This document shows, one piece after another, positions 1 to 64,000 of a DNA stretch of 64,000 nucleotides. The notes below the pieces were generated by a model. That model did not search any database. It was not told the origin of the DNA and saw only the letters and a list, made by a program, of their open reading frames with translations. This stretch comes from an uncultured Lewinella sp. (GTDB lineage: Bacteria > Bacteroidota > Bacteroidia > Chitinophagales > Saprospiraceae): positions 4,904-68,903 of the forward strand of contig CAJXPD010000008.1 of the NCBI GenBank assembly GCA_913057785.1, read 5' to 3'. How positions within the stretch are numbered: position 1 is the stretch's first letter; each line of letters opens with the position of its first letter. The translations under genes were made by a program, and so were the position numbers.

Positions 1-228
1 AAACCAGCTGTTGATAGAATTAGGGCTACAGCAATTAGAAGAAACCACTTTTCTCGATCTCCTTAAGTTACTCATTTAGAAAATGGGCATTTGCCCCGTT
101 TTCCAAGTCTCTGAATTCCAAGAGTTTCACATCGGCCCTTTTTCAAATCAACTTGAGCTTGACCAAGTGTCAAATTCCCAAGTGGGAATGCAATTTATAC
201 AACCTATTCATCTCATACTCCGCAGACT

Positions 229-867
229 ATGAGCGATAAATGGCCGGTCGTGTACGTAATAGTCGTACCACTCTTTCTTCTTTTTCTTCTTGCCGGAGCG
301 AGCGTTTTGGTAGATATCCCGGTGGGGGATTTTACTAGAGATCCAGCCTACCTTGGGGAAATGGCACCCTGGTCGGGATTCCTATCTAATCTGGGCGTGT
401 TATCCTGGTGTGGCGGGGCTATGGTCTGTTTTATGGCATGGGGTGTATTATCTAGGCAGAAGACCCAGCCTAAGCTTGGCCTGTTCTACTTGCTAGCGGG
501 ATTGTATACGAGTCTTTTAATGCTAGATGACCTATTCCTTCTACACGAAGAGATTTTCCCGATCTTCTTACCCTTTGATGAGAAAATTATTTTTGGTGGA
601 TATGGACTGCTATTGATCTCCGGTCTTTACTATTTCAGAGATTTAGTGCTGGAAAGTAAATACCGGTTTCTGATCATAGCCATGGGCTTTTTTGCCATGT
701 CGGTAGGGATCGATTTGATTCAAGATGAAGTCGAGTTATTGCTGGGAGAGTGGAGGATTCTCTTTGAAGACGGATTTAAGTTTCTCGGAATAGTTTGTTG
801 GTTGGCCTACTTCTGGGAAAATACGCAATCAGACCTAAACAAGTTACTCAATAGCGCTGTGGAGTAA
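229..867 (+). CDS. multi-pass integral membrane protein, function unknown (paralog of next gene)
   Basis: 212-aa ATG ORF with several hydrophobic helices. Shares the motifs D-[DE]-x4-H-E (LDDLFLLHEE) and E-[DE]-x2-[KE]-x2-G with the adjacent ORF. Confidence 0.6.
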   Translation: MSDKWPVVYVIVVPLFLLFLLAGASVLVDIPVGDFTRDPAYLGEMAPWSGFLSNLGVLSWCGGAMVCFMAWGVLSRQKTQPKLGLFYLLAGLYTSLLMLDDLFLLHEEIFPIFLPFDEKIIFGGYGLLLISGLYYFRDLVLESKYRFLIIAMGFFAMSVGIDLIQDEVELLLGEWRILFEDGFKFLGIVCWLAYFWENTQSDLNKLLNSAVE

Positions 868-896
868 ACTCCTCCCGGTAATGAAAGAAATTGGTT

Positions 897-1592
897 ATGG
901 AAGTTCAACTTTGCCCTAAAGGGGCCGCAAAAACACTACTTTTTATCCTTGGATTACTACTTTCAGCAAATATCTTGGCAATTAGCTTTAGATATTTTCC
1001 TAGGACCTTATTTACCTCAGCCTTACAATTATTTGACTTCAACACCGAAAATAGTTTTCCTACTTTATACTCCTTCATTATTCTCCTATTATCGGCTGGA
1101 CTTCTAGGTTTGATTGGAATGCTAAGCCGGCAACAAGGTAAGCGGGGCAGAGGATGGTTTATTCTATCCCTAGTGTTCTTGTTCTTGGCGGTCGATGAGA
1201 CTTTGATGATCCACGAAGCTTTAATGATCCCTGTACGTGAGACGCTCAATACTACAGGTTTTTTGTATTACGCCTGGATTATTCCCTATAGCATCTTACT
1301 CGTTCTTTTGTTTTTTATTCTTCTTCCCTTTATCGTCAAACTTCCCAACGATACCCGCAGAAACTTCTTTCTCGCTGGATTTATTTTTGTGGCCGGAGCC
1401 ATTGGGGTTGAGGCGATCACGGGTTGGCACGTGACGGCTTTTGGGGATAAGAATGTAGGATTCGAGATCCTGTACACGATAGAAGAACTGCTAGAGATGG
1501 TAGGTGTAGTCCTGTTCATTTATGCGCTGCTGAATCATATCAGCCGGTATACGCATCTGGCGACCATCATTGTTGGGAAAAAGATTAGTTAA
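897..1592 (+). CDS. multi-pass integral membrane protein, function unknown (paralog of previous gene)
   Basis: The ORF-track start 891 is TTG; the first ATG is at 897. Hydrophobic throughout. Motifs VDETLMIHE and IEELLEMVG align with the upstream paralog. Confidence 0.6.
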   Translation: MEVQLCPKGAAKTLLFILGLLLSANILAISFRYFPRTLFTSALQLFDFNTENSFPTLYSFIILLLSAGLLGLIGMLSRQQGKRGRGWFILSLVFLFLAVDETLMIHEALMIPVRETLNTTGFLYYAWIIPYSILLVLLFFILLPFIVKLPNDTRRNFFLAGFIFVAGAIGVEAITGWHVTAFGDKNVGFEILYTIEELLEMVGVVLFIYALLNHISRYTHLATIIVGKKIS

Positions 1593-2124
1593 GGTCAGAC
1601 TTATTGACATTATACTCTTTTCCCATCCACCTTGCCTTCCATCCTTCTTTTGGGGTGAAAGACCTGGGACGTCCTATGTCTAAGAAATAAGCTAATGGTT
1701 TCTTCTAGCTGACATAAAAAACATGCTGTTTGTGTTCGATGCTATTTTATCTTTTGGAGGCTGGGCAGGTACAGATCAAATCGATCAAGCTGAATCGAAA
1801 GATAATTTGCTTCCTTCCTACTCTTACTGAGGAAGCCTTGAGATGTCTAAAAGGAACTTACTTGACCATTCTTGTTGTCTACTCAAATTAAGTTCTTGGT
1901 CAGAGATAGATTTTTCCTAGCAATTGCAACCTTGCCACCCTTTCCCAAGTAAAAAACTTTAGGCATTTTAGGCGTAAACTGAAGTTTGTCAAGTCAATAA
2001 GCCTTAAGCCTAGATGAACAGAGCATAATGTCCCGCAATATTTAGATGAATTCTTCCAGTAGTTCCTGGTTATTTCTCTAAAGACCTACTTCAAGTAAAA
2101 TCCATTTAAATTCTAACAAATAGT

Positions 2125-5019
2125 ATGAACAGGCACCTGATACTCCGCGATCATGGCCTGGCGGCTACTGTTATAGCAGACACTTCCCTCGAACAGCCCC
2201 AGGTATCAATCATTCACAATGATGATTACACGAAGGCCTTTCCCGTGATTGGAGACATTGCATTCTTTAATGAGTCTGATTTTTATTCTGAAAAGATCCT
2301 GCAGGATAGATGTGAGCAATTGCTAAAAAGCACGGTAGAGACGGTCGATGCCTACGAGCAGTTTGTAAGGCAAAAAGGACGTCGCCCTAATTACGATATA
2401 TATGCTTGTTTCCAACCTTTTAACGAGGCATTCAAAGCACTTTATCCATTTCTTCCGAGCCTAAAGAAACGTCTGAAACCTGGTGATTTACTACTCAATC
2501 TTTGGGATCGAACCGGTTGGAATGCGGCCCTATTGGCCGGTCTTTTCCCCGAGCAAAAAGTGATTTCAATTTGGGAGGGTGATAAAGATGTGCTAGGCTA
2601 TAAGGGGTTTTATTTCTGGTATCAGAATCAGGAAGAAGGGCAAGGCTTTCAAGTTGCCTTTGCTAATTTGGAAAAACCACTTCCCTTTGCGGACAACTCT
2701 GTGGCGCTTGTGGTGGGCTTAGATACCTTCCATCGCTTCGACCAATCCTTGATGTTGAGCGAGATGTTGAGAATAACCACAGATGATGCTGCCATTGTAT
2801 TTCCGCACGTGCACCTTTCCAATAATGAACCCGATCCCTTCTTTGAGCGAGGATGTCGACAATTGCATGGCACGGATTATGACCGCTTCTTTCAGCGAAT
2901 GCTTAGCAAGACCGAAAGGGTGGGAATGGTTTTCCCAGAGCCTGAGATGTTTGCCTTGAATGAGCTATCAGAGAGCGGGCTTGCGCCACTGCAGTCACAA
3001 CCCGATTCTCATCACTATAACTCTTGTATTGCTATTCTGCCAAAGTACTGGGTACAAGAAGAACAGCTGCAAGCCTTCCGTTTTAAAGATCTTGGATCGA
3101 TCGATGATTGTCACATCTTGATTAATCCGCTCCTAGATATCAGCCTACATCAGGCGGTCGTTCGCCTCAATCGTGGCTATCTTTCAGATCGGGTGGGATA
3201 CCTTTTAGATCGCCATCCCATCTACATGGAAAAACTAAGAAAAGCAGCTGATTATAAATTGTCTGAGCTAGAATGCAAATTGTTGTTTTGGGCAGGGCAG
3301 TTGCTTTCGGTAGCTGAAATTGCAGATAAGACGGGTTACGCGGTGGAGGATCTAGCCGCCGCCTTGGAGGAGTTGCAGACTAGAGACATTCTGCAGGTTG
3401 TACCTGTCTCCAAACAGAGTATTCGTCTGCAGGCATTTGTAAGTACCCAGACTTATGTGGTCCCTAAAAATGAGCAGACCATCAATGCGCTTTGGGAGCG
3501 TGCTGTCCGAAATTATTCGGAAGAACTGTTTTTGATTTCTGAAATGGATGAGAGTGAGTTTACTTATGAAGATAGCAATCAATTGATCAAACAAATCCAG
3601 GCGCGCTTGTTGAAGGCAGGACTGCAGAAAGGGGATAAGTTAGCCATTGTAAGCCCTAATCATTTTGAAGGGGTCCTGAGTCTACTGGCAGCTACGCAAT
3701 TGGGTTTGGTAGTGGTACCCATAGAATATGACCTTCCTGAGAGCTCAATACGATATATTTTAGACCAAGTTCAGCCTAAACTAACCTTCCTCAGCCCTAC
3801 CAATTTTGAGCGCTTATCGTCCCTCCTAAGTGCTGAACATACCATTGTATTTGACGAGGAAGAAGAAACAGAAGGCACGCTGTTTTCGGATTGGCTCATG
3901 GATATTGAGGAGGAGGTTGAAGCACCGAGTGCAGCAGTACATGAAAGAGATCTTGCTGTGATCTTGTACACCTCTGGTTCTACAGGCTTGCCGAAAGGGG
4001 TTCAGCTATCCCATGGACATCTGATGCGTAGTGCCAGATTGATTAGCGAGACCTACCAATGGCGCAAGACGGATCGGTTCTTGGCCTTGGGTGAACTAGA
4101 TAGCATGAGTGGTTTGCGAAATTGCTGTTTTGCACCATTGGAAGTAGGTGCCGCAGTAGTTATTCCCGACGCCCGAAATAAAGGCAATCTTTTCGGTATT
4201 TGTGAAGCGATCGGCAACTTTGAAACTACACTTTTGGGCACTACTCCAGCCTTCTTAAATCAAGCTGTCAAATTTGAACGGAGGGTTAAAGCAGATCTAA
4301 GAAGTTTAAGACAAGTAATCTGTACGGGAAGTAATCTGTACCCCGCCTTGCGGAAATCATTCCTCGAAATTTTCAGTATCCCGATCCTTAATTATTACGG
4401 TTTGACCGAAACCACGGGCATTTGCACTGCAGAAACGGAAGAGAATCATCAACTTGATCAACACACTATCGGCATACCTGTGGCTTGCATCGCTCAAATC
4501 CTCACGGACGAAGGTAAATTGGCTAAGCCTGGCGAAAAAGGGGAACTCCGTATTTACAGTGAAAATATAATGATGGGCTATTACGCCAACCCAAAACTTA
4601 CGGCCCAAGTGGTGAGAGATGGCTGGTTCTATACAGGGGACTATGCCAGTTTTACGGAAGAGGGACACATTGAGCTGATGGGGCGTAAACGCGATATCAT
4701 CAAGACCGCCGACGGGAACCTAGTATTCGCTTCAGAAATTGAAGATTGCCTACAAGAGCAAACAGACCTCATCAAAGAAGCGGCTGTCACTGCCATCCAC
4801 GAAGACGGAATGGAAAAGATCATTGCTTTCATCGTGCCTGAATCCACGGAAGCTGATTTGCGGGAGCTGGAAAAGAGCTTGAAAGCACATGTTATCAATC
4901 GACTAGGGAAAAGGAAGGCACCGCTGCGTTTTGTTCCTATTTCCGATATCCCGATTTCTGCGAATGGTAAGGTCCTAAAAGCACAACTTATTGAACAATA
5001 TCTTCAAGAATCCCTATAA
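2125..5019 (+). CDS. fusion protein: N-terminal methyltransferase-like plus winged-helix-like region, C-terminal adenylate-forming (AMP-binding) enzyme
   Basis: 964 aa. The C-terminal half has ANL-superfamily core motifs: YTSGSTGLPKG, YYGLTETTG, WFYTGD..GRKRDIIK, ANGKV. The N-terminal ~480 aa has a Rossmann-like stretch (LLLNLWDRTGW..VISIWEGD) with a degenerate SAM motif. Confidence 0.8.
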   Translation: MNRHLILRDHGLAATVIADTSLEQPQVSIIHNDDYTKAFPVIGDIAFFNESDFYSEKILQDRCEQLLKSTVETVDAYEQFVRQKGRRPNYDIYACFQPFNEAFKALYPFLPSLKKRLKPGDLLLNLWDRTGWNAALLAGLFPEQKVISIWEGDKDVLGYKGFYFWYQNQEEGQGFQVAFANLEKPLPFADNSVALVVGLDTFHRFDQSLMLSEMLRITTDDAAIVFPHVHLSNNEPDPFFERGCRQLHGTDYDRFFQRMLSKTERVGMVFPEPEMFALNELSESGLAPLQSQPDSHHYNSCIAILPKYWVQEEQLQAFRFKDLGSIDDCHILINPLLDISLHQAVVRLNRGYLSDRVGYLLDRHPIYMEKLRKAADYKLSELECKLLFWAGQLLSVAEIADKTGYAVEDLAAALEELQTRDILQVVPVSKQSIRLQAFVSTQTYVVPKNEQTINALWERAVRNYSEELFLISEMDESEFTYEDSNQLIKQIQARLLKAGLQKGDKLAIVSPNHFEGVLSLLAATQLGLVVVPIEYDLPESSIRYILDQVQPKLTFLSPTNFERLSSLLSAEHTIVFDEEEETEGTLFSDWLMDIEEEVEAPSAAVHERDLAVILYTSGSTGLPKGVQLSHGHLMRSARLISETYQWRKTDRFLALGELDSMSGLRNCCFAPLEVGAAVVIPDARNKGNLFGICEAIGNFETTLLGTTPAFLNQAVKFERRVKADLRSLRQVICTGSNLYPALRKSFLEIFSIPILNYYGLTETTGICTAETEENHQLDQHTIGIPVACIAQILTDEGKLAKPGEKGELRIYSENIMMGYYANPKLTAQVVRDGWFYTGDYASFTEEGHIELMGRKRDIIKTADGNLVFASEIEDCLQEQTDLIKEAAVTAIHEDGMEKIIAFIVPESTEADLRELEKSLKAHVINRLGKRKAPLRFVPISDIPISANGKVLKAQLIEQYLQESL

Positions 5020-5031
5020 GCTAGACGCAAA

Positions 5032-6864
5032 ATGACAGACACCGTTGCAATTTTCAAAAGACTAGAAGACAAAAAAATACAATCGAAGCTATTCGCCCAG
5101 CTCGATAAGAAATATACTTATGCTGATCTCCACACCGGATTAGCTAAAATGACGACCTACTTCCAACAAAAAGGCCTAAGCCAGGGAGATCGTTTAATCA
5201 TTTCCTCTAGAGATAATTATGCCGTTAGCATCCTTTTTCTTTCTTGTTTGAAAAATGGCATCACCGCGATGATGTTGGACCCCGATATGGGGACGATCCG
5301 AGCGAACGAATTGATCAAGCTAACAGAGCCTAAGGGCTTGTTGGTAGATCATGAGCTTACTGCAGCCTGGTCTCTTGCAGATAAGACTGAGTTTATCTTG
5401 CCGATCAAGAAGGAAAAACAAAAGAAAGGATTGCTGTTCAAGAAGATGCTTAAGAGCAAGAGCAATGGAGCGCAAAAGGCGACGACCTTTCCGGCTATTC
5501 TCAATCAACTAGAGGAAGGAGATGGACCGAGTCAGATAGATCCAGAGAGCACTGCTTACATCCTGTTTACCTCTGGCTCTACCTCCACACCCAAGGCTGT
5601 GCAGATCAGTCATCGGGCTTTGTGGGCCAATTTGAATACGATAGTGAAAGTGTATAATATCGAGGAAGGGGATAGAGTATTCAATATCCTAACAGCCTAT
5701 CATACAGATGGTATTATTCAAGGCCCTGTGCTGGCTGTCCTAAACACACATAGCTGGTATCATCCTTTTGAATTTGCGATCGACAAGATCGAAGCGATTT
5801 TCGACAGCATCTATAAATATCGGATTACCCATTTCATTACTGTTCCAACCATGCTGGCTTTCCTCAATAAATTCTCGGATGGATTTGAGGATACCTTTGA
5901 CAATGCCGATTTTAAGAGCATAATCACCTCCGCCTCTCCCTTGGAAGTTGAATTATGGAAGACCTTTGAACAGAAGTTCAATACCCGGATCGTCAATAAC
6001 TACGGCTTGACGGAAACAGTGGTAGGGGCCAGTTATTGCGGACCAAGCCCGTCCACACATCGCATCGGATCAGTGGGCGTGCCAGTGGATTGTGAATTCA
6101 AAATCATCAACGAGACGGGAGAGACCTTAGGAGATAATGAACAAGGTGAATTACTCATTAAAGGAGATAACTTGCTGACGAATTACCTGAATAATGAAGA
6201 AGCGACAGCGGCCGCCATACAAGATGGTTGGTTTCATACAGGTGATTTTGCCAAACGTGATGAGGATGGCTTCTACTACATCGTCGGACGCAAGAAAAAC
6301 CTGATCATTTCGGGAGGAATCAATATACAACCGGAAGAAGTAACCGCGGTATTAAATAGCCACCCAGCGGTACTAGAATCAGCATCCTTAGGTTTACCAG
6401 ATGATATTTTTGGGGAGAAACTAGTAGCAGCTGTTGTACTCAATACAGGTACTTCGGTCGATGAATTGGCCTTGGTTGAGCACTGCCGAACAGAGTTAGA
6501 GGAGGCTAAGGTGCCAAAGAAGATTCATTTTGTGAGTGCTATACCCAAGACAGGCTCTGGAAAGATCAAATATCAGGAGGTGACGGAACTGCTGAAGGCC
6601 GATAAAGAACTGGTACTAAGCAATGGTGATCACGGTTATACCGAGGGCATCCTCGCCGCTGCGGCAGATGCGTTCAAAATAGATGCTTCTAAATTAGATA
6701 TGAAGGGGGATTCCTTGAGTATCGATGGCTGGGATTCCATGGCCCATTTGGTCTTTATTACGAATCTAGAAGATCAATTTAAAGTGCGCTTTAATTCCAA
6801 GGAGATCATGGTGATGAATACCTTGGCAGAGGCTGAGCAGATTCTCGCTGCAAAACTGAACTAG
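5032..6864 (+). CDS. adenylating enzyme fused to a C-terminal acyl/peptidyl carrier domain (A-T didomain, DltA+DltC-like)
   Basis: 610 aa. Motifs FTSGSTSTPKA, NNYGLTETV, WFHTGD..GRKKNLIISGG, GSGKI. The C-terminal ~80 aa has a carrier-protein signature, IDGWDSMAHL (Ser569, codon 6736-6738). Confidence 0.85.
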   Translation: MTDTVAIFKRLEDKKIQSKLFAQLDKKYTYADLHTGLAKMTTYFQQKGLSQGDRLIISSRDNYAVSILFLSCLKNGITAMMLDPDMGTIRANELIKLTEPKGLLVDHELTAAWSLADKTEFILPIKKEKQKKGLLFKKMLKSKSNGAQKATTFPAILNQLEEGDGPSQIDPESTAYILFTSGSTSTPKAVQISHRALWANLNTIVKVYNIEEGDRVFNILTAYHTDGIIQGPVLAVLNTHSWYHPFEFAIDKIEAIFDSIYKYRITHFITVPTMLAFLNKFSDGFEDTFDNADFKSIITSASPLEVELWKTFEQKFNTRIVNNYGLTETVVGASYCGPSPSTHRIGSVGVPVDCEFKIINETGETLGDNEQGELLIKGDNLLTNYLNNEEATAAAIQDGWFHTGDFAKRDEDGFYYIVGRKKNLIISGGINIQPEEVTAVLNSHPAVLESASLGLPDDIFGEKLVAAVVLNTGTSVDELALVEHCRTELEEAKVPKKIHFVSAIPKTGSGKIKYQEVTELLKADKELVLSNGDHGYTEGILAAAADAFKIDASKLDMKGDSLSIDGWDSMAHLVFITNLEDQFKVRFNSKEIMVMNTLAEAEQILAAKLN

Positions 6865-6866
6865 GA

Positions 6867-7745
6867 ATGAAGCACAGATTTCCTCCTTTGTGGGTGTGGG
6901 CTTGTACCATGGGCTTTGTGATGCTAACAGTCTTTGTCATAGGTAGTTCTGGAATCATTGATATACGCCATGGCTTTGGAACCAATTATGGGAGCTTCAG
7001 AAGCCGTCTAGCGCATTTGAAATCCACTGCCGAAATCAACGAAGGCGATAAGGTGGTTGTGGTGATTGGTTCTTCTTTCACGGCCATGGCTGTGGATCAT
7101 CGGCCTTTCTTCTATGATAAGTACCAACAGAGTCATGGGGGTAACCTACATGTGTTCAAGCTATACATGTATGGTTGCAATGCTGAAGTTTTCCAGAGAC
7201 TTCCGGAATTCTTCGAAATGGCTGCATCCTTGCAGCCGGACATCGTCTGTGTGGAGGAACACCTATTGGCCATTAATGAAAATCCAGATACAGATGGCAT
7301 GAGCATACCGAGCTGGATAAGTGACTTCAATTTAGGCGTAAACGCCATAAGAAGTTACTTTCTTCCAGAGTCGGATAGTACAGAATGGCATGATGTACCC
7401 ACCTTTGAGTTCTTCTGGAAATACCATGATACTACTTATCACGCGGATTCGTTGGAGGTCGGTCAAAAACCGAATTACCAGGTAAGAAACTATGCCAGCA
7501 ATCGCCGATTAAATAAGTGGCTCAAGACATATGTGCCTGACAACACACATATAGTATGCATCAGTATACCCAGAGCTCCACATGCCGAAGAAAAGTTGGC
7601 CAAACTTAGAGGTCAGGAAGACTACTTGAGCTTGAGGGATAAATACGAGGAACAACATGAGGTAGACTTTTGGATATTCCCAGATACCCTGCCCTATATC
7701 ATGTATTCGGGAGATGATCATTTGAATATGACGGGGATGCGTTGA
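6867..7745 (+). CDS. membrane-anchored SGNH-like acyltransferase/esterase (DltD/AlgJ-like)
   Basis: 292 aa with an N-terminal TM anchor. VVVIGSSFT (candidate nucleophile Ser block) and GDDHLNMTG near the C-terminus (a DxxH-type block as in DltD/AlgJ/AlgX). Starts 2 nt after the carrier gene. Confidence 0.55.
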   Translation: MKHRFPPLWVWACTMGFVMLTVFVIGSSGIIDIRHGFGTNYGSFRSRLAHLKSTAEINEGDKVVVVIGSSFTAMAVDHRPFFYDKYQQSHGGNLHVFKLYMYGCNAEVFQRLPEFFEMAASLQPDIVCVEEHLLAINENPDTDGMSIPSWISDFNLGVNAIRSYFLPESDSTEWHDVPTFEFFWKYHDTTYHADSLEVGQKPNYQVRNYASNRRLNKWLKTYVPDNTHIVCISIPRAPHAEEKLAKLRGQEDYLSLRDKYEEQHEVDFWIFPDTLPYIMYSGDDHLNMTGMR

Positions 7746-7792
7746 TACTCAAATTGGTTGAGCGAGCAAATTGAAAAGCAACTTCACCCCTG

Positions 7793-8923
7793 ATGGATAT
7801 TCTAAACCTCATATTGGCATTCTTGGCTGTTCTGGTACCGATTTGCTGGTTGGTGCCCAGCAAATGGCAGGTCTGGGCTATTGTCGTAGGGACTTTGGCG
7901 TTTCTGTTGTGGCAGTCTCCGATTTCCGTTGCCATTCTTGCATTTACCACCGTAAGTAGTTATGGAATTTTCCAATCGGGTCTGAATAGGGCGTGGGCCA
8001 CGATAATGATTCTGTTGCAATCCATAGGACTATTTGTTCTGTACAAAGCAAACTGGGCTCCCGATGTATTGCAAGATGGTAATCGATTGATACCCTTAGG
8101 CTTATCGTACTATTCCTTTCGACAGATTCACTATGCTATCGAGCAATACAAGGAGAAAGTTCCAATACATAGTTTTGGGGAGTACGTGTGCTATATGTTC
8201 TTTTTACCGACCATCTTAGTGGGGCCTATCAATCGTTTTCCCACCTTCATGCGCCATCTGCGACGGCGACGGTGGGATGAACAGATGTTTGCGGATGGCT
8301 TAGAACGGATATTATATGGCTATGCGAAGATTGTGATCTTGGGTAATTTTTTGGTGTCACGGATCATAGCAGAGGCGATTGAAGACATTGATCATCAGTA
8401 TATCTGGCTGAAGACCTATTTGGAGTCCATCAATTTCTTGCTTAATACCTACTTCCAGTTCGCTGGCTTTTCCGATGTAGCTATTGGTCTAGCACTCCTC
8501 TGTGGCTTTAGAGTGATGGAAAATTTCAACTACCCACTCAGCGCACCGAATATCAATGAATTCTGGAATCGCTGGCATATTTCGCTATCGTCTTGGTGCA
8601 AAGACTACGTCTACATACCCGTTGCCAGCATCACTCGGCAGCCCATTTGGGGGATCATTTTTACGATGTTGGTTATCGGACTCTGGCATGAATTGTCCAT
8701 GAAATATATTATCTGGGGATTGTTTCATGGCATAGGTATTGCCATTTGGCATCTCTATAAGAATAGTGGAATAGCAAATCGCCTGACGAAAAATTTGCCT
8801 TATTACGAATTCTGGGCAAAAGTGCTGACTTTCCACTTTGTGGTTTTGAGTTTCGTTATCGTAATGGAACCTGATTGGATTTCTGTTTGGGAGCGATATA
8901 AGATTTTACTGTTTTTTAACTAG
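7793..8923 (+). CDS. membrane-bound O-acyltransferase (MBOAT), DltB/AlgI-like
   Basis: 376 aa, polytopic. Signature FWNRWHISLSSWCKDYVYIP with the conserved MBOAT histidine (H262, codon 8576-8578). Confidence 0.85.
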   Translation: MDILNLILAFLAVLVPICWLVPSKWQVWAIVVGTLAFLLWQSPISVAILAFTTVSSYGIFQSGLNRAWATIMILLQSIGLFVLYKANWAPDVLQDGNRLIPLGLSYYSFRQIHYAIEQYKEKVPIHSFGEYVCYMFFLPTILVGPINRFPTFMRHLRRRRWDEQMFADGLERILYGYAKIVILGNFLVSRIIAEAIEDIDHQYIWLKTYLESINFLLNTYFQFAGFSDVAIGLALLCGFRVMENFNYPLSAPNINEFWNRWHISLSSWCKDYVYIPVASITRQPIWGIIFTMLVIGLWHELSMKYIIWGLFHGIGIAIWHLYKNSGIANRLTKNLPYYEFWAKVLTFHFVVLSFVIVMEPDWISVWERYKILLFFN

Positions 8924-8928
8924 AAAGT

Positions 8929-9066
8929 ATGTACGAATTTCTGCTCAAATATCTATCGGTTCGCTGGGCCAATGTGGGAATTATACTTTGGTATACTTTT
9001 TTAGTGCTATTGATCCTGTATATGATGCAGGTGGAAGAGGCCAATTTTCGATATATCGATTACTAG
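8929..9066 (+). CDS. 45-aa single-pass micro-protein, DltX-like candidate
   Basis: Not in the ORF track (<60 aa). ATG 8929, TAG 9064-9066, 5 nt after the MBOAT stop. My translation is MYEFLLKYLSVRWANVGIILWYTFLVLLILYMMQVEEANFRYIDY: one TM helix, then the C-terminal motif F-R-Y-I-D-Y. Confidence 0.4.
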   Translation: MYEFLLKYLSVRWANVGIILWYTFLVLLILYMMQVEEANFRYIDY

Positions 9067-9075
9067 TTCAGCGCT

Positions 9076-9834
9076 CTATTCCCAAATGGTACTCAAGTAG
9101 GCCAATTCTTTCCCATCTTCTTCCTTGACCAGCCTATGCTGAAAGTGTCCAGCTTCCTTTTCAAAGCATTGAGAAACGACCCGATCTTCCAGTAAAGCTT
9201 CAGCTTGGTATTGCACTTGCATATCCACCAATTGTTTATGCTCTAGCACGCGCTGGGGTAGACTTTCGAGCATCCATTGGATGTAATAGGTATTGTTTAG
9301 ATGTCTGTTAAAATCCAGGTCATGCCAATTTACACGGAAAGATTTTTCCCAATGAACCTCGTCCATTTCCTTGTCCATTTTGGTATTGACTCTCGGCAAG
9401 TAAGTTTCGGGAGCAGGTAGGCGCTCTTCCAATTTCAGTATAAAGGCGGGAATTCGGGTTAAGCGTCGCGTTTTCGTATTCATCAATAGCCAGGCGGTAC
9501 TCGAAGAAGCAATTTGCTCACCAGATTCATCGAAAATGCGGAAGTCTCGGTAGGTGTATACGCGTTCAAAACCAGAGGGGTGAGTTCTCACTCGAATCTT
9601 TTCTCCCAATCTAGGCAATCGTACGACCTCCATATGATTCCGCATCAATATCCAGGAGATATCATGTGGCTCCAAATCCCAGACCGAAATGCCCAACTTG
9701 ATGACTTGTTCCATTGCTGCCTCCTGCATCAGGCGGACTAGGGCTGGAAGTGTAGCCACCTTTCGACTATCGATATCATAGGTGCGGATCTGAAATTCGG
9801 CCTCGTGTACAATGGGTTTCAGTGGGCTGGTCAT
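9076..9834 (-). CDS. acyl-ACP thioesterase
   Basis: Double hot-dog FatA/FatB-like sequence (IRTYDID.., WHDLDFNRHLNNTYYIQW). The track start 9903 is GTG; I trimmed to ATG at 9834 (MTSPLKPIVHEAEF). Confidence 0.8.
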   Translation of the reverse strand: MTSPLKPIVHEAEFQIRTYDIDSRKVATLPALVRLMQEAAMEQVIKLGISVWDLEPHDISWILMRNHMEVVRLPRLGEKIRVRTHPSGFERVYTYRDFRIFDESGEQIASSSTAWLLMNTKTRRLTRIPAFILKLEERLPAPETYLPRVNTKMDKEMDEVHWEKSFRVNWHDLDFNRHLNNTYYIQWMLESLPQRVLEHKQLVDMQVQYQAEALLEDRVVSQCFEKEAGHFQHRLVKEEDGKELAYLSTIWE

Positions 9835-10189
9835 AATGCAGTGATTCTTTGGCCCAAAAGAAACTAATTTTAAGGGGATAAGCAAATTCACCTTGCTCGC
9901 CACATAGGTTCCGAGTTAGGAAAGGAAGTATATCTGGCAGAAGTGGCCTTCTAAGCCCATCCTTAGGACGATACACCGCTTGAGGCAGAAAGCAGCGATA
10001 AGCCTTCATCTTGACTTAGCTGCCCCTGTTTCCTTATATACTTTGGCGATAAACTTAAGCACAACTGATCAAATTGGTGATTTTGCTGCTGATCCATATA
10101 AAATTCTATTGCCTAAGCGGGGGTAAGGACGCCAACAAAATCATTGAAAAGCGAGTAGCCGTTTATCCACCAATAATTTTAATTCTGGC

Positions 10190-10220
10190 TTTGGTAATTC
10201 AAGGGAAAACCTTACCTTTG
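10190..10220 (+). promoter_or_regulatory. candidate Bacteroidota sigma-A promoter for the ribosomal superoperon
   Basis: TTTG (10190-10193), then 19 nt, then TACCTTTG (10213-10220). This matches the -33 TTTG / -7 TAnnTTTG consensus, ~95 nt upstream of the rpsL ATG. Confidence 0.4.
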
Positions 10221-10314
10221 CAATCGCTTTTGACAGAGGGGTGCCCTCCGTCCATCTTGAAAGAGGTGTTAAGCGAGCGTTAATTAATTGAATTTTAATC
10301 GTAAATGCGAACGT

Positions 10315-10686
10315 ATGCCAACCATTAATCAGCTCGTACGCAAAGGCAGAACACAGGTTATCACAAAAAGCAAGTCTAGAGCTTTGGACGCATGTCCACA
10401 GAAGCGTGGGGTTTGCACGAGAGTATATACTACTACTCCGAAGAAACCTAACTCTGCGTTGCGTAAGGTAGCGAAGGTTCGTCTAACAAATGGCATTGAG
10501 GTGATCGCTTATATCCCAGGAGAGGGGCACAACTTGCAAGAGCACTCTATCGTACTGATTCGCGGTGGTAGGGTAAAAGACTTGCCAGGGGTGCGCTACA
10601 CGATTGTTCGTGGTGCTTTGGATACTGCAGGGGTGAGTGATCGTAAGCAGAGCCGTTCGAAGTACGGAGCTAAGAGACCTAAGTAG
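10315..10686 (+). CDS. rpsL: 30S ribosomal protein S12
   Basis: [22 protein letters not shown]. The track ORF (10288) was trimmed to ATG 10315. Confidence 0.97.
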
Positions 10687-10740
10687 TAATTATGTTTCAA
10701 TCATTGTAGGTATTCCTACGGAAACCTCTAATTAAGAGAA

Positions 10741-11208
10741 ATGAGAAAAAGAAAACCAAAATTAAGAATTCCTCAGCCGGATCCACGATACGGTGACCCT
10801 TTAGTAACCCAGTTCGTCAACAACATGATGTGGCAGGGTAAAAAGACTACTGCTTTCCGCATTTTTTATGATGCAATGGACATCATCAAAGATCGCACTA
10901 AGCAGGAAGAGCACGCTATCTGGAAGAAGGCTCTCAATAACGCTATGCCTCAAGTAGAGGTTCGTAGCCGCCGAATTGGTGGTGCTACGTTTCAGATTCC
11001 AACTGAGATTCGCCCTAAGCGTAAAATCTCTATTGGTATGAAATGGCTTATCAAATTTGCCCGTACACGCAGTGGAAAGGGTATGGCTGAAAAATTAGCT
11101 GCAGAGCTAATTGCCGCTAGCAAGGGAGAAGGTGCAGCTGTGAAGCGTAAAGAAGATACGCACAAAATGGCTGAATCTAACCGAGCTTTCGCTCACTTCC
11201 GTGTTTAA
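10741..11208 (+). CDS. rpsG: 30S ribosomal protein S7
   Basis: 155 aa, ..[24 protein letters not shown].., position after rpsL. Confidence 0.97.
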
Positions 11209-11250
11209 TAATTATAATCTTAACCTTTTAAATTCCGTAAAGGAGTAACT

Positions 11251-13386
11251 ATGGCAAAAGATCTCAAATACACGAGAAACATTGGGATTGCTGCTCACAT
11301 TGATGCGGGTAAGACTACGACTACTGAGCGTATTCTATACTACACCGGTATAAGCCATAAGATCGGTGAGGTGCACGATGGTGCTGCTACCATGGACTGG
11401 ATGGAGCAGGAGCAGGAAAGAGGAATTACTATTACTTCGGCTGCCACCAAGACTTCTTGGAAGTGGAAAGACGAAGAATATACGGTTAACATCATTGATA
11501 CTCCAGGTCACGTTGACTTTACTGTTGAAGTAGAGCGCTCACTACGTGTATTGGATGGGGTGGTTGCCCTTTTCTGTGCAGTATCTGGTGTTGAGCCACA
11601 ATCTGAAACTGTTTGGCGTCAAGCTGATCGTTATAAAGTACCAAGAATCGGTTTCGTTAATAAAATGGACCGCTCTGGTGCAGACTTCTTTAATGTAGTG
11701 AATGATGTAAAGGAAAAACTAGGTGCAAACCCAGTGCCTTTGCAAGTGCCAATCGGAGCTGAAGAGCGCTTTAAAGGAGTTGTTGACCTGATTACCAATC
11801 AAGCGATTGTTTGGAATGAGGAAGACAGAGGAATGACTTACGAAGTAATTGACATTCCTGAAGACTTGAAAGATACCGTTGAAGAGTACAGAGAAAAGTT
11901 GTTGGAAGCGGTAGCAGAATATGACGAGTCTTTGATGGAGAAATACTTCGAAGATCCAGATTCAATTTCTGCAGATGAGATTCGTGCGGCTATCCGTGCG
12001 GCAGTGATCGACATGAGCATCATCCCAATGATGTGTGGATCTGCTTTTAAGAATAAAGGAGTTCAAGCTGCTCTTGATGCAGTATGTTCTTTCTTACCTT
12101 CTCCTGTAGATGTTGATGCGATCGAAGGTACTGATCCTCGTACAGATGAGCCTGTTACTAGAAAGCCTAGCAATGATGAGCCTTTCGCAGCATTGGCCTT
12201 CAAAATTGCTACCGACCCTTACGTTGGTCGTTTGGCCTTCTTCCGTGTGTACTCTGGTACATTAGATGCTGGTTCATATGTCATGAATACACGTTCTGGT
12301 AAGAAAGAGAGAATCTCTCGTTTGTACCAGATGCACTCCAACAAGCAAAATGCAGTACCCGGCGTTCAAGCTGGAGACATCGCAGCAGCTGTTGGTTTCA
12401 AAGACTTGAGAACAGGGGATACGATTTGTGCAGTTGATAAGCCAATCGTACTGGAGAGCATGACTTTCCCAGAGCCTGTGATCGGGGTGGCTGTAGAGCC
12501 AAAATCTCAGAAAGACTTGGACAAGTTGGGTATGGCTTTGGCCAAATTGGCTGAAGAGGATCCTACTTTCCGCGTACGATACGACGAAGACACTAACCAA
12601 ACCGTAATCAGCGGTATGGGTGAGCTTCACTTGGAAATCATTGTTGACCGTTTGAGAAGAGAGTTTAAAGTAGAGTGTAACCAAGGTCAACCTCAGGTAA
12701 ATTACAAAGAAGCACTTACCAAAACTGTTGAACACCGTGAGCGCTTGAAAAAGCAAACGGGTGGTTCTGGTTTGTTCGCCGATATGGAATTCGAATTAGG
12801 CCCAGCCGATGAAGAATTCTTGGAAAGCGAAGACTTCAAGAATGGTAAGACTAAGTTGCAGTTCGAGTGGGGTATCGTTGGTGGTGCTATCGACAAGAAC
12901 TACGTCAAGCCAATTAGGGACGGATTCACTGCGATGATGGACAATGGTATCCTTGCTGGCTACAGCATCGATAGCATGAAAGTTAGAGTATTTGATGGAT
13001 CTATGCACGCGGTTGACTCGAAACCTATTGCCTTCGAACTTTGTGCGAAGGAAGGATTCAAAGCAGCAGCAGGTAGAGCAAAATCTGTACTTCTTGAGCC
13101 AATCATGAAGCTCGAGGTTGTAACTCCTGAAGAATACGTTGGACCTGTAATCGGTGACTTGAACCGTCGTCGTGGTCTTCCTAAGAATCAGGAAGCTCGT
13201 ATGGGGGGAGCAGTAGCCATCCAGGCTGATGTACCTCTATCAGAAATGTTCGGTTATGTAACTTCACTTCGTACGATTACTTCTGGTCGTGCAAGTTCTA
13301 CGATGGAATTCTCTCACTATGCGGAGGCTCCTCAAGGGATTGCTAAAGAAGTAATTGAAAAAGCAAGAGGAGAAGTTAAAGTATAA
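11251..13386 (+). CDS. fusA: elongation factor G
   Basis: 711 aa. G-domain motifs [21 protein letters not shown]. Confidence 0.98.
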
Positions 13387-13393
13387 GAATAGC

Positions 13394-13432
13394 ATGTGGT
13401 TATTGGCTGGCGAAAGCTGCCAGTAACCACAT
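13394..13432 (+). other. strong stem-loop after the fusA stop
   Basis: ATGTGGTTA...TAACCACAT outer 9-bp stem with an inner CTGGC/GCCAG stem. No downstream T-tract, so not a canonical terminator. Confidence 0.5.
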
Positions 13433-13518
13433 CTTGATAATAAGATACACGTACAGACTACTACGTTACTTTTAGTATAGCAGAAAGACGTTTTTATCAA
13501 AAACATTTTAATTCAGGC

Positions 13519-13827
13519 ATGAATCAGAAAATCAGAATCAAACTCCGTTCTTACGACCATAATTTAGTAGACAAGTCTACTGAAAAGATCGTTAAAACAG
13601 TTCGGAATAGTGGTGCTGTCGTTACTGGTCCGATTCCGCTGCCCACCGAGAAGAAAATCTTTACCGTGCTCCGTTCACCGCACGTCAATAAGAAATCTCG
13701 CGAGCAGTTCCAGTTGCGTACACACAAACGCCTCATTGAAATCTATACTCCTACACAGAAAACAGTGGACGCTCTGTCCAAATTGGAATTGCCAAGCGGG
13801 GTAGATATTCAAGTGAAATTGACGTGA
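13519..13827 (+). CDS. rpsJ: 30S ribosomal protein S10
   Basis: 102 aa, [24 protein letters not shown]. Confidence 0.97.
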
Positions 13828-14189
13828 TAATAAACGACGGAGCTTTACAGGAAAGGTTTTCCTTACCAATCTTGTAATCCTGTCCATTTTTTGTAAAGTC
13901 TGAAGATGCTAGATGTTAGATATTAGGCGCTTGTCCTAATAGATTCGAAGTGAGCTGGATTTTGCGCTTTCCGCCATCATTCCTCGCCATTTTGGATCAA
14001 GACAGAGGTAGAAACTAGATGTCCACGAGCTGATCGTTATAGTGAGTTTTCGTATATGGCATCCAAGTCTGTTATCTAATATCTGCTGGTTGATAACCCT
14101 GCTAAAGCTAGGTCTATCAACGGCGATCTAGAGTCTGTCATCTTTGAGTTCCTCAGCCTCCATACTGAGGTCCATAAAAAGAAAAACTG

Positions 14190-14810
14190 ATGAACGGATT
14201 AATCGGAAAAAAGATCGGAATGACCAGCGTTTATAATGACGCGGGTCGTAATGTGCCATGCACGGTAATCGAGGTGGGCCCCTGTGTTGTGACCCAGGTT
14301 AAGACAGCTGAATCCGATGGCTACAGCGCTATCCAAGTCGGTTTTAGCGAAGCTAAAGCTAAAAATACTTCCAAAGCCCTTCAAGGACATTTTGACAACG
14401 CCAAAACTACTCCAAAACGTAAAGTGGCTGAGTTTCGCGATTTCGAAACGGAAAAAACCTTAGGTGAGACGATCACTGTTGACGAGGTTTTTGAAGAAGG
14501 AGATTTCGTAAACGCAATTGGTACTTCCAAGGGTAAAGGTTTCCAGGGGGTTGTTAAAAGACACGGCTTTGCGGGTGTAAATGACGCCACGCACGGTCAG
14601 CACAACCGTCAACGTGCCCCAGGTTCTATTGGTGCGGCTTCTTATCCAGCCAAAGTTTTCAAAGGTATGCGTATGGCAGGTCGCGATGGTGGCCGTCAAG
14701 TGAAGATTCAAAACCTTGAGGTAGTGAAGATCTTCCCAGAGCGTAACCTGATTTTGGTGAAGGGAGCAGTCCCAGGCCATAAAGGAGCCTACGTTATTCT
14801 TGAAAAGTAA
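14190..14810 (+). CDS. rplC: 50S ribosomal protein L3
   Basis: 206 aa, [20 protein letters not shown]. Confidence 0.97.
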
Positions 14811-14864
14811 TTATTAATGGTGTCTCGCGAATTTCGATTGGCGAACGCATTAACGCGATAAAAA

Positions 14865-15497
14865 ATGAAGCTCGAGGTTTTAAATATTCAAGGCGAGAAA
14901 ACAGGGAGATCCGTGGATCTACCAGAAGATATTTTTGGTATCGAACCCAATGAGCACGCGGTGTACTTGGCTGTAAAGCAATTCTTGGCTAACCAAAGAC
15001 AAGGAACGCACAAAGCCAAAGAACGTGGCGAGGTCGCTGGTTCTACCCGCAAACTTAAGCGCCAAAAGGGAACGGGTACAGCTCGTGCTGGTGATATCAA
15101 AAATCCCGTCTTCAGAGGAGGTGGACGTATTTTCGGTCCAAGACCGCGAAAATATACCGTTCGCTTGAACAAGAAGGTGAAGAGATTGGCTAGAAAATCT
15201 GCTTTGTCTGATAAGGCAGCAGCTGGTAATATCTTGATCGTAGAGGACTTCTCCTTTGAAGCGCCAAAAACAAAAGAGTTTATCAATATTCTTCAGCAGC
15301 TTGATGTGAACGGTCAGAAAACGATCCTAGTCACTTCGGATTTCGAAAAAGAGGTCTACCTATCTAGCCGCAACGTGCCTAAAACGGAGACAGTGCGTGC
15401 TACGGACCTTAATACTTACGAGATCATGAACGCGGGTAAGTTGATCCTTTCCGAAGGAGCCGTGGAGAAGATTAAAGAAACCTTTGCAAACGCATAA
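14865..15497 (+). CDS. rplD: 50S ribosomal protein L4
   Basis: 210 aa, ..RQGTHKAKERGEVAGSTRKLKRQKGTGTAR.. Confidence 0.97.
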   Translation: MKLEVLNIQGEKTGRSVDLPEDIFGIEPNEHAVYLAVKQFLANQRQGTHKAKERGEVAGSTRKLKRQKGTGTARAGDIKNPVFRGGGRIFGPRPRKYTVRLNKKVKRLARKSALSDKAAAGNILIVEDFSFEAPKTKEFINILQQLDVNGQKTILVTSDFEKEVYLSSRNVPKTETVRATDLNTYEIMNAGKLILSEGAVEKIKETFANA

Positions 15498-15499
15498 TC

Positions 15500-15796
15500 A
15501 TGGCTAAGACAGTATTAGTAAAACCGATCATTACGGAAAAGGCGGAAGGCTTGTCTGACAGCTTGAATCAATATTCTTTCGTTGTCGATCGCAAAGCCAA
15601 TAAGATCGAAATCCGTAAGGCGGTAGAAGAAATGTATGGCGTGACGGTTGACTCCGTTAACACAATGATCATGCCTGCTAAGACTAAAAATCGTACTACT
15701 CGATCTGGATATGTACGCGGACGGGTTTCTTCTTACAAGAAAGCCATCATTACATTGACAGAAGGAGAAGAGATAGATTTCTTTGGTGACATTTAA
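15500..15796 (+). CDS. rplW: 50S ribosomal protein L23
   Basis: 98 aa, conserved order L4-L23-L2. Confidence 0.95.
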   Translation: MAKTVLVKPIITEKAEGLSDSLNQYSFVVDRKANKIEIRKAVEEMYGVTVDSVNTMIMPAKTKNRTTRSGYVRGRVSSYKKAIITLTEGEEIDFFGDI

Positions 15797-15961
15797 GTTC
15801 ATTCATTGAGTGTGGAACTAGTTCCTTAAGTCACCAAGGGGAATGTATAATTGAGAGTGTATAATGAATAGATTTCCATCCTTCATTTTTCATTCATAAT
15901 TTTTCATTCTTCATTACAAGGGCTAGGCTCCGAAATTCAATGTCTAATAAATTTTTAAGTA

Positions 15962-16798
15962 ATGCCAGTTAAAAAGTATAATCCGATTACGCCGGGTACT
16001 CGAACGAGAGTAGGGAATGCTTATACGGAGATTACGACGAATAAGCCGGAAAAGACCCTATTGGCACCTTTACACAAGTCGGGTGGACGTAACCACGACG
16101 GTAAAATGACGGTACGCCAAAGAGGTGGTGGACACAAGCGTCGTTACCGTGTGATTGACTTCAAGAGAGATAAGGATGGAGTAGTAGGAACAGTGAAGTC
16201 AATTGAGTATGATCCAAACCGTACGGCTTTTATCGCTTTGATCGAGTATACGGATGGTGAGAAGAGATACATCGTTGCTCCTAATGGCTTGAAGGTAGGT
16301 GCGGAGATTGTATCTGGAGCAGGAGCGGCACCAACTGTTGGTAATGCCCTTTATTTGAAAGATATTCCTTTCGGTGTAGTTATTCACGCGATTGAGATGC
16401 AGCCTGGAAGAGGAGCTGCTTTGGCTAGAAGTGCAGGTACAAAAGGTACCTTGAAAGGTAGAGAAGGAAAATATGCCATTATTGAGTTGCCATCAGGTGA
16501 GGTGCGCAGAATTCTACAAACTTGTAAAGCGACTATCGGTTCTACCTCTAACCCAGACCACGGTCTACAGGTACTAGGTAAAGCAGGTCGTAAGCGTTGG
16601 TTAGGAAGAAGACCTCGAGTAAGAGGTGTAGCCATGAACCCAGTAGATCACCCAATGGGTGGTGGTGAAGGCCGTGCTTCTGGAGGACACCCACGTTCTA
16701 GAACAGGTATCATGGCCAAAGGTCAGAAAACCCGTAACAACAAGAAGTACTCTACGAGCCTGATCATTTCTAAGCGTAAATCGAAATCAAGAAAATAA
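15962..16798 (+). CDS. rplB: 50S ribosomal protein L2
   Basis: 278 aa, ..[22 protein letters not shown].. Confidence 0.98.
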
Positions 16799-16808
16799 TA
16801 GCTAGATA

Positions 16809-17078
16809 ATGGCAAGATCAATAAAAAAAGGCCCCTACGTCTTTCACAAGTTGTTGGATAAAGTGGCTAAAGCTAAGGAATCAAAGAAGAAGATGGTGAT
16901 CAAAACTTGGTCTCGTTCTTCAATGATCATTCCTGATATGGTTGGTGAGACTATTGCCGTTCACAATGGCAAAACTTTCATCCCCGTATTTGTAACGGAA
17001 AACATGGTGGGACACAAATTGGGTGAATTTTCTCCAACCCGCAACTTTAGAGGTCACTCCGGTAACCGTAAGAAATAA
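16809..17078 (+). CDS. rpsS: 30S ribosomal protein S19
   Basis: 89 aa, [19 protein letters not shown]. Confidence 0.97.
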
Positions 17079-17125
17079 TTGTTAAGTCGATTGGAGCAAT
17101 CCAATTCATCATAATTAATCAAATT

Positions 17126-17554
17126 ATGGAAGCAATAGCCAAACTCAAGAATGTCCCCATGTCAGCGCGCAAAATGCGCCTAGTGGTGGATAATATCAGA
17201 GGAAAAGATGTGGATGAGGCTTTGGATATCCTTCGCTTCACCAAGAAGGAGGCAGCAAGCTGGCTGGAAAAACTGCTACTATCTGCTATCGCCAACTGGG
17301 AATACAAGTTGGATGGCCTGGAAAGTGCAGATGACTACGAATTGTACGTCAAGACGATCTTCTCTGATGAAGGTGCACAGCTAAAACGTTTCCGTCCTGC
17401 TCCTCACGGTAGAGCGCACCGAATTCGCAAGCGCACGAACCACGTCACTCTCATTGTTGAAAACCGTATCCCAGTTGCTCAGGATGAAGCCGGCGACGAT
17501 GATGCAGAGATCGAAGAGGTGATCGAAGCAGTTGAGGAAACAGCTGACGAATAA
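17126..17554 (+). CDS. rplV: 50S ribosomal protein L22 (with acidic C-terminal tail)
   Basis: 142 aa, ..[14 protein letters not shown]... Tail [23 protein letters not shown]. Confidence 0.95.
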
Positions 17555-17586
17555 GCTATTTAAAAAAACATTTATACACCATAGAT

Positions 17587-18357
17587 ATGGGTCAAAAGAC
17601 AAATCCAATTGGTAATCGTTTAGGTATCATCAAGGGATGGGAATCTAACTGGTTCGGTGACAAGGACTATGCCCAGAAGGTAGTTGAGGATGAGCATATC
17701 CGCAAATACTTGGAGGCACGGGTACACAAAGGTGGTATCGCTCGTATCATCATCGAGCGTACACTAAAGCGTATCACAGTTACAATTCACACATCTCGTC
17801 CTGGTATCATTATCGGTAAGGGAGGTCAAGAGGTAGATAGAATTCGTGAGGAGTTGAAAAAACTCACTGGAAAGGACGTCCAAATCAATATCGTAGAAAT
17901 CCGCAAGCCAGAGCTTGACGCAGCTATCGTAGCTGAATCTATCGCCAAGCAATTGGAAGCGAGAATTAACTATCGTCGTGCGATTAAGATGGCTATCCAG
18001 TCTACCATTCGTGCCGGTGCAGAAGGGATTAAGGTGAGAATTGCTGGCCGTTTGAATGGTTCTGATATGGCTCGTTCGGAGGAATACAAAGAAGGACGTA
18101 CTCCTTTGCACACCTTCCGAGCAGATATCGACTATGCTTTGAAAGAGGCCTTGACCGTATACGGTATCATTGGTATCAAAGTATGGATCTGTAAAGGAGA
18201 GGTACTTGGAAAACGTGACTTGTCTCCAAACGTCGGCGTGCAACAGAAAGGTGGAAGAGGTGACCGCAGAGGTGGTGGAAGAGGCGACCGTAGAGGTGGC
18301 GGAAGAGGTGGCGATCGCAGAGGCGGTGGCGGCGGAAGAAACCAAAGAAGAGGTTAG
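17587..18357 (+). CDS. rpsC: 30S ribosomal protein S3 (with RGG-repeat C-terminal tail)
   Basis: 256 aa, [13 protein letters not shown].., KH domain. Tail [35 protein letters not shown]. Confidence 0.97.
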
Positions 18358-18377
18358 AATAATTAACAAAAATGCCT

Positions 18378-18385
18378 TACCTTTG
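18378..18385 (+). promoter_or_regulatory. candidate internal -7 promoter box (TACCTTTG) upstream of rplP
   Basis: The 13-mer CCTTACCTTTGCA (18375-18387) is identical to the one upstream of rpsL (10210-10222). It lies in the 94-nt rpsC-rplP spacer. The -33 element is weak (TTAG). Confidence 0.3.
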
Positions 18386-18451
18386 CACAGCTTTTTCGGA
18401 AGCTGGCCCTTAAAGGCATTTTTCGGACTCATATCGTAAAATATTACGACC

Positions 18452-18874
18452 ATGTTACAGCCAAAAAGAACAAAGTATCGCAAGCAGCAGAAGGGGAGAA
18501 ACAATGGGATCGCCTACAAAGGTAGCTCTGTTGATTTCGGTTCCTTTGGGTTGAAAAGCCTGGATCGCGGACGGATTACTAACCGCCAGATTGAGGCGGC
18601 TCGTATTGCCATGACGCGATATATGAAAAGGGAAGGAAAGGTTTGGATCCGAATTTTCCCTGACAAGCCAATCACTGCCAAGCCTCAGGAGGTACGGATG
18701 GGTAAAGGTAAAGGTAACCTTGACCACTATGTAGCAGAGGTGAAGCCAGGACGCATCATGTTCGAACTTGATGGTGTGCCTCGTGAAGTGGCTGTTGAAG
18801 CCTTGCGATTAGCAGCACAGAAGCTGCCTGTGAAGACTAAGACAGTTACTCGCCCAGATTACGTTGGCGAATAA
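18452..18874 (+). CDS. rplP: 50S ribosomal protein L16
   Basis: 140 aa, [15 protein letters not shown].. Confidence 0.97.
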
Positions 18875-18906
18875 CAAGTTGTTGTTAAACAATTAATTGT
18901 ATTTAA

Positions 18907-19167
18907 ATGGCAAGCAAGAAATTCCTGGAGCTTCAAGGATTCAGTGAGGCAGAATTGACCAGCGAACTTGAGGCTACTGAAACGCAATATCAAAAGCTCA
19001 AGTTTGACCACGCCATCAAAGGACTAGACAATCCAATCCTTTTGCGTGAGATTAGACGCGATATCGCCAGATTGCAGACGGAGATCCGTCGCAGAGAGTT
19101 GGCGGCTTGTTCTGAGGAAGAATTGAGCAATCGTTCAAAAATTAGGGCTAGAAGACGCCGTAAATAA
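18907..19167 (+). CDS. rpmC: 50S ribosomal protein L29 (extended C-terminus)
   Basis: 86 aa, ..LTSELEATETQYQKLKFDHAIKGLDNP.., order L16-L29-S17. Confidence 0.9.
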   Translation: MASKKFLELQGFSEAELTSELEATETQYQKLKFDHAIKGLDNPILLREIRRDIARLQTEIRRRELAACSEEELSNRSKIRARRRRK

Positions 19168-19175
19168 ATTGACCA

Positions 19176-19433
19176 ATGGCAGAAAGAAATGTTCGAAAGA
19201 CTCGTACCGGGGTGGTTACCAGCAACAAGATGGATAAAACTATTGCTGTGAGTGTGGAGCGTCGTCTTCAGCACCCGATTTACGGTAAGTTCGTGAAAAA
19301 ATCCAAGAAATTCATCGCTCACGACGAGCAGAATCAGTGTAACATTGGAGACCGTGTTCGCATTATGGAAACACGTCCTCTAAGTAAGCGTAAGCGCTGG
19401 AGATTGGTTGAAATCCTTGAGAGAGCAAAATAA
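19176..19433 (+). CDS. rpsQ: 30S ribosomal protein S17
   Basis: 85 aa, ..[18 protein letters not shown]...HP.YGK.. Confidence 0.96.
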
Positions 19434-19581
19434 TTGACGTACTCGTTGGATATTGCTTTTGTGATGTTTAATGAAAGATGTTCAATGGATAATGGCAAAC
19501 CCAATTATTCATTCAACACTAAAAAATTATTCATTATTAAAGGTTAATCCCAGTACAAACTTATCATAAACTGAACGTGTC

Positions 19582-19947
19582 ATGATCCAGTCAGAATCAA
19601 GACTTAAAGTAGCAGATAATAGCGGCGCAAGAGAAGTGCTGTGCATCCGCGTATTGGGTGGTTCTAAAAGACGCTATGCTTCCATCGGTGATACCATTGT
19701 GGTGACGGTGAAAGATGCAACCCCAGGGGGTATCAAGAAAGGTACGGTTTCAAAAGCCGTGGTAGTTCGCACCAAAAAAGAGATTCGTCGAAAAGACGGA
19801 ACTTACATCCGCTTTGATGACAATGCAGTAGTACTATTGACTGCAGCAGATGAGCCAAGAGGGACTCGTATCTTTGGACCTGTTGCTCGTGAGTTGAGGG
19901 AAAAGGACTTCATGCGAATTGTATCACTCGCTCCTGAGGTATTGTAA
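19582..19947 (+). CDS. rplN: 50S ribosomal protein L14
   Basis: 121 aa, [21 protein letters not shown]. Confidence 0.98.
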
Positions 19948-19989
19948 AATTCACCAGCCTTTATTGAGCTGGTCTTAATCAGACAAAAA

Positions 19990-20331
19990 ATGGGAAACAA
20001 AAGATTTGCACCCAAGCTTAAGATAAAAAAAGGGGACAAAGTAGTGGTTATCGCTGGTGCCTACAAAGATCGCTCTAAAGTAAGAGAGGTTTTGGAGGTT
20101 ATTCCAGAGAAGAACCGTGCGGTAGTCGACCAGGTGAACCTTCGCAAGAAGCACTCTAAGCCGACACAAGATAGCCCAGGTGGTATCAACGAAATTGCTG
20201 CTCCTATCCATATTTCCAATTTGATGTTGGTTGATCCTGCTTCAGGAGAACCTACTAGAGTTGGCCGCCAAGTTGGTGATGATGGAAAAATTGTACGTTA
20301 TTCTAAAAAATCTGGCCAAACTATTGACTAA
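19990..20331 (+). CDS. rplX: 50S ribosomal protein L24
   Basis: 113 aa with a KOW motif ([16 protein letters not shown]). The stop overlaps the rplE ATG by 1 nt. Confidence 0.95.
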
Positions 20332-20888
20332 TGAGCTATCAACCATCACTTAGAAAGAAATATAAAGACGAGATTGTTCCTGCTTTGATGGAGCAATTCC
20401 AGTATAGTTCTGTCATGCAGGTTCCTAAGTTGGTGAAGATCTGTCTAAACCAAGGTGTGGGACAAGCTACTCAGGATAAGAAATTGGCGGATAATGCCCT
20501 AGCAGAATTAACTTTGATCGCTGGGCAAAAGGCCGTACCTACTAAAGCTAGAAAATCTGTTTCTAACTTTAAGTTGAGAGAAGGCATGACCATCGGTGCC
20601 CGCGTAACCCTTCGCCAAGATCGTATGTACGAATTCTTGGAAAGATTAGTGAGTGTAGCCCTTCCTCGTGTACGTGACTTCCGTGGTATCAACGATAAGA
20701 GTTTTGACGGTAGAGGTAACTATACCTTAGGAATCACAGAACACATCATCTTCCCAGAGATTGATCTGGATAAGGTAAGTCGTATCACGGGTATGGATGT
20801 AACTTTCGTTACAACGGCTAACACTGACGCAGAAGCCTTGGCTTTGCTGAAGTTGCTCGGACTACCATTCAAGAACCAAAGAAATTAA
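20331..20888 (+). CDS. rplE: 50S ribosomal protein L5
   Basis: 185 aa, ..[17 protein letters not shown].. Confidence 0.97.
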
Positions 20889-20929
20889 TAACTACTTATC
20901 TCAGCTGAGGTAAGCATAAAATTATAATC

Positions 20930-21199
20930 ATGGCAAGGAAGTCACTCATTGCCCGAGAAAAGAAAAGACAGCGCATGGTGGAGAAGTATGCTGAGCTGCG
21001 CAAACAACTGAAGAAGGAGGGACGTTGGGACGAACTGGATAAGTTGCCCCGAAATTCCAATCCTATCCGTTTGCACAATCGCTGCTTGTTGACCGGAAGA
21101 CCTAAAGGTTATATGCGTCAGTTCGGGATCTGTCGTGTTAAGTTCCGTCAGATGGCCCTTGATGGCAAGATCCCAGGCGTCACCAAAGCAAGTTGGTAA
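20930..21199 (+). CDS. rpsN: 30S ribosomal protein S14 (long, non-zinc form)
   Basis: 89 aa, [13 protein letters not shown]..; ends ..[11 protein letters not shown]. No CxxC pairs. Confidence 0.95.
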
Positions 21200-21204
21200 G
21201 CCAC

Positions 21205-21250
21205 AAAGGAACTTTGTAAGATTGTTCCTTTTCAAATTTTCTTTTTCTCC
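21205..21250 (+). terminator. terminator/attenuator-like hairpin between rpsN and rpsH
   Basis: AAAGGAAC (21205-21212) pairs with GTTCCTTT (21224-21231), followed by the T-rich TCAAATTTTCTTTTTC. Confidence 0.4.
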
Positions 21251-21315
21251 TATTCATCATAGCTAATAAGGTTCCGAACGCTTCTTAGGAAAACCCATTA
21301 GCGAAATTTGAAATA

Positions 21316-21726
21316 ATGGCAGTAACAGATCCTATTGCAGATTTTTTGACTCGCATTAGAAATGCTCAACAGGCGGGTCACAGAATTGTAGAAATTCCTG
21401 CATCTAAATTAAAAAAGCGATTAACTGAGATCTTATTCGATCAAGGTTATATCCTAAGATATAAATTCGAAGACGGTGTTGGCCAAGGTAAACAAGGTAT
21501 CATCAAGATTGCCTTGAAGTACGATCCTATTACCCGCAAGCCCGTTATTCGTCAGTTAGGTCGTATCAGTAAGCCTGGTTTGCGTAAGTATTCCAAAGCA
21601 GGTGAGTTTCCTCGTATTATCAATGGCTTAGGTATTGCAATCGTGTCAACTTCTAGAGGAGTAATGACCGGTAAGCAAGCGAAAGCAGCCAATGTGGGTG
21701 GCGAGGTACTATGTTACGTGTATTAA
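21316..21726 (+). CDS. rpsH: 30S ribosomal protein S8
   Basis: 136 aa, [17 protein letters not shown].. Confidence 0.97.
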
Positions 21727-21756
21727 TCTTATTGTTCAGATCAAAAATTAATCGAC

Positions 21757-22308
21757 ATGTCAAGGATTGGAAAAGCACCCATTACCGTTCCCGCTGGTGT
21801 TACTATTGACGTTAGCAAGGGGAATTTGGTGACGGTTAAGGGCCCTAAAGGAGAGCTGACACAGCAAGTTGATCCTGATCTGGCTCTTGAGATCGAAGAC
21901 GGAACACTTACTGTTAAGCGTCCAACTGAATCAAAGAGACACCGCTCAATGCACGGTCTTTACCGTTCATTGATCAGCAATATGGTTACGGGAGTATCAG
22001 AGGGGTACAAGATCACATTAGAAGTGATTGGTGTAGGGTACAGGGTTGCAAATACCGGACAACTTCTTGAGTTGACACTTGGTTTCTCTCACCCTATTTA
22101 CTTTGTTGTACCGCAAGAGGTGAAGGTAGAAGGTAAGATGGAAAAAGGTAAGAACCCAATGATCATCTTGGAAAGCCACGACAAGCAATTGATCGGTCAG
22201 GTGGCTGCTAAGATTAGAGCATTCCGTAAGCCAGAGCCTTACAAAGGTAAAGGTATTCGCTTCTTGGGTGAAGAGATTCGACGTAAAGCAGGTAAGACTG
22301 CAGGGTAA
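21757..22308 (+). CDS. rplF: 50S ribosomal protein L6
   Basis: 183 aa, MSRIGKAPI.VP.GV.. Confidence 0.97.
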   Translation: MSRIGKAPITVPAGVTIDVSKGNLVTVKGPKGELTQQVDPDLALEIEDGTLTVKRPTESKRHRSMHGLYRSLISNMVTGVSEGYKITLEVIGVGYRVANTGQLLELTLGFSHPIYFVVPQEVKVEGKMEKGKNPMIILESHDKQLIGQVAAKIRAFRKPEPYKGKGIRFLGEEIRRKAGKTAG

Positions 22309-22412
22309 CCTTAAGCGTTGGTGCGCTGGCGCACTGCTCGATAATCTGTTTTTTAGATGGACCTTGGGTTTGGATGAAACAGGCCTCACACTAAGGTATA
22401 AAAGAAAGTATT

Positions 22413-22766
22413 ATGCAGTTTTCTAAGGCAAAGAGAAGACAAACGATCCGTAGAAGGATCCGCAAAAAACTAAGAGGAACCGCTGATCGACCACGACTAA
22501 GTGTGTTCAGATCAAACAAAGATATCTACTGCCAGGCTATTGATGATATCAATGGAGTGACCCTGGTATCGGCTTCCTCTAGAGATAAAGATTTGGATTC
22601 TACTGGAAATAAATCTGATATCGCTAAGAGAGTGGGACAAGCATTGGCTGCCAAAGCGCAAAGCAAAGGTATCTCTGAAGTTCTATTCGATCGAGGTGGT
22701 TATTTGTATCATGGCCGAGTGAAAGCTTTGGCTGAAGGTGCCCGCGAAGGCGGCCTTAAATTTTAA
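22413..22766 (+). CDS. rplR: 50S ribosomal protein L18
   Basis: 117 aa, ..[37 protein letters not shown]. Confidence 0.97.
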
Positions 22767-22789
22767 AAAATCTCTAATCGCAAAATAGC

Positions 22790-23329
22790 ATGGCAAAGAG
22801 AAATTCAAACAACAAAGGGAAAAGCCGCGATCGGGTAAAACCAGCTGAAACTGAGTTGAAGGAAAAATTGGTTAACCTAAACCGTGTGGCAAAGGTGACC
22901 AAAGGTGGTCGTACTTTTAGTTTTGCTGCGATTGTGGTAGTGGGAGATGGAAAGGGTACAGTAGGACATGGCCTAGGTAAAGCCCGTGACGTATCTGAAT
23001 CTATTGCTAAGGCAGTGGATGATGCCAAAAAGAACTTGATCAAAGTTCCATTATTGAATGGCACCATCCCTCATGAGCAAAAAGGTAAGTACGGAGCAGG
23101 TAAAGTGTTGATCAAGCCAGCTGCTCCTGGTACCGGGGTAATTGCAGGTGGTGCGATGCGTAACGTCCTTGAAATCGCAGGTGTACAAAACGTTTTGGCG
23201 AAGGCCCAAGGTTCTTCTAACCCACACAACGTGGTGAAGGCAACCATCGATGCTTTGTCAAAGCTTAGAAGCCCAGTGGAAATCGCGCGTCAACGTAATA
23301 TTTCCCTAGAGAAACTGTTCGAAGGTTAA
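22790..23329 (+). CDS. rpsE: 30S ribosomal protein S5
   Basis: 179 aa, ..[28 protein letters not shown].. Confidence 0.97.
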
Positions 23330-23403
23330 AAATGTTAATATCATTGTAAAGTAAGGCAGATGCTTTTATTTGCTGTAACTTTACGTGGTTTAAAGCTTCT
23401 ATA

Positions 23404-23583
23404 ATGGGCAAGATCAAAATTACTCAAGTCAAAAGCCTCATCAAGCGTCCACAACGTCAGAAAGATACGATGAAAGCCCTAGGCCTTAAGCGTATCAACC
23501 ACAGCGTTGTTAAAGAGGTAAATCCGCAGATTGCGGGTATGGTAGCTAAGATTAGCCACTTGGTGAAAGTGGAAGAAGTTTAA
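23404..23583 (+). CDS. rpmD: 50S ribosomal protein L30
   Basis: Not in the ORF track (59 aa). My translation is MGKIKITQVKSLIKRPQRQKDTMKALGLKRINHSVVKEVNPQIAGMVAKISHLVKVEEV, in the expected slot S5-L30-L15. Confidence 0.93.
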   Translation: MGKIKITQVKSLIKRPQRQKDTMKALGLKRINHSVVKEVNPQIAGMVAKISHLVKVEEV

Positions 23584-23665
23584 AAGGAAGTGTTTAGTCG
23601 ACTGGAGGGATTACGTGGTATCGTAGACCGTTCTGTCGCCCACTCACTCAAATAATAGAAAGAAA

Positions 23666-24112
23666 ATGGAATTACATAATTTAAAGCCTGCTGCAGGATC
23701 AGTCAAGAGTCGCAAGAGAATCGCCCGGGGTCAAGGTTCCGGAAGAGGCGGTACGTCGACACGTGGACACAAAGGAGCAAAATCTCGATCTGGCTGGAAG
23801 TCTAAGCGTAATTTCGAGGGTGGTCAAATGCCCATCCAGATGCGTTTGCCTAAGCGAGGATTTAAAAATCCTAACCGCGTAGCTTACGTTCCCATCAATG
23901 TGGAACGATTACAGGAGATCGCTGACAAATACAAATTAGATACCATCGATTTAGAGGCCTTGATCTCTGCTGGTATCGTACGTAAAAATGACAAAGTAAA
24001 GATTCTAGGGTCTGGCGAATTGAGTGCCAAGCTTGCAGTAAGTGCCCATGCGGTATCTTCTACTGCTCAGAAGGCTATTGAGGCGTGTGGAGGATCTGTT
24101 AACCTCGTATAA
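23666..24112 (+). CDS. rplO: 50S ribosomal protein L15
   Basis: 148 aa, ..RGQGSGRGGTSTRGHKG.. Confidence 0.96.
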   Translation: MELHNLKPAAGSVKSRKRIARGQGSGRGGTSTRGHKGAKSRSGWKSKRNFEGGQMPIQMRLPKRGFKNPNRVAYVPINVERLQEIADKYKLDTIDLEALISAGIVRKNDKVKILGSGELSAKLAVSAHAVSSTAQKAIEACGGSVNLV

Positions 24113-24121
24113 TTTTAACTG

Positions 24122-25498
24122 ATGAAAAAGTTTTTCGACACACTAAAGAATATTTGGAAGATTCAGGAACTGAGAAACCGCATTTTATTCACTTTAGGAA
24201 TCTTGTTGGTTTTCCGTTTCGGAACTTTTATTGTGCTACCAGGGGTTGATCCAGCGGCTTTAAAGGATGCGATAGCCAATAACGCTAATCCAAATGATCT
24301 TTTAGGTCTGATCAATATGTTTACGGGGGGAGCTTTTAACAATGCTTCGATCCTAGCCCTAGGTATCATGCCTTATATCACGGCTTCGATCATCGTGCAG
24401 TTGTTAGGGTTTGCTCTACCATATTTCCAGAAGTTGCAGCAAAGAGAGGGAGAGTCCGGTCGTAAAAAACTTAATCAAATTACACGTTTACTGACTGTAG
24501 CTATCACCTTGGTACAGGGAGGGGGATACTTGACCTATATTAAGAGTATGGGAGCGATTGATGCTTCTATCCCTGAAGCTATCTTCTGGTTCTCTAACAT
24601 CATTATCCTATCGTCTGGTACTGTATTCTCGATGTGGCTGGGTGAGCGTATTACAGATAGAGGAATTGGTAACGGTATCTCTTTATTGATTACGATTGGT
24701 ATTGTGGCTACGCTTCCACGTGCGTTGGCATTCGAATTACAGGCTCAGTTGGCCGGTGGCGGATTGTTGATGTTCGTGATTGAATTGGCTGCTCTTTTCA
24801 TGGTGACCTTAGCTACGGTACTCATTGTTACCGGGGTTCGACGAATTCCGATCCAGTTCGCTAAGCGAATGGTGGGCCGTGGTTCATCTAGTATGCCAGT
24901 TTCTGGAGCTAGAGATTATATCCCAGTGAAAGTGAATGCTTCTGGTGTAATGCCGATCATCTTCGCTCAAGCATTGATGTTCTTGCCAGCGGTTATTGCT
25001 CAGTTCTTTGCGGGTAGTGGAAGTGATGTACAGTCTAGTGGATTGTTGAGAGCATTGAATGATTTCACCTCTGGACCATACAACATGATCTACTTTGTTT
25101 TGGTAGTGGTCTTTACTTATGTATATACTGCCTTGATGGTGAATCCTCAGCAATATGCCGAGTACTTGAAGCGCCAAAACGCTTTCATTCCAGGCATCAA
25201 GCCAGGTAAGGCTACTGCCGATTTCATTGACGCGGTAACTACTAGAATTACACTACCTGGTTCTATCTTCTTAGGTCTGATTGCGATTCTTCCCGCTGTG
25301 GTTACAGCTATGTTCAATGTGAATGCAGCTTTTGCAGCCTTCTTTGGAGGTACTTCTTTGTTGATCATTGTTGGGGTGGTTCTAGATACTTTGCAACAAA
25401 TCGAGAGTCACTTGTTGATGCGCAGATATGATGGTCTAGTTAAATCTGGTCGTCTACAAGGTAGAAGTAGAATGCAGGGAATCGGCGCGAATATGTAA
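24122..25498 (+). CDS. secY: preprotein translocase subunit SecY
   Basis: 458 aa, 10-TM pattern, ..ILALGIMPYITASII.QLL.. Confidence 0.97.
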   Translation: MKKFFDTLKNIWKIQELRNRILFTLGILLVFRFGTFIVLPGVDPAALKDAIANNANPNDLLGLINMFTGGAFNNASILALGIMPYITASIIVQLLGFALPYFQKLQQREGESGRKKLNQITRLLTVAITLVQGGGYLTYIKSMGAIDASIPEAIFWFSNIIILSSGTVFSMWLGERITDRGIGNGISLLITIGIVATLPRALAFELQAQLAGGGLLMFVIELAALFMVTLATVLIVTGVRRIPIQFAKRMVGRGSSSMPVSGARDYIPVKVNASGVMPIIFAQALMFLPAVIAQFFAGSGSDVQSSGLLRALNDFTSGPYNMIYFVLVVVFTYVYTALMVNPQQYAEYLKRQNAFIPGIKPGKATADFIDAVTTRITLPGSIFLGLIAILPAVVTAMFNVNAAFAAFFGGTSLLIIVGVVLDTLQQIESHLLMRRYDGLVKSGRLQGRSRMQGIGANM

Positions 25499-25657
25499 GA
25501 TCTTCCCTGGAAGTTACAGGGATCTATATAGGGCAGGGCAACCTGCACCGCTGAATGGAGCAACGCTAAATAGAGGATTGATAGATCAGTGAAGAGAGAG
25601 AAGGGAGTTTAGTTTGCTCCATTCAGTATTATAAATGTTTTCTATCTCCATTTGCCA

Positions 25658-26479
25658 ATGATTTTTTATAAGACTCAGGAAGAGATTGAAAAAATTAGGG
25701 AGAGCTGTTTGTTGGTTTGTAAAGCCTTGACAGAAGTTGCTAAGGTGATCAAACCAGGTATTTCAGCAGCAACGATTGATGCCTTGGCCGAACAAGTAAT
25801 TCGTGACCATGGCGCTGTTCCTGCCTTTAAAGGTTACCGCGGTTTTCCTTCAACGCTATGTGTTTCTGTAAACGAAGGCGTTGTCCACGGGATTGCAACG
25901 GAAGAGTTGGTTTTTAATGATGGAGATATTGTTTCTGTAGACTGTGGAGTATTGATGAATGATTTTCATGGAGACTCCGCTTACACTTTCCCTTTGGGAG
26001 ATGTATCTGAAGAGGTGATGGAGCTGTGCCGCGTGACAAATACCTCCTTATACAAGGGAATTCGAAATGCAGTTGTCGGAAACCGTTTAGGAGACATTGG
26101 GTTTTCTATCCAAAACTATGTGGAACGATTGCACAACTACAGCATTGTAAGAGAGCTGGTGGGCCACGGGATTGGAAGAGATCTGCATGAAGCTCCTGAA
26201 GTTCCTAACTATGGAAAGAGAGGGCGTGGACCTAAACTGAAAGAAGGTTTGGTTATCGCTATTGAACCCATGGTTAATTTGGGAAGAAAAGAAGTGCGAA
26301 CGGCTAAGGATGGATGGACGGTTATCGCCAAAGATCTAAAACCTTCAGCGCACTACGAACATACTGTAGCCGTCAAAGACGGTGAAGCAGATATACTGTC
26401 GGATCATAGCGGGGTAGAGGCTGCCATTTTGCAGAACGACAATGTTAAGTCAGTGAGCCTCAAGACCGCTGCGGTTTAG
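25658..26479 (+). CDS. map: type I methionine aminopeptidase
   Basis: Metal-ligand motifs ..VSVDCG...D...DSA.T.., GHGIG...HE, IEPM. The track start 25652 is TTG; ATG at 25658 is preferred. Confidence 0.93.
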   Translation: MIFYKTQEEIEKIRESCLLVCKALTEVAKVIKPGISAATIDALAEQVIRDHGAVPAFKGYRGFPSTLCVSVNEGVVHGIATEELVFNDGDIVSVDCGVLMNDFHGDSAYTFPLGDVSEEVMELCRVTNTSLYKGIRNAVVGNRLGDIGFSIQNYVERLHNYSIVRELVGHGIGRDLHEAPEVPNYGKRGRGPKLKEGLVIAIEPMVNLGRKEVRTAKDGWTVIAKDLKPSAHYEHTVAVKDGEADILSDHSGVEAAILQNDNVKSVSLKTAAV

Positions 26480-26553
26480 CGATTTAAGTTTTTTTAGTCG
26501 TAGCGATAGGAAGTAAATATTTTTGTGTATCTTTGCACTCCGAAAATTTAGCT

Positions 26554-26772
26554 ATGGCAAAAAAAGATCTAATTAAGCAAGACGGTATTATTGAAGAAGC
26601 TTTATCTAACGCTATGTTCCGGGTTCGGTTAGAAAATGACCACCAGATCGTAGCCACCATTTCGGGTAAGATGAGGATGAATTACATCAGAATCCTACCT
26701 GGAGATAAAGTAGCAGTTGAGATGTCCCCATACGATCTTACTCGAGGAAGGATCATCTATCGTTACAAATAA
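26554..26772 (+). CDS. infA: translation initiation factor IF-1
   Basis: [28 protein letters not shown].. (72 aa). Trimmed from track start 26533. A TATCTTTG box (26528-26535) lies 19 nt upstream. Confidence 0.95.
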
Positions 26773-26809
26773 TCAGTAATTCTGAATTGCAAATAATAAA
26801 TGCTTTATC

Positions 26810-26926
26810 ATGAAAGTAAGAGCATCAGTGAAGAAACGTACTAGTGATTGCAAAATTGTAAGACGCAAAGGTAAGTTGTACGTAATCAACAAGAAAAATC
26901 CTAAGTTCAAGCAACGTCAAGGATAA
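26810..26926 (+). CDS. rpmJ: 50S ribosomal protein L36
   Basis: Not in the ORF track (38 aa). My translation is [39 protein letters not shown] single Cys, so the non-zinc form. Confidence 0.93.
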
Positions 26927-27013
26927 TTAATTTAATTCTTAAGCTGATTGGATAGGCTTACTTCTCAGCACGACTGCTCAGTAAGTATTCCAAGCACACA
27001 AACCATATAATCA

Positions 27014-27391
27014 ATGGCTCGTATTGCAGGTGTAGATTTGCCTAGAAACAAACGCGGGGTTATCAGTTTGACTTACATTTACGGTATCGGCCCAGCTAGG
27101 GCTAGAGAAGTACTAGCACAGGCAGGGATCGACGAAAGCGTAAAAGTACAGGATTGGACTGATGACAATATCAAGAGTATCTCTGTCTATATCACTAACC
27201 AGCTGACGGTAGAGGGGGAACTACGTTCTGAGGTACAGATGAACATCAAACGTCTAATGGATATTGGTTGCTACCGAGGTCTACGTCACCGTAAGGGGCT
27301 TCCATTAAGAGGACAGAGAACGCAGACCAATGCCAGAACGCGTAAAGGTAAGCGTAAAACAGTTGCTAATAAGAAGAAGGTTACTAAGTAG
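27014..27391 (+). CDS. rpsM: 30S ribosomal protein S13
   Basis: 125 aa, [11 protein letters not shown]....LTYIYGIG.. Confidence 0.97.
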
Positions 27392-27434
27392 TGTAGCTTA
27401 GGAGTTATTCATCTTTCAAAATTTTTGCGATCAA

Positions 27435-27824
27435 ATGGCGAAGTCAACCAAAAAAGTCAAGAAGCGGAAGGTAAAAGTGGAACCAGAAGGCTTTGTGTTT
27501 ATCAAAGCAAGTTTCAACAATATTATCATCTCTCTTACAAATAAGCAAGGACAGGTAATCTCTTGGGCATCTGCTGGTAAAGCTGGATTTAGAGGTTCTA
27601 AGAAAAACACTCCTTATGCTGCTCAGGTAGCTGCATCTGATGCTGCTCGAGTTGCTTTTGAAGCAGGAATGAGAACAGCAGAGGTTTTTGTTAAAGGACC
27701 TGGATCAGGAAGAGAGGCCGCTATTCGCGGGATCGATGGTGCTGGTATCAAAGTGAGCCGCATCAAGGACGTAACACCTATTCCACACAACGGTTGTCGT
27801 CCACCCAAAAGAAGAAGAGTATAA
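27435..27824 (+). CDS. rpsK: 30S ribosomal protein S11
   Basis: 129 aa, ..[11 protein letters not shown]...G....W.SAG..GF.GS.K.TPYAAQ.. Confidence 0.97.
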
Positions 27825-27929
27825 TCCTTCTTCACGATTATCGAAATTATAAAATAAGTAATGGTGAGAAGAGGCAAAACCAACTAGTAAAAGGCCTTTT
27901 ATCATCACTAAGCAAATCTTTTAGCTAAA

Positions 27930-28541
27930 ATGGCAAGATATACTGGACCCACATCGAAGAAGGCAAGAGCACTAGGGGAGCCTATTTTCGGGTTTGATAG
28001 AGCCTTTGAGAAAAAGAAGTATCGCCCAGGTCAGCACGGTAACTCTCGTAGAAGAAGACAACGTTCTGATTATGCGCTTCAATTGCTTGAAAAGCAAAAG
28101 GCAAAATACACCTATGGGGTTTTAGAACGCCAATTTAGGAATCTTTTTGAGAAGGCTAGCCGTAAAAAAGGTGTAACCGGTACTGTATTGCTACAGTTAT
28201 TGGAAGCTCGCTTAGACAATACGGTTTTCCGTCTAGGATTGGCACCAACTAGAAGAGCCGCTCGTCAATTGGTTTCTCACAAACACATTCTTTTGAATGG
28301 TGTGGTAACCAATATCCCATCTGCTCAACTAAGATCTGGTGACATTATCTCTGTAAGAGGAAAATCACAAGGGATGTCAGTGATCAGAGATAGCGTTAGT
28401 GCTAAGAACGATGTGCGAAAGTTTCCTTGGCTAGAAATGAATCCGGATACAATGAGTGGAACCTTCCTCGAGTATCCTGAACGAGATCAAATACCGGAGA
28501 AAATCAACGAGCAGCTAATCGTTGAATTGTACTCTAAGTAA
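27930..28541 (+). CDS. rpsD: 30S ribosomal protein S4
   Basis: 203 aa, MARYTGP..K..R..G.., with an S4 RNA-binding domain. Confidence 0.97.
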
Positions 28542-28553
28542 GATAAAAAAAAT

Positions 28554-28575
28554 GGCAGCCTTTTCGAAGGCTGTC
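28554..28575 (+). terminator. weak hairpin after rpsD
   Basis: GGCAGCCTT ttcg AAGGCTGTC (one G-T pair), followed by AATTTTG. Confidence 0.3.
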
Positions 28576-28640
28576 AATTTTGCTATATAATAAGCTATAC
28601 GCTTTAGCTCTTTTTTTCCCGTCAAAGTTTCAAACGACAT

Positions 28641-29639
28641 ATGAGTATATTAAACTTCCAGAAGCCCGACAAGATCGTATTGCAAAAGGCAAATGATTTT
28701 GAAGGGACTTTTGAATTCAAACCTCTGGAGCCTGGCTTCGGCCAAACTGTTGGCAATGCCTTACGCAGGGTGTTGCTTTCCTCATTGGAAGGCCACGCTA
28801 TTTCTGCTGTTCGTATCGCGGGCGTTGACCATGAGTTTGCCACCATCCGAGGTGTTGTACAAGATGTCATCGAAATCATCCTTAACCTCAAACAAGTACG
28901 CTTAAAACAGCTTATTACTGATGATGATGTAAGCACTGAAAAGATCTATCTCACCATCAGTGGCAAGGATGAGTTTAGAGCAGGTGATATTGAAGAACAC
29001 ACTAACGTGTTCAAAATCATGAACCCTGACCTACTGATCTGCAACATGGAACCCTTTGTTAACTTGGAAATGGAATTGACAGTTACCAAAGGCCGTGGTT
29101 ACGTACCAGCTGACGAAAACTTACCCAAAGATGCACCTATCGGAGTTATTCCAGTAGATGCGATCTATACGCCTATCAAGAATGTTGCCTACCGTATCGA
29201 AAATACGCGTGTAGGACAAAGAACTGACTACGAAAAATTGACCATCGATGTTAAAACTGATGGTACAATTCACCCTGAAGATGCCATTAAAGAAGCTTCT
29301 CGTATCTTGATTCAGCACTTGATGTTGATCACTGATGAGAACATCACCTTTGATGACGCTTCTAGCCGTGAAGACAATATCGTGGATGAGCATATCTTGC
29401 ACATGCGCAAGCTGCTTAAGACTTCTTTGGAAGACCTCGACTTGTCCGTACGTGCTTACAACTGCTTGAAGGCAGCTAAGATCAACACCTTAGCGGAACT
29501 AGTGAAGTATGACACACATGAGCTATTGAAGTTCCGTAATTTCGGTAAGAAATCTTTGGTTGAGATCGAAGAATTACTACAAGACAAAGGTCTAACCTTT
29601 GGTATGGATCTTTCCAAGTATAAATTGGAAGAAGACTAA
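28641..29639 (+). CDS. rpoA: DNA-directed RNA polymerase alpha subunit
   Basis: 332 aa. N-terminal dimerisation domain and C-terminal alpha-CTD (..[17 protein letters not shown]..). Confidence 0.97.
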
Positions 29640-29651
29640 GAATTAAACTGA

Positions 29652-29685
29652 GGCCTGCTGCATTGATGTAGCAGGCCGCTTTTAT
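29652..29685 (+). terminator. hairpin 1 in the rpoA-rplQ spacer
   Basis: GGCCTGCT (29652-29659) pairs with AGCAGGCC (29670-29677), then GCTTTTAT. Confidence 0.45.
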
Positions 29686-29699
29686 AAAAAGATACAGGC

Positions 29700-29722
29700 A
29701 GTCCTCTCGGAGGACTTTTTTC
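29700..29722 (+). terminator. rho-independent terminator-like hairpin 2 in the rpoA-rplQ spacer
   Basis: AGTCCTC tcg GAGGACT followed by TTTTTT. Confidence 0.55.
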
Positions 29723-29820
29723 ATAATAGCAATAACCTTTACCGATTAAGCGAACAAGCCTGTTGTCAAAGATCTTCAGATCAATCGGCTTAAAGGTGTT
29801 GCGAAGCAAATAATTGAATA

Positions 29821-30318
29821 ATGAGACACGGTAAGAAAGTAAACCATCTCGGACGGAAATCAGCCCACCGTAAAGCGCTATTGCGCAACTTGGCTATCGC
29901 TCTGATTGAGCATAAAAGAATCAACACCACTTTGGCTAAGGCTAAAGCGTTGAGAAAATTTGTTGAGCCATTGGTGACTAAGTCTAAAACGGATACGATG
30001 CACTCACGTCGTGTAGTTTTTAGCTACCTTCAAAACAAAGAAGCGATCAAAGAACTATTTAGTATCGTTGGTCCTAAGGTAGGAGAGCGTCCAGGTGGAT
30101 ATGTGAGAGTGATTAAAACCGGATTCAGAAAAGGTGATGGTGCCGAAATGGCAATGATCGAATTGGTAGATTTCAATGATGTCTACAGCGTAGATTCTGG
30201 TGAAAGTAAAGGTGGTGGTCGTCGTCGTCGCCGTCGTAGAGGTGGCAAAGGTGGTGGAGCTGCTGCAGCGGCAGCAGGTGCAGCTACAGTTGCTGCTACT
30301 TCTGAAGAGGAAGAATAG
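29821..30318 (+). CDS. rplQ: 50S ribosomal protein L17 (with Arg/Gly/Ala-rich then acidic tail)
   Basis: 165 aa, MRHGKK.NHLGR...HRKA.L.N.. Tail [35 protein letters not shown]. Confidence 0.96.
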
Positions 30319-30360
30319 TAGAATTGAGGATTCTGATCCTCATTTCGAATCCTATAAAAG

Positions 30361-30400
30361 CGGGAAGGTTGCCTATGGCGGCCTTCCCGTTTCTCATTTT
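30361..30400 (+). terminator. rho-independent terminator ending the ribosomal superoperon
   Basis: CGGGAAGG (30361-30368) pairs with CCTTCCCG (30382-30389), followed by TTTCTCATTTT. Confidence 0.65.
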
Positions 30401-30504
30401 GGACTATAGCCAACAGGAATGAATCCATCTTTCTTAGGAATTTGAGTGTATCTGTTTTCGATTCCTCTTACCTTTAGGCATCTCTAAAACCCAGCTCCTG
30501 ATAC

Positions 30505-32307
30505 ATGACCCTGCATGACAAGTCGATCGCCGTGCTGCCCTTCGTAAATATGAGCCCCGATGCGGATAATGAATACTTCAGCGATGGGATGACGGAAGAG
30601 ATCATAAACGCGCTCACGGCAATCAAGCATTTAAAAGTAACCGCTCGAACCTCTTCTTTTGCCTTCAAGGGGAGAGCCACCGATGTTCGATCTATTGGTA
30701 AACAATTGGGGGTGATTACGGTATTGGAAGGCAGTGTCCGGAAGGCTGGAAATCGAGTAAGGGTTACCGCTCAGCTCGTGCGTACCGATGACGGTTTTCA
30801 ACTGTGGTCTAGATCTTTTGATCGGGACCTAGAAGACATATTTGCGGTACAGGATGAGATTAGTCTTTCTATTGCTGATCAAATTCGAGAGAATTTCGGG
30901 CATCTTGAGTTCCAGGATCAGTTAATTCAGGTTCCTAATGTTAGCGTCTCTGTTTATGAACGCTATCTGGAAGGGCGTTCCTTTCTTCATCGGTTCAATA
31001 CCTTGGATGTCCAGCGCGGACTCTCCATCCTGGAAGAATTGACCCGAACTTCCCCTGATTTTGCTTTAGCAAAAGTAGGCGTTCAGTATGCCTATAACAT
31101 TATGGCTGCTGCTGGTCTTATGCCTGCCGGAGAATCCCTTGCCAAAGGGAAGCCTTTTCTGGATGAGGCCCTAGCCATCGATGAAAAACTCCCGGAATGT
31201 CATCATTCCCTAGGCTGGCATAGCCTCAATCAAGATTGGGACTTCATCCAGGCAGTGCATCACCTGAAGCGCGCCATTGAACTTCGTCCGGGATATGCCG
31301 ATGCGTATCAGAAACTGTTTATTACCCTAGCCTTGGAAGGTAAGTTAAAAGAAGCACACAAGCATATTGAGACGGCTTTGCAATTAGATCCATTAGCGCC
31401 GCTCAATAACTACTTCATTTCATATTCTTATTATCTAACCCAAGAATTTGAGCTATCTAATAAGCACTTTGAGTATACCTTCGAATTGGAACCCTCCTTC
31501 ATGGTCGGGTACTCGATTTATGGACTTTCTCTGGTGTTACAGGATCGTCCATCTTATTTGTTGGAGCGGGCGAAGGCTATTGCCCACATCGACGGTAGCG
31601 AAGTAGAGCAGCTAATTATGAGCACCTTGGCTTGGAGTAAAATAGGGGATGTGCAAGAAGCGGAAGTTGGAATTTCACAATTGGAGAGTCAGCTCAAGGG
31701 AGTAGGACGAGAACGAGTTCGATTCTTCCTGATCTATATAGAAAGTATTTTGGGGAGAGTGGATAAAGCACTTCATCATGTAGAACAAGGTGTGCAATTT
31801 CGTGAGCCTTTAATGACTTTGCTAAAGGTAGATCCACTGCTAAAAACGACAGCTTTAGTCGCAGAACGAAAGTATCAGGAATTGTTAAAGACGATCTATC
31901 TAAAATCCGATACGCAGGAAAGTACAATAGAAAATCAGGAGAGTGGACCTTTCACCCAAGCAGAGACCGTTCATTTTACCCAGCGATTAGAAAGACTAAT
32001 GCAGAACGATAAACCCTACCTCAACCCTTCCTTGTCACTTAGAATACTGGCCGAGGCACTGGAATTACATCCCAACAAGCTTTCCTGGCTCATTAATGAA
32101 AGCATTGGCCAAAATTTCAATACCTATGTAAACGCATTTCGACTCGACGCCTTTAAGACCTTGGCGCTGGACCCGGGAAACCGACATCTCACGCTGCTCG
32201 GATTAGCCTATGATAGTGGCTTCAACTCCAAAACGGTTTTTAATTCCTATTTTAAGAAGGTGGAAGGGATGACGCCGCGAGCATGGTTAAAGCAAAAGTT
32301 GCAGTAA
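30505..32307 (+). CDS. AraC-family transcriptional regulator with an N-terminal TolB-N-like module and TPR repeats
   Basis: 600 aa. The N-terminus SIAVLPFVNMSPDADNEYFSDGMTEEII.. is typical of the TolB-amino-terminal-like module. TPR-like middle. C-terminal AraC HTH (..FNTYVNAFRLDAFK..LAYDSGFNSKTVFNSYFKK..G.TP..). Confidence 0.7.
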   Translation: MTLHDKSIAVLPFVNMSPDADNEYFSDGMTEEIINALTAIKHLKVTARTSSFAFKGRATDVRSIGKQLGVITVLEGSVRKAGNRVRVTAQLVRTDDGFQLWSRSFDRDLEDIFAVQDEISLSIADQIRENFGHLEFQDQLIQVPNVSVSVYERYLEGRSFLHRFNTLDVQRGLSILEELTRTSPDFALAKVGVQYAYNIMAAAGLMPAGESLAKGKPFLDEALAIDEKLPECHHSLGWHSLNQDWDFIQAVHHLKRAIELRPGYADAYQKLFITLALEGKLKEAHKHIETALQLDPLAPLNNYFISYSYYLTQEFELSNKHFEYTFELEPSFMVGYSIYGLSLVLQDRPSYLLERAKAIAHIDGSEVEQLIMSTLAWSKIGDVQEAEVGISQLESQLKGVGRERVRFFLIYIESILGRVDKALHHVEQGVQFREPLMTLLKVDPLLKTTALVAERKYQELLKTIYLKSDTQESTIENQESGPFTQAETVHFTQRLERLMQNDKPYLNPSLSLRILAEALELHPNKLSWLINESIGQNFNTYVNAFRLDAFKTLALDPGNRHLTLLGLAYDSGFNSKTVFNSYFKKVEGMTPRAWLKQKLQ

Positions 32308-33426
32308 ATGATACCTGACGTGCAGATGATGGGTTTGGGTATTTGCCTATTCTCCATCTTTCTATTGTTAAGTCGAGAAAAAAAATCGGCCGGTGATCCA
32401 ATTAGTATAGCCATTCTTAGTCTGTGGTCACTCCGTTTTCTGCTGCTTTACTATAAAACACATCTTGATCTTACCCAGCATTCTTGGGTCATTGTGGCCG
32501 ATCAAAACCTATTCTTTTTAGATGGGGTTCTGCTGTACTGGTTGACTAAATCCATTAATGGAGAACCATTGACGATTTGGCGACGCCTCTTACATCTGCT
32601 TCCCTTCCTCCTAGCTGCGTATTCTTCTTTGTCCATTTACATTTCCCTTACTAATACTGATTTGGTAAAGCTATACGAGGATCTGAGCGAAGAATTGGCG
32701 ACTAAGACTTTTGAACCTCACTTTTGGGAGTGGGTTTTCATTGTGTCCTTGGTGGTCGTCAATCTGATTTTTCTGGGACTTGCCATCCGTAAAGCCAGGC
32801 AATACAACCAGGCTATTCTTGATCAGTTTTCAGATGTAAGTAAGATCAAGGCTCCTTGGTTGGAACCTGTATTGATCATCTGTATGCTTTTTTTGGTACT
32901 TCCCCTAGTGATCTATTTCACGAATTACCTTCGGCCTACCCTCGACGTCGGGTGGTTGGGCAAACTGCTCCTGTTCTTTTTCAGCTTAACTGCTGTCTTG
33001 TTTTCGGCTTACCTAGTGCGGCAATCTTTTGCACCGACACCTTTGGTGAAGACTCCGGAGAAACGCCAGATCAGTTCTGAACAAACAGAGAAGTTGCAAA
33101 ACTTATTTAGGCAATTAGAAACACATATGCACACCCAGCGCCCTTACCTCGAACCCGCCTTAACCTTAAATAAACTGGCAGAGCAGGTGGAGCTTAGTGC
33201 CAATCAACTTTCGCAAGTCATCAATACGCAAACGGGAGGCAATTTTCATGACTATATTAATCGGTTTCGCATAGCGGAAATCAAACAGGCTTTGACAGAA
33301 AGTGATGAACAGGTCATTGTACTAGCCTATACCCATGGCTTTAATTCTAAGTCAACCTTTAATGATGTTTTCAAGAGATTTACGGGAGTAACACCGACAC
33401 AATACCGGAAGCAAGGAAAAACCTGA
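32308..33426 (+). CDS. membrane-embedded AraC-family transcriptional regulator
   Basis: 372 aa, ~6 N-terminal TM helices, then an AraC HTH (..FHDYINRFRIAEIK..YTHGFNSKSTFNDVFKRFTGVTP..). The ATG abuts the upstream stop (TAAATG). Confidence 0.7.
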   Translation: MIPDVQMMGLGICLFSIFLLLSREKKSAGDPISIAILSLWSLRFLLLYYKTHLDLTQHSWVIVADQNLFFLDGVLLYWLTKSINGEPLTIWRRLLHLLPFLLAAYSSLSIYISLTNTDLVKLYEDLSEELATKTFEPHFWEWVFIVSLVVVNLIFLGLAIRKARQYNQAILDQFSDVSKIKAPWLEPVLIICMLFLVLPLVIYFTNYLRPTLDVGWLGKLLLFFFSLTAVLFSAYLVRQSFAPTPLVKTPEKRQISSEQTEKLQNLFRQLETHMHTQRPYLEPALTLNKLAEQVELSANQLSQVINTQTGGNFHDYINRFRIAEIKQALTESDEQVIVLAYTHGFNSKSTFNDVFKRFTGVTPTQYRKQGKT

Positions 33427-33433
33427 GAAATCC

Positions 33434-33455
33434 GTCCGAAAGTGTGGTTTCGGAC
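33434..33455 (+). terminator. hairpin after the AraC pair
   Basis: GTCCGAAA gtgtgg TTTCGGAC; weak T-tract. Confidence 0.35.
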
Positions 33456-33506
33456 TTCTGAGAGTGGAATTTGATACACTTTGGGTCTACACTAAAAAAT
33501 TGTATC

Positions 33507-34427
33507 ATGAATCGCTTTCGACTGTTATTATCTAGTTTATTCATTTTATTAGCCTATCGCGTTATGGAGCTTAATAGCCAATCTTCACGCTATCCCGTGC
33601 AACACTATAGCTTTACTTCCGATGCGCCAGTGAAGACTTCCTTTAAGCAGATTCGGGGCTTAATCTTCGTAGAGGTGGAGTTAAATGGAAAAGAAGCCTA
33701 TTTCATCTTGGACAGTGGTGCACCGGTAGTTGTTTTGAATAGTAAGTATTTCTCTAATGGTATGGAGGATGGCTCTGCGCAAGGAGTCTCCGGTAGTTTG
33801 CAACGTCAGCAGATCCACATTGATAGTTTTCGCTGGGGTAACATAGAATTAGCTGATACCGACTTGATGGGCTTGGATCTAAGCCATCTTGAGGAAGAAC
33901 TAGATCATCCCTTTAAGGGCTTGATCGGCTATGATCTTTTACAAGATTTTGAGCTGTTGATAGATTATGAGAAAGAGCAATTGCTGTTGTTTAAAGACGG
34001 GCAAACTGATTATCACCAAAAAATTCAGCCCCAATCAGAATTATCCTTTAGCTACCAATTGCACATCCCTGTACTAGAGGTAGAAATAGCTGGAGCGCAC
34101 TATGATTTGGGCTTGGATACAGGAGCGGAGCAGAATTTGCTTAGCCAGGCCGGTTTTGACCGATTACCTAAAGAGAGTTTTGAAGTACAAGAGCAAACAG
34201 AACTGCGAGGGGCTGATAAAAATGTAACGGAAGTACAGCGCTTTATCGTTCACGAAAGTAAGTTGAGTGGACAAAGCTTTGAGGCCATGTCTTTTGTTTC
34301 TGCAGATATCTCACATCTTACGGCTGGGTATGGCCTAAAGATAGAAGGGCTGGTTGGCTATCCGTTTCTAAGTCAACAGCTTTGTTCGATCGACTTTGCG
34401 GATAAAAAGATCTATTTCTGGGACTAA
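33507..34427 (+). CDS. secreted retropepsin-like aspartyl protease (two-lobed)
   Basis: Signal peptide MNRFRLLLSSLFILLAY. Two Asp motifs, ILDSGAP and GLDTGAE. The track start 33471 is TTG; trimmed to ATG 33507. Confidence 0.6.
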   Translation: MNRFRLLLSSLFILLAYRVMELNSQSSRYPVQHYSFTSDAPVKTSFKQIRGLIFVEVELNGKEAYFILDSGAPVVVLNSKYFSNGMEDGSAQGVSGSLQRQQIHIDSFRWGNIELADTDLMGLDLSHLEEELDHPFKGLIGYDLLQDFELLIDYEKEQLLLFKDGQTDYHQKIQPQSELSFSYQLHIPVLEVEIAGAHYDLGLDTGAEQNLLSQAGFDRLPKESFEVQEQTELRGADKNVTEVQRFIVHESKLSGQSFEAMSFVSADISHLTAGYGLKIEGLVGYPFLSQQLCSIDFADKKIYFWD

Positions 34428-34776
34428 ATGTAAATTTAATGTTAATTTTTTGTTACTTTATTGTAACCTAGTTAACATAAATTTCAGGTAGAGGATTGTT
34501 ATTCCACAATGTACAGAATTCTATTTGGTTGATGTTGCACTTAAACTCCGAGAATATAGTGTTTTGTACAGCAGCTCCAATAATTATTCTTCATTAGCTG
34601 AATATATGGTTAATATATTAATGTTTAATTTTTTATTCTGCTAAATAATGTAATGATATCCTTTTATTTTGTGGTTTATTGACAAAGAGTATGAAGGTTT
34701 GGCTGTTCAGAATGTTCAAGAATTTGTATTGATATTAATGTTAAACTTCCTCTGGTTAATATTGGGTAAACATTTG

Positions 34777-34796
34777 GTTTACATTTAGTTTACATT
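34777..34796 (+). promoter_or_regulatory. tandem direct repeat GTTTACATT-TA-GTTTACATT upstream of the TonB-dependent receptor
   Basis: Exact 9-mer repeated with an 11-nt period, immediately upstream of a TACCTTTG box (34804-34811). Confidence 0.35.
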
Positions 34797-34847
34797 ATCA
34801 ATCTACCTTTGCCTTGAAATTTAATGCATAATAAAAACGCTAGGTTT

Positions 34848-37800
34848 ATGAAGCTTAACAGTATTACTCGATTTTTCGGGACTGTGGTACTGCTAGTAGC
34901 ACTACAGATTACCGCCTTCGGACAAGGGGTTACAACCTCTTCGATTTTTGGTAAGGTAGTTGATCCTTCGGGGGAGCCATTAATTGGTGCTACAGTATTG
35001 GCGGTACATGGTCCATCCGGTACTAGCTATGGTAGTGCTACCAACTTGGAAGGATTCTATCGCATTCCCAATATGCGTGTTGGAGGTCCTTACAGGATTA
35101 CAGTATCATACACAGGTTTTGAAAGCCTTGTGAAGGATAATGTAACGCTTTCATTGGGACAAGCATTTCGTTTCAATCCAGCCCTACAGGAAACCGCTTA
35201 CACACTAGAGGGAGTAGTTGTATCTGCTGGAATTAATGATGTATTTGACGGAAGCCGTAATGGGCAGAAAACAATTGTTGATGCACGTACGATTTCTGAC
35301 GTGCCAACTATCTCTCGTGCTATTGCGGATTATGCGCGATTCAACCCATTGGCTTCGATTGGAGAAAATGGCGATGGTTTTACTGTGTCATTAGCTGGCC
35401 AGAATAATCGCTTTAATACGATCTACATAGACGGTGCCGTGAACAATGACGCTTTTGGTTTGGCTGGTTCTGGTACCAATGGTGGACAGACAGGTATTCA
35501 GCCTATCTCCATTGATGCCATTGAGCAATTCACCATTGCAGTTGCTCCTTTTGATGTTCGACAGTCTGGTTTTGCTGGTGGTTCTATCAACGCTGTAACC
35601 AAGTCTGGATCGAACGAATTTAAAGGATCAGCTTATTACCTTTTCCGTAACGAAAGCTTACAGGGGAATACCACTTTTGGAACGGAGCCTACGCCATTTA
35701 GTGCCCTTACCTATGGTATGACCTTAGGAGGTCCAATCAAAAAAGATAAGTTATTCTTTTTTGTTAATGCTGAAATTAAGGACGACGAAACGCCAAATCC
35801 TTTTGATTTTGCTGACTACGTTGGTACTGCTGGACCGTCCAAAATTACAGAAGTACGTAATGCCTTCCAGGAGCGCTATGGATATGATATTGGAACCTTT
35901 GACGCCAACACGGCTTACCTTCAAGGTTTGACTTTGCTAGGTAAGATCGACTGGAACATTAGTGACAAGCACAAACTAAGCTTACGTCACTCGTACGTAA
36001 ATGGTGAAAACCTAGAAGCTAGATCTTCAGACCGTAATGATATTCGTTTCCTAAACGGATCTGAGTTCTTCATTACTACGACAAACTCTACTGCTTTGGA
36101 GGTTAACTCCATCTTCAATGCTAACTTGGCCAACAAGTTTTCTATTGGTGCAACTTTCGTTAGAGATGATCGTGACCCATTGGGTACTCCATTCCCAACG
36201 GTGGAATTGTTTGATGATAATATCGACTGGCAAATTGGTGCTGAGCGTTTTTCCACAGCTAACCGCTTGGATCAGGACGTTATCACCATTACCAACGACT
36301 TGAGTGTTTACAAAGGTCGTCACTCTTTGGTATTTGGTGCTAACTTCGAATACTTTAGTGCTGCCAACCTGTTTATTCGTAACAACTATGGCCGCTACCA
36401 GTGGGAGGATGATGATGGGATGACGGGTATCGATCGTTTCCTAGCTGGAATGCCTGCTACTCGCTTTGAAAGAAGTTTCTCTCAAGTAGATAACGTAGCC
36501 GGTGATGAGTCTGCAGCAATTGGTGCTTTCGATCAGATGTTGTTTGGTATCTACATGCAAGATGAGTACCAGGCAAGTGATCGTCTAACCTTGACTGGAG
36601 GACTTCGTGTAGACTTCCCGATCTGGCCAACCGATCAGCCAATCAACGAAGAATTTAACAATACAACTATTCCAAATATTGAAGGCTTTGGCTATGATTT
36701 GCAAGGAGCTCGTACCGGTAGCTTCATCGGTGGTTCTGTAGCTTTTGCTCCTCGCTTCGGCTTCAACTGGGATGTGAATGGAAATAAGCAAACTCAAGTT
36801 CGTGGTGGTATTGGTCTCTTCACTAGCCGGATTCCTTTGGTATGGCCAGGTGGTGCCTATAACAACTACGGTTTCAACATTGGTGCAACTGGAGGTAGAG
36901 ATGTACCTTTCATTGCAGACGTGCAAAAACAGCCTGTTGGATTTGACGATGCTGGAAACCCAATTACTGCGGTTAATCTAGCTGATCCTATTCCTTCTGG
37001 CCAAATTGACCTTTTCGCTGAGGACTTCAAATTACCTCAGGTGTTGAAGATCAACGTGGCTGTGGATCAGAAGTTGCCTTGGGGATTGATTGGTTCTTTG
37101 GAAGGCCTATTCTCTCAGAATATCAACGCTCCTTACTACCAGAACCTAAACCTTAAGCCTTCTAACAGAACGCTAACCGGTAGCCCAGATAACAGACCTT
37201 TGTTCTTGGGTACGCAGTCAGCTTTCGGAGATGATGTGATTGAGCCTACGTACACTTATATCATGCTAGCTAGCAGTATCAACAAAGGATATACCTACAA
37301 CTTTGCTGCTACCTTGACTAAGCCATTCACTAATGGTTTCAGTGGTACTTTGTCTTACTCTTATAGTGATGCATACTCTGTATTGGACGGAACGTCTTCT
37401 CAGAATAACTCTCAATGGAGAGGATACCACAACGTAGGCGGACGTAACTTTGTAAGAGATGCACAACGTTCAACCTTTGCTGGTGGACACCGTGTCTTTG
37501 GACAATTTTCTTACCAGAAAGCCTACCAGATTGCTGGTAATTTCGGTGGTAAGTCCAAATTGTCTCTTAACTTCAATGCACAGACCGGAGGATTCTTCTC
37601 TTACGTAATTGGAGCTCGTAACTTCCGATTCATTGATGACGGTGGTTTTGACAACAACGAGTTGATCTACGTTCCTGAATCTCAATCTGATATTCCATTG
37701 GTAGATTTGGAGCATGACGGTAGAACGTATTCTCCTGCTGAGCAATGGGCTTTGCTAGACGCATTCATCGAAGATGATCCAGGACTAAGCAAGCGTAGAG

Positions 37801-38171
37801 GAGAGTACTCTCAGCGTAACGATGGTAGAGAGCCTTTCGAAGTGGGTATGGATCTTCGTTTTGTACAAGACTTCTATATCAAGACGGCATCAGGAAGAAC
37901 CAACACGCTACAGTTGACAGTTGATATCTTCAACTTCACCAACTTGTTGAACTCTGACTGGGGACGTGTTCGTTTTGCTGGTAGCTTCGGTAACTATGAT
38001 ATCTTGAACTTGGCTAACCGTACAGATGGTACTAGAGGAACTACTCCTGAGTACACTATCAACCGTGATTTGATCGACGGACTGAAGCCTTGGGAAGACA
38101 ACTTCGACAATGCTGGTTTGCGTTCTTCTATTTGGAACATGCAGATTGGTGTTCGTTACATTTTTGACTAA
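34848..38171 (+). CDS. TonB-dependent outer-membrane receptor with a carboxypeptidase-regulatory-like N-domain
   Basis: Signal peptide MKLNSITRFFGTVVLLVALQITAFGQG, then SIFGKVVDPSGEPLIGATV..EGFYRIPNMRVGGPYRITVSYTGFES, a plug and barrel, and C-terminal ..IGVRYIFD. ATG 34848 is preferred over 34824. Confidence 0.85.
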   Translation: MKLNSITRFFGTVVLLVALQITAFGQGVTTSSIFGKVVDPSGEPLIGATVLAVHGPSGTSYGSATNLEGFYRIPNMRVGGPYRITVSYTGFESLVKDNVTLSLGQAFRFNPALQETAYTLEGVVVSAGINDVFDGSRNGQKTIVDARTISDVPTISRAIADYARFNPLASIGENGDGFTVSLAGQNNRFNTIYIDGAVNNDAFGLAGSGTNGGQTGIQPISIDAIEQFTIAVAPFDVRQSGFAGGSINAVTKSGSNEFKGSAYYLFRNESLQGNTTFGTEPTPFSALTYGMTLGGPIKKDKLFFFVNAEIKDDETPNPFDFADYVGTAGPSKITEVRNAFQERYGYDIGTFDANTAYLQGLTLLGKIDWNISDKHKLSLRHSYVNGENLEARSSDRNDIRFLNGSEFFITTTNSTALEVNSIFNANLANKFSIGATFVRDDRDPLGTPFPTVELFDDNIDWQIGAERFSTANRLDQDVITITNDLSVYKGRHSLVFGANFEYFSAANLFIRNNYGRYQWEDDDGMTGIDRFLAGMPATRFERSFSQVDNVAGDESAAIGAFDQMLFGIYMQDEYQASDRLTLTGGLRVDFPIWPTDQPINEEFNNTTIPNIEGFGYDLQGARTGSFIGGSVAFAPRFGFNWDVNGNKQTQVRGGIGLFTSRIPLVWPGGAYNNYGFNIGATGGRDVPFIADVQKQPVGFDDAGNPITAVNLADPIPSGQIDLFAEDFKLPQVLKINVAVDQKLPWGLIGSLEGLFSQNINAPYYQNLNLKPSNRTLTGSPDNRPLFLGTQSAFGDDVIEPTYTYIMLASSINKGYTYNFAATLTKPFTNGFSGTLSYSYSDAYSVLDGTSSQNNSQWRGYHNVGGRNFVRDAQRSTFAGGHRVFGQFSYQKAYQIAGNFGGKSKLSLNFNAQTGGFFSYVIGARNFRFIDDGGFDNNELIYVPESQSDIPLVDLEHDGRTYSPAEQWALLDAFIEDDPGLSKRRGEYSQRNDGREPFEVGMDLRFVQDFYIKTASGRTNTLQLTVDIFNFTNLLNSDWGRVRFAGSFGNYDILNLANRTDGTRGTTPEYTINRDLIDGLKPWEDNFDNAGLRSSIWNMQIGVRYIFD

Positions 38172-38215
38172 TATTCTTACTGGCTAAGCCCAGTTAGTTA
38201 GAAATACAGCATGGG

Positions 38216-38250
38216 AGGCTGATCCATTAAGTTGGGTCAGCCTTCTTACA
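38216..38250 (+). terminator. terminator-like hairpin after the receptor gene
   Basis: AGGCTGATCC (38216-38225) pairs with GGGTCAGCCT (38234-38243) with one mismatch, then TCTTACATT. Confidence 0.45.
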
Positions 38251-38349
38251 TTGTAGACCCAATCTTGATCTAGAGGGAGATAGGATTATTTGAATGGCAT
38301 GCTTATTTTGCGTCTGCTTCAAACCAATGGGCAGTCAAAATCTATAAGT

Positions 38350-39495
38350 ATGTTGTCAAATACAGCTTGGGGAGAACTACAGCAGATTAGAAGATACATC
38401 CATGCCAGACCGGAATTATCTGGGCAAGAGAAGGCTACTGCGGAATATGTATGTCAGCAGTTGCAGCCCTTAGCGCCAGCAGCCTTTTGGCAAGAGCTTG
38501 GCGGTACTGGTGTCGTCGCAACCTTCGACAGCGGTAAAACAGGCCCGCATTTACTCTTTCGGGCTGAATTAGATGCACTACCCATTCAGGAAAGCAATAC
38601 CTTCGCTCACCGATCTATATTTCCTGGAGTTTCCCACAAATGTGGCCATGACGGACATACCACAGTGCTGTTGGGCTTAGCCAGATTACTTCACCAACAA
38701 CAAGACTGGAAAGGAAAGGTAAGCCTATTGTTTCAGCCTGCCGAAGAAACTGGAGCAGGTGCCTTAGCAATGCTAGAGGACCCAAGAATTCAAGGGATGC
38801 AAGTGGATGCCGCATACGCCTTCCATAACCTCCCCGGCTATCCTTTAGGGCAGATCGTGGTCAAGGCCGGAGCTTTCACGCCAGCCGTCCAGTCGATCCT
38901 CCTCAAGCTCCAAGGTCACACCGCTCACGCCGCCGAACCTGAGAATGGCCTCAACCCTGCACTCGCCCTGGCTGAGATTCTACGGCTCGCCAAATCCCTG
39001 GAAGTCCCCACACCTGAAGATCACGCCTTCCGCCTGTTGACGCCCGTCTATATGGAACTGGGAGAAAAAGCTTATGGCGTTTCGGCAGGAGAGGGCGAAG
39101 TGCACTTCACCTTACGTGCCTGGACTAAGGAAAGTATGGATGCACTAGTGAAGGCACTGTTGAGTGGGGTAGGGGTGATCTGTGATAGTCATCGATTGCA
39201 ATGGGAGCACAGTTGGACGGATAGTTTTCGAGCGAACTTTAATCAAGAAGTATTAGTAGAGAAGATTCGTGCTTCGGCGGAGGGGAATCAGTATGCTATT
39301 CATGAGATGGAACAGCCCTTGAAATGGGGAGAAGACTTCGGCGCTTTTACCGAGATCTTTCCTGCAGCCATGTTTGGTATTGGAGCGGGGGAGGAGCGTC
39401 CCGCTTTGCATCATGAGGACTACGACTTTCCAGATGAACTGACTGAAGTGGGCGTGAAGATGTTTTGGGGAATTATAAATCAATCCAATCCTTAA
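38350..39495 (+). CDS. M20-family amidohydrolase (hippurate hydrolase / N-acyl-amino-acid amidohydrolase-like)
   Basis: ..RRYIHARPELSGQE.., HKCGHDGH, LLFQPAEETGAGA. The track start 38290 is TTG; ATG 38350 is preferred. Confidence 0.8.
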   Translation: MLSNTAWGELQQIRRYIHARPELSGQEKATAEYVCQQLQPLAPAAFWQELGGTGVVATFDSGKTGPHLLFRAELDALPIQESNTFAHRSIFPGVSHKCGHDGHTTVLLGLARLLHQQQDWKGKVSLLFQPAEETGAGALAMLEDPRIQGMQVDAAYAFHNLPGYPLGQIVVKAGAFTPAVQSILLKLQGHTAHAAEPENGLNPALALAEILRLAKSLEVPTPEDHAFRLLTPVYMELGEKAYGVSAGEGEVHFTLRAWTKESMDALVKALLSGVGVICDSHRLQWEHSWTDSFRANFNQEVLVEKIRASAEGNQYAIHEMEQPLKWGEDFGAFTEIFPAAMFGIGAGEERPALHHEDYDFPDELTEVGVKMFWGIINQSNP

Positions 39496-40228
39496 AGGGC
39501 GTAAGCTTGGAACGACTCACCAGAAACTCCAAGTCGGTTGCCAGGTTCAATTCTAGTTTAAGTCGCTGATTGAAATAGGGGTGAATCTTTTGCACCGCAT
39601 TAATATTAACGATCTGATGGCGGCTGATCTGGAAGAATAGGGTCTCATCTAGGTTCTTCATCAAGCCCTCTACCGTATTATTATATAGATGTCTTTTCCC
39701 ATCAAAAGTATGAAGAAAGGTAATGCTGTTCTCAGAGTGAACGTAGGCGATATCACTTACTTCAATGAATTCAAAGTGGTTGCCTCGTTTGACCAGACAT
39801 CGGTGCTTCTTTTGTCTGTTGAGGGAGGAAAAAGCACTTTGGATTTGCTGTGAGTAGTTTATCTCATGGGCCACCTGTTGAGATTTGTACTTCTCAATGG
39901 CTTTTCGCAGGTCTTCAGGAATGATTGGCTTTAAAAGATAGTCGATGCTGTTGACCTTAAAGGCTTCAATGGCGTATTGGTCAAAGGCGGTAGTGAAGAT
40001 AATGGGAGATTGAACTTTTACGTAGTTGAAAATCTCAAAACACAGTCCGTCAGCAAGTTGAATATCCATGAAGATGATATCAGGATGGTCATTTTGATGC
40101 AGCCAGTTCACTGTGTCTTCAACACTATCTAAGTGGGCGAGTACAGTGGTTGCCGGATCTATTTTCTTGAGCGTAGAACGTAGATACTCATAGGCATTTA
40201 TTTCATCTTCAACGATTAAGATATTCAT
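39473..40228 (-). CDS. LytTR-family two-component response regulator
   Basis: MNILIVEDE.. receiver domain (..IIFMDIQL.D..) plus a C-terminal LytTR DNA-binding domain. Trimmed from track start 40291. Confidence 0.85.
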   Translation of the reverse strand: MNILIVEDEINAYEYLRSTLKKIDPATTVLAHLDSVEDTVNWLHQNDHPDIIFMDIQLADGLCFEIFNYVKVQSPIIFTTAFDQYAIEAFKVNSIDYLLKPIIPEDLRKAIEKYKSQQVAHEINYSQQIQSAFSSLNRQKKHRCLVKRGNHFEFIEVSDIAYVHSENSITFLHTFDGKRHLYNNTVEGLMKNLDETLFFQISRHQIVNINAVQKIHPYFNQRLKLELNLATDLEFLVSRSKLTPFKDWIDL

Positions 40229-40241
40229 TTGACGTTCAAGC

Positions 40242-41297
40242 TTATTTGGGTTCAATAAGGGGAAGGCGAACTTCGAACACATTGTTTTCACTGGATATGA
40301 TCAGTAGCTCATCGGTAAAGAAAGCTATACGTTTCTTGATGTTGGCTAATCCCATTCCGGTAGATTCAACGGGTTGTATCTTACGTTGCAAGTTGTTGCG
40401 GACGATCAGACATTTTCCATCATTTGAAATAGATATATCGATTTTCAGTGGTTTGTTTTTGGAGACAATATTGTGCTTGATGGCATTTTCTACCAAAAGT
40501 TGTAGACAGAGCGGCAAAATGTGCTTATTGCTAGGAATGGACTGGGGTAGGGTGATGTCCAGGCTGTCAGCAAAGCGTTCTTTTAGGAGTTCAACGTAGA
40601 TTTTAGCATTTTCGAATTCCATTGATAGGGGAACTGTAGCTTCTTCTTGTTTACTAACTGCATACCGATAGAAAGTTGATAACTTTCCTAGGTAGCTGCG
40701 GGCCCGATCTCCCTCCTCTGGGATCAAATTCATTAGGGTATTCATGCTGTTGAACAAGAAGTGCGGATTGATCTGGTTACGGAGGTTATCTAGTTGGCTT
40801 TGAACATGGGCTTTCTTTATCCATTCTTTTTCCATGATCGCCTCTTTGTATTTGTGAAAGAAGTAAATGGTATCATACAACATCAGCACAGAAAAAGTCA
40901 GAAAGTAAGTAGCTGCAAGTCCTTGACTTAGCGTTGGGTCGCAAAAGTCTTCCAGAGGGGTTACAGCATATAACAGACTGAGTAAAAAGGTAACTAAACC
41001 GGAGATGATTGGGGCCGAAACTAAGATGATTAAGATCTGCAGTGTAAAACGCTTGACAAGATGGGTTAATGAATCATACCGCTTGCGTAGCGTGATGAGT
41101 AACCATCTATTGAATAACCAAAATACACTTGTATAAATGATGCCTTCCGGAACTTCTAAATGCGCAGCGGCTTTATACTCATCAAATGATAGACCAAAGA
41201 AGATTAGGGGACTCACGAGAGCAACTAATGGGATGCCATAAAGCAGTAGTTTTCTGTCGTCAAAAGCTAAGTATTGTATGTTGGGTTTAACTAGCAT
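40242..41297 (-). CDS. LytS/YehU-type sensor histidine kinase
   Basis: N-terminal TM helices, H-box region QINPHFLFNSMNTL, and an ATPase domain (..LVENAIKHN..G.GL.N...R). Trimmed to ATG at 41297. Confidence 0.85.
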   Translation of the reverse strand: MLVKPNIQYLAFDDRKLLLYGIPLVALVSPLIFFGLSFDEYKAAAHLEVPEGIIYTSVFWLFNRWLLITLRKRYDSLTHLVKRFTLQILIILVSAPIISGLVTFLLSLLYAVTPLEDFCDPTLSQGLAATYFLTFSVLMLYDTIYFFHKYKEAIMEKEWIKKAHVQSQLDNLRNQINPHFLFNSMNTLMNLIPEEGDRARSYLGKLSTFYRYAVSKQEEATVPLSMEFENAKIYVELLKERFADSLDITLPQSIPSNKHILPLCLQLLVENAIKHNIVSKNKPLKIDISISNDGKCLIVRNNLQRKIQPVESTGMGLANIKKRIAFFTDELLIISSENNVFEVRLPLIEPK

Positions 41298-41456
41298 ATG
41301 TGGTTCCGTCCTGTCCTCAATGTTTTCTGTCCTAAATATAGTTATGTTTACCTGATTCCTATTAGTGTAAATTAAGTTCAATATACCTGGGCGCTGCGAG
41401 TGGTGCAAGTACGCCGATCGAATAATATATGGCGGTTTAAGCTATTTTAATTGATC

Positions 41457-41876
41457 CTAACTCTTTTGGAATCGCACTGGAATACGAAACTGTCTCTCGA
41501 TAGCAACTCCATCTTTGAACACAGGAGATACCTTTCCTAGTTCCTCAAGTTCTTTCACCAATGCTGCTGCGATTGGGCTTTTACAGGAGTCAGATGAAGT
41601 AATCTGCTCTATTTTCCCACTTTTGCTAATGTGAAAGCTAAGGGTGAATTCGACATCTGTGTTGTAGAAGGATAGTAAATCCGAAAAGTCCTCAATCGTA
41701 TTGCCAATGTGCTGTGTGATATTAGAAAGTACTTCTTTTTCATTAGTAACGGGTAGATTCAGCTTTTCTGTAGGGAGATCCAAGTTTTCTGCCATTGGCC
41801 CTTGTGCTTGTACAAATGATAAGCTAAGCGTCATGCAGGCTACTAGGAAAAGTGTGAAGATGGTTTGCTTTTTCAT
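41457..41876 (-). CDS. small secreted protein with a TonB-C-terminal-like domain
   Basis: 139 aa with a signal peptide. The C-terminal pattern ..FTLSFHISKSGKIEQI....SPIAAALVKEL....P.FKDG.....FRIPVRF resembles the TonB_C fold signature. No TM or Pro-rich region. Confidence 0.4.
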   Translation of the reverse strand: MKKQTIFTLFLVACMTLSLSFVQAQGPMAENLDLPTEKLNLPVTNEKEVLSNITQHIGNTIEDFSDLLSFYNTDVEFTLSFHISKSGKIEQITSSDSCKSPIAAALVKELEELGKVSPVFKDGVAIERQFRIPVRFQKS

Positions 41877-42108
41877 GATCTAAAAGATTTAGGGCGAGAA
41901 GTGGAGAGATAGCTATCAACTATCTCACACTTGATTTCACTTCTTGCCAGGTGATTAAATTATGCTTTAACAAGGCCGCTAGGATATGCTTACTAGCTTT
42001 GGGCTGAGGGTTTCCCCGCCTCTTCTGGGACTTGAGCTTTGCCCAGAAGGAAAGGCGGAGATTCGATTTATGCTGAGTCATATTGATCTTTTGCTGAGTG
42101 CTTCATCC

Positions 42109-44493
42109 TTAGAATTGTACTCGGTAAAGGAAATCGGGGAAGAAGCCGATCTGGTTGGTTTGATCTACATTTTGAGTCAATCGATTGTACTGTCGAAGAA
42201 AGACGTTCTCCCGGTTGGTGACGTTCTGTAGATCCAAGTAAAATTGGTGTGAAATTTTCTTCTTGGCGCTATTGAGTTTGATACCTAACTTGACATCCCA
42301 GCGAAAATAGTCGTCATATTGGAGGCTGAAGGCTTGGTCTTCCTGTAATACTTCTACATCGAATTGGCGAGAAGCTTCTAGGTTTACAGGGGTGTACCAG
42401 CGGCCCCCCGCAGTGGTGAATTTGGTATCTATAACTAAGGCATTTCGCTTGGCCTTCCCGATCTTGAATTCTCTACCAGCCAGTAAGTTGACTACATATC
42501 CATTGTCGAAGGGTGTGCTACGTTCGATTCCGTCACTTCCTTCGTATTTACTCTCAAAGAAAGAGGCAGTGGTAAGCAAGTGATAGCCTTTGCTGTAGAA
42601 CTTCTCCAGTGTCAATTCGATCCCTCTGTTAAAACCTGTCCCTTCACTGACCAAAGAGGTCTTATCATCGGAGAATACGAAGGATGCTCCCTCTGTCAGG
42701 GTAGAATAGCTAGTGGGATCCTGTTCAACCGGTGCTCTGTCAATGGCTTGATAGTACAATTCGGTTTTCAATCTCCAGTCTTTAGCTAGTTTAGCATCAT
42801 AAGCAAGTACGTAGTGCTGTGATCTTACAAAGTCTAGGTTCTTGTTGGTTTGCAATAATTCTCCCTCCACCTCTTCGTTGAGAAATAGAATAGGAAGCGG
42901 TGCAGTTTGATTGTGCATACCATAACCCAGCGTCAATTTATTGCTAGGAGAGAGGGCATAGGTCAGTGAGGCTCTTGGTTCTACTACGAACTGTTCATTC
43001 AGGGTAGAATATTGGGCGTGAATACCGCCGTTGAAGCTGAGGTCTTCCGTCAGGCGATACATGGTCTGCACAAAGGGTTGTACCAAGCCAAAACTGCCGT
43101 TGAAATCATAGACTGTAAACCAGTCAGGCTCTCCGTCACCATCTAGATCTGGTCGGCCATCTCGATCTATGAAGTTGGCGTCATTGGAAAAATTTTCGTA
43201 GAGCACACCAGCGCGGATGGTCTGCTTAGCGCTTAGTTTACTGTTCAAATAAGAGGAGATGGTAAATCTCGTTTCACTATTGTCAACTTCAGTTAAGCGC
43301 AGCTTGAATTCGTCTGGCGTACCTAGGTTAAAGTAGCGATCTTGTTCAAACTGATTCCCTCTGTAAGATCCACCAATCACAGTTCGGAGATAGGTGTTTT
43401 TCCCAATGATCAAGTTATGTTTCAACCCCATCAAGCCAAAACCTCCAGTTACATAAGCATCCTCATCCTCAGCGGCGAAGAGGTCATCGGGATCAATATC
43501 TGCACCTAAGAAGGTAATGTCAGAGCGCCCTCCAATACCGAAGAGGGTAAAACGCCCTGCATTGGTGTTGCCTAAATCTACCTTGAAGGAAAGGTCCTGA
43601 TAATCTGGCGTAGCCGTAGTGCCGCCAGCTGAACCGATCAGACCAATGAAGGAATAACGACCAGCTACCACATACGATCCTCCTTTCTTACCCACGGGGC
43701 CCTCCACCATGGCTTCCAGTCCACTAAAGGCGCCTACCTGGAAAGTATATTCTGTATTGTCTTTATTACCATTGCGGAAACCCAAGTCGAACACACCGGC
43801 ATTGGCGTTACCATATTCAGCGGGGAAAGCAGAGGTAAGGAAGTCAGAGTTACGGAGTAGATTGGGATTCAAAGCACTTACCGGGCTACCCGTAGTTCCA
43901 AAAGTAGAAAAGTGATTTGGATTGGGTATTGGGATACCTTCCAATCGCCATAATACACCAGTGGGCGAGTTACCTCTGATCACAATATCGTTTCGAGAGT
44001 CGTCAGGTGCGGAAACCCCAGCAAAGTTGGAGGCCAGTCGAGCTACATCACTTCGACCGCCTGAGTATCGATTTACTTCCTCTACCGAAAACTGACGGGC
44101 AGAGACTGTCGCCATTTCATTTTGCGCTTGATCCTTGATGGTCTGAGCCGTAACGACGACCTCCTGGATCTGATTGACACTTTCCTGCAAACTAATGCTC
44201 AGTTGCACATCTTTTCCACTACCGACTTCGATATTCGGTAAGGTAATGCTTTCATAACCTAGGTAGCTAACTCGAATCACATTGCGCCCTAATGGGACAT
44301 TCTTCAACGTGAAATAACCATCAATATCTGTAACTGTACCAGTAGCCTCTTCTAGGTTGAGTAGTTCAACTGCTGCTCCAATTAAGGGGATTTCTGATTG
44401 CTGATCAATTACGGTTCCTTTGATGGTACCTGCTTGGGCCCAAAGAACCTGGGAGAGAAATAACAAGCCGAGAGAAAGAGAGAATAACCGCAT
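42109..44493 (-). CDS. TonB-dependent outer-membrane receptor with a carboxypeptidase-regulatory-like N-domain
   Basis: 794 aa with a signal peptide. GTIKGTVIDQQSEIPLIGAAVELLN..DGYFTLKNVPLGRNVIRVSYLGYES, then plug and barrel, terminal ..FLYRVQF. Confidence 0.85.
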   Translation of the reverse strand: MRLFSLSLGLLFLSQVLWAQAGTIKGTVIDQQSEIPLIGAAVELLNLEEATGTVTDIDGYFTLKNVPLGRNVIRVSYLGYESITLPNIEVGSGKDVQLSISLQESVNQIQEVVVTAQTIKDQAQNEMATVSARQFSVEEVNRYSGGRSDVARLASNFAGVSAPDDSRNDIVIRGNSPTGVLWRLEGIPIPNPNHFSTFGTTGSPVSALNPNLLRNSDFLTSAFPAEYGNANAGVFDLGFRNGNKDNTEYTFQVGAFSGLEAMVEGPVGKKGGSYVVAGRYSFIGLIGSAGGTTATPDYQDLSFKVDLGNTNAGRFTLFGIGGRSDITFLGADIDPDDLFAAEDEDAYVTGGFGLMGLKHNLIIGKNTYLRTVIGGSYRGNQFEQDRYFNLGTPDEFKLRLTEVDNSETRFTISSYLNSKLSAKQTIRAGVLYENFSNDANFIDRDGRPDLDGDGEPDWFTVYDFNGSFGLVQPFVQTMYRLTEDLSFNGGIHAQYSTLNEQFVVEPRASLTYALSPSNKLTLGYGMHNQTAPLPILFLNEEVEGELLQTNKNLDFVRSQHYVLAYDAKLAKDWRLKTELYYQAIDRAPVEQDPTSYSTLTEGASFVFSDDKTSLVSEGTGFNRGIELTLEKFYSKGYHLLTTASFFESKYEGSDGIERSTPFDNGYVVNLLAGREFKIGKAKRNALVIDTKFTTAGGRWYTPVNLEASRQFDVEVLQEDQAFSLQYDDYFRWDVKLGIKLNSAKKKISHQFYLDLQNVTNRENVFLRQYNRLTQNVDQTNQIGFFPDFLYRVQF

Positions 44494-44684
44494 GGTTAGT
44501 GTTTTTAGGTTTTAATTGATGGTTCAAAGGTGCGCCAGATCCGGCTTCATCGAAACCTAAAAGAGTTGGATTGCTTTTTTTGTGGGTTGAAATGCTTGCG
44601 CGCTTTCCCGTTGGTCAAAAAGACCAACAGGGTCGTTTGTTTGGGAGTGAGATTATATGGTGGGAAATATGAGGTCAGGGATTC

Positions 44685-44705
44685 TGTTGGTGGAAAACAC
44701 CAACA
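44685..44705. repeat. REP-like hairpin TGTTGGTG-GAAAA-CACCAACA
   Basis: Perfect 8-bp palindrome. A variant, GTTGGTC-AAAAA-GACCAAC, lies at 44607-44632. Confidence 0.7.
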
Positions 44706-44737
44706 GGGGCTTGGGGTGATTTGGGCCGCCCGTTCTA

Positions 44738-44760
44738 ATGTTGGTGTTTTCCACCAACAT
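44738..44760. repeat. REP-like hairpin ATGTTGGTG-TTTTC-CACCAACAT (loop inverted relative to 44685)
   Basis: Perfect 9-bp palindrome. The tail CACCAACATTAAAGGCGAG is repeated as CACCAATATTAAAGGCGAG at 44793-44811. Confidence 0.7.
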
Positions 44761-44860
44761 TAAAGGCGAGATATCGGCTACCTTGGCGTATTCACCAATA
44801 TTAAAGGCGAGGCAGCGGTTACCTTTCCCTTCCAAATGCAATCAATGGAAAACAAAAATC

Positions 44861-45379
44861 ATGTTCCATCTCCAAAACCAATACTTCACCACCTGCACCA
44901 TCCTGGATTGGAACCACCTCCTAGCCAATGATCAATTCAAAGACATCATCATAGATAGCTTTAGGTATTTTACTAAGGAGGGCTCTGTTGCCATTTATGC
45001 CTTTGTGATCATGCCCAATCACATGCACGTCGTATGGGAGATTAAAGAGCCTTTTGAGTTGAGCAAGATCCAGCATCGATTGCTGAAGTTTACGGCCCAG
45101 CGCATGAAATTTGAATTGCAGCAGAGCGGAGCATGGTCGCTAAACCGGCATCGGGTCTACAAAGCGGATAGGAAGTTCCAGATTTGGAAACGTTGCTCGC
45201 TTTCGAAGCCATTGTATACTTTACCTTTTTGGCTACAAAAAGTGAATTACATCCATTTGAATCCCTGTCGGTATAAAACGCCGCTGGCTAAAGAACCTGA
45301 AGACTACAAATACTCGTCGGCCAATTATTTCTTTACGGGCGTGAAGGACTGGGATTTTTTGGCCGATCGGGAATGGTGA
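44861..45379 (+). CDS. IS200-like / REP-associated tyrosine transposase (RAYT)
   Basis: 172 aa from ATG 44861 (MFHLQNQYFTTCTILDW..). HUH motif PNHMHVV (45020-45028) and a C-terminal Tyr region EDYKYSSANYF. The track start 44738 lies inside a REP hairpin. Confidence 0.8.
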   Translation: MFHLQNQYFTTCTILDWNHLLANDQFKDIIIDSFRYFTKEGSVAIYAFVIMPNHMHVVWEIKEPFELSKIQHRLLKFTAQRMKFELQQSGAWSLNRHRVYKADRKFQIWKRCSLSKPLYTLPFWLQKVNYIHLNPCRYKTPLAKEPEDYKYSSANYFFTGVKDWDFLADREW

Positions 45380-45398
45380 TAGCTTCGATCCCAAGCCA

Positions 45399-45424
45399 AT
45401 GTTGATGTTTTCCGCCATCAACAT
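45399..45424. repeat. REP-like hairpin ATGTTGATG-TTTTCCGC-CATCAACAT
   Basis: Perfect 9-bp palindrome, 20 nt after the RAYT stop. Confidence 0.7.
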
Positions 45425-45503
45425 TACAAGGGAGAATAAGGAACAAGCGCCAAAATCAGCAACAACTTTTTACCTTGGCTGTTTACTCATAAATTAAAAG
45501 CGA

Positions 45504-46304
45504 ATGGAGCAATTCTTGAGCAACCCTTTCACCCAACCTTTATATTTCTTTCGACTAACAGCAATCATATTTGCGATTACCTTCATTAGGTATTTAGTCG
45601 TTTCGGGTGTTTATCATTACCTCTTTTTTGTCTGGTTACGGCCTACTTTTCAAAAACGAATCATCACCGTTCAGACGATCAGCAAGCGGCAGATGAGACA
45701 AGAGGTGTGGCGTTCTTTTTTGACCTCCTTCATTTTTGCATTTTCAGGGTCGGCACTAGTGATTTTTTGGCAAAAAGGATGGACGCAGATCTATATCGAT
45801 TGGAATGCTTATCCAATTTGGTATCTCCCTTTGAGTTTGTTGTTAGCCTTGCTGGTACATGAAACCTATTATTATTGGCTACATCGCTGGATGCATCTTC
45901 CCAAGGTCTATAAATGGGTGCACAAGTGGCACCACGATAGCATCGAGACTTCCTCATTGACCGCGTTTTCGTTTCACCCGATCGAATCCATCTTACAGGC
46001 CATTGTCGTACCGATCTTGATCCTATGTATTCCTCTGAATATTTACATCCTCTTCATACTACTCTTGATCATGACCTTATCTGGTACCATCAATCATGCT
46101 GGCGTAGAAATCTTCCCCAAAGGATTTGAACGACATTGGCTAGGAAAGTGGCTTATAGGAGCCAGTCATCATGATCTACACCATAAGCAGTTTCGGTACA
46201 ACTTTGGACTTTACTTTACCTTCTGGGATCATTGGATGAAAACGGAGAGCCCAAAGTACGAGCGGCACTTTAGGGCACATACTGGGAATGAGGTTAAAAA
46301 TTGA
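45504..46304 (+). CDS. fatty acid hydroxylase / sterol desaturase-family membrane di-iron enzyme
   Basis: 266 aa, TM helices plus the histidine boxes HETYYYWLHRWMH, HKWHH and HHDLHH. Confidence 0.8.
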   Translation: MEQFLSNPFTQPLYFFRLTAIIFAITFIRYLVVSGVYHYLFFVWLRPTFQKRIITVQTISKRQMRQEVWRSFLTSFIFAFSGSALVIFWQKGWTQIYIDWNAYPIWYLPLSLLLALLVHETYYYWLHRWMHLPKVYKWVHKWHHDSIETSSLTAFSFHPIESILQAIVVPILILCIPLNIYILFILLLIMTLSGTINHAGVEIFPKGFERHWLGKWLIGASHHDLHHKQFRYNFGLYFTFWDHWMKTESPKYERHFRAHTGNEVKN

Positions 46305-48015
46305 GCCCATAAGTTACCCCACCTGTAAATTCACTGAAGGCCTCCGTTAGACCATTTCCTACGGCATTTTGCTTACTGTCCACCCAACTCAGTTGAAGGG
46401 AGAGTTGGTGCTTTTCGAATAGCCGGTAGGAGGTATTGGACTGTAAGGTCAAAATGGTATTTGTATTCTCGCCATTACTCCAGACGCCAGACAAAGAAAC
46501 ATTGGCCGACAGGTTCATTTTATCCTCTAGCAGACTTTTGCTGATGTTGAAGCTTGGGGCAACGGTAAGCAATTGGATATTAGGTATAACGCCATAATTA
46601 CCCATTAAGGAAGCAGATAGACTCATTTTTTGAGCCGCAAGACTCTTATTGAAGGCTAGCACCCCCATGTAGTAAGTTGTAGTTTGATCCTTATTGATTA
46701 CATCATTTTCAATGGAATTGGATTGTTGATAGGAGAACATACCGGTTAAAACATTGGTCTTCTCCTTGCCCGCCAGATAGGTGACGGACAAGTTTGCGCT
46801 TTGATTAGTCTGCACTAGGATGATGGAGTCTACCTGGACTACGGGTACGGTGACTGCTCGCATTCGGTTAGTAGTACTGAAGTTGGAAATAGCTAGGTTT
46901 AAGTTTAGGCGTTCTGAAGCAGTATAAGCCGCGTTTAGCGCTCCGATGAATCGATTGGAGGAATTGGATCCATCTCCGGAAATATTATTTCGTTGTAGTC
47001 CAGCATTGGCGGAGAGATTGAGCTTTTTCTTAAAGAAGCTAGTTGAGGTACTCGCCGTGATATTTTCCAAATCATTGTTAAAAAATAAGGCGCCTAACGT
47101 TTTATAGCCAGGATCTATCCTTTCATGGTTGAGGTTGAATTGACCCAGCTTAGTATTTAAACCTAAACTCGTTTTGATAGCATGATGGAAGCCGGTAGAG
47201 GCATTGGGTTGGATTAATCCGCCAAACTTCTGCCATGTATTGTAGTTGGAAGTCGGCAGATCAAAGCTATTTTGATTTCGGGTTAGTGCACTTCTCGCAA
47301 AGTCTACAGATAGACTCATGATTTTCCAAAACTGGTGCTTTGCCTCCAAGCCTAGTACAGCATTGGCTGCTGGTTGGACGTTGAGATTTTGGGTAGGATT
47401 CGGAATGGAAAAAGGGTCATCTGCCGCATTGAACAGAATCAAGCCGATCTTACTTTTGCCATTGTCGTATCCTGTTTTGAATCCCCAGCCTTTCCTTGCG
47501 TAAGAGGGCTCAAAGTTTTGAATACTATTGGCATCTTCAGCTCGTGCGCGTTTCAGTTGCCCATACATAAAGCTAAACCGGAAGTTACCGGGCTTGAGTT
47601 CAAGCCCTGCTCCGTAGAAATTGTGGCCAGATAGGGTATAAGGGGAAAAATTCATACTTCGATCACCCAGATGCAAGGTAATGTATTTGTAAGTTGGACT
47701 GATGCCATAGAAACTATACTTAGGAAGATTGTACACAGAGCTGCCGTTTGAGAAGACCGCTGAGAAAGGGGCACTAATTCCTGCAATATCAAAGTTTAAG
47801 TTGGCATTTAATCGCCAGGTAAACGGATCGAATCGCCTAGGCATGCCCGTAATATGGTTGAAGTTGAAGGCTGTGGAAACACCGCCACTCATTTTAAACC
47901 ATTCTCCATTCTGACTTCGCTCTTTTAATCCCTTAAAGACATTATCCAGGTTCTGTCCTTGTGCTGAAATGAATAGTAAGGACAGTATGATGGTTAAGTA
48001 AAATCTGCTTTTCAT
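46294..48015 (-). CDS. outer-membrane beta-barrel protein, function unknown
   Basis: Signal peptide MKSRFYLTIILSLLFISAQG, alternating beta-strand pattern, C-terminal ..GGVTYGLNF. The track start 48021 is TTG; ATG is at 48015. Confidence 0.6.
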   Translation of the reverse strand: MKSRFYLTIILSLLFISAQGQNLDNVFKGLKERSQNGEWFKMSGGVSTAFNFNHITGMPRRFDPFTWRLNANLNFDIAGISAPFSAVFSNGSSVYNLPKYSFYGISPTYKYITLHLGDRSMNFSPYTLSGHNFYGAGLELKPGNFRFSFMYGQLKRARAEDANSIQNFEPSYARKGWGFKTGYDNGKSKIGLILFNAADDPFSIPNPTQNLNVQPAANAVLGLEAKHQFWKIMSLSVDFARSALTRNQNSFDLPTSNYNTWQKFGGLIQPNASTGFHHAIKTSLGLNTKLGQFNLNHERIDPGYKTLGALFFNNDLENITASTSTSFFKKKLNLSANAGLQRNNISGDGSNSSNRFIGALNAAYTASERLNLNLAISNFSTTNRMRAVTVPVVQVDSIILVQTNQSANLSVTYLAGKEKTNVLTGMFSYQQSNSIENDVINKDQTTTYYMGVLAFNKSLAAQKMSLSASLMGNYGVIPNIQLLTVAPSFNISKSLLEDKMNLSANVSLSGVWSNGENTNTILTLQSNTSYRLFEKHQLSLQLSWVDSKQNAVGNGLTEAFSEFTGGVTYGLNF

Positions 48016-48660
48016 ACTCAAAGGCTTTCAATAATGATGCCCTGGCTTTCCTGGTCAGGAGCCAATAAACTTACAGATGAAGACTTAGCTTCAGCAGCAG
48101 CGATTCCATTTATCCACGAGTGGATATCTAGAAATTAATGGGCAATAAATCAGGTACCTAGGTCTTCAGTTTTTCCATGCCATTAGATGCTTCCTATAGA
48201 ATCAATGCTTCGCTAGGCTAATAAATAGGGAATGCTGAAGAACCTGCAAAGAAGTCAATCCTGGATCACCTTTGTATACAGCTCATACCCGCTAAGGGGT
48301 AAAAGACAAGCTGCAGCCAGAGGTTGAAATGGCTTGACTCTAGTTGACTAAAAACTTGAGCAGATAATGGAAAATGGAATTTGTCCGAGTTGGACTTTGA
48401 TAATGGAAAGGAAATAAAATATGGATACAAATATAGGTGATCTCGAAAAGAGACGCAATCCCTATCGTACTTTTTGTATAGGTGTTATTTTCTCTATGTC
48501 CTTTAAGTGAATCTTTTTATGGGTAATTAAAGTGTTGAAAATCAATTATTTGTGAACGATTTGTTTAGTACTATATCTAGCGATAATTAATTTTTAATTG
48601 AATAAAGCTGTCACGATTGGTGTAGTTGGGAGATTATAAGAGTGGCTAAAGGAAAATAGC

Positions 48661-48674
48661 CAGATAATGGAAAG
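48661..48674 (+). repeat. CAGATAATGGAAAG motif copy
   Basis: Other plus-strand copies are at 48361-48373 and 48399-48410. Reverse-complement copies are at 62852-62863 and 62914-62927. Confidence 0.7.
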
Positions 48675-48682
48675 ATTTTGAA

Positions 48683-48726
48683 AAAGAGGTCGCGTCTAAT
48701 ATTGCGATGCGACCTCTTTCTTTTTC
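48683..48726 (+). terminator. orphan (possibly bidirectional) rho-independent terminator in an 893-nt intergenic region
   Basis: AAAGAGGTCGC (48683-48693) pairs perfectly with GCGACCTCTTT (48709-48719). A-run upstream, CTTTTTC downstream. Confidence 0.6.
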
Positions 48727-48914
48727 AACTACAGCTGTCAGGACATCGTCAATTCATAGTCTGTAACCCGAATTCATAAGATTACTGCAAATCAATAATC
48801 GCGATCAGCTAGGTCTGTTCGCATAGCTAAAACTATTGTCTTACACCAAGGGTAGGGGAGCGCGGATGAATAAGCTTATCTAGCCAACCCCTATCCCTTT
48901 TAACTACAACTCTA

Positions 48915-51900
48915 ATGAAGAGACTTTTATTAACCATGGCTCTCGGGCTAGGGTTGGGGCTTGTAGTAGGGTTTGCACAGCCTTATGCTGTCACTACTAA
49001 CATTCAGACTACTTCCTATAGTAAGTATCTGGACGATTATGCCCAACCCAACAGGGTGTTTGTGACCCTGTTGTCGACGGATTCAAGACCATCTTATCAA
49101 GCTTTTCTCCAAGTAGAAATAGCTGGCGATGGCTATAACTTGAAATCCAGACCCAACTTTATCCCTCCCCCCATTACCTTGTACAAGGACCAACCTATTA
49201 CACTTAGTGGCCTCTCCTTGGCGCCCTATTTAGATCCAAGCAATTTGGATTTTAATGGGATGTCCTTGGAGTCCTTTCTGTCTAGCGGAGGAAGGCTGCC
49301 GGATGGACCTATTACCATCTGTATCGAAGCCTATGACTTCAACCGAATAGGTTATCCACCGATTTCAAATAGGGCCTGTTCCTACGGGACCATTATGACC
49401 AATGCCCCACCGATAGTCACTGCTCCCATTGGCTATACACAAGCGGCCAATCCACAGAACTTTATGTTGAGTTGGCAGCCACAACATCTTGGTGCATTTC
49501 CGGTAGAGTACACAGTAGAGGTTTATCGAGATAATACAGGTTTTAGCCCTGATGTCACGGTTAACTCTACTGCTCCTGTTTTTACGACCAGGACGAATTT
49601 AACCACCTACAATTATTCTGCAATTGACCCGCTATTGATTAAGGGAGAGGATTATCTGATTCGGGTAAAAGCAGCTGATCTGTTGGGCGTTAATTACTTC
49701 GACAACGAGGGCTGGAGTGTCATTGAGTCTTTCCATTTTGGTGGAGAATGCCCTTCACCTGTAGCGGTCAGTTTTGGTGAAATCAGTGATACTTACCTCG
49801 AAGTTTTATGGCAGCTTGAAGAATCAGAAGGGGTGAATTACATTGAAGTGAGCATTGAAGATGAAAATGAAGAAATCATTAATCAAGCTCAACTATCAAG
49901 AGAAGATAGCCGATTTACATTTGAAGGACTAGAACCCGGAAGAGCTTACACGGTAACCGTTTGCACTGTTTGCGAAGGCGCAGGACAGACCTGTGTAGAT
50001 GTAGGTCCTATTTCAACGAAGGGAGAAGGAGAGTGCGAACCTCAGGTAATAGAATCCTTCAAGTTACAAGAATCCTTTCCTTTTTATGCCATCTTAGATT
50101 GGCCCCCAGTTTCTGGTGCGATGCAGTACGAAGTGCGTTACCGAGAAAGGGAAGGCGGAAGCTGGACTACATTTGCTGTAGCTGGCAACGAATCGCAAGT
50201 AAAAGTGGCGAATTTGATCCCTGGAACAACCTACGAGGCACAAATTCGAGTATTATGTTTTGAAGGAGAGCCCGGTCCTTGGTCTGAAACAGTTGTTTGG
50301 AATTCAGACTGTGCGGCACCAGATATTGTTTGGGTGGAAAGCTTCGATCATGAATCCGCGCTATTTGCTTGGTTTAGTTCGCCTTATGCCAAGAATTACC
50401 GTTTGCAGTATCGTCGCAAAGGAACCAATAGCTGGAGTAATGTCTATACTACGGAAAGTAGCAAGACGATTACCGGACTACAGGCCAGTACCACCTATGA
50501 ATATAGACTCAAGCTGAAATGTCTCGATAATAGCTGGTCTAGCTACTCGCCGATCTTTGAGTTTACTACCCTACAAGATTGTGATCCGATCAATGCTGAG
50601 GCTATACGATTCACCAATATTACGGCCTCTTCAGCAACGGTAACCGTACCGCATTCTGACCTCGTAGAATATTATTTGGTGAAGTATAAACCAGTAGGTG
50701 CTTCAAGCTATGAAGTCATACAATCAACGACCAGTGTGATTGAGCTCGAATTTCTAGAGCCCAATACTACCTATGAAGTGATCATTGCGAATGATTGTTA
50801 CGATAATTGGTCAGACTGGACTAGCCCACTCAATTTTACGACGCTTTGTGGCGCTTCAGACTTGGCTTGGGCAGAACAAATCACTGCCTTCACCGCAACT
50901 CTGTTGACCAACTCTATCAATGGTGCGGACCAATATCAATTTGAGTATAGACAGAAAGGAAGTAACGAATGGATTACCATGTCAGCCAGCACAGATTTGC
51001 ACGTTGACTTATCAGGCTTAGCAGATCTCACTACCTATGAAATTCGAGTACGATCTAAGTGTGGGGGTAGTTGGTCGGATCCTTCCGTTATTGCTGAATT
51101 CACAACGGGAGAAGATTGTTCAGCACCTTCTTCAATAACCGTATCCAATGAGGATCCTTCGGGCTTTGATTTAAGTTGGACCAACAACCCAAGAGTGGAC
51201 CGCTGGCAAGTGCACCTGAAAGCCCAAGACGGTTCTACTATATCCGGCTTAAAGATCCCCGGATTAGGCAATGAAATTCCTGGCGTAGATGGTGAAGGGT
51301 GGACCTTCTTTCACGTGCGGGAATCCGCTATCAACATCGATGGCTTAGCGGATAACACCACTTACGATATTCGGATCAGAGCTTTTTGCAGTGATGTGAT
51401 TCCATCGGATTTCAGTTCGACCTTTACCGGCACAACGCTGAGTAATTGCCAACCTCCAAACAACATCTGGTTCGACAATTTCAATGGCGAAAACATCACC
51501 ATCAATTGGACGCCAGAAACCTACAACAACCTTTGGGAAGTGGCCTACCGCCCAAAACCCAATGAAGGTGGCGACGGCCCCTGGACCAACCGAACCATCG
51601 AAGGTACCCCCAGCTTAACCCTAACCGGCCTACAACAAGGGCAGGACTATGAGTTCAAGATCAAGTCGAGCTGTAGCAACTTTGGCTGGACGGACTTCGG
51701 CCCAATTGGCAATTGGAATCATGGCCCCTGCGGCGCGCCTACCAATGTGACAGAGGATATCACCTCTTCTACTACCGTAAAATTGACTTGGACAGGCTCG
51801 GGTTTTGCTACCTATACGGTGCTCTATCGCCCTATGGGCGTCCCCGGCGCGCAGTACACCTCTGTCAACACCAACGCTACTAATATTGAACTCACCGGAT

Positions 51901-53084
51901 TACAGACTGGCACCATCTATGAGTACACGATTGCTGCCAATTGCTTCGGTGCTAACACTTCGTTTACATACGATGATGACTTCGAAATTGAGCGGGAATC
52001 TTTGGATAATGAGTTTTATGAGTGTGGGGTGGATACCGGGATTGTAGACCTAAGCAATCTTATGCCATTGTCGGATCTAATATCGGGAGATGAGGTAACT
52101 ATTGGAGATTTCAAGGTGATAATGAATGAGGTTCATGGATGGGGAGGTAATTTCAATGGTACGGGGTATATTCCTATCCCATATCTCAATATGGCACGGA
52201 TAAATGTGAAGTTTTCAGATATCATCGTCAACGATGAGTACATCGTAGTGGATGGAGAAATGGTGGTTACTGGCATTGGTGTGGCTCTTCTCGACGACAA
52301 AGCGGCTGCAATACTTGATGATATTCTAAATGTATTGAATACCGTGGATGATGTCTTGGAATTTGCAGAGGATATCATAACCTCAATTGAGGAAGCAACA
52401 GCCATGTTTGCCGAATATCTACCAGCGAATATCATTACGGATTTAGAAAATGCAAAACAAGCATTGGAGGCTGCAGTAACATCTGGAAACCCTTCAGATA
52501 TAACTGCGGCACAGGCTCAGTTGCAGACGGCTAGTGATAACTATAAGGCTGCACTTTCGCAGCTTATTCAGGATGCTTCAACGATCTTACAATTGGCTCT
52601 ACAGAAGTTGGAAACTGATTATCAGAATAATGTTACTACTCTGACCAATAATCTTAATACAAGTGAACAGGCTCTCCAGAACATCTTAGATGCACAGCAA
52701 ACTCAATTGTTTGGAACAACTTCGGTCCCCAGTATCCCTAATGAGGATATTAAGACGGACTTTATTGATATGGAGGAAGTTAAATGGAGTGACATGGATC
52801 CTACCGTTTTAAACCAAGCCTTCTATCAGAAATCTGAAGATTTTTTGGTCGATGGCAACCAATATCGACTTTGGCAAAAATTAGAAGAACTCAATACAGA
52901 ACTCCAGACTGATGATGATCTAACTAGTCTTATTGAACTGGTAAAGCTTGAGGATGTGGATATCATGAAACTTGTTGCTGATGGGGTGGCAAATGGAGAT
53001 ACCCATAATGTCATTTCCGATGCAGTTAAGCAAGAACTGATTGATAAAGTAAATATCATCTTGCTGAAAGCTTACGGTTATTAA
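48915..53084 (+). CDS. giant secreted protein: N-terminal domain, eight tandem Cys-bracketed Fn3-like modules, helical C-terminal region
   Basis: 1389 aa with signal peptide MKRLLLTMALGLGLGLVVGFAQP. About 90-aa repeats span aa 279-1036, each starting with C and carrying a W..Y..Y/EYR Fn3-like pattern. The C-terminal ~300 aa is coiled-coil-like (LENAKQALEAAV..). Confidence 0.8.
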   Translation: MKRLLLTMALGLGLGLVVGFAQPYAVTTNIQTTSYSKYLDDYAQPNRVFVTLLSTDSRPSYQAFLQVEIAGDGYNLKSRPNFIPPPITLYKDQPITLSGLSLAPYLDPSNLDFNGMSLESFLSSGGRLPDGPITICIEAYDFNRIGYPPISNRACSYGTIMTNAPPIVTAPIGYTQAANPQNFMLSWQPQHLGAFPVEYTVEVYRDNTGFSPDVTVNSTAPVFTTRTNLTTYNYSAIDPLLIKGEDYLIRVKAADLLGVNYFDNEGWSVIESFHFGGECPSPVAVSFGEISDTYLEVLWQLEESEGVNYIEVSIEDENEEIINQAQLSREDSRFTFEGLEPGRAYTVTVCTVCEGAGQTCVDVGPISTKGEGECEPQVIESFKLQESFPFYAILDWPPVSGAMQYEVRYREREGGSWTTFAVAGNESQVKVANLIPGTTYEAQIRVLCFEGEPGPWSETVVWNSDCAAPDIVWVESFDHESALFAWFSSPYAKNYRLQYRRKGTNSWSNVYTTESSKTITGLQASTTYEYRLKLKCLDNSWSSYSPIFEFTTLQDCDPINAEAIRFTNITASSATVTVPHSDLVEYYLVKYKPVGASSYEVIQSTTSVIELEFLEPNTTYEVIIANDCYDNWSDWTSPLNFTTLCGASDLAWAEQITAFTATLLTNSINGADQYQFEYRQKGSNEWITMSASTDLHVDLSGLADLTTYEIRVRSKCGGSWSDPSVIAEFTTGEDCSAPSSITVSNEDPSGFDLSWTNNPRVDRWQVHLKAQDGSTISGLKIPGLGNEIPGVDGEGWTFFHVRESAINIDGLADNTTYDIRIRAFCSDVIPSDFSSTFTGTTLSNCQPPNNIWFDNFNGENITINWTPETYNNLWEVAYRPKPNEGGDGPWTNRTIEGTPSLTLTGLQQGQDYEFKIKSSCSNFGWTDFGPIGNWNHGPCGAPTNVTEDITSSTTVKLTWTGSGFATYTVLYRPMGVPGAQYTSVNTNATNIELTGLQTGTIYEYTIAANCFGANTSFTYDDDFEIERESLDNEFYECGVDTGIVDLSNLMPLSDLISGDEVTIGDFKVIMNEVHGWGGNFNGTGYIPIPYLNMARINVKFSDIIVNDEYIVVDGEMVVTGIGVALLDDKAAAILDDILNVLNTVDDVLEFAEDIITSIEEATAMFAEYLPANIITDLENAKQALEAAVTSGNPSDITAAQAQLQTASDNYKAALSQLIQDASTILQLALQKLETDYQNNVTTLTNNLNTSEQALQNILDAQQTQLFGTTSVPSIPNEDIKTDFIDMEEVKWSDMDPTVLNQAFYQKSEDFLVDGNQYRLWQKLEELNTELQTDDDLTSLIELVKLEDVDIMKLVADGVANGDTHNVISDAVKQELIDKVNIILLKAYGY

Positions 53085-53102
53085 TCTTTCAAAAAACAAA
53101 CC

Positions 53103-56100
53103 ATGTATAAAATAAAAATAGGCTTACTGCTGCTAGTAGGCTTTCTCTCCCATGTCCTGAAAGCAGAGTCCAAGGAGCTAGATCTACTCGATATATTTCA
53201 AAATCAAGAAGAATTGATTGAGGAAGGGCAGAAGCAGTTCTTAGAACTACTGAAGTTTAATGCTGAGAATGAGCGTAGAGGTTGTCCTGAGGATAATATC
53301 TATGTTTTTAGTCTCGTCAGTTCAGACGACTGGTCGCAGTACGTTAAAGTGCCCAATACACCTGCCGAAGAGTATCTCGGTGATACAAAAGATGAGCTAA
53401 ACCAACGTCTTAAGGCCTTTAATACTAACCCCGATTTCAGCGATTTTGGAATGTATTTATGCTTGGTCACTGAATTATCCGCAAAAGTGTCATACGACTT
53501 TCCCCCAGGAAGCTTGGCTAATATCAAGGCTATGTATGAACGAAATGAGAAGGAGATACCTGGTTTTAGTAGCGCTGAATCTGCAGCGAGTATAGAAAAG
53601 CTAGAAGAACAGTGGGATAATATTATCAAGCAAGTTTTTGATGGTACTGAACAGCAACTGCAGAATGATTCAAATTTTGTCAGCTTCCAGCCGAAGCCTA
53701 ATCGAATGTACGTCACACAAACTTTGGTCAAGGCACAGCTTCAGGACCCCGAGGAGCAGGGTAGAGAAGTTAAGAAAGTAATTAATTCTGCTCGAATCCG
53801 CGGGTATTTTAAGCAACATTGGGACGAAATCTACAAGTATGAAAAGCGAATGCTCAAGACTAGAAGTGGAGAGCATTATAAGCTGGAGAATAGAATTTTA
53901 TCAGCCATTGAGTATGTAGAAGGAGGCATGGACTCTAATCCGGCTCCCAGTATGAACTTTAAGTTAGAGGGACAGACAAAAATTAAAGACGCTGCAAATC
54001 AAGCTGGTAACAATACTTACACTTCTTCAGATTTAGCGAATCAGAATCTATTCTTATTTGATTTTACTGGCATTTATGGTACTAATTCTCAAGTGGCGGT
54101 CGATGCTATAAATACCGTTTTGTCTGGCCAATTAGCCAAGAGTTCGACCAAACTAAAGGTTTTCATAACGGATTCAGCTGTTTCTCAGACTACTATCGAT
54201 ATGATCAAGAATATTAATATTCTTGATCCCGCCTATGAAAACTCTTTGATTCTCTGGTTGAATATCGACAACGATGCGGTAATAGAAACCTCTATTCGCG
54301 TCTCTCCTGACCTACAAAATGAAATTAATGCCCATTTAGATTGGGAACGATTCAATCAATTGTTGCAGGATGGCTCCTATGTCGATATGGCCTTGTTTAC
54401 AGCTAAACAAATCTTGGATATTAAGATTAAGGTCATCTATGGTATTTCAGAATTTGTACGCACAGTATTACAGGCAGGAATCATTCCTCCTAAGTACTAT
54501 GACATGACTGATATGAATCAGTATAATCCAATTCTGAAGGATATCATGACTTATGTGAATCCAGCGATGGCCTTTAGTGCAGTGGTAATGCAACCATTAT
54601 TGGATGAGTTTGGAGGTATGTACCCCGTCTTGCTAGGAGCTAATATCACGGACATCCAATTTGCCCTTTTTTGCGGTTTTTGGAATGGAATCTTGCTAGA
54701 GTTGGATGGCATTTTTGAAGTCATTTCCATGGTCGGGTACTTTGTGGATGAGAGAAAGAAGGCAGAAGTCGATCAAGTTATAGATGTATTTCAGAAGACC
54801 GACTTTCTGGACCTTGTTGAAAAGATGCTTAATGGTGCAATCACTGCACATACGGGACACCCTACTTTCGTGGCACATCAGATTGGGAAGGATATTATTA
54901 TGATCCTTACAATCGCAATTCCCGTTTCCAAGGTGGGGACCGTCGGAAAGCTAGCAAAGGTCACAAAGGTGATCAACGCTGTAGACAAACTGAATCCTCT
55001 TACACATGTTTTCGATGCCGCTGGCTTTATTTTAAAGAAGGGGACAGGGAAGGTAATTAAGGTCATGAAAGATGGTGTCAATGGAACCAAACTAGCCGAA
55101 TTGACCAAAGGCAGACTCAGGGTCTTTCAACAGCACCTGTACACTGGGGCACAGAGCTTTATCCAATTAACTGAAGCTATACCTGTTCCTCAAGTTGTTC
55201 TAGATACTGGTAATGGATTGATTGAAGCTGCCTCAATCGTTATGGTCAAGGTCAGTGATCCAGGAGGCACTTCTTCCTATTTCAGAAGGCTAGCAGACGA
55301 TGCAGGATTAGCAGCTACTAAGAATTTACTCAAAGGAAATTTTGATTTTGCTAAGCTATTTAAGAATGCTGAGGAGGCGGACTTGATAGCAGGGAAAATT
55401 GCGTCATTACCTTCTTCTAGCAAGCTCTATGATGTGGCCAATTTCTCTGGCCTAAAAGCTGCAATAGATGCTTTACCAGATGACTTGAAGAGAAAATTCT
55501 TCGAGGACTTGGCAGATATTGGAGAGAGTGCTGGAAATGCAGCAGGGAGTATATGGTTCGGAAGGCATCTAGATGATCTAGCTAGTAATCCAGATCTTGT
55601 AATTGCTTGGAAGGCTGCGAAAAAACAGGCCAGTTTAAGAACTAGTATTACCAGCTTAGAAAAAATTGATGTCGTTATCAAAAGTGGGAATATTCCCGTC
55701 AATAAACTTGAAGAAGCGCTAGATTCACATTTAGGAGATATTCTGGAAAATGCGAGCGATCTAAATAGAACTAGTATCCTCAATCGTCTGAACCTCCCAC
55801 ATGTTGACGGTAGTCATTTTCAGGAGATGGTTAATAGACTTCAGAAGTGGGATAAACTTACCGAAGACCTAATAAATCACCCTGAATGGTTCGACACTTT
55901 TGATGATATCCTGAATGAACCAGGAAAGTACTGGGATATCGTGGATGAAGCAGAACTTCCTAATAGTGCTGAATTATTAGCCTGGGGGCAAGGGCATTGG
56001 TGGAAGAACTTGCGGAAATTAGCCCAAGATTTTGAATCTGGAGCAGCTCTAACTAAATTTACCGGGAGTAGCCCCGATTTGAATCTCAATCTTACAGGTT

Positions 56101-56465
56101 TCGTTGAGCAAGTGACTCTAGAGGTTAATGGGATAAAGATTCGAGTCGATTTTATTGGTAAAGATGCCGCTGGTAAATTCCATTTGGGAGATGCAAAATT
56201 CTCTACCAAGAGCAAAGATTGGGTTGCAGATTGGCTAGATGCTTCAACAGATAATCAAAAACTGGTATACCCTTTGTTCGAACCTCCTGGAGGAGTGAAC
56301 AGCATTGTAGTAAAGGCTTCAGATCCCGATAAGTTAACTCAATTGCAGCAAATTCTAGGCCTAAGTAACAATAGTCCAATAGCATTTTCAAATACCAGTT
56401 TCCGAATTCTAGGTAGTGAAGCCAATCAACAGGCTGTAAAAACCGTAGTTACCTTAAAGAACTAG
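53103..56465 (+). CDS. large secreted protein with a C-terminal PD-(D/E)xK nuclease-like module (polymorphic-toxin-like)
   Basis: 1120 aa with signal peptide MYKIKIGLLLLVGFLSHVLKA and hydrophobic helices mid-protein. The C-terminal ..FVEQVTLEVNGIKIRVDFIGKDAAGKFHLGDAKFSTK.. gives E..D1016..D1030-A-K1032. Confidence 0.75.
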   Translation: MYKIKIGLLLLVGFLSHVLKAESKELDLLDIFQNQEELIEEGQKQFLELLKFNAENERRGCPEDNIYVFSLVSSDDWSQYVKVPNTPAEEYLGDTKDELNQRLKAFNTNPDFSDFGMYLCLVTELSAKVSYDFPPGSLANIKAMYERNEKEIPGFSSAESAASIEKLEEQWDNIIKQVFDGTEQQLQNDSNFVSFQPKPNRMYVTQTLVKAQLQDPEEQGREVKKVINSARIRGYFKQHWDEIYKYEKRMLKTRSGEHYKLENRILSAIEYVEGGMDSNPAPSMNFKLEGQTKIKDAANQAGNNTYTSSDLANQNLFLFDFTGIYGTNSQVAVDAINTVLSGQLAKSSTKLKVFITDSAVSQTTIDMIKNINILDPAYENSLILWLNIDNDAVIETSIRVSPDLQNEINAHLDWERFNQLLQDGSYVDMALFTAKQILDIKIKVIYGISEFVRTVLQAGIIPPKYYDMTDMNQYNPILKDIMTYVNPAMAFSAVVMQPLLDEFGGMYPVLLGANITDIQFALFCGFWNGILLELDGIFEVISMVGYFVDERKKAEVDQVIDVFQKTDFLDLVEKMLNGAITAHTGHPTFVAHQIGKDIIMILTIAIPVSKVGTVGKLAKVTKVINAVDKLNPLTHVFDAAGFILKKGTGKVIKVMKDGVNGTKLAELTKGRLRVFQQHLYTGAQSFIQLTEAIPVPQVVLDTGNGLIEAASIVMVKVSDPGGTSSYFRRLADDAGLAATKNLLKGNFDFAKLFKNAEEADLIAGKIASLPSSSKLYDVANFSGLKAAIDALPDDLKRKFFEDLADIGESAGNAAGSIWFGRHLDDLASNPDLVIAWKAAKKQASLRTSITSLEKIDVVIKSGNIPVNKLEEALDSHLGDILENASDLNRTSILNRLNLPHVDGSHFQEMVNRLQKWDKLTEDLINHPEWFDTFDDILNEPGKYWDIVDEAELPNSAELLAWGQGHWWKNLRKLAQDFESGAALTKFTGSSPDLNLNLTGFVEQVTLEVNGIKIRVDFIGKDAAGKFHLGDAKFSTKSKDWVADWLDASTDNQKLVYPLFEPPGGVNSIVVKASDPDKLTQLQQILGLSNNSPIAFSNTSFRILGSEANQQAVKTVVTLKN

Positions 56466-56479
56466 AAATAGATTTTGGT

Positions 56480-57181
56480 ATGAATAAGAATGAAGTCAAG
56501 AAATTACGAGAAAAAGTACTATTGAGTTTGGAATCCAGGTTTCATGAATACGGATTTACTCTAAAAGTAAAACCAGCAACTTTCGAGAATTCGGAAGCAT
56601 TCATTCACTGGGGACCAACTCGAACTTTTCCAGATGCTTTGATTTTTCGACCTTGGATTAGAATAGAAAACAAGGAAATAAAAAAGATCCTTAAAACTCT
56701 ATTCCCTTCTGAATTCGCTTTCAATACTATCGTTAGAACCCAGGGAAGCTCCTTCGCTCATGAGATGAACGTTTGGGATATGGATAATTCCCCATTCAAT
56801 TTTCAGGATGAAAATGGTAGTTCCTATTATTATCGCATAGAACATGATACGGATCTAGATGTAATCTGCGAAGATCATTTTCGCTTTATGAGTTTAGTTG
56901 GTTTTCCCTTCATAGATAAGCTCAACAGCTTAGATGGAGTAAATGCCTATATCAATAATCGAGTTTTGGCAAAGGAAATCGGTTCTTTTCAACGAGAAGA
57001 AGATCTACTCCAAGTTAGAAAGTTCTTCGATAAGCGAGAGGTATTAAGTGGGGCTATTGCAGCTCATTTGTTGGAGAAGGATAATCTAGAGGAATTACTT
57101 AGACGATATCGTATTCTGTTTGAAGGCAATTCCTATATCTTGACGGATCTGGATAAAGTTATCCAGCACTTTTCTAATTAG
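56480..57181 (+). CDS. cytoplasmic 233-aa protein, candidate immunity protein
   Basis: Starts 14 nt after the upstream stop, with no signal peptide. The N-terminus (..KKLREKVLLSLESRFHEYGFTLKVKPATFEN..) resembles small immunity-protein architectures. Confidence 0.45.
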   Translation: MNKNEVKKLREKVLLSLESRFHEYGFTLKVKPATFENSEAFIHWGPTRTFPDALIFRPWIRIENKEIKKILKTLFPSEFAFNTIVRTQGSSFAHEMNVWDMDNSPFNFQDENGSSYYYRIEHDTDLDVICEDHFRFMSLVGFPFIDKLNSLDGVNAYINNRVLAKEIGSFQREEDLLQVRKFFDKREVLSGAIAAHLLEKDNLEELLRRYRILFEGNSYILTDLDKVIQHFSN

Positions 57182-57318
57182 TGATTGAGTAGAAAATTTT
57201 TGACTTCATTTGACTCTTTAGTTCTCTTTTCCCCTTTTGGTAAGAGAAAATAAACCGAAAGCCAGCGATACGCAAAAGCTTGGTTTTCAATATCACTGGA
57301 TGATCTAAAGTTTAAACC

Positions 57319-60300
57319 ATGTTCAAAAAATATATACTATTTCTCCTCTTGGGGAGCTGGGCGAGCTTTGCCTATGCCAGCCCTCCAACCAGTGAGGATC
57401 GCGATGGCAAGCGAAAAGAAATGCCCACATTACCTCGCCTAGCTATGGATGAGGTGGAGTCTTTAACGACTAAAAAATTGGAGGTGGCAGCAACGCCACC
57501 TCCGGCTTCCGCCGCTGCTCCGCAGTCTGGCTATCATTTTGAGTCCATTGATGCACAGTTGCAGCATATCATCGAGACTAAGACTTTGATGTTGCCCTTT
57601 GATGAAGCACCACAGGCTGCTGTTTTAAACGATGATATGGCGGATATCTTTGTCAATATTGGCACCGGAGATTACAGTGCTAAGGTGAAAAGGGCTAGAG
57701 AAGCGATCAACAAAGCCATTGATATTGGAAACTTTATCAGTCAGTTGACGGGGGAAGACCTGGTGGATTTGCCATTGGTGTTGCAGCAGACTATAAGTAA
57801 TGTTACCTATAGCTTAACCATCAATAAAATGACTTTGAAGCCGACCCATACGGAGTTAGAGATTTTTCTTGGAATCGATATTCCTAATCAGAACTTCTCA
57901 CTCTACTTTGGCTCCCCTAACATTAAGTTTTCGTATGATGGTGGATTTGAATTACCAGCAACTTTAGCCTTGTATTCAGCAGTAGCCATTCCGATCAAGG
58001 ATAAAAAATCGGCTTTGGTCTTACAGCCCTATCATGAGGATCCAACTACAGGTTTACCCTTGGGTACTTATGTGACTATAGACTGTGATGGGTTTAAGGA
58101 GATGGCTGTGGAGGCAGATCTAATCTTCTCCCGCGATTGGATCGTACCGGTTGATAACAATGGCGATGTATTACCTACGGGTCGAGTAACGGGGAGCTTC
58201 CAAACCATCCTAACCGATTGGAATGACCTACTAATAGACAATCTTACGCTACCCAATTTTGCCTTGAAGTCCTTTGATGATATTGCATTCAACATCACAA
58301 ATGCTGTATTTGACTTTAGTGATTTCCGCAATGGGCAAAATGTGAATTTTCCTCCTTTGTATGCCCAGCAGAATCTTTTGCCAGGTAATGCTAGCTTATG
58401 GAGAGGTGTTTACTTTGAGAATGTCGAGATTGTATTGCCCAAGCAGTTTACCTTGAAGAATTGCAATGCCAGCAATAATTGCCGGGTTAAATTGGGCGCT
58501 AATGATTTATTGATTGATCCGAATGGAGTGAGCGCAGAATTCTATGCCCAGAATATCTTTGGGATCAATGATGGAGAGATGGACAAGTGGCGATGGTCTT
58601 TGGATGAAATCAGTATCAACGTAGTAGCTAGTGACGTGACGGGCTTCGGTTTCGAGGGAGAGATTGGGGTGCCGATTGCCAAGGAGACAACGCCCTTTGG
58701 CTATACGGCCTACTTTGACTTTGGAATGCAGGAGTATAACTTTTCTATCCTGAATCCTTCCAACATGGAGTTCCCGCTATGGCAGGCTGGGCAGGTGACC
58801 ATCGCCGCAGGTTCCAAACTGGAAATCACGGCGACACCTACAAAGTTTGAGCCAGTAGCGATATTGAATGGTAGTGTGGATATCAATGCCAAGTTTGATT
58901 TGGCGGATAATGAAGAGATGGTTGAGTTGGTAGGCTTGCAGTTTCAGAAGTTGAAACTACAGACACAAGCGCCTTACATCGGTTTGGATACCGGTGGGTC
59001 CATGAGCTTGAGCTCTGGCTTGAATGTGGCTAACTTCCCTGTATCTATTGCCAATCCATCCATTCATGGTACGGCCGGGGGAGGTGTCGAATTGCGGCTA
59101 GGTGTAAACATAAATTTGATGTCTCAAACAAATGGTGGGTTTGCAGCAACTACCGATGTGAGTCTGTTTGGAGATATGGACCCCAGTCAAGCCTTACATC
59201 TTTGGAAGTATAGCTCGATGCAAATTAATAGTGCTAGTATATCCATCTCTTTACCTAAGCTGGAGTTGGATGGCCAGATTGATATCTTCCGAAACGATCC
59301 CGATTATGGCAATGGTTTTCATGGCACTTTGAGCGTAGATGTATTAGATGGAAAATTTGAGATGGATGCCGAAACTTACTTCGGTAATGTGAATAATTAT
59401 CGGTATTGGTACTTTGATGTGAAAGTGCAATCCAACGCTTTGAGTATCCCCCTATATCCTCCGGTAGTAATCAATGGATTTGGTGGAGGTGCCTATCACC
59501 ATATGAAGATGTCCAGCTTTACGGCTAATCCAGACCCGGATAAGACGGGCGTGAAGTATGTACCTTCTCAATCAGTAGCGCTGGGATTAAAGGCTTCGGT
59601 ATTGCTCTCCTCGGTAGAAGGTACGCTTGATGGAGAGGCTACGCTGGAAATGGTCTTCGGTTCGGGAATGTCTCTACAGGATATTGTCTTTTATGGCAAG
59701 GCAGAGCTAGCCACGGATAACATTGGTCAGGGACTCTTGGACAATCGGATTTCCAAGTTTTTAATGAATCAACAGCAGACCAGAGCACAAGACGATGCTG
59801 AATCACAAAACCCATTAGGCAAGATTAGCGCTGCGCTCTTTATGCGCATGAATTTCACCGCTGGCTTTGAACTGCAAGGTACCTTCAATACTTACCTAAA
59901 TGCGGGTAATGGAATTATTGTGGGTAGTGGTTCGGCTGATCTCTTGCTATCGACACCGCAAAATAAATGGCACTTATACATCGGCGGATACTCTGACGGG
60001 TCTATTACCGTACAACAATTGAGCAATACGGTTACGCTTTATCCCGTATCAGTCTCCATTCAATACGAGAATGATCCAAACGATCCGAGTGACGATATTC
60101 AAGTTAGTGCAAGTGCCTACTTCTTAACGGGGAATGATATACCGGGGCCTCCACCTTTGGATCCGCAGGCAGCAGCGGTCTTTGGAGTCAATAATAGTAA
60201 TCGAGGTGGGCTCGGAGGTACCCCAGCCCTCGGCACAGGCTTTGCCTTTGGTGCTGCGGCCAATTTCAACTTTACCTATACCAAGACACCAAATAAGCGA

Positions 60301-60621
60301 TATGTGAATCTCTCGGGAGGAGTCGGCTTCGATATTTCACTATTGAAATATGCCAATGGCACTACCTGCTCTTTGAGTAATACCAGCCCACATGGCTTGA
60401 AGCATTGGAGAGCCAATGGTAACCTTTGGACTTTCATGAATGCAAGTGGAAAATGGAAGGTAATCGCTACCATTCCTTTTAATGTGAGTTTAGGGGTATT
60501 GCTACAGGCAGATGTACCAAAGCCATCCTACTTCAACGGTCAAGTTGCCCTACAACTCCCATTTGGAATCAATGTACCATTTGGTGTAAGTGTCGGTCAA
60601 CAATGTGGTACCGTATACTAA
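57319..60621 (+). CDS. large secreted protein of unknown function (no domain recognised)
   Basis: 1100 aa with signal peptide MFKKYILFLLLGSWASFAYA. Gly/Asn/Ser-rich composition, which I read as beta-rich. C-terminal ..GVSVGQQCGTVY. Confidence 0.75.
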   Translation: MFKKYILFLLLGSWASFAYASPPTSEDRDGKRKEMPTLPRLAMDEVESLTTKKLEVAATPPPASAAAPQSGYHFESIDAQLQHIIETKTLMLPFDEAPQAAVLNDDMADIFVNIGTGDYSAKVKRAREAINKAIDIGNFISQLTGEDLVDLPLVLQQTISNVTYSLTINKMTLKPTHTELEIFLGIDIPNQNFSLYFGSPNIKFSYDGGFELPATLALYSAVAIPIKDKKSALVLQPYHEDPTTGLPLGTYVTIDCDGFKEMAVEADLIFSRDWIVPVDNNGDVLPTGRVTGSFQTILTDWNDLLIDNLTLPNFALKSFDDIAFNITNAVFDFSDFRNGQNVNFPPLYAQQNLLPGNASLWRGVYFENVEIVLPKQFTLKNCNASNNCRVKLGANDLLIDPNGVSAEFYAQNIFGINDGEMDKWRWSLDEISINVVASDVTGFGFEGEIGVPIAKETTPFGYTAYFDFGMQEYNFSILNPSNMEFPLWQAGQVTIAAGSKLEITATPTKFEPVAILNGSVDINAKFDLADNEEMVELVGLQFQKLKLQTQAPYIGLDTGGSMSLSSGLNVANFPVSIANPSIHGTAGGGVELRLGVNINLMSQTNGGFAATTDVSLFGDMDPSQALHLWKYSSMQINSASISISLPKLELDGQIDIFRNDPDYGNGFHGTLSVDVLDGKFEMDAETYFGNVNNYRYWYFDVKVQSNALSIPLYPPVVINGFGGGAYHHMKMSSFTANPDPDKTGVKYVPSQSVALGLKASVLLSSVEGTLDGEATLEMVFGSGMSLQDIVFYGKAELATDNIGQGLLDNRISKFLMNQQQTRAQDDAESQNPLGKISAALFMRMNFTAGFELQGTFNTYLNAGNGIIVGSGSADLLLSTPQNKWHLYIGGYSDGSITVQQLSNTVTLYPVSVSIQYENDPNDPSDDIQVSASAYFLTGNDIPGPPPLDPQAAAVFGVNNSNRGGLGGTPALGTGFAFGAAANFNFTYTKTPNKRYVNLSGGVGFDISLLKYANGTTCSLSNTSPHGLKHWRANGNLWTFMNASGKWKVIATIPFNVSLGVLLQADVPKPSYFNGQVALQLPFGINVPFGVSVGQQCGTVY

Positions 60622-60638
60622 AGCACCTGTAATTGTGG

Positions 60639-60669
60639 TTTTCCGTTGCTCAAATTGGGCAGCGGAAAA
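60639..60669 (+). other. stem-loop in the spacer before the last operon gene
   Basis: TTTTCCGTTGC (60639-60649) pairs with GCAGCGGAAAA (60659-60669): 11 bp with one G-T. No T-tract. Confidence 0.4.
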
Positions 60670-60724
60670 TCTACCGAACACAAAGAAAATCAACCCTTAT
60701 TTTGACAATCGTAATTTTCTTATC

Positions 60725-62791
60725 ATGAGAAATTTATTTGTATTCCTTTTCGTGCTATGCTTCACCTATGGGCATGCTAACAATGAAGCTAAACCAGATT
60801 CCAATCTACTACAGACCTATTATAAAATTGAGGATGGCCAACTCCTGCTTCGTTGGAATCCTGCCAATCCCTACCTTTGGCTGGAAGGCCGAAAGAATGG
60901 GTATTTAATCGAAAAATATAGATATCCGGCAGATGGAGGTAGGCCCGTGTTGGTCTCCACAAGCACTGAGACGATCCTTCCCTGGCCCGCAAATAATTGG
61001 CTATCTGAAACTTCCACGGAAACTCGCCGAAATGCACATATTCTGTTTCATTATGACCAGATGCATCCAGATTCTATCGAACAGGATCTTCCCATAGCTG
61101 AATATGGCGAGGCAGGCCGATTGAATGTTTTTCATAGACTGTCCAACTATATCATGAACGCTGATTTTGGTGCAGTAGAGTTGGCTGGCTTAGGGATCAG
61201 AGATGGAGAACTTGAGCCAAATGCCAAGTATTTATATGTAGTGAAACTAGCCTCAAACCCTAATGAGATTAACGCTAGCGTAAAAGTGGATATGAGTAGC
61301 TATCAAGCACCAATTACGCCAAAGCTGCAGGCCGAATTTCTATCTAGCCGTGTGGAATTGCAATGGCGTACCTACGAGTTTCGCGACTTCTACTATGGCT
61401 ACTTTTTAGAACGATCGGAAGATGGGGTGAATTTTGAGCTGGTCAATGAAACGCCTTTCGTTAACGTTTATGACACAACAACTCAGGAGGCGCTGAAGTC
61501 CTTTTACTATACCGATAGCTTGGCACAAAATGACAAAACCTATTGGTATCGACTTAGAGGTGCGGATTACCTCGGAGGAGTAAGTGAGAAGTACACGGAA
61601 GTCAGTGGCATGGGTTACGAAGAGATACCGCATAGCCCCATGATTCGAGAAGCTATCCAGACGGATAGCAACTACGCTATTATCAAATGGAAATTTCCGG
61701 AGGCTTTTGAAGCTAGAGTAAAAGAATTTCAGATTTTTCATTCTGATTCCTTGGATGGTATATTTTCTCCGGTCGTAGAAGGGATCAACCCTACCGAAAG
61801 AGAAGTTGCGGTGAGAATGCGCTACAATACGAATGCCTATCGGGTGGTCTTGGTGCCCTACGGTGGACCGAAGAAAGCATCCTTCCCTGCCCTGGTAATG
61901 GCTTGGGATGAAGAACCTCCAGCCATGCCGATTGGTTTTACAGGAACGATTGATAGCCTAGGTATTGTACGTTTAGCCTGGGATCCCAATACTGAGGAAG
62001 ACCTCGATGGCTATAAGGTATATAAGTCTTATTTCAAAGAAGAAGAATTTTCTGGTATTACCAGTAAACCTATTCAAGTCACCAATTTCGTGGACACAGT
62101 AGATATGGTTGTCGGTAACGAATGGGTGTATTATACGATCCAGGCAGTAGATGAGCGAAATAATCGATCTGATTTCACGCAAATATTGGAATTGAAGAAA
62201 AAGGATATGTATCCTCCAGTAGAACCCCATATTCACAAGGTGGATAAATCTACTGGACAGATTGAGATCCATTGGTACAATAGCAGTAGTCCAGATGTAG
62301 AAAGCCATCGCTTGTTTAGAAAAGTTTTGGGTGAGGAGGAAAGCTGGACAATGATCAAGGAATACGGATTGGAGGATAATGTGGAATCCTACGTGGATAC
62401 AAATGTAGTTCGCAAAAAAGTATATGCTTATACATTGGTGGCTATCGATGATGATGGATTGGAATCGGAGCCAGCACAAGCAGCTACCGCAAAGGTTATG
62501 GATTATGGCCTTCGAGATGCTATTGAGGTGACTGAAGTCAATCTGATGGAAGATCAAAAGCAAGTAGAAATCAAGTGGAATTATCCCTTGAATGCCAGTG
62601 AATTTTGGGTGTATAAAGGATCTGATAAGGAGCGAACTAGTTTGATGAAGGTGGTATCTGCTGAAGAAATGGAGTTAATTGACCAGAACTTGCAAAAGGG
62701 CCGAACCTATCATTATTATTTGAAGGCCTTTTTCGAGGACGGATCTTTCTCCCCCTTTACCGAAAAGATAGAGGTGCAACTAGACGATTAG
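60725..62791 (+). CDS. secreted multi-Fn3-like repeat protein
   Basis: 688 aa from ATG 60725 (MRNLFVFLFVLCFTYGHA signal peptide; track start 60590 rejected). About six ~100-aa repeats with a W-x..Y-x-[VIL]-[YF]..Y.Y Fn3-like pattern (LRWNP.., LQWRT.., IKWKF.., LAWDP.., IHWYN.., IKWNY..). Confidence 0.8.
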   Translation: MRNLFVFLFVLCFTYGHANNEAKPDSNLLQTYYKIEDGQLLLRWNPANPYLWLEGRKNGYLIEKYRYPADGGRPVLVSTSTETILPWPANNWLSETSTETRRNAHILFHYDQMHPDSIEQDLPIAEYGEAGRLNVFHRLSNYIMNADFGAVELAGLGIRDGELEPNAKYLYVVKLASNPNEINASVKVDMSSYQAPITPKLQAEFLSSRVELQWRTYEFRDFYYGYFLERSEDGVNFELVNETPFVNVYDTTTQEALKSFYYTDSLAQNDKTYWYRLRGADYLGGVSEKYTEVSGMGYEEIPHSPMIREAIQTDSNYAIIKWKFPEAFEARVKEFQIFHSDSLDGIFSPVVEGINPTEREVAVRMRYNTNAYRVVLVPYGGPKKASFPALVMAWDEEPPAMPIGFTGTIDSLGIVRLAWDPNTEEDLDGYKVYKSYFKEEEFSGITSKPIQVTNFVDTVDMVVGNEWVYYTIQAVDERNNRSDFTQILELKKKDMYPPVEPHIHKVDKSTGQIEIHWYNSSSPDVESHRLFRKVLGEEESWTMIKEYGLEDNVESYVDTNVVRKKVYAYTLVAIDDDGLESEPAQAATAKVMDYGLRDAIEVTEVNLMEDQKQVEIKWNYPLNASEFWVYKGSDKERTSLMKVVSAEEMELIDQNLQKGRTYHYYLKAFFEDGSFSPFTEKIEVQLDD

Positions 62792-62913
62792 TATTTGCTG
62801 GGAGTTCTCTATTTGCACTTATTTGAGAATATCCTTACTTTTGAATCAAATCTTTCCATTATCATTTAGTTCACATTTATTGAAGTGATCTCTGGCGTCT
62901 CGGAGGTCCCCAA

Positions 62914-62927
62914 CTTTCCATTATCTG
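62914..62927 (-). repeat. CAGATAATGGAAAG motif copy (reverse complement)
   Basis: CTTTCCATTATCTG on the plus strand, an exact inverted match to 48661-48674. A second inverted copy, CTTTCCATTATC, is at 62852-62863. Confidence 0.7.
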
Positions 62928-63152
62928 GTTTGGAGGTTACCAATGACCTTATGCAGTACTCTTACTAGCATAACCGGTATTGTCACTGGTTTTGTTGGAT
63001 GAATGTCCTAATGCGTCAGTGCAAGGCCCTCCATTATTTGAAATCTAACAATATGCATACAGTTGGTGTGTGGCTATGCTCGGTTTGAAACAACTGTAAA
63101 ATCTGGACTCAGCAATGCTTTTGCGTGACCGAGTCCCAAAAGAAATGATGTC

Positions 63153-64000
63153 ATGAAAAGATTGCTCATTGCGATTGTTGCTGTGCTATGTTATGGTTTG
63201 GCCTATGGGAAATTGGCAGATCCAACTTATTTCAAATGTCCACTTACCATTAGCGGTATTGATAGGCAAGATCCCACCGATTGCAATATCAATAATGGGG
63301 TGATTGAAATAGAGGTGTCCGGAGGGAATGGTTCGTATGAGTACAGTGTAAATGATGGCGCTTCCTGGCAGAACAGTAATATATTTCAGGGGCTGCCTGC
63401 TGGGACCTTTCTGATCAAAGTCAGACAGACAGATGGGGCTTGCGAAAGTTCAGGATCAGAAGTAGTAGAATTGCAAGGACCCGATTCCCCACGCTTTATT
63501 GCCGTAAACTCAACGCCACCTACGGATTGTGAGGTAGCAGATGGAACCATTACCATAGAAGCTAGAGGGGGGACCGGACCGTATGGCTACAGTATAGATG
63601 GGGGAATTACATGGGTAGGTACTAAAGTTTTTCAAGCTTTGCCCTCAGGTACTTATCAGGCGATGGTAAGAAATGCAGATGGAACATGTGAGACGCCTTA
63701 TATTTTTCCGATTGAACTAATTGGTCCTGAACCGCCACAGATAACTGCGGTAGATTTCAGTCCCATTAGTGACTGTGATCGGGAAGACGCAAGTATTCGC
63801 ATTCAAACTGAAAATTCGGGTGATTTTCTTTATAGCATTGATGGCCGTGCTTCCTGGCAACAGGGGGCGGCTTTCAATGATTTAGCGGCAGGAAGGTTTG
63901 ATATCTGGGTAAGCAATGGTGATGGAAGTTGCCCGATTAATTATGGTCCTCTGGTGATTCCAGATATCGATGCACCGATTATTGAAGAGGTGCAGGTGAG
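63153..64000 (+). CDS. SprB-repeat cell-surface protein, 5' part (continues past the window)
   Basis: Open to the window edge, so absent from the ORF track. MKRLLIAIVAVLCYGLAYG signal peptide, then at least three ~83-aa repeats of the type DC..(N/D)G.I.I...GG.G.Y.YS.DGG.(S/T)W....F..L..G.Y...V....G.C. Confidence 0.75.
   Translation, partial: MKRLLIAIVAVLCYGLAYGKLADPTYFKCPLTISGIDRQDPTDCNINNGVIEIEVSGGNGSYEYSVNDGASWQNSNIFQGLPAGTFLIKVRQTDGACESSGSEVVELQGPDSPRFIAVNSTPPTDCEVADGTITIEARGGTGPYGYSIDGGITWVGTKVFQALPSGTYQAMVRNADGTCETPYIFPIELIGPEPPQITAVDFSPISDCDREDASIRIQTENSGDFLYSIDGRASWQQGAAFNDLAAGRFDIWVSNGDGSCPINYGPLVIPDIDAPIIEEVQV

Follow-up and report, generated by a model that had tools for sequence, protein, structure and literature searches.

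A carrier-dependent acyl relay of Dlt type inferred from a gene cassette of an uncultured Lewinella sp. and other diderm bacteria

Results

Within the window, a 64,000-nt stretch of DNA from an uncultured Lewinella sp. (Saprospiraceae), a cassette of five co-directional ORFs, all on the + strand, adjoins the str operon. ORF1 (nt 2125..5019, 964 aa) encodes an adenylating enzyme with an N-terminal methyltransferase-fold-like domain, ORF2 (5032..6864, 610 aa) an adenylating domain fused to a carrier domain, ORF3 (6867..7745, 292 aa as it stands) a membrane-anchored protein with a predicted periplasmic SGNH-fold domain, ORF4 (7793..8923, 376 aa) a DltB-type MBOAT, and ORF5 (8929..9066, 45 aa) a microprotein with one membrane pass and the C-terminus FRYIDY. 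The preliminary description had listed five genes with gaps of 12, 2, 47, and 5 nt, and the ORFs, the spacings, and the cited motifs (GWDSM with Ser569 in ORF2, GSS and DDH in ORF3, and WHISLSSW in ORF4) were all found; the 47-nt gap, however, is not intergenic, since the ORF3 frame reads through it.

The adenylating domain of ORF2 (aa 24-511) matched the Pfam profiles AMP-binding (2e-59, 202 bits) and AMP-binding_C (2.3e-18) and is acyl-CoA-synthetase-like: its best solved relatives were oxalyl-CoA synthetase (1.3e-56) and FadD13, and it carries an ACS-type (Y/S)H(T/A)DG motif at the place taken by FD in DltA and NRPS enzymes. It is followed by a carrier domain (aa 540-601, nt 6649-6834) with a predicted phosphopantetheine-attachment residue, Ser569 (nt 6736-6738). 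The PP-binding profile (PF00550) stayed below threshold in the window protein (E 0.017, 15.8 bits versus a cut-off of 20.8), and the Shewanella ORF2 orthologue passed the Pfam threshold with 23.7 bits. The carrier motif GWDS[ML][AG]HL was invariant in 10 cassettes, and the carrier domain and the MBOAT occurred together in all 10 further cassettes in which the 3′ end of ORF2 was read. The invariant GWDS and the Shewanella match speak for the carrier domain, and the sub-threshold PP-binding score of this protein speaks against it. Clustering of the MBOAT/SGNH pair with carrier-independent acetyltransferases would have refuted the preliminary description, and the constant company of carrier and MBOAT is the opposite of that outcome.

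In ORF1, the second adenylating enzyme, the ANL domain spans aa 458-949 (nt 3496-4971) and matched AMP-binding (1.8e-71, 241 bits) and AMP-binding_C (1.5e-08). Motifs A3, A5, A7, A8, and the A10 Lys (Lys949 in ORF1) are present in both ORF1 and ORF2 and conserved across phyla, which meets the requirement for ANL membership; the N-terminal part is missing from the Shewanella homologue of ORF1. The best single-domain match of ORF1 was an acyl/feruloyl-CoA synthetase (143 bits; NRPS domains scored about 95 bits each and DltA 96.5), and with 180.7 bits the protein did not reach the TIGR01733 cut-off of 317. By alignment, no clear α-amino-binding Asp (position 235 in the verified GrsA numbering) was found in ORF1, where Ser or Met took this place, varying with the alignment used. 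Aminoacylation and acylation had been offered side by side in the preliminary description; after reading the pocket residues of the A domains, we keep the acyl option and do not favor aminoacylation, because neither A domain has a clear α-amino-binding Asp. Since both adenylating domains are acyl-CoA-synthetase-like, unlike DltA, an amino acid is an improbable cargo.

The N-terminal part of ORF1 comprises a methyltransferase-fold-like domain (about aa 1-375) and a winged-helix-like segment (about aa 375-430, nt 3247-3414). The Methyltransf_11 profile was matched below threshold (E 0.022; 15.8-17.5 bits with homologues included, versus a cut-off of 21.2), and all seven ORF1 homologues tested matched it weakly, with weak wHTH matches downstream. 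Motif I is deviant, reading LNLWDRTGW in ORF1 and ILDVWGRTGW in Caulobacter, with Trp and Arg replacing two Gly of the SAM motif. With a sub-threshold profile and no glycine-rich D/E-x-G-x-G-x-G, ORF1 does not meet the criteria for a class I SAM methyltransferase, and the methyltransferase-like label given earlier holds at the level of the fold only. The domain is conserved across Bacteroidota and has a gene of its own in Shewanella and Caulobacter; a Trm112/RlmA-type zinc ribbon is kept in the proteobacterial homologues.

ORF4 belongs to the MBOAT superfamily (PF03062, E 1.7e-22, 80.6 bits versus a cut-off of 27). Its sole NCBIfam match was LTA_dltB (TIGR04091), at 175.4 bits, which does not reach the DltB equivalog cut-off of 375 bits; the orthologues tested in other phyla (Shewanella, Caulobacter, and Sulfitobacter) likewise matched DltB alone and scored 121-156 bits. 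The best solved-structure sequence matches were DltB 6bug (8e-28) and 8jem. In the ORF4-DltB alignment (query residues 53-357, chain residues 77-403), the block EFWNRWH(I/M)SLS(S/F)W was aligned, and the putative catalytic His262 in WHISLSSW (nt 8576-8578) paired with the catalytic residue of DltB, the His of RWHMSLSFW. The criterion separating DltB-type from AlgI/PatA-type enzymes was drawn from published work, in which the carrier-independent MBOATs PatA, AlgI, and WssH bear FxYxxF on two extra C-terminal helices (PMC12148441; PMC8892547). Inspection of the C-termini revealed no such fused shuttle motif in ORF4, which ends in ...YKILLFFN; at 376 aa it also lacks both additional helices, the motif resides on a microprotein of its own, and ORF4 fits the short DltB form. 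The profile, the solved structures, and the architecture were therefore all consistent with the DltB-like MBOAT that had been proposed.

The microprotein ORF5 carries a putative acyl-shuttle Tyr42 (nt 9052-9054) within its C-terminal FRYIDY. A 45-48 aa ORF follows the MBOAT gene in 11 of 11 cassettes (Bacteroidota, Shewanella, and Caulobacter), and Tyr stands at −4 from the C-terminus in every one of these microproteins, the C-termini being FRYIDY, FRYVDY, FRYANW, FKYLQW, LRYLNY, FRYGNI, FRYAVW, IGYINI, and FSYMKL. The C-terminal motif of DltX is FxYxxF (PMC12148441), and ORF5 meets the criteria of a DltX-like class, being single-pass, about 45-50 aa long, and terminated by aromatic/hydrophobic-x-Tyr-x-x-aromatic/hydrophobic. 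The motif and the invariant Tyr uphold the earlier suggestion of a DltX-like peptide, yet no family match was obtained: ORF5 had no Pfam match at E ≤ 0.1 except a spurious one to PDR_CDR, and the DltX profile DUF3687 was unmatched. From its sequence, ORF5 is a putative DltX-like acyl-shuttle microprotein; acylation of the Tyr itself is inferred.

ORF3 had no match in Pfam or NCBIfam, the DltD (PF04914) and ALGX (PF16822) profiles included, and profile searches against PDB sequences did not find DltD for it. Its family comprises 181 representatives. Across 115 family sequences, Ser70 (nt 7074-7076), the putative nucleophile in the block I triplet G68-S69-S70, is the sole invariant column, while G68, the Asp, H285, and N287 are each at least 90% conserved. 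The Asp/His block D283-x-H285 (nt 7713-7721) reads D283-D284-H285; D-x-x-H-(L/M)-N is conserved in the family, with the Asp at His−2 in the Saprospiraceae clade and usually at His−3 elsewhere. At the block II/III (oxyanion hole) positions, no Gly or Asn reached 90% conservation in alignment A2. When an AlphaFold2 model of ORF3 (pLDDT 92.4, pTM 0.90) was searched with Foldseek, nearly all of the best 50 matches were SGNH/GDSL enzymes, led by 4ppy (4.5e-4) and PatB 7tjb (6.9e-4), both with probability 1.00, with TesA and esterases among the top matches; DltD was absent from these 50. Judged by its modelled fold, block I Ser, and block V Asp/His, ORF3 meets the requirements of the SGNH/GDSL superfamily, and the N-terminally anchored SGNH protein postulated at the outset was thus recovered.

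At 7743-7745, ORF3 has an in-frame TGA where the closest relative has AGA. Past this codon the frame reads YSNWLSEQIEKQLHP up to a TGA at 7791-7793, the ancestral stop, which overlaps the MBOAT ATG as in every homologue; the premature TGA and the 15-codon remnant of the ancestral C-terminus together occupy 7743..7793 (+), and the 47-nt gap exists because this TGA truncates ORF3. Homologues are 307-309 aa long with the C-terminus RRYSxWLxxQIxKQFHP, and the lost tail of 16 residues includes a Trp conserved in at least 90% of the 115 family members.

Surrounded by unrelated genes, the same set recurred in Saprospiraceae, Spirosoma, Tenacibaculum, Flavilitoribacter, Pedobacter, a Planctomycetes-labelled bin, Shewanella, and Caulobacter; such a set is well past what chance would produce. 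It comprises six modules and is present in four Bacteroidota classes as well as in Shewanella and Caulobacter, and it probably occurs in Myxococcota and Betaproteobacteria too. The Bacteroidota context in which it had first been placed is too narrow, given its presence in Shewanella and Caulobacter. Six-gene cassettes often lie amid housekeeping genes (between tsf and pyrH in Tenacibaculum), and no polysaccharide or LPS genes were adjacent to those examined. A four-gene variant (A-carrier, SGNH-like, MBOAT, and microprotein) stands beside glycosyltransferase genes on a Sulfitobacter plasmid, and its composition suggests that ORF2 is the enzyme loading the carrier. Three of the families, namely the SGNH partner, the microprotein, and the methyltransferase-fold plus winged-helix module, have no Pfam or NCBIfam model, and we found no publication on this cassette.

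Discussion

We interpret the operon as a carrier-dependent trans-membrane acyl relay of Dlt type, a relative and not an orthologue of dltXABCD, and assign this reading a probability of about 0.7. A Dlt-like, carrier-dependent pathway was what the preliminary description had put forward, and all of the computational tests that it called for, from profile searches to a survey of the gene set, favored it. Our observations cover the identity of the domains, a modelled fold, conserved residues of the catalytic sites, and the joint occurrence of the genes in several phyla; the chemistry of each step, the topology, the nature of the acyl group, and that of the acceptor are inferences. In the proposed scheme, the ORF2 adenylating domain would activate a carboxylic acid with ATP, probably not an α-amino acid, and attach it through a thioester bond to the phosphopantetheine of the fused carrier domain (Ser569). 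The loaded carrier would dock to the cytoplasmic face of the MBOAT, whose His262 would move the acyl group to Tyr42 of ORF5 on the periplasmic side; ORF3 would then take it on Ser70 and transfer it to an envelope component through a hydroxyl or amine of the latter. The most likely such component seems to be LPS or some other glycan, with peptidoglycan or a lipid possible. ORF1 would be an auxiliary enzyme providing or modifying the acyl donor, one that the simpler four-gene variant does without. Against this scheme, ORF3 and ORF5 have no DltD or DltX sequence match, DltD is missing from the 50 best structural matches of ORF3, the MBOAT lies under the DltB cut-off, the PP-binding score of ORF2 is sub-threshold, the six-gene cassettes have no polysaccharide or LPS genes beside them, ORF3 is truncated here and without its conserved Trp, and the Asp of the Saprospiraceae clade stands at His−2. 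No step has experimental backing, and the presence of two adenylating enzymes is unexplained by the scheme.

The likeness to the Dlt system of Firmicutes, which D-alanylates teichoic acid, extends to an adenylating enzyme, a carrier, a short MBOAT, an anchored SGNH protein, and a motif-bearing microprotein of about 45 aa in one operon, the last being a separate peptide with a C-terminal aromatic-x-Tyr-x-x-aromatic motif in both. Unlike in Dlt, adenylating enzyme and carrier form one polypeptide, the gene set includes a further adenylating enzyme bearing methyltransferase-like and winged-helix modules, the microprotein gene comes after that of the MBOAT instead of leading the operon, and the hosts are diderms that have no teichoic acids. 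In Vibrio cholerae, AlmEFG modifies lipid A with glycine, and there, too, an adenylating enzyme and a carrier feed envelope acylation; AlmG, however, belongs to the lipid A secondary-acyltransferase family and is not an MBOAT, and the reaction occurs at the cytoplasmic side. To our knowledge, AlmEFG has neither an SGNH partner nor a microprotein. Among diderms, Dickeya and Pectobacterium have dltXABCD operons, a Dlt-type system presumed to act on LPS (PMC5541007), from which the cassette differs as a distinct and more divergent lineage with extra modules.

That Gram-negative dlt operons exist (PMC5541007), that the parts list fits, and that the MBOAT is closest to DltB leave room for a true dlt operon which D-alanylates or aminoacylates LPS or another polymer, an activity suggested for dltXABCD in Dickeya and Pectobacterium. 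We consider this very unlikely, since both adenylating domains are nearest to acyl-CoA synthetases and lack a clear amino-binding Asp, with the ACS-type motif in place of FD in ORF2 and no cleanly aligned Asp235 in ORF1, while the MBOAT falls short of the DltB equivalog score and neither DltD nor DltX is matched as a family. The cassette also resembles PatA/PatB, AlgI/AlgJ/AlgX, and WssH/WssI, which perform O-acetylation of peptidoglycan, alginate, and cellulose, respectively, in pairing an MBOAT with a periplasmic SGNH(-like) protein and a tyrosine acyl-shuttle motif in Gram-negatives. It might accordingly be a carrier-independent pair of this kind fed by acyl-CoA, with adenylating genes that make a CoA ester or are unrelated, as the resemblance of these domains to CoA ligases and the rank of PatB as the second-best structural match of ORF3 would allow. 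Those MBOATs, however, are longer; their motif sits on a pair of additional C-terminal helices, they draw on acetyl-CoA, and they work without a carrier or microprotein (PMC12148441). ORF4 has neither the helices nor the fused motif, a separate microprotein bears the motif, and all cassettes examined, whatever their phylum, encode an adenylating enzyme with a fused carrier whose Ser is invariant; we regard a carrier-independent pair as scarcely probable.

Two further explanations accept much of the relay. Instead of a glycopolymer, the relay might acylate the head group of a membrane lipid, a lipoprotein, or a surface protein, or it might pass its cargo to water, the last amounting to group translocation that exports a small acid to the periplasm. 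None of the six-gene cassettes lies beside polysaccharide or LPS genes, which leaves the acceptor a matter of guesswork, and SGNH enzymes are often hydrolases, in keeping with TesA and esterases near ORF3. All characterized bacterial MBOAT-SGNH pairs, however, acylate envelope polymers (PMC12148441), and the glycosyltransferase neighbors of the reduced Sulfitobacter variant indicate a glycan acceptor, at least in that relative; a non-glycopolymer acceptor is thus improbable, though worth keeping in mind. It is also conceivable, if doubtful, that the pathway is a decaying remnant in this genome, recently inactivated as marked by the ORF3 nonsense codon. Because that codon removes the last 16 residues, conserved Trp included, the relay may be impaired here, and ORF3 shares just 68% identity with its counterpart in a genome where the neighboring genes reach 92-99%. 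Yet the remaining four genes are intact and strongly conserved, the catalytic Ser, Asp, and His all lie upstream of the stop, and ORF3 diverges fast in all lineages, the window copy being no farther from the outgroups than its sister. Moreover, the stop was seen on a single metagenome scaffold (L015 being the same sequence), so an assembly error or a minority variant is possible.

For the relay of Dlt type that we prefer, a 2025 mechanistic study of MBOAT-SGNH systems provides the setting: pathways other than Dlt were described there as lacking a carrier protein and a DltX-like microprotein (PMC12148441). The present cassette has both, in Bacteroidota and in Alpha- and Gammaproteobacteria, and the design is therefore not a Firmicute peculiarity. 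The chances seem even that it is the first recognized case of a second widespread class of DltX-type shuttle systems in diderms from several phyla, one that puts a non-amino-acid acyl group, maybe tailored by ORF1, on a core envelope component as a chemically unseen modification. The identity of the acceptor and any link to cationic-peptide resistance are speculation. Since the cassette is compact, several hosts are cultivable (Pedobacter, Spirosoma, Tenacibaculum, Flavilitoribacter, Shewanella, and Caulobacter), and the acyl group could be read from the mass of the loaded carrier, the proposal is testable now. Its presence implies that many environmental Gram-negatives modify their envelopes in a way whose chemistry is unknown, and such a change could affect surface charge, hydrophobicity, recognition by phages or predators, or resistance to antimicrobial peptides.

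Organization of the cassette and its surroundings

Five co-directional genes on the + strand were found as the preliminary description had given them, with intergenic gaps of 12, 2, 47, and 5 nt from ORF1 to ORF5. ORF1 (2125-5019, 964 aa) contains an AMP-binding domain (1.8e-71) and a below-threshold match to Methyltransf_11 (E = 0.022), and ORF2 (5032-6864, 610 aa) combines an AMP-binding domain (2e-59) with a PP-binding match that also falls below the threshold (E = 0.017). ORF3 (6867-7745, 292 aa) matches no Pfam or NCBIfam model, ORF4 (7793-8923, 376 aa) is an MBOAT protein (1.7e-22), and ORF5 (8929-9066, 45 aa) has no meaningful match in either collection. The motifs named in that description were all present: GWDSM with Ser569 in ORF2, G68-S69-S70 and D283-D284-H285 in ORF3, and WHISLSSW with His262 in ORF4.

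An ENA metagenome scaffold (L015) has the same sequence as the window, and the nearest genomes are Saprospiraceae bins. Outside the cassette, the window has the look expected of a diderm Bacteroidota genome: it includes a str/S10 ribosomal operon and encodes beta-barrel proteins of the outer membrane that carry CarboxypepD_reg domains. No riboswitch or other Rfam family was detected within positions 1-10300, and promoter and terminator scans yielded nothing above chance level. Separately, the region 48915-62791 encodes an fn3-rich protein of 1389 aa, and behind it lie three large ORFs (1120, 1100, and 733 aa) without a Pfam match at E <= 1e-5.

Two sets of neighboring genes were considered as cassette members and excluded. 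Upstream lie two co-directional ORFs (229-867 and 891-1592; 212 and 233 aa) without a Pfam match, separated from ORF1 by a 533-nt gap that has no Rfam match; counterparts of 253 and 229 aa occupy the same place in two comparison loci (L001 and L002) and are missing in another (L004), and the pair was ruled out as lying outside the conserved set. Downstream, an acyl-ACP thioesterase gene (9076-9903, - strand) converges on the operon, with 9 nt between both stop codons. It was rejected because its synteny with the cassette, seen at all Saprospiraceae loci, is confined to that family, and it is absent beside the cassette in other taxa.

Distribution of the cassette and the ORF1 N-terminal module

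The phylogenomic survey that the preliminary description had proposed as a check located the cassette in Bacteroidota, Shewanella, and Caulobacter, and a reduced form in Sulfitobacter. Synteny within Saprospiraceae extends over the whole locus, the thioesterase gene and the str operon included. In other Bacteroidota, namely Spirosoma, Tenacibaculum xiamenense, Flavilitoribacter nigricans (whose SGNH gene has shifted to behind the microprotein gene), Pedobacter changchengzhani, and a Planctomycetes-labelled bin, the cassette has unrelated flanks. Shewanella sp. Scap07 and Caulobacter ginsengisoli each possess six genes, encoding an adenylating enzyme, an adenylating-carrier fusion, an SGNH-like protein, an MBOAT, a microprotein, and a separate methyltransferase-like protein. 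Since the last of these stands alone in both genomes, the unit is, as judged from gene content, a six-module system, two modules of which are fused in Bacteroidota. The stand-alone first adenylating enzyme of Shewanella (L013, 3896-5143) has 415 aa and covers AMP-binding positions 112-384, with the N-terminal part missing.

A Sulfitobacter plasmid carries a four-gene form, consisting of an A-carrier protein (PGWDS), a distant SGNH-like protein, an MBOAT, and a microprotein (IIYIDL), and it adjoins glycosyltransferase genes. This arrangement suggests that ORF2 is the carrier-loading enzyme and that the acceptor is a glycan in at least the Sulfitobacter relative.

The N-terminal module of ORF1 (residues 1-440) is strongly conserved within Bacteroidota. 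Each of the seven ORF1 homologues tested matched Methyltransf_11 weakly, with weak winged-helix matches located behind it, in keeping with the methyltransferase-like domain noted earlier; the match nevertheless stays below threshold, and motif I (LNLWDRTGW) is deviant, with Trp and Arg at the usual SAM-binding glycine positions. Homologues of the module also occur in Proteobacteria and Myxococcota, and those examined have an N-terminal Trm112/RlmA-type zinc ribbon. In Caulobacter, the separate methyltransferase-like protein (L014, 9001-11016) bears a C-terminal extension that weakly matches the start of the AMP-binding profile (positions 1-60) and may be a relic of the Bacteroidota fusion. The next gene there (11389-18732) codes for a protein of 2447 aa in which Pfam recognizes no domain.

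The MBOAT and the microprotein

The only NCBIfam match of ORF4 is LTA_dltB, at 175 bits versus an equivalog cut-off of 375, and its best matches among solved structures are DltB 6bug (8e-28) and 8jem, in alignments that take in the catalytic-His block. In the Dlt machine, DltB transfers D-Ala from DltC to the invariant Tyr of the DltX C-terminal FxYxxF motif, from DltX it goes to the DltD Ser, and DltD delivers it to lipoteichoic acid (PMC12148441). MBOAT/SGNH pathways other than Dlt have neither carrier nor microprotein, the motif being placed on two extra C-terminal MBOAT helices (PMC12148441), and WssH has the same arrangement, with the motif on extra C-terminal helices (PMC8892547). ORF4 is a short MBOAT without a shuttle motif at its C terminus, and the following gene, ORF5, encodes a single-pass peptide ending in FRYIDY. 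An ORF of 45 to 48 aa follows the MBOAT gene in 11 of the 11 cassettes examined, and in every one of these 11 a Tyr lies exactly four residues from the end (endings FRYIDY, FRYVDY, FRYANW, FKYLQW, LRYLNY, FRYGNI, FRYAVW, IGYINI, and FSYMKL).

The SGNH partner forms a family of its own

Relatives of ORF3 amounted to only 10 clusters in a word-indexed search and to 181 representatives, all of 280 to 340 aa, in an exhaustive HMMER search. In an alignment of 115 of these 181 sequences, Ser70 is the only invariant column, and G68, an Asp, H285, N287, and G290 are kept in at least 90%. A first structure model, built with only 10 close homologues, reached a pLDDT of 55 and gave non-significant Foldseek matches, and it was replaced by an AlphaFold2 model from the 115-sequence alignment (pLDDT 92.4, pTM 0.90). 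Of the 50 best Foldseek matches that this second model has in the PDB, nearly all are SGNH/GDSL enzymes. A Bacteroides acylhydrolase, 4ppy (4.5e-4), ranks first, ahead of PatB 7tjb (6.9e-4), a peptidoglycan O-acetyltransferase, and a CE2 esterase, each with a probability of 1.00.

DltD was not among the best 50 matches, nor was it reached by any sequence search; profile searches against PDB sequences stayed without a significant match, the sole signal being blocks I and V of a GDSL esterase, matched collinearly at E = 0.19. Because the model matches SGNH enzymes while DltD remained unreached by structure or sequence, ORF3 is predicted to be an N-terminally anchored SGNH-fold protein constituting a separate family. 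The anchored SGNH assignment made from the DNA alone is thus upheld, while its likeness to DltD is retained in function only: ORF3 is a functional analogue of DltD and PatB, with the chemistry inferred, and not a member of the DltD family.

ORF3 ends 16 codons early at an in-frame TGA (7743-7745), where the closest relative has AGA. Beyond it, the ancestral frame remains readable for 15 more codons, up to a TGA overlapping the MBOAT ATG, and the premature stop and remnant tail (together 7743-7793) explain the odd 47-nt gap. The missing tail includes a Trp kept in at least 90% of the family. The stop was seen on one other contig only, L015, and is without independent confirmation, since this is the same scaffold.

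Compared with its counterpart (801-1724) on L016, a 10-kb contig of GCA_010672835.1, ORF3 (6867-7793) is 68% identical, versus 92-99% for neighboring genes (MBOAT, 95.5%; ORF2 C terminus, 92.5%; microprotein, 93%; EF-G, 99%). L016 is labelled Cyanothece sp. SIO1E1, has 91.5% DNA identity to the window and Saprospiraceae-type synteny, and its place in a cyanobacterial genome is probably a binning error; the contig's annotation omits the microprotein gene. In all lineages, the SGNH protein diverges much faster than the MBOAT (e.g., 50% versus 84%), a pattern that, at the sequence level, suggests diversifying selection or allele exchange acting on the putative acceptor-facing enzyme.

Adenylating domains and carrier

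Around the attachment Ser, the last 85 residues of ORF2 can be aligned with what we take to be the DltC sequence. The motif GWDS[ML][AG]HL is invariant across phyla in the ORF2 carrier, and the Shewanella orthologue passes the PP-binding threshold that ORF2 of the window misses; both observations are in line with a carrier domain fused to the ORF2 adenylating enzyme.

Both adenylating domains retain the A3, A5, A7, A8, and A10-Lys core motifs, and among characterised proteins they lie nearest to acyl-CoA synthetases. The top match of ORF2 is oxalyl-CoA synthetase (1.3e-56), followed by FadD13 and malonyl-CoA synthetase, and that of ORF1 is an acyl/feruloyl-CoA synthetase (143 bits; DltA, 96.5 bits). 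A resemblance of the ORF1 A domain to the LgrA glycine module (E = 1.5e-56) was discarded as a substrate clue, since the E-value merely adds up unremarkable matches of ~95 bits to each of the two LgrA modules. The amino-binding Asp235 was sought using GrsA numbering, checked against 1AMU. At this region, ORF2 has a synthetase-type (Y/S)H(T/A)DG motif, and the conserved segment of ORF1, M(S/T)GLR, offers no Asp that aligns cleanly. Stachelhaus codes obtained via MAFFT (ORF1, SGNGITYICK; ORF2, DGQIISNGAK) were dropped for substrate prediction because the A4 region aligns ambiguously. Given no clear amino-binding Asp in either protein, an alpha-amino acid cargo is not favoured, although the sequence does not reveal what the substrate is. 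Thus, between the aminoacylation and acylation entertained earlier, the former lost ground, and the domains look acyl-CoA-synthetase-like.

A proposed route and its relation to known systems

From the observed domain identities, fold, conserved residues, and co-occurrence, we propose a route of which all chemistry, topology, cargo, and acceptor are inferred. ORF2 would adenylate a carboxylic acid and load it onto the Ser569-phosphopantetheine, and the loaded carrier would dock on ORF4, which, through His262, would pass the acyl group on to ORF5 Tyr42 on the periplasmic side. Ser70 of ORF3 would then accept the acyl group and acylate an envelope acceptor, with the donor supplied or tailored by ORF1.

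The cassette would thus work like Dlt, as the initial parts list implied, yet membership tests for DltA, DltB (equivalog), DltD, and DltX came out negative. A carrier and a separate shuttle peptide set the cassette apart from PatAB and AlgIJ, and its MBOAT/SGNH pair distinguishes it from AlmEFG. Pfam and NCBIfam hold no models for three of the modules (the SGNH partner, the microprotein, and the methyltransferase-fold plus winged-helix module), and our literature searches found no published description of the cassette. The Dlt-type design principle is already known, which is not the case for its breadth, the extra modules, or the chemistry in diderms; the question that the cassette raises is directly testable.

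Follow-up and report, generated by a model that had tools for sequence, protein, structure and literature searches.

A conserved 45-residue membrane microprotein beside a DltB-like MBOAT in a Lewinella genome: a candidate tyrosine acyl shuttle outside the Dlt pathway

Does a 45-codon open reading frame lying directly behind an MBOAT gene encode a protein, and could that protein carry acyl groups on a tyrosine near its end, as DltX does? The question arises from a 64,000-nucleotide stretch of DNA of an uncultured Lewinella sp., referred to here as the window. The tyrosine acyl-shuttle mechanism has been worked out only in 2023-2025. In the Dlt pathway, the invariant tyrosine of DltX takes D-alanine from DltC via DltB and hands it to a serine of DltD (PMC12148441; PMC13653941), and the 'acyl shuttle' motif has been published as FXYXXF (PMC12148441). 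A first-pass annotation of the window had described DltX as a peptide of about 40-50 residues with a tyrosine acyl acceptor and a terminal FIYNEF motif, and this description was accurate: the annotated DltX proteins of a Bacillus thuringiensis plasmid and of a Listeria monocytogenes record are both 48 aa long and end in FIYNEF.

The reading frame begins at ATG 8929, 5 nt past the TAG of the MBOAT gene at 7793-8923, and ends at TAG 9064-9066. Its coordinates and its translation, MYEFLLKYLSVRWANVGIILWYTFLVLLILYMMQVEEANFRYIDY, came out exactly as first annotated, as did the description of one transmembrane (TM) helix followed by the tail FRYIDY at the very C-terminus. The best 19-residue hydrophobic window covers residues 15-33 (mean Kyte-Doolittle 2.07), with a net charge of +1 on the N side of the helix and -2 on the C side. 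The features are:

8929..9066, forward strand: gene for a 45-aa single-pass microprotein, a candidate DltX analogue (sequence, in-frame conservation, synteny, purifying selection, 208-cluster family)
Residues 1-14 of the product: predicted cytoplasmic N-terminal tail; about 15-33: TM helix; 34-39: linker; 40-45: hexapeptide FRYIDY
9046..9063, forward strand: C-terminal hexapeptide F40-R41-Y42-I43-D44-Y45 (family tail conservation; FxYxxF and FIYNEF of DltX)
9052-9054, forward strand: Y42, the predicted acyl-accepting tyrosine (conservation)

The window has 424 open reading frames of 30-80 aa in its six frames; an F.Y..[FYW] ending occurs in this one alone, against 0.06 expected from composition. 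Scans of the window for promoters and terminators gave no excess over shuffle expectation.

Comparative evidence argues for a gene. An MBOAT-seeded scan of species-representative genomes yielded 15 loci, of which the eight closest come from Saprospiraceae metagenome-assembled genomes (MAGs), Flavilitoribacter nigricans, Spirosoma and other Bacteroidota, with 25-89% identity across the cluster proteins. All eight keep the small reading frame in frame and syntenic, always starting with Met-Tyr and 42-45 aa long. The first-pass annotation had staked its reading on such conservation, which is found in every relative that carries the cluster. Among these relatives pS is 0.55-1.0 (saturated) against a pN of 0.08-0.41, and dN/dS, where computable, is 0.03-0.28. 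Judged from this record, the reading frame at 8929-9066 is a real gene under purifying selection. The copy in Flavilitoribacter nigricans is labelled a hypothetical protein by PGAP (NCBI), and most other copies are nameless. Gene order varies: two loci (L004 and L008) have the MBOAT gene, the small gene and then the gene for the roughly 300-aa SGNH-like protein described below, while elsewhere the latter comes first, followed by the MBOAT gene and the small gene. In L004 an insertion of about 2 kb separates the MBOAT and microprotein genes, and the small reading frame is still kept. This insertion (L004 9137-11190) holds two small open reading frames of 113 and 109 aa that by eye look toxin-antitoxin-like, the second resembling an XRE-type HTH protein.

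The microprotein belongs to a large family. When an HMM built from 21 family members was run against 1.84 billion representatives, 208 representative clusters matched at E<=1e-3, 21 of them at E<=1e-10, and almost all were of 45-47 aa; a word-indexed protein search with the single peptide returned 1 relative and an alignment query 20. The loci of family members range from 25 to 70% GC, and the family extends beyond Bacteroidota-like genomes. In 166 small family members the tail is strikingly uniform. Length is exactly 45 aa in 115 of them, and tyrosine stands fourth from the C-terminus (position -4) in 164, both exceptions being one-residue length shifts. Position -6 is Phe in 147/166 and Leu in 14/166, position -5 is Arg in 124/166, and the chain ends in L, W, Y, I or F. 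The pattern F.Y..[FYWLIVM]$ fits 144 of the 166, with the consensus G/A-x-F-R-Y-x-x-hydrophobic. Thus the likeness to the DltX terminus first noted for a single peptide holds across the family, with an aromatic or hydrophobic residue at the end. Both Y42 and Y45 had been put forward for mutation; the family bears out the first, with its tyrosine at -4, and speaks against the second, which falls at a variable hydrophobic position. Since position 45 varies (Y, W, F, L, I), the alignment points to Y42 rather than Y45 as the predicted acyl acceptor. Several N-terminal and TM residues (M1, Y2, L5 and W21) are conserved as strongly as Y42.

The mean net charge in the family is +1.73 on the N flank of the helix and -0.25 on the C flank, which predicts an N-in/C-out orientation, as for DltX. 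The product would accordingly be a real single-pass membrane peptide with a periplasmic C-terminus, this placement being read from the flank charges.

Could the frame instead have arisen by chance, or could it encode some unrelated hydrophobic peptide of small size, for instance a toxin or a leader, with a coincidentally DltX-like tail? Short hydrophobic reading frames are frequent, and homology to DltX is undetectable, both of which fit such an origin. It is contradicted, however, by purifying selection, by 208 clusters with an invariant tail, by linkage to an MBOAT gene at every informative locus and by the mere 0.06 such tails expected window-wide, and we give it next to no credence.

The MBOAT gene itself provides the second line of evidence:

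7793..8923, forward strand: short DltB-like MBOAT, 376 aa (PF03062, E=1.7e-22; likeness to DltB)
8561-8578, forward strand: FWNRWH motif (alignment)
8687-8689, forward strand: catalytic His299 in GLWHE (alignment with DltB and with the WH(G/E) of fused MBOATs)

The neighbour named in the first-pass annotation is therefore an MBOAT by its PF03062 match, and an MBOAT adjoins the small gene in other Bacteroidota too. Its best NCBIfam match is the DltB model TIGR04091 (175 bits, below the cut-off of 375), and its PDB sequence relatives are DltB structures only (6bug, E=8e-28; 8jem, E=1.3e-27). Together, PF03062 and the conserved histidine place it with the MBOATs of the MBOAT-SGNH class. When the window MBOAT was aligned with five relatives, three DltB proteins and five longer MBOATs from the genome scan, the window-type proteins proved to end where DltB ends, to keep the catalytic histidine and to have no C-terminal FxYxxF extension. 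The long MBOATs continue for about 70-90 further residues and end in FIYFQF, FIYAQF, FIYFVF, FIYAAF or FIYFKF; among the related loci, such fused proteins with an FIYxxF end occur in L009-L011 and L013-L015. The motif separates the two kinds of MBOAT: those without it are accompanied by the microprotein, and those that bear it are not. The FxYxx-hydrophobic motif of the window cluster thus lies on the microprotein and is absent from its MBOAT.

In PatA-like bacterial MBOATs, the motif is fused C-terminally on two extra TM helices and its tyrosine is auto-acylated (PMC12148441; PMC13653941); both helices are needed to put the fused motif outside (PMC12148441). It follows that a single-helix version must be a separate N-in/C-out peptide. 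At all 17 informative loci, which range from 25 to 70% GC, the microprotein gene lies downstream of the MBOAT gene; 14 of them have a gap of -1 to +11 nt, the other three gaps of 52, 70 and 2054 nt.

These comparisons also bear on the idea that there is no separate gene and that a frameshift, a recent nonsense mutation or an error in sequencing has detached the small frame from the MBOAT, whose C-terminus it would be. A gap of 5 nt between the MBOAT stop and the ATG, and the occurrence of a fused FIYxxF tail at the end of other bacterial MBOATs, are what such a split would leave behind. Yet the 17 loci, with their gaps of -1 to 2054 nt, repeatedly show the stop, an ATG of the small gene's own and a length of 45 aa; the recurring small genes stand in a different frame or order relative to the MBOAT gene, and those of L004 and L008 have changed place together with the SGNH-like gene. 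Moreover, fused MBOATs need two extra helices (about 70-90 residues) for an outside motif, and a single helix fused to the window MBOAT would leave the motif in the cytoplasm. The comparative data already refute a split-off C-terminus, which we consider exceedingly improbable.

If the microprotein is a free-standing shuttle, the genes upstream should be asked for a donor and for an acceptor. Two adenylases precede the MBOAT:

5032..6864, forward strand: adenylation enzyme with a fused C-terminal carrier (PP-binding-like) domain, 610 aa (AMP-binding, 2e-59; AMP-binding_C, 2.3e-18)
6736-6738, forward strand: predicted phosphopantetheine Ser569 in GWDSMAHL (alignment with DltC)
2125..5019, forward strand: accessory second adenylase, 964 aa, with an uncharacterised N-terminal region of about 450 aa (AMP-binding at residues 458-949)

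The C-terminal 95 or so residues of the 610-aa enzyme match PP-binding at E=0.0011 and 19.6 bits, just under the Pfam cut-off of 20.8. Ser569 aligns with the phosphopantetheine serine of DltC and is kept in four of five orthologues, the fifth (L024) having Leu in its place (GWDLFAHL). An adenylase and a carrier serine, as in a carrier-dependent (Dlt-type) system, are thus both present, with a borderline PP-binding match and one orthologue without the serine. In L024 a different carrier may therefore feed the MBOAT. At the same locus, NRPS-type genes (L024 9332-13465, reverse strand, 68% GC) run convergently to the adenylase, MBOAT and microprotein genes and encode a 311-aa protein with weak GDSL similarity, a free-standing condensation domain and an A-PCP-C NRPS module.

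What the adenylases activate is hinted at only faintly. Both match generic fatty-acid or acyl-CoA ligase models of NCBIfam, far below their cut-offs, and no DltA model appears among the 25 best NCBIfam matches listed for them. A conserved H-(T/A)-D-G in the adenylase aligns its Asp with the Asp of the F-D-L-S in DltA, which we take to bind the amino group of the substrate; this may be a weak hint about the cargo. The 964-aa adenylase has counterparts in L001, L002, L004, L006, L008 and L025, L027 and L028 have a second, shorter adenylase in its place, and L022, L024 and L026 have no counterpart of more than 900 aa. As it is found in some clusters only, it is presumably accessory. Its N-terminal region of about 450 aa (window 2125-3500) gave, as an orthologue profile, a weak winged-helix/MarR-like match (ZitR 5yi0, E=1.4e-3, residues about 363-431) and weak SAM-methyltransferase-like matches (residues about 167-225). 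The region is conserved and has many invariant His, Asp and Glu residues.

Between the adenylase-carrier gene and the MBOAT gene lies a candidate for the acceptor enzyme:

6867..7793, forward strand: membrane-anchored SGNH-like protein, putative DltD/PatB counterpart (alignment, fold models)
6867-7745, forward strand: the same gene as the listed reading frame of 292 aa, which ends at an in-frame TGA (sequence)
7068-7076, forward strand: G68-S69-S70, invariant, at the end of the first strand
7719-7721, forward strand: H285, in an invariant H285-L-N..G before the C-terminal helix

The family has an N-terminal TM anchor at about residues 6-27. The 292-aa protein has no match in Pfam or NCBIfam and no significant PDB sequence match, the best being a 159-aa 'Acetyltransferase' chain (6vjp, E=0.68). 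When its family was compared with DltD by hhalign, using a reference of 3 sequences, the GSS block alone aligned (0.7%). The Asp of the putative triad shifts in position between clades. Two AlphaFold models of the family are of low confidence (pLDDT 55 and 48, pTM 0.55 and 0.52). Foldseek matches of the first were non-significant, with SGNH enzymes prominent; the low-confidence model of a full-length orthologue gave seven matches at E<=1e-3 (best E=1.3e-4, TM-scores 0.31-0.56), and nearly all of its top 30 or so matches are SGNH enzymes. The SGNH matches include the Bacteroides acylhydrolases 4iyj and 4ppy, CE2 esterases, Iah1, TesA, PatB, Ape1 and rhamnogalacturonan acetylesterase. On these models an SGNH fold is probable for the 292-aa family. 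A profile of the family (A3) recovered the orthologues in L025 and L026 and did not recover the 311-aa protein of L024; the latter, beside the module, and the partner of the fused MBOAT in L013 both have weak Lipase_GDSL_2 matches (E~1e-3).

The SGNH-like gene of the window is interrupted by TGA 7743-7745, at a position where all orthologues encode Arg. Read through, the sequence continues ...GMR*YSNWLSEQIEKQLHP to the next stop, TGA 7791-7793, which overlaps the ATG of the MBOAT gene (TGATG); the premature stop removes the last 16 residues, that is, the C-terminal helix. Because the identical 292-aa product (P0021) is found in four member sequences on two contigs, the truncation is probably a real allele and not a one-off error. 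The system may consequently be impaired in the genome of the window.

With a probability of roughly 0.75, we read the microprotein as the subunit that shuttles acyl groups in a Dlt-like MBOAT-SGNH acylation machine dependent on a carrier protein. From the parts described above we infer a route by which the group would travel. The 610-aa enzyme would adenylate a carboxylic or amino acid and load its own fused carrier domain at Ser569. With its His299, the short DltB-like MBOAT would then carry the acyl group across the membrane to Tyr42 in the periplasmic tail FRYIDY, from which it would move to the serine of the membrane-anchored SGNH-like protein (G-S-S). This protein would finally transfer it to a polymer in the periplasm or at the cell surface, probably a polysaccharide. 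The group transferred could be one other than D-alanine. The expectation that a DltX-like peptide would make this cluster mechanistically complete stands in outline, given the adenylase-carrier, the DltB-like MBOAT with its histidine and the SGNH-like protein; a place for the peptide within the DltX family is not supported.

A different role can be envisaged in which the microprotein serves as a structural or assembly tether, or as a stabiliser, of the MBOAT/SGNH complex and forms no covalent acyl intermediate, the MBOAT passing the acyl group straight to the SGNH-like protein or the polymer. Tight genetic linkage alone is no proof of catalysis, the conservation of M1, Y2, L5 and W21 on a par with Y42 suggests helix-helix packing, and DltX itself has been reported to bridge DltD and DltE (PMC13653941). 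However, the sharpest conservation concerns a tyrosine at a fixed distance from the free C-terminus within an F-x-Y-x-x-hydrophobic frame, and a mere tether needs no fixed terminal hexapeptide. In that very frame acyl-tyrosine chemistry has been shown for DltX and PatA (PMC12148441), and MBOATs without a microprotein carry the same frame fused to themselves. We regard a purely structural role as unlikely and retain the acyl-shuttle reading.

The target would most likely be a surface polysaccharide, as suggested by the genomic surroundings of other members. In L025 the module lies among genes for glycosyltransferases, sulfotransferases, a methyltransferase and a Polysacc_synt_2-type protein, and sulfotransferase genes recur beside the module in distant members, which suggests that the modified polymer may be a sulfated polysaccharide. 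These sulfotransferase genes (Sulfotransfer_1/3), next to the MBOAT-microprotein module, are:

L023 168-1058
L025 1-1894, 14568-15557 and 17781-18138
L027 2444-3373

In the window, the cluster is flanked by two unannotatable genes on one side and by the ribosomal operon rpsL-rpsG-fusA-S10 on the other. One further neighbour was considered as a cluster member:

9076-9903, reverse strand: acyl-ACP thioesterase (PF01643/PF20791), converging on the microprotein gene with 9 nt between the stops

It is syntenic in the closest relatives only (L001 and L002) and was rejected as probably lying outside the module.

How much of this is new? Full-text literature searches found no description of the family or of a non-Dlt shuttle microprotein, although a prior mention in the primary 2023 Dlt paper is possible. 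A 2025 paper on PatAB describes the MBOAT pathways other than Dlt as being without such a microprotein (PMC12148441). The mechanism class is known. What is new is that the proposed shuttle stands free in a system other than Dlt, that the carrier is fused to the adenylase, that the SGNH-like partner is divergent and that the setting is Gram-negative. The broader proposition is that the family is a second, independent tyrosine acyl-shuttle microprotein family, serving a widespread carrier-dependent pathway that decorates a Gram-negative surface polysaccharide with a non-acetate acyl or aminoacyl cargo, where widespread means more than 200 clusters at 50% identity and a genome GC of 25-70%. We hold this to be slightly better than an even bet. 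If true, it would overturn the statements that microproteins are used by Dlt alone and that the mechanism belongs to Gram-positive bacteria, and the near-invariant Arg beside the tyrosine may then reflect a new specificity for cargo or partner. The split arrangement recurs in Gram-negative Bacteroidota and in other genomes, where a self-contained adenylase-carrier and a putative, very divergent SGNH-like transferase accompany it. It would offer a way into a modification of the envelope or exopolysaccharide, into the cargo and target of that modification and into its role in charge and in phage or antimicrobial resistance. As family members are either uncalled as genes or labelled hypothetical, a simple annotation rule could serve gene callers that miss 45-codon frames: a product of 45-47 aa encoded after a short MBOAT and ending in F-R-Y-x-x-hydrophobic.

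It remains to place the system among its known counterparts, beginning with DltX. The first-pass annotation had looked to an alignment with DltX, and no homology was detectable: the 21-sequence family profile, aligned by hhalign with a shallow reference of two genuine DltX sequences, gave a probability of 0.9%. The microprotein matches no DltX model in Pfam (E<=10) or NCBIfam (E<=1), the DltX family being, as we take it, Pfam PF12459, and a PDB profile search with it found nothing. With 45 residues and so shallow a DltX profile, these comparisons do not separate very remote homology from convergence. The microprotein is accordingly classed, on sequence grounds, as a DltX analogue, or an undetectably remote relative, in a new family, and not as a member of the DltX family; the word analogue is used because homology is undetectable.

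In form the two are alike. Both are single-pass peptides of about 40-50 aa (45 against 48) with a positive N flank, a short linker (in the microprotein, predicted to be extracytoplasmic) and an extreme C-terminal hexapeptide with tyrosine fourth from the end (FRYIDY and FIYNEF), and the tail after the best hydrophobic window measures 12 residues in the microprotein and 14-16 in DltX. The operons of both also encode a motif-less short MBOAT, an adenylase and a carrier, whether a protein or a domain, together with DltD in the one case and a putative SGNH-type transferase in the other. They differ in that the microprotein has a nearly fixed Arg at -5, where DltX has Ile, and ends in Y, W, L, I or F, not strictly in the Phe of DltX. 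Given these differences, including the frequent final Leu or Ile, the contacts with partner proteins may differ as well.

Gene order sets the systems further apart. Both annotated dltX genes sit first in their operons, upstream of dltA-dltB-dltC-dltD, whereas the microprotein gene follows the MBOAT gene; the window operon has not the dltXABCD order but, as in Saprospiraceae, that of adenylase, adenylase-carrier, SGNH-like protein, MBOAT and microprotein. The hosts are Gram-negative Bacteroidota, which to our knowledge have no teichoic acids. Dlt loci show variation of their own. A true dltA-dltB-dltC-dltD operon in a Eubacteriales MAG (L012) has no recognisable dltX frame with an FxYxxF end in the roughly 300 nt upstream of dltA (2200-2520). 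Orphan dltB genes, without dltA, dltC, dltD or dltX, occur on small plasmids of Ligilactobacillus murinus (pLmYK1; L019 2711-4119) and Enterococcus faecalis (L020 2959-4158), the former directly after a gene for a bacteriocin of the bactofencin A family, which may indicate a role in immunity.

Among the remaining components, the carrier is fused to the adenylase here and free (DltC) in Dlt, and the adenylase is generically ANL/acyl-CoA-ligase-like and not a DltA orthologue. Unlike the DltA-DltC pair, many clusters here have a second adenylase with an uncharacterised N-terminal region. The MBOAT resembles DltB in its best matches and in the position of its C-terminal end, but its score of 175 falls short of the 375 required by the DltB model. 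Like DltD, the SGNH-like protein has an N-terminal anchor, a G-S-S at residues 68-70 (G-S-S-E in DltD, with the same numbers) and a C-terminal D-x-x-H-L...G, but has about 300 aa against about 390-430 and no significant profile match; PatB structures are among its fold matches. With PatA/PatB, AlgI and other bacterial MBOAT-SGNH pairs whose motif is fused to the MBOAT, finally, the proposed machine would share a common logic, in which an MBOAT histidine, the tyrosine of a C-terminal FxYxxF, an SGNH serine and a polymer follow one another. Those systems use acyl-CoA, carry the motif on two extra MBOAT helices and have neither a microprotein nor a carrier protein, whereas here the motif has a peptide to itself and the adenylase brings a carrier domain.

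Follow-up and report, generated by a model that had tools for sequence, protein, structure and literature searches.

A predicted split TANFOR-class toxin and a conserved adhesin-associated gene pair at a composite locus of an uncultured Lewinella sp.

Introduction

TANFOR-domain polymorphic toxins of Bacteroidetes have been described previously (Jana, Salomon & Bosis 2020, Life Sci Alliance, PMC7073777). In this class, the gene next after the TANFOR gene sometimes encodes the toxin, payloads commonly include a PD-(D/E)xK DNase, and the neighbourhoods are rich in genes for SprB, Fn3, PKD, and T9SS-CTD proteins (PMC7073777). For BaCT/BaCTic, the three immunity proteins in the supplement of that study are 326–358 aa (PMC7073777). 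Here, we analysed a 64,000-nt stretch of DNA from an uncultured Lewinella sp. (the window), in which five co-directional genes (ORF1–ORF5) lie upstream of a SprB-repeat adhesin gene. ORF1 shares with TANFOR toxins the order of Sec signal, TANFOR-type N-domain, and Fn3, and in the locus, likewise, an immunity gene comes after a variable C-terminal toxin. What sets the locus apart is an N-domain that has diverged so far that TIGR02542 does not match it directly, an unusually long eight-Fn3 stalk, and a toxin gene that carries a signal peptide of its own and encodes a body of ca. 830 aa. The toxin module and the 233-aa immunity protein belong to rare families. The conserved unannotated neighbours ORF4 (O4), ORF5 (O5), and W6 find no mention in PMC7073777.

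Two other systems offer points of comparison. The sprB operon of Flavobacterium johnsoniae was reportedly described by Rhodes et al. in 2011 as remF-remG-Fjoh_0982-sprC-sprD-sprB-sprF. As in that operon, conserved envelope-protein genes directly precede the gene for a giant SprB-repeat T9SS substrate, and several paralogous loci occur per genome. Unlike in that operon, O4 and O5 have no sequence or profile similarity to SprC and SprD, the adhesin has a type A CTD, as judged from its ortholog, and the window showed no gene of the PorP/SprF family.

The locus also resembles CdiB/CdiA/CdiI and other split or adaptor-loaded polymorphic toxins, of which the MIX/FIX T6SS effectors cited in PMC7073777 are an example, in that a long stalk presents a swappable C-terminal nuclease whose cognate immunity gene lies directly downstream. 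Nested cassette replacement, an orphan toxin/immunity module elsewhere (L090), and a predicted outer-membrane barrel gene (W6) adjoining the toxin gene are further likenesses to CDI. Unlike in CDI and T6SS, no TPS domain, FHA repeats, VENN motif, POTRA/ShlB, Rhs, PAAR, or T6SS marker was matched, and the resemblance is one of function and not of homology.

Results

A previous reading of the locus from its sequence alone (the sequence-only reading) had described five genes separated by 18, 14, 137, and 103 nt, with signal peptides on the four large products and none on ORF3. The coordinates (Table 1) and translations agreed with this description, the signal peptides being MKRLLLTMALGLGLGLVVGFAQ (ORF1), MYKIKIGLLLLVGFLSHVLKA (ORF2), MFKKYILFLLLGSWASFAYA (ORF4), and MRNLFVFLFVLCFTYGHA (ORF5). 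An alternative GTG start of ORF5 at 60590 would give 733 aa. In Pfam and NCBIfam searches, ORF2, ORF3, and ORF4 matched no family at E ≤ 0.1, and none of ORF1–ORF5 matched T9SS CTD, TpsB, Rhs, T6SS, or ATPase families, as had also been noted before. The bracketing repeated motif was likewise found: CTTTCCATTATC occurs six times in the window versus 0.61 expected, and its copies between W6 and ORF1 are conserved in the related locus L006, those upstream of the adhesin gene in L004, L006, and L007. The claim that the locus lies in a long accessory stretch did not hold, as the EF-G/SecY ribosomal region takes up the window's first 27 kb, the adjoining genes are ordinary chromosomal ones, and variation among relatives is confined to the larger cassette in Table 1.

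Table 1 Features of the locus (nucleotide positions in the window; aa, residues of the product).
Feature	Position	Strand	Description
W6	46294–48015	-	573 aa; predicted outer-membrane beta-barrel-like; divergent from ORF1
CTTTCCATTATC, three copies	48363–48674	-	W6/ORF1 intergenic region
ORF1	48915–53084	+	1389 aa
ORF1 N-region	aa 1–285		signal peptide, divergent TANFOR-like N-domain, Fn3-like domain
ORF1 Fn3 stalk	aa 286–1010		8 Fn3 domains
ORF1 post-Fn3 module	aa ~1010–1150		conserved
ORF1 tail	aa 1041–1389		within swap cassette; variable, helical
Variable cassette (versus L004)	52035–57314	+	ORF1 tail, ORF2, ORF3; blastn breakpoints
ORF2	53103–56465	+	1120 aa
ORF2 conserved body	aa ~30–860		~830 aa; two hydrophobic helices, aa 530–548 and 597–615 (hydropathy)
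ORF2-CT toxin module	55593–56465	+	aa 831–1120 (290 aa); mobile, PD-(D/E)xK-like
Nested smaller cassette (versus L006)	55593–57314	+	ORF2-CT, ORF3; blastn breakpoints
ORF3	56480–57181	+	233 aa
ORF4 (O4)	57319–60621	+	1100 aa
ORF5 (O5)	60725–62791	+	688 aa from ATG
CTTTCCATTATC, two copies	62852–62925	+	upstream of adhesin gene
SprB-repeat adhesin gene, 5' part	63155–64000	+	cut by window end

Domain and homology searches indicate that ORF1 is a TANFOR-like carrier with an eight-Fn3 stalk. A Pfam search returned eight fn3 stretches (7.6e-57), and the N-domain had homologs in 40 loci (E as low as 7e-40; 27–34% identity). TIGR02542 was matched by 16 of the 24 aligned N-domain homologs (best 3.6e-12). 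Since ORF1's own N-domain gave no match to TIGR02542 even at E ≤ 10 and no homolog reached the NCBIfam curated cut-off of 67 bits, membership in the TANFOR class is assigned via transitive homology. Among the long fused ORF1 homologs, some have PT-HINT (2.9e-14) and others Endonuclea_NS_2 (7.6e-17), and a gene for ca. 235 aa comes after each. ORF1–ORF3 fall in this published class, and the view that the system cannot be assigned is thus not retained for them.

ORF2 is predicted to be a separately encoded toxin with its own Sec signal. Its body is common to about ten proteins with other C-termini (representatives search), and aa 320–680 match internal regions of the TANFOR-positive proteins P0342 and P0366. 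In L004 and L006, carrier and toxin are likewise encoded by two genes, the second of which has a signal peptide, and the split gene order also occurs in L003 and L051. The nuclease-like end seen in the sequence-only reading was supported by putative catalytic residues (D1016, D1030, and K1032), by the alpha-beta-beta-beta-alpha-beta order of an AF2 model (pLDDT 87), and by Foldseek, whose top matches were mostly PD-(D/E)xK nucleases, with a best E of only 2.7e-3 and a TM of ca. 0.2. In an alignment of eight sequences, D1016 and K1032 were invariant and position 1030 was D or E. The ORF2-CT family is small (eight word-indexed matches), and the module also ends otherwise unrelated proteins, in some cases after PT-HINT. 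Fold and motif support a nuclease-like module, which would act as a nuclease and be toxic.

ORF3 is predicted to be a cytoplasmic immunity protein co-inherited with the toxin module. In L090, an ORF3 homolog (40% identity, 3e-61) directly follows a toxin-module homolog (60% identity), and relatives with a different toxin end carry a different gene at the ORF3 position. The two cassettes share their right boundary (57314/57315), 4 nt before ORF4; their flanks align at 85–87% identity with L004 and 83–84% with L006, and blastn detected no alignment to these loci inside the cassettes. These breakpoints show that cassettes have been exchanged among close relatives. ORF2 is modular. The ORF1 tail and ORF2 co-vary, with 97% and 91% identity, respectively, in L006, versus 39% and essentially no relationship in L004. 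The joint swapping and the gene order in L090 uphold the proposed toxin/immunity pair.

ORF4, a conserved putative envelope protein, has at least 261 homologs, and at least 493 confirmed Bacteroidota genome stretches contain the ORF4–ORF5 pair. The AF2 model of ORF4 (pLDDT 77, pTM 0.49, ca. 55 strands) suggests an all-beta protein; in Foldseek, this model matched large outer-membrane barrels, but at TM ≤ 0.2 only. ORF5 is weakly Fn3-like, in that its homologs bear Fn3 annotations, one of them exceeding the fn3 threshold, while ORF5 itself has no direct Pfam match; the description of two Fn3-built proteins therefore stands for ORF1 and only weakly for ORF5. An O5 homolog directly follows the O4 homolog in 78 of 83 loci, and a SprB-family gene is next after O5 in 62 of 73. 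The truncated product at the window end is 53–57% identical to the start of its orthologs in L004, L006, and L007. In the L004 ortholog (1980 aa), SprB and BNR repeats and a type A T9SS CTD (TIGR04183) were found, which confirms the SprB-like gene reported downstream. We propose from these data that the adhesin is a type-A-CTD substrate of the T9SS, with ORF4 and ORF5 as conserved partners in the envelope. Of 59 complete loci, 36 have a TANFOR gene no more than 10 kb from O4 (uncorrected for phylogeny). Since the other 23 of the 59 loci have no TANFOR gene at this distance, O4–O5 clearly function without a toxin nearby.

W6 has a signal peptide and ends in ...TYGLNF; the ends of other family members (...GYNYSF) resemble an OMP beta-signal. 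No relative was found in Pfam, NCBIfam, or PDB, and hhalign indicated no relationship to PorP/SprF or ORF4. W6 occurs in 17 of the 59 complete loci, 16 of which have a TANFOR gene (Fisher p = 9e-4, no phylogeny correction). This makes W6 a candidate for the outer-membrane partner of TANFOR toxins.

Discussion

The five genes form two modules and not a single one, because ORF4–ORF5 lack an upstream toxin gene in many genomes and a recombination boundary lies just before ORF4; the five-gene operon is to be revised in this sense. We consider it likely that the locus is a composite of a TANFOR-class split toxin (ORF1–ORF3, probably with W6) and an unnamed, widespread adhesin module (ORF4–ORF5 and the SprB-repeat gene). 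That the modules are merely independent neighbours is less likely, though a real possibility. ORF4–ORF5, perhaps with W6, would then be dedicated to the SprB-like adhesin alone, to its biogenesis, anchoring, or movement, and the toxin would be exported otherwise and lie nearby through co-regulation or a shared general T9SS. The O4–O5–SprB loci devoid of a TANFOR gene, the variable position of this gene (upstream of O4 or downstream of the adhesin), and the cassette boundary exactly before ORF4 are in line with such independence. However, in four classes (Saprospiria, Cytophagia, Chitinophagia, and Flavobacteriia) the linkage has survived rearrangement, with the TANFOR gene on either side of O4; where a genome has two O4 loci, each is often accompanied by a TANFOR gene (L031/L066, L035/L036, and L039/L042); and W6 tracks the toxin gene and not O4. 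A single undescribed delivery apparatus made of all five genes, outside known systems, is improbable, and for ORF1–ORF3 the family assignment largely refutes it: they fit the published TANFOR class, including its split form and SprB/T9SS neighbourhood. Also against it, ORF2 and ORF3 are replaceable cassettes and not fixed parts, and ORF4–ORF5 occur also without toxins. What speaks for it is that ORF4, ORF5, and W6 have no family, solved relative, or name and that the toxin proteins carry no known export signal.

It is very unlikely that ORF2-CT, rather than being an antibacterial toxin, acts on extracellular DNA as a secreted or surface nuclease, or is a binding domain with no enzymatic activity, with ORF3 possibly unrelated. 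The weak fold match and the small family would allow this, but the module swaps jointly with the downstream gene, is co-inherited with an ORF3 homolog, follows a pretoxin PT-HINT domain elsewhere, and sits where bona fide nuclease toxin domains sit in fused homologs. Least probable of all is that ORF4 and ORF5 are the gliding accessory proteins SprC and SprD or their paralogs in a sprB-type operon, even though the order of two genes and then a SprB-like gene resembles sprC-sprD-sprB and O4 homologs (ca. 1540 aa) are near the size of SprD (1537 aa). In a sprB operon (L089), retrieved with published sprD-deletion primers that it matches exactly, SprC is a 489-aa protein with Ig and CHU_C domains and SprD carries a PorP/SprF domain at its N-terminus (1.9e-58). 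ORF4 and ORF5 gave no blastp match to these proteins at 1e-5, and hhalign of the O4 profile with SprD gave a probability of 0.6%. The alternative suggestion that the genes encode accessory proteins for the downstream adhesin agrees with the synteny of ORF4–ORF5, which are not the known SprC/SprD.

For the composite locus, a Fn3-stalked device for contact-dependent antagonism, as had been hypothesised, is supported in kind and plausible. Carrier and toxin would cross the inner membrane via Sec, and the two proteins may pair via the tail of ORF1 and the N-region of ORF2. We infer that their arrival at the surface could be aided by the co-localised envelope proteins, with a possible export role of ORF4, ORF5, or W6, and/or by the T9SS; since no component carries a T9SS CTD, the T9SS route has no sequence support. 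The nuclease would be delivered to neighbouring bacteria upon contact, and ORF3 would neutralise the ORF2-CT module in the producer and its kin. The locus supplies three candidate apparatus genes (ORF4, ORF5, and W6), and the ORF4–ORF5 pair may help explain how TANFOR toxins exit from the cell.

Two modules in the five-gene block

The positions and lengths of the five ORFs and the gaps between them (18, 14, 137, and 103 nt) agreed with the sequence-only reading, and the translations carried signal peptides on ORF1, ORF2, ORF4, and ORF5 and none on ORF3, as that reading had described; the hydropathy peak of the ORF1 signal is at aa 2–23. Two of the proteins had been said to be built of Fn3 modules. 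This holds for ORF1, which gave eight Pfam fn3 matches (7.6e-57), whereas ORF5 was weakly Fn3-like. At E ≤ 0.1, neither Pfam nor NCBIfam gave a family for ORF2, ORF3, or ORF4. The proteins derive from Saprospiraceae MAGs. The reported lack of T9SS C-terminal domain (CTD), TpsB, Rhs, T6SS, and ATPase families in the five proteins was also borne out by the family searches: Por_Secre_tail (TIGR04183/PF18962) and the CHU_C/type B CTD were absent from ORF1, ORF2, ORF4, and ORF5 at E ≤ 0.1, and neither the five proteins nor W6, the product of the OMP-like gene divergent from ORF1, had a Pfam or NCBIfam match to TPS, FHA, VENN, POTRA/ShlB, YD repeats, or PAAR/VgrG/MIX.

The genes had been taken for a single operon, within a long accessory stretch, and for a system that could not be assigned to a known one, and these three claims were not supported. 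The block consists of two modules, ORF1–ORF3 and ORF4–ORF5, with a swap border 4 nt before ORF4. EF-G and SecY are encoded in the first 27 kb of the window, and the neighbouring genes are ordinary ones apart from an IS200-like ORF (Y1_Tnp, 5.6e-6), which has a perfect 21-nt inverted repeat across its start; a 33-nt direct repeat lies at 44752 and 44793. ORF1–ORF3 fall in the described TANFOR class of Bacteroidota polymorphic toxins by transitive homology.

Features of the window and of two compared contigs
Feature	Positions	Strand	Description
IS200/Y1-transposase-like ORF	44738–45379		
Inverted repeat	44685–44705 / 44739–44759		21 nt
Direct repeat	44752 and 44793		33 nt
W6	46294–48015	-	OMP-like gene
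CTTTCCATTATC	16805–16816		one copy
CTTTCCATTATC	48363–48674	-	three copies
CTTTCCATTATC	62852–62925	+	two copies
ORF1	48915–53084	+	putative carrier
ORF2	53103–56465	+	putative toxin
ORF3	56480–57181	+	predicted immunity protein
ORF4	57319–60621	+	adhesin-linked
ORF5	60725–62791	+	adhesin-linked
ORF5 extension	60590–60724	+	from in-frame GTG at 60590, +45 aa, overlaps ORF4 end
SprB-repeat adhesin gene	from 63155	+	cut by window end
L089 SprC	within 3126–9208		489 aa; Ig_7 and weak, sub-threshold CHU_C (type B CTD)
L089 SprD	within 3126–9208		1537 aa; N-terminal full PorP/SprF domain (TIGR03519, 1.9e-58); followed by SprB
L090 array	259–10332		356-aa gene, stand-alone toxin-module copy with signal peptide (336 aa), ORF3 homolog (236 aa), three small genes; then 678-aa homolog of ORF4 N-terminal half, SprB/Por_Secre_tail gene

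ORF1 and the TANFOR class

Jana, Salomon and Bosis (2020) defined the TANFOR class with a criterion of RPS-BLAST E ≤ 1e-7 over at least 90 aa, and left the export route of these toxins open (PMC7073777). In their account the toxin can also be the product of the gene that follows the TANFOR gene. They gave the name BaCT to a PD-(D/E)xK DNase payload and found TANFOR neighbourhoods to be enriched in SprB, Fn3, PKD, and Por_Secre_tail domains (PMC7073777). Later work on TANFOR toxins was not found in the literature searched.

The N-terminal 295 aa of ORF1 gave no NCBIfam match at E ≤ 10, and thus none to the TANFOR model TIGR02542; whole ORF1 gave no match to this model at E ≤ 0.1. The N-domain shares 27–34% identity over ca. 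285 aa with 23 homologs (tblastn E down to 7e-40). TIGR02542 was matched at E ≤ 0.01 by the N-domains of 16 of the 24 aligned homologs, the best at 3.6e-12 and none at the curated 67-bit cut-off; the match of the related locus L028 (3e-10) covered model positions 4–139 of 145. Since most of the homologs match the model and the window copy itself does not, ORF1 is assigned to the TANFOR class by transitive homology.

Of the 83 loci compared, 40 have counterparts of ORF1 aa 1–285 and of the module that follows its Fn3 array, in most cases without the long array itself. Many of the homologs are proteins of 1500–2800 aa with recognised toxin parts at the end; in L050 this is Endonuclea_NS_2 (7.6e-17), and in L028 an AHH-like motif stands behind a PT-HINT pretoxin domain (2.9e-14). 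A gene of ca. 220–240 aa lies downstream of the fused homolog in L028, L050, L069, L070, L078, and L081. Midway along the fused toxins of L028, L050, and L081 there is also an HExxH motif of zincin type (HELGHG.F.L.H.W), which may be a releasing peptidase that was lost in the split form; a zinc peptidase of this type was rejected for the window toxin, as neither ORF1 nor ORF2 has the motif. Of the 21 cysteines in ORF1, many lie close to Fn3 repeat borders, a pattern that points to modules stabilised by disulfide bonds and to an oxidising compartment.

ORF2 as a putative separated toxin gene with its predicted immunity gene

An exhaustive HMMER search gave 99 relatives of ORF2. Residues 30–860 are common to ca. 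10 proteins that diverge thereafter, and the last ca. 290 aa occur alone in proteins of 230–370 aa or form the C-terminal end of proteins that are otherwise unrelated; in P0365, one of the relatives, the ORF2-type toxin module is placed after a PT-HINT domain. ORF2 residues 320–680 match the interior of two TANFOR-positive proteins (P0342 and P0366). ORF2 thus corresponds to the distal portion of the fused TANFOR toxins, here encoded separately and equipped with a signal peptide. The split between carrier and toxin is also present in L003, L004, L006, and L051, and is not an assembly artefact.

The toxin module (ORF2 aa 831–1120) had only eight word-indexed homologs. In the alignment of the module no variation was found at D1016 and K1032, and D or E stands at position 1030. 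The AF2 model of the module (pLDDT 87) shows the order alpha-beta-beta-beta-alpha-beta, as in PD-(D/E)xK nucleases, and its Foldseek matches were mostly Exo5, Card1, AdnA, Cas4, and restriction enzymes (best E only 2.7e-3). From these features we infer a nuclease activity of the ORF2 C-terminal module. BaCT has an invariant (D/E)xK in a PD-(D/E)xK core; the ORF2 module shows a D...(D/E)xK motif and a fitting order of secondary-structure elements.

ORF3 starts 14 nt past the end of ORF2. L090, a metagenome contig with what looks like an orphan toxin/immunity array, carries a 60%-identical copy of the toxin module followed directly by a 40%-identical ORF3 homolog (3e-61). ORF3 is the predicted cognate immunity protein of the module; the toxin/immunity reading of this gene pair is thus upheld by the L090 arrangement and by module swapping. 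With 233 aa, ORF3 differs in size from three immunity proteins of 326–358 aa (BaCTic) in the Jana 2020 supplement (PMC7073777).

Nested cassette swapping

Nucleotide homology to L004 (85–87%) extends over 48765–52034 and returns at 57315, and homology to L006 extends up to 55592 and returns at the same position. The exchanged part of ORF2 is aa 831–1120 in L006 and the entire protein in L004. The variable unit hence takes one of two forms, the ORF1 tail with ORF2 and ORF3 or the ORF2 end with ORF3. Its right border is always 4 nt before ORF4, and the replacement genes behind the toxin encode PQQ-like beta-propellers of 345–356 aa. The identities of the ORF1 tail and the ORF2 body were 97% and 91% in L006, and in L004 the tail was 39% identical and the body essentially unrelated. 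Since the tail co-varies with the ORF2 body, there is indirect evidence that the ORF1 tail and ORF2 may pair.

ORF4 and ORF5 accompany a SprB-like adhesin

At least 261 ORF4 homologs were found in Saprospiria, Cytophagia, Chitinophagia, Flavobacteriia, and Bacteroidales MAGs, all of them "hypothetical" and none with a Pfam domain. A genome scan for ORF4 confirmed 493 stretches, from which 80 loci were kept, and ORFs were called and clustered in 83 loci. An ORF5 homolog lies directly behind the ORF4 homolog in 78 of the 83, and a SprB-family gene lies behind the ORF5 homolog in 62 of 73 cases. With the initial parts of its orthologs from L004, L006, and L007, the gene behind window ORF5 shares 53–57% identity; the L004 ortholog (1980 aa) has BNR as well as SprB repeats, together with TIGR04183, a type A T9SS domain. 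Of ORF1, ORF2, ORF4, ORF5, and this adhesin ortholog, only the last has a T9SS CTD. The ATG start of ORF5 was preferred over the in-frame GTG because the homologs begin at the signal peptide; the ATG-started sequence is absent from the protein collection, and therefore public gene calls use another start.

Because the gene order resembles sprC-sprD-sprB, ORF4 and ORF5 were compared with SprC and SprD. The published sprD-deletion primers matched three metagenome contigs exactly, and one of these, L089, has the operon; this exact scan superseded peptide matches to primer translations, which were misleading. SprC and SprD of L089 had no blastp match to the ORF4 and ORF5 families at 1e-5, neither ORF4 nor ORF5 has a PorP/SprF, Ig-like, or CHU_C domain, and the ORF4 profile, aligned to SprD with hhalign, gave a probability of 0.6%. 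The S. grandis ortholog table, with weak E-values for SprC and SprD, is in keeping with no relation to ORF4 or ORF5, and "SprD" does not occur among the source names of ORF5 homologs. An assignment to known gliding accessories, which the sequence-only reading had named as an example of a refuting result, was itself refuted for ORF4 and ORF5 by this lack of similarity to SprC and SprD. Both proteins are adhesin-linked and uncharacterised, with no name in the literature searched. The AF2 model of ORF4 (66 sequences; pLDDT 77, pTM 0.49) is all-beta with ca. 55 long strands. Foldseek pointed to large outer-membrane barrels (E 2e-5 to 1e-3), with LptD, TonB-dependent transporters, ushers, and SlpA among the matches. 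With superpositions at TM 0.10–0.20 and rmsd ca. 30 Å, we assign no fold to ORF4.

W6, TANFOR linkage, and a shared motif

W6 starts with a signal peptide and bears a signature of OMP type at its C-terminus, where family members end in ...GYNYSF; it matched no known family. It was rejected as a PorP/SprF relative (hhalign probability 0.8%), and comparison with ORF4 revealed no relation. Searches of the PDB by sequence and profile with the TANFOR N-domain, ORF2, ORF4, ORF5, and W6 gave nothing or generic Fn3 matches only.

Linkage was counted in the 59 loci with full 10-kb flanks. A TANFOR gene is present in 36 of these 59 loci, a short way upstream of ORF4 or a short way downstream of the adhesin. 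W6 is present in 17 of them, 16 of which have a TANFOR gene (p = 9e-4, with loci treated as independent of phylogeny).

The motif that was noted as bracketing the block is real: the window holds six copies of the 12-nt CTTTCCATTATC, where 0.61 would be expected. Each cluster lies 240–650 nt upstream of, and in the direction of, W6 or the SprB-like gene, and L004, L006, and L007 have the motif at equivalent positions; a shared regulator may bind there. Scans for sigma-70 promoters and terminators, with models that do not cover Bacteroidota promoters, gave counts at or below shuffle expectation.

Discussion

Taken together, the window and ca. 80 relatives show toxin genes in association with a SprB-like T9SS adhesin and with three envelope proteins that are conserved but lack annotation, namely the large all-beta ORF4 family, its weakly Fn3-like partner ORF5, and the OMP-like W6. 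The linkage to TANFOR genes suggests that ORF4, ORF5, and W6 may take part in the display or export of the toxin, which has no CTD of its own. A bolder proposal, which we regard as rather unlikely, is that the three make up an outer-membrane apparatus that TANFOR toxins have so far lacked, namely a dedicated translocation-and-display module that would mount the carrier-toxin pair on or next to the T9SS-secreted SprB-like filament. If no envelope protein matters for export, the locus is one more polymorphic-toxin locus.

The nested swap cassettes give exact module borders for work on carrier-cargo pairing and toxin-immunity specificity, and the domain make-up of SprC and SprD in L089 is useful when genes are named "SprC/SprD" by synteny. 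The ORF4, ORF5, and W6 families are candidates for knock-out in tractable carriers such as Flavobacterium, Chitinophaga, and Tenacibaculum. If the proposed apparatus exists, the locus would encode a Bacteroidota-specific device for contact-dependent killing that is coupled to an adhesin.

Follow-up and report, generated by a model that had tools for sequence, protein, structure and literature searches.

On the forward strand of the window, the whole 64-kb stretch of DNA analysed here, an open reading frame at positions 53103-56465 (confirmed on the sequence) encodes a predicted secreted protein of 1120 residues. The protein consists of a carrier part (residues 1-830, 53103..55592) that is conserved in orthologues, a helical adaptor or pre-toxin domain (residues ~825-950, 55575..55952), and a C-terminal domain (residues 951-1120, 55953..56462) that we assign as a toxin core of the PD-(D/E)xK nuclease fold. 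Only 14 bp past its stop codon, a gene on the same strand (56480..57181) encodes a 233-residue protein without a signal peptide, the candidate cognate immunity protein. The pair is flanked, also on the forward strand, by genes for two further secreted proteins, one of 1389 residues upstream (48915..53084) and one of 1100 residues downstream (57319..60621).

The 1389-residue protein is composed of a TANFOR-like N-terminal region, about nine Fn3 domains (nine stretches matching Pfam fn3, E-value 7.6e-57) and a helical C-terminal region. Its N-terminal 285 residues are 32% identical to the N-terminus of the related protein P0062 (E-value 2e-26; hhalign 99.4%), of which residues 23-155 match the TANFOR model TIGR02542 over its full length, with an E-value of 2.2e-4 and a score of 21 bits that lies below the 67-bit cut-off. 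Searched directly, the 1389-residue protein has no match to TIGR02542, and the TANFOR domain is absent from the 1120-residue protein. Synteny of this gene is kept in every related locus for which upstream sequence exists, and its product is a probable partner or delivery component. The 1100-residue protein, 94% identical to its homologue in the related locus L001, is a possible component of the same system; it has no family match and no PDB match, and a 30%-identical relative is encoded near a stand-alone toxin/immunity pair (L005, 4709-6745).

The N-terminus of the carrier (MYKIKIGLLLLVGFLSHVLKA/ES, residues 1-~21) resembles a signal peptide, with a Kyte-Doolittle 19-residue mean of 1.63. The carrier shares 91%, 51% and 47% identity with its orthologues P0002, P0003 and P0004, respectively, over the first ~76% of the protein only. 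Its conserved, moderately hydrophobic core (residues ~440-670) is weakly similar to the toxin carriers L015_1130, L002_863, L014_1248, P0023 and P0027. Within this core lie two hydrophobic stretches (residues 520-538 and 588-606) of merely moderate hydrophobicity, about 1.43 on the Kyte-Doolittle scale. The earlier note on this DNA had suggested that these helices could serve as a translocation or pre-toxin segment; they lie about 230-310 residues upstream of the swap junction described below, inside the conserved carrier, and are not the pre-toxin segment. Searches of the carrier against Pfam and NCBIfam yielded no match, so that no secretion or trafficking domain other than the signal peptide was recognised, and PDB sequence searches, by phmmer with the whole protein and with a profile of the carrier alignment, gave nothing significant. 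The T9SS C-terminal sorting domain Por_Secre_tail is absent from the 1120-residue protein in a Pfam scan. A neighbouring SprB-type gene carries a Por_Secre_tail domain.

Comparison with the close relative L001 by blastn sharply delimited an exchanged segment: positions 45089-55592 and 57315-60621 align at about 83% identity, with nothing aligned between, and L001 carries unrelated sequence in place of 55593..57314. This cassette, which comprises the adaptor, the toxin core, the immunity gene and intergenic DNA on the forward strand, has a GC content of 38.0%, compared to 41-45% in the flanks. In four syntenic alleles, residues 1-~830 are common, whereas the C-termini cannot be aligned and the downstream genes are unrelated, encoding proteins of 233 residues here and of 356 (PQQ-like), 118 and 359 residues in the others; the 356-residue PQQ_2 gene belongs to the L001 allele. 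Using hhalign, we found no relationship between the toxin core family and the C-termini of P0002, P0003 and P0004, the probability against the two BaCT-like alleles (P0002 and P0004, see below) being below 1%. An assignment of the P0003 allele as an ADP-ribosyltransferase from a “YRG” motif was dropped because Pfam gives no support. A six-frame HMM scan of the 64-kb window detected no additional adaptor, toxin or immunity cassettes. Altogether, these comparisons strongly support reading the locus as a polymorphic toxin, as the earlier note had proposed; the module boundary, which it had placed at residue 960, is instead at residue ~831 (nt 55593).

The segment next to this junction, corresponding to the pre-toxin position, is the helical adaptor. 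It is predicted to be all-helical with a pLDDT above 90, gives an nt.hmm hit of 8.5e-57, and opens with a conserved junction motif, LVxAW(E/K)..K..LRT. In P0019, P0020, P0031, P0062, P0063 and P0069, this adaptor stands in front of different C-termini that are unrelated to the present one.

An AF2 model of the 170-residue core (residues 951-1120), built from 30 sequences, has a pLDDT of 93.5 and a pTM of 0.86. It displays an α-β-β-β-α-β topology, the canonical core of the PD-(D/E)xK superfamily, with a helix at residues 956-987, three strands at 997-1008, 1011-1021 and 1026-1032, a second helix at 1050-1059 and a last strand at 1068-1070; the minimal core shared by the homologous domains spans residues ~975-1120. 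A previous model of 281 residues, derived from a shallow alignment (pLDDT 75), gave nothing significant in Foldseek and was superseded by the 170-residue model. Structural similarity search of the latter against the PDB returned as best matches almost exclusively PD-(D/E)xK nucleases, including Exo5, SduA, Card1, AdnAB/AddAB, Cas4-family enzymes, NucS and MunI (E-values of 2.9e-3 to 0.3, TM-scores of 0.25-0.37); the hits also include cap-snatching RNA endonucleases. Against BFVD, it matched RecE/ExoVIII, Cas4 and proteins named “PD-(D/E)XK”, with a best E-value of 5.5e-4 and a probability near 1. These scores are modest, and the TM-scores low, at 0.25-0.42 overall.

Sequence profiles point in the same direction. 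Against PDB sequences, the profile of the core family ranks Card1 first, with a marginal E-value of 0.037, and the alignment pairs E978, D1016 and D1030-x-K1032 with E259, D294 and E308-x-K310 of Card1. Single members of the family match Pfam PDDEXK_11, HSDR_N_2, Hjc and DUF234 weakly, and the core has no significant sequence match to known toxin or nuclease family models. Neither core, adaptor, carrier nor immunity protein matches a Pfam or NCBIfam model, and searches of Pfam, NCBIfam and PHROGs with the whole protein, its C-terminus, 30 relatives and the immunity family produced no significant or informative family. On the basis of the model, we conclude that the C-terminal domain adopts a PD-(D/E)xK nuclease fold; the assignment that the earlier note had made from the sequence thus agrees with residue conservation, with the predicted structure and with its nuclease neighbours, weak as their scores are.

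The putative active-site residues of the core are E978 (codon 56034-56036), D1016 (56148-56150), D1030 (56190-56192), K1032 (56196-56198) and Q1052 (56256-56258). Across an alignment of 43 homologous domains, in which identity falls to about 25%, D1016, K1032 and Q1052 are 100% conserved, followed by T1049 (98%), N1051 (88%) and F977 (79%), whereas position 1056, a tyrosine here, varies among Y, F and L. Every alignment row read carries D or E at position 1030. In the AF2 model, D1016 sits on strand β2 and D1030 and K1032 on β3, at the places and codons that the earlier note had given them. The glutamate that completed its E..D..(D/E)xK set was misassigned, however: E1002, in a FVEQV segment that starts at residue 1000, lies in strand β1 rather than in a helix and varies among E, T, D, K, R and A. 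The acidic residue on helix α1 is E978, which belongs to an “FE” motif and is itself mostly conserved among the homologous domains. Taken by itself, the pattern D-x(10-20)-[DE]-x-K does not exceed chance in the 1120-residue protein, with seven occurrences versus 8.5 ± 3.4 in shuffles, which, like the lack of curated family matches, would suit a chance motif or a domain that has lost catalysis and serves a structural or adhesive role. Yet the D1016..D1030-x-K1032 copy appears to be real, because its residues are conserved and properly placed in a confident model. Given the invariance of D1016, K1032 and Q1052 across 43 divergent domains, the right topology, neighbours that are consistently PD-(D/E)xK nucleases and the alignment with the catalytic residues of Card1, we find a chance or dead motif scarcely credible.

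The fold leaves the substrate unfixed. Some CdiA-CT toxins of the PD-(D/E)xK fold, from Burkholderia, are tRNases; since such toxins can be RNases, a DNA substrate is not assured, and the same polymorphic toxin with the same fold might instead cleave RNA, for instance tRNA, as the presence of cap-snatching RNA endonucleases among the Foldseek matches would also allow. By contrast, the best structural neighbours (Exo5, RecE, Cas4, AddAB/AdnAB, SduA and Card1) are DNA nucleases, BaCT, an experimentally tested Bacteroidetes toxin of the PD-(D/E)xK superfamily, is a DNase (Jana, Salomon & Bosis 2020, PMC7073777), and DNA targets are expected for the Tox-REase clades (Zhang et al. 2012, PMC3482391). 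We therefore judge an RNA target unlikely and take DNA as the probable substrate.

The core is also found at the C-terminus of other carriers, namely the PT-HINT proteins P0058, P0059 and P0065 and a 3090-residue SprB/Ig protein of Haliscomenobacter hydrossis (P0036), and in stand-alone form on short proteins with a signal peptide. Adaptor and core each occur without the other on PT-HINT, SprB/Ig and TANFOR-like carriers. In addition, L002/L003 contain arrays of orphan cassettes in which a PoNi immunity gene and a PT-HINT gene are present.

The gene at 56480-57181 travels with this core. Its 18 homologues are all unnamed or annotated as “hypothetical”; those in L003, L005, L008, L014 and L017, which are 38-41% identical, are encoded 2-21 bp downstream of this core, and the divergent core of P0036 is followed by a divergent homologue. 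In total, the gene family follows the core in six non-redundant locus types, and in the other alleles of the present locus the gene is replaced by other genes. The 233-residue protein has no Pfam domain, no match to an Imm family including Imm49 and no PQQ match, and its alignment profile found nothing significant among PDB sequences. Its recurrence after the core in six locus types suggests that 56480-57181 is likely the immunity gene of the toxin core, consistent with the pairing anticipated by the earlier note.

A secreted nuclease with a protective inhibitor need not be a weapon; following the logic of barnase/barstar or NucA/NuiA, it could serve nutrient scavenging or the turnover of extracellular DNA. 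Several homologues are indeed short, stand-alone proteins that carry a signal peptide and have an inhibitor-like gene behind them, and the 1120-residue protein has no recognisable delivery domain. Nevertheless, orthologous carriers exchange the domain for unrelated C-termini together with unrelated downstream genes, and the domain is found after PT-HINT pre-toxin domains and, alongside a PoNi immunity gene, in arrays of orphan cassettes. Swapping, PT-HINT fusion and orphan arrays are hallmarks of conflict systems and thus count against a housekeeping nuclease, which makes a scavenging role very unlikely. We conclude that the protein very probably ends in a swappable toxin module that cuts DNA or RNA and has an adjoining antidote gene. 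More specifically, it is likely that the last ~290 residues and the gene behind them make up an exchangeable toxin-immunity cassette whose nuclease most likely degrades DNA.

The nearest described system is the TANFOR class of Bacteroidetes toxins, which bear a BaCT PD-(D/E)xK DNase domain (PSSM reference WP_081912444.1, residues 1542-1841) with, downstream of BaCT, BaCTic-type immunity proteins of about 300-390 residues that are often PQQ-like; toxins encoded directly downstream of a TANFOR gene have also been reported (PMC7073777). The present locus shares with this class the phylum, a Sec signal peptide, a C-terminal PD-(D/E)xK module of ~300 residues, an immunity gene immediately downstream and many Fn3, SprB and Por_Secre_tail proteins encoded nearby. 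The upstream Fn3 protein begins with a TANFOR-like region, which gives the locus a resemblance to TANFOR-class toxins of Bacteroidetes in split form. Two sister alleles, P0002 and P0004, look BaCT-like, with the ExK motif 118 and 119 residues from the C-terminus, compared to 115 in BaCT, and with downstream genes of 356 (PQQ-like) and 359 residues that resemble BaCTic. However, the toxin protein here lacks the TANFOR domain and the upstream protein lacks a TIGR02542 score. Compared to BaCT, the catalytic lysine of the core is only 88 residues before the C-terminal end, and the 233-residue immunity protein is unrelated to PQQ-like BaCTic. Moreover, the core-family member P0036 is absent from the published BaCT list, although the H. 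hydrossis genome was analysed (PMC7073777).

Other families share the fold and differ in further respects. Tox-REase-1 to -10 are REase-fold domains of polymorphic toxins, and the signature “E, D, ExK, Q(, Y)”, given for Tox-REase-1 and -6 together with immunity types Imm49 or Imm-PA2201 (PMC3482391), is compatible with E978, D1016, D1030-x-K1032, Q1052 and Y1056 when compared by description only. The position of the REase fold at the C-terminus of a polymorphic toxin and the PT-HINT fusions are likewise shared with Tox-REase, whereas none of 30 core-family members matches Pfam Tox-REase-2, -3, -5, -7 or -9 at E ≤ 1. Card1, Exo5, Cas4 and RecB-type nucleases, the best structural neighbours of the core, with Card1 also the best sequence-profile neighbour, have the same arrangement of an acidic helix residue, D, (D/E)xK and, in the next helix, a Q, and Q1052-x3-Y1056 resembles the QxxxY motif of Cas4/RecB-type nucleases. 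The similarity is at the level of the fold only (TM-scores of 0.25-0.42): the core, which contains no cysteine, is without the four-Cys Fe-S cluster of the Cas4/RecB clade, has no CARF or helicase partner and stands in a toxin context. The PoNe/PoNi polymorphic nuclease effectors are PD-(D/E)xK DNase toxins found across several delivery systems (PMC6688995), and a PoNi immunity gene shares an orphan-cassette array with a core homologue in L003; nevertheless, the core has no PoNe Pfam match and its immunity family is different. Rehh (2026 preprint) was ruled out as a relative, being an unrelated, HNH-type nuclease.

We propose the following mechanism. The Sec signal peptide would take the carrier (residues 1-830) across the inner membrane, and the helical adaptor, common to many toxins, would mark the recombination junction. 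Residues ~951-1120 would act as a metal-dependent nuclease, in which E978, D1016 and D1030 bind metal, K1032 serves as the catalytic lysine and Q1052 supports the active site or the substrate. In the producer, the cytoplasmic 233-residue protein would bind and block the nuclease; in a competitor that has received it, the nuclease would most likely attack DNA. Delivery may involve the T9SS, a link that has been proposed for TANFOR-class toxins.

Taken together, the locus might represent an undescribed, split relative of the TANFOR systems that combines a general adaptor with new families of REase-fold toxin and immunity protein, a joint reading that we put forward tentatively, at a little short of an even chance. 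Accepting it, the TANFOR-like Fn3 protein, the ~830-residue carrier and the 1100-residue partner would deliver interchangeable toxins; the “LVxAW(E/K)” adaptor would be a pre-toxin and recombination handle of TANFOR-like, PT-HINT and SprB-type carriers; and the core and 233-residue families would belong neither to BaCT/BaCTic nor to Tox-REase-1 to -10.

To our knowledge, interbacterial weapons have been little mapped in those Bacteroidota that live outside the gut, and we know of no established exit route for TANFOR-type toxins. The locus very probably encodes a known kind of bacterial weapon, built from parts that are absent from public family libraries, and provides a compact candidate toxin-immunity pair from Saprospiraceae with a swap junction sharply delimited at nt 55592/55593. 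With its nuclease and immunity protein, the PD-(D/E)xK toxin repertoire gains families that are not yet curated, and the adaptor domain, common to many toxins, could be used to mine for more. Finally, the conserved set of the Fn3 protein, the carrier and the 1100-residue protein may point to the delivery machinery.

The ORF at 53103-56465 (+) encodes a 1120-aa protein, as the earlier note had stated, and its N-terminus resembles a Sec signal peptide, in line with the secretion claimed there. Among 5.8 billion proteins only three full-protein relatives were found, namely the alleles P0002 (91% identity), P0003 (51%) and P0004 (47%), which are similar in length to the query and match only within its first ~76%. 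Alignment of the alleles showed that residues 1-~830 (the carrier) are conserved, and that the final ~270-290 aa are unalignable. The allele loci share a syntenic order, in which a 1387-1389-aa Fn3 protein is followed by the carrier, a small variable gene and a ~1100-aa protein. This small gene encodes 233 aa in the window, 356 aa forming a PQQ_2 β-propeller in the allele locus L001, 118 aa in L010 and 359 aa beside P0004. A shared carrier with unalignable C-termini and differing downstream genes among syntenic alleles strongly supports the previous reading of the protein as a polymorphic toxin.

Compared to L001, which belongs to a Saprospiraceae MAG, the window aligned at the DNA level over 45089-55592 and 57315-60621 with ~83% identity, and not in between. 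Therefore, the exchanged cassette spans 55593-57314, comprising the toxin-gene segment for residues ~831-1120, the 233-aa gene and a spacer, with a GC content of 38% against 41-45% in the flanks. The swap thus begins at residue ~831, and the module, previously assigned to the last ~160 aa, needs to be extended. In addition, the carrier region (53469-55592) shares only ~51% protein identity and a patchy 66% DNA identity with the L010 allele, compared to 84-88% DNA identity for the flanking genes. This much faster divergence of the carrier gene suggests diversifying selection or older recombination within the carrier itself. Upstream, an ORF at 44738-45379 has an IS200/IS605-type Y1 transposase domain (found as PF01797 in the identical locus L011); L001 lacks the transposase stretch, leaving an alignment gap at 44668-45088.

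Full-length homologues of the 281-aa C-terminus are short proteins of 305-370 aa, mostly with their own signal peptide, and an exhaustive profile search with this module collected 79 proteins. Domain-wise HMM searches divided it into two independent parts: a helical adaptor (residues ~825-950, pLDDT above 90), which starts with the conserved junction motif LVxAW(E/K)..K..LRT, and a core (residues ~951-1120), the minimal shared part of which begins at ~975. The adaptor precedes other C-termini in six proteins without the core (P0019, P0020, P0031, P0062, P0063 and P0069), whereas the core without the adaptor ends PT-HINT proteins (P0058, P0059 and P0065) and unannotated carriers (P0023, P0026, P0027 and P0038). 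Both occur together at the C-terminus of P0036, a Haliscomenobacter hydrossis SprB/Ig protein of 3090 aa. The Logan-contig protein P0010, matching residues ~714-960, differs systematically by A>V, S>F, P>L/F, T>I and H>Y, which reflects DNA-level C-to-T conversion, as in a bisulfite-treated or deaminated library, and not real variation. The hydrophobic stretches formerly considered a possible translocation or pre-toxin segment do exist, at residues 520-538 and 588-606, but they are only moderately hydrophobic and the role assigned to them is wrong.

The proposed PD-(D/E)xK residues were correctly placed (FVEQV at residue 1000, D1016 at 56148, D1030 at 56190 and K1032 at 56196). The motif by itself is no evidence, because D-x(10-20)-[DE]-x-K occurs seven times in the protein versus 8.5 ± 3.4 in shuffled sequences. 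An alignment of 43 core domains showed no variation at D1016, K1032 or Q1052 and conservation of 98% at T1049 and 88% at N1051, and the “FE” motif containing E978 is largely conserved; position 1030 is Asp or Glu in every alignment row read. The glutamate originally proposed, E1002, varies freely. In the predicted model of residues 951-1120 (30 input sequences; pLDDT 93.5, pTM 0.86), E978 lies on helix 956-987, E1002 on strand 997-1008, D1016 on strand 1011-1021, D1030-A-K1032 on strand 1026-1032 and Q1052 on helix 1050-1059; the model also has additional β-α-β-β elements.

Structural similarity search against the PDB using Foldseek revealed matches to Exo5, SduA, Card1, the AdnAB/AddAB nuclease domains and the Cas4-family ACE1 and SSO0001, in addition to NucS, MunI, EcoO109I, XisH and cap-snatching endonucleases, with E-values of 2.9e-3 to about 0.5 and TM-scores of 0.25 to 0.37. 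Viral models gave RecE/ExoVIII, Cas4 and “PD-(D/E)XK” proteins (E from 5.5e-4, probability near 1). Moreover, a search of PDB sequences with the core profile placed Card1 at the top (E 0.037), aligning F977-E978 with F258-E259, D1016 with D294, which is the altered position of PDB entry Card1(D294N), and D1030-x-K1032 with E308-x-K310. Although none of the scores is strong on its own, three independent lines agree, and we accordingly accept the PD-(D/E)xK nuclease fold. As the core has no cysteine, a Cas4-type Fe-S nuclease is ruled out. The initial interpretation was thus right in its essentials, and the corrections concern only which glutamate is involved, where the module begins and what role the hydrophobic helices have.

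The candidate immunity gene (56480-57181) starts 14 bp past the toxin stop codon and encodes 233 aa without a signal peptide. Its homologues (38-41% identity) lie 2-21 bp 3' of the same core in five loci (L003, L005, L008, L014 and L017), and a divergent homologue (E 5.6e-10, small search) also comes after the P0036 core, which is itself divergent. All 18 family members are unnamed or “hypothetical”, and no Pfam domain was found among them. In the locus L015/L016, the homologue at 5989-6648 has a 365-aa gene and a carrier-like protein of 1130 aa on its 5' side but no toxin core, making it an orphan immunity gene. In a Saprospiraceae assembly (GCA_023957545; L002 1-9800 and L003 1-9163), orphan cassettes led by the adaptor form an array behind a large toxin; the array includes a homologue of the window toxin/immunity pair as well as other C-termini, along with genes for a PoNi immunity protein and a PT-HINT protein.

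Bacteroidetes TANFOR-class polymorphic toxins and their PD-(D/E)xK DNase BaCT with the immunity protein BaCTic have been described (Jana et al., PMC7073777). Among the sister alleles, P0002 and P0004 seem BaCT-like, with ExK 118 and 119 aa from the end and downstream genes of 356 (PQQ-like) and 359 aa, respectively. By contrast, the window core appears distinct: its predicted catalytic Lys lies 88 aa from the end, its 233-aa candidate immunity protein is unrelated to BaCTic, hhalign found no similarity to P0002 or P0004, and P0036 is missing from the H. hydrossis BaCT list of PMC7073777. The described signatures of Tox-REase-1/-6 (Zhang et al.) are compatible with the core; the Pfam Tox-REase models gave no match to its family.

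SprB, Fn3 and T9SS-CTD genes are reported to be over-represented around TANFOR genes, and in some cases a gene 3' of the TANFOR gene encodes the toxin (PMC7073777). Here, the upstream 1389-aa Fn3 protein (48915-53084) shares homology over its first ~285 aa with the N-terminal part of P0062 (E 2e-26; hhalign 99.4%), which has a full-length yet sub-threshold TANFOR match and the same adaptor as the window toxin, and a SprB/Por_Secre_tail gene lies downstream of the cassette region. On these grounds the locus resembles a TANFOR-type system that is split and divergent. Judging from the identical locus L011, ~63153-64000 would encode the first part of a giant SprB-repeat protein that bears a T9SS Por_Secre_tail and continues past the window end. 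Two uncharacterized but conserved secreted proteins follow the cassette, at 57319-60621 (1100 aa) and 60590-62791 (~718-733 aa). In L005, a stand-alone toxin pair is found close to a relative of the former; the GTG start of the latter at 60590 overlaps the preceding gene, and gene calls in L011 begin 45 nt later (window 60635). On the metagenome contig L012 (5868-9982), where the toxin gene is identical, two ORFs of 792 and 589 aa take the place of the intact Fn3 gene, owing to a frameshift or to misassembly.

Altogether, for the cassette products we infer nuclease activity, substrate, neutralization and export route, and what the locus carries is a known type of polymorphic-toxin cassette, made up of families absent from public library models.
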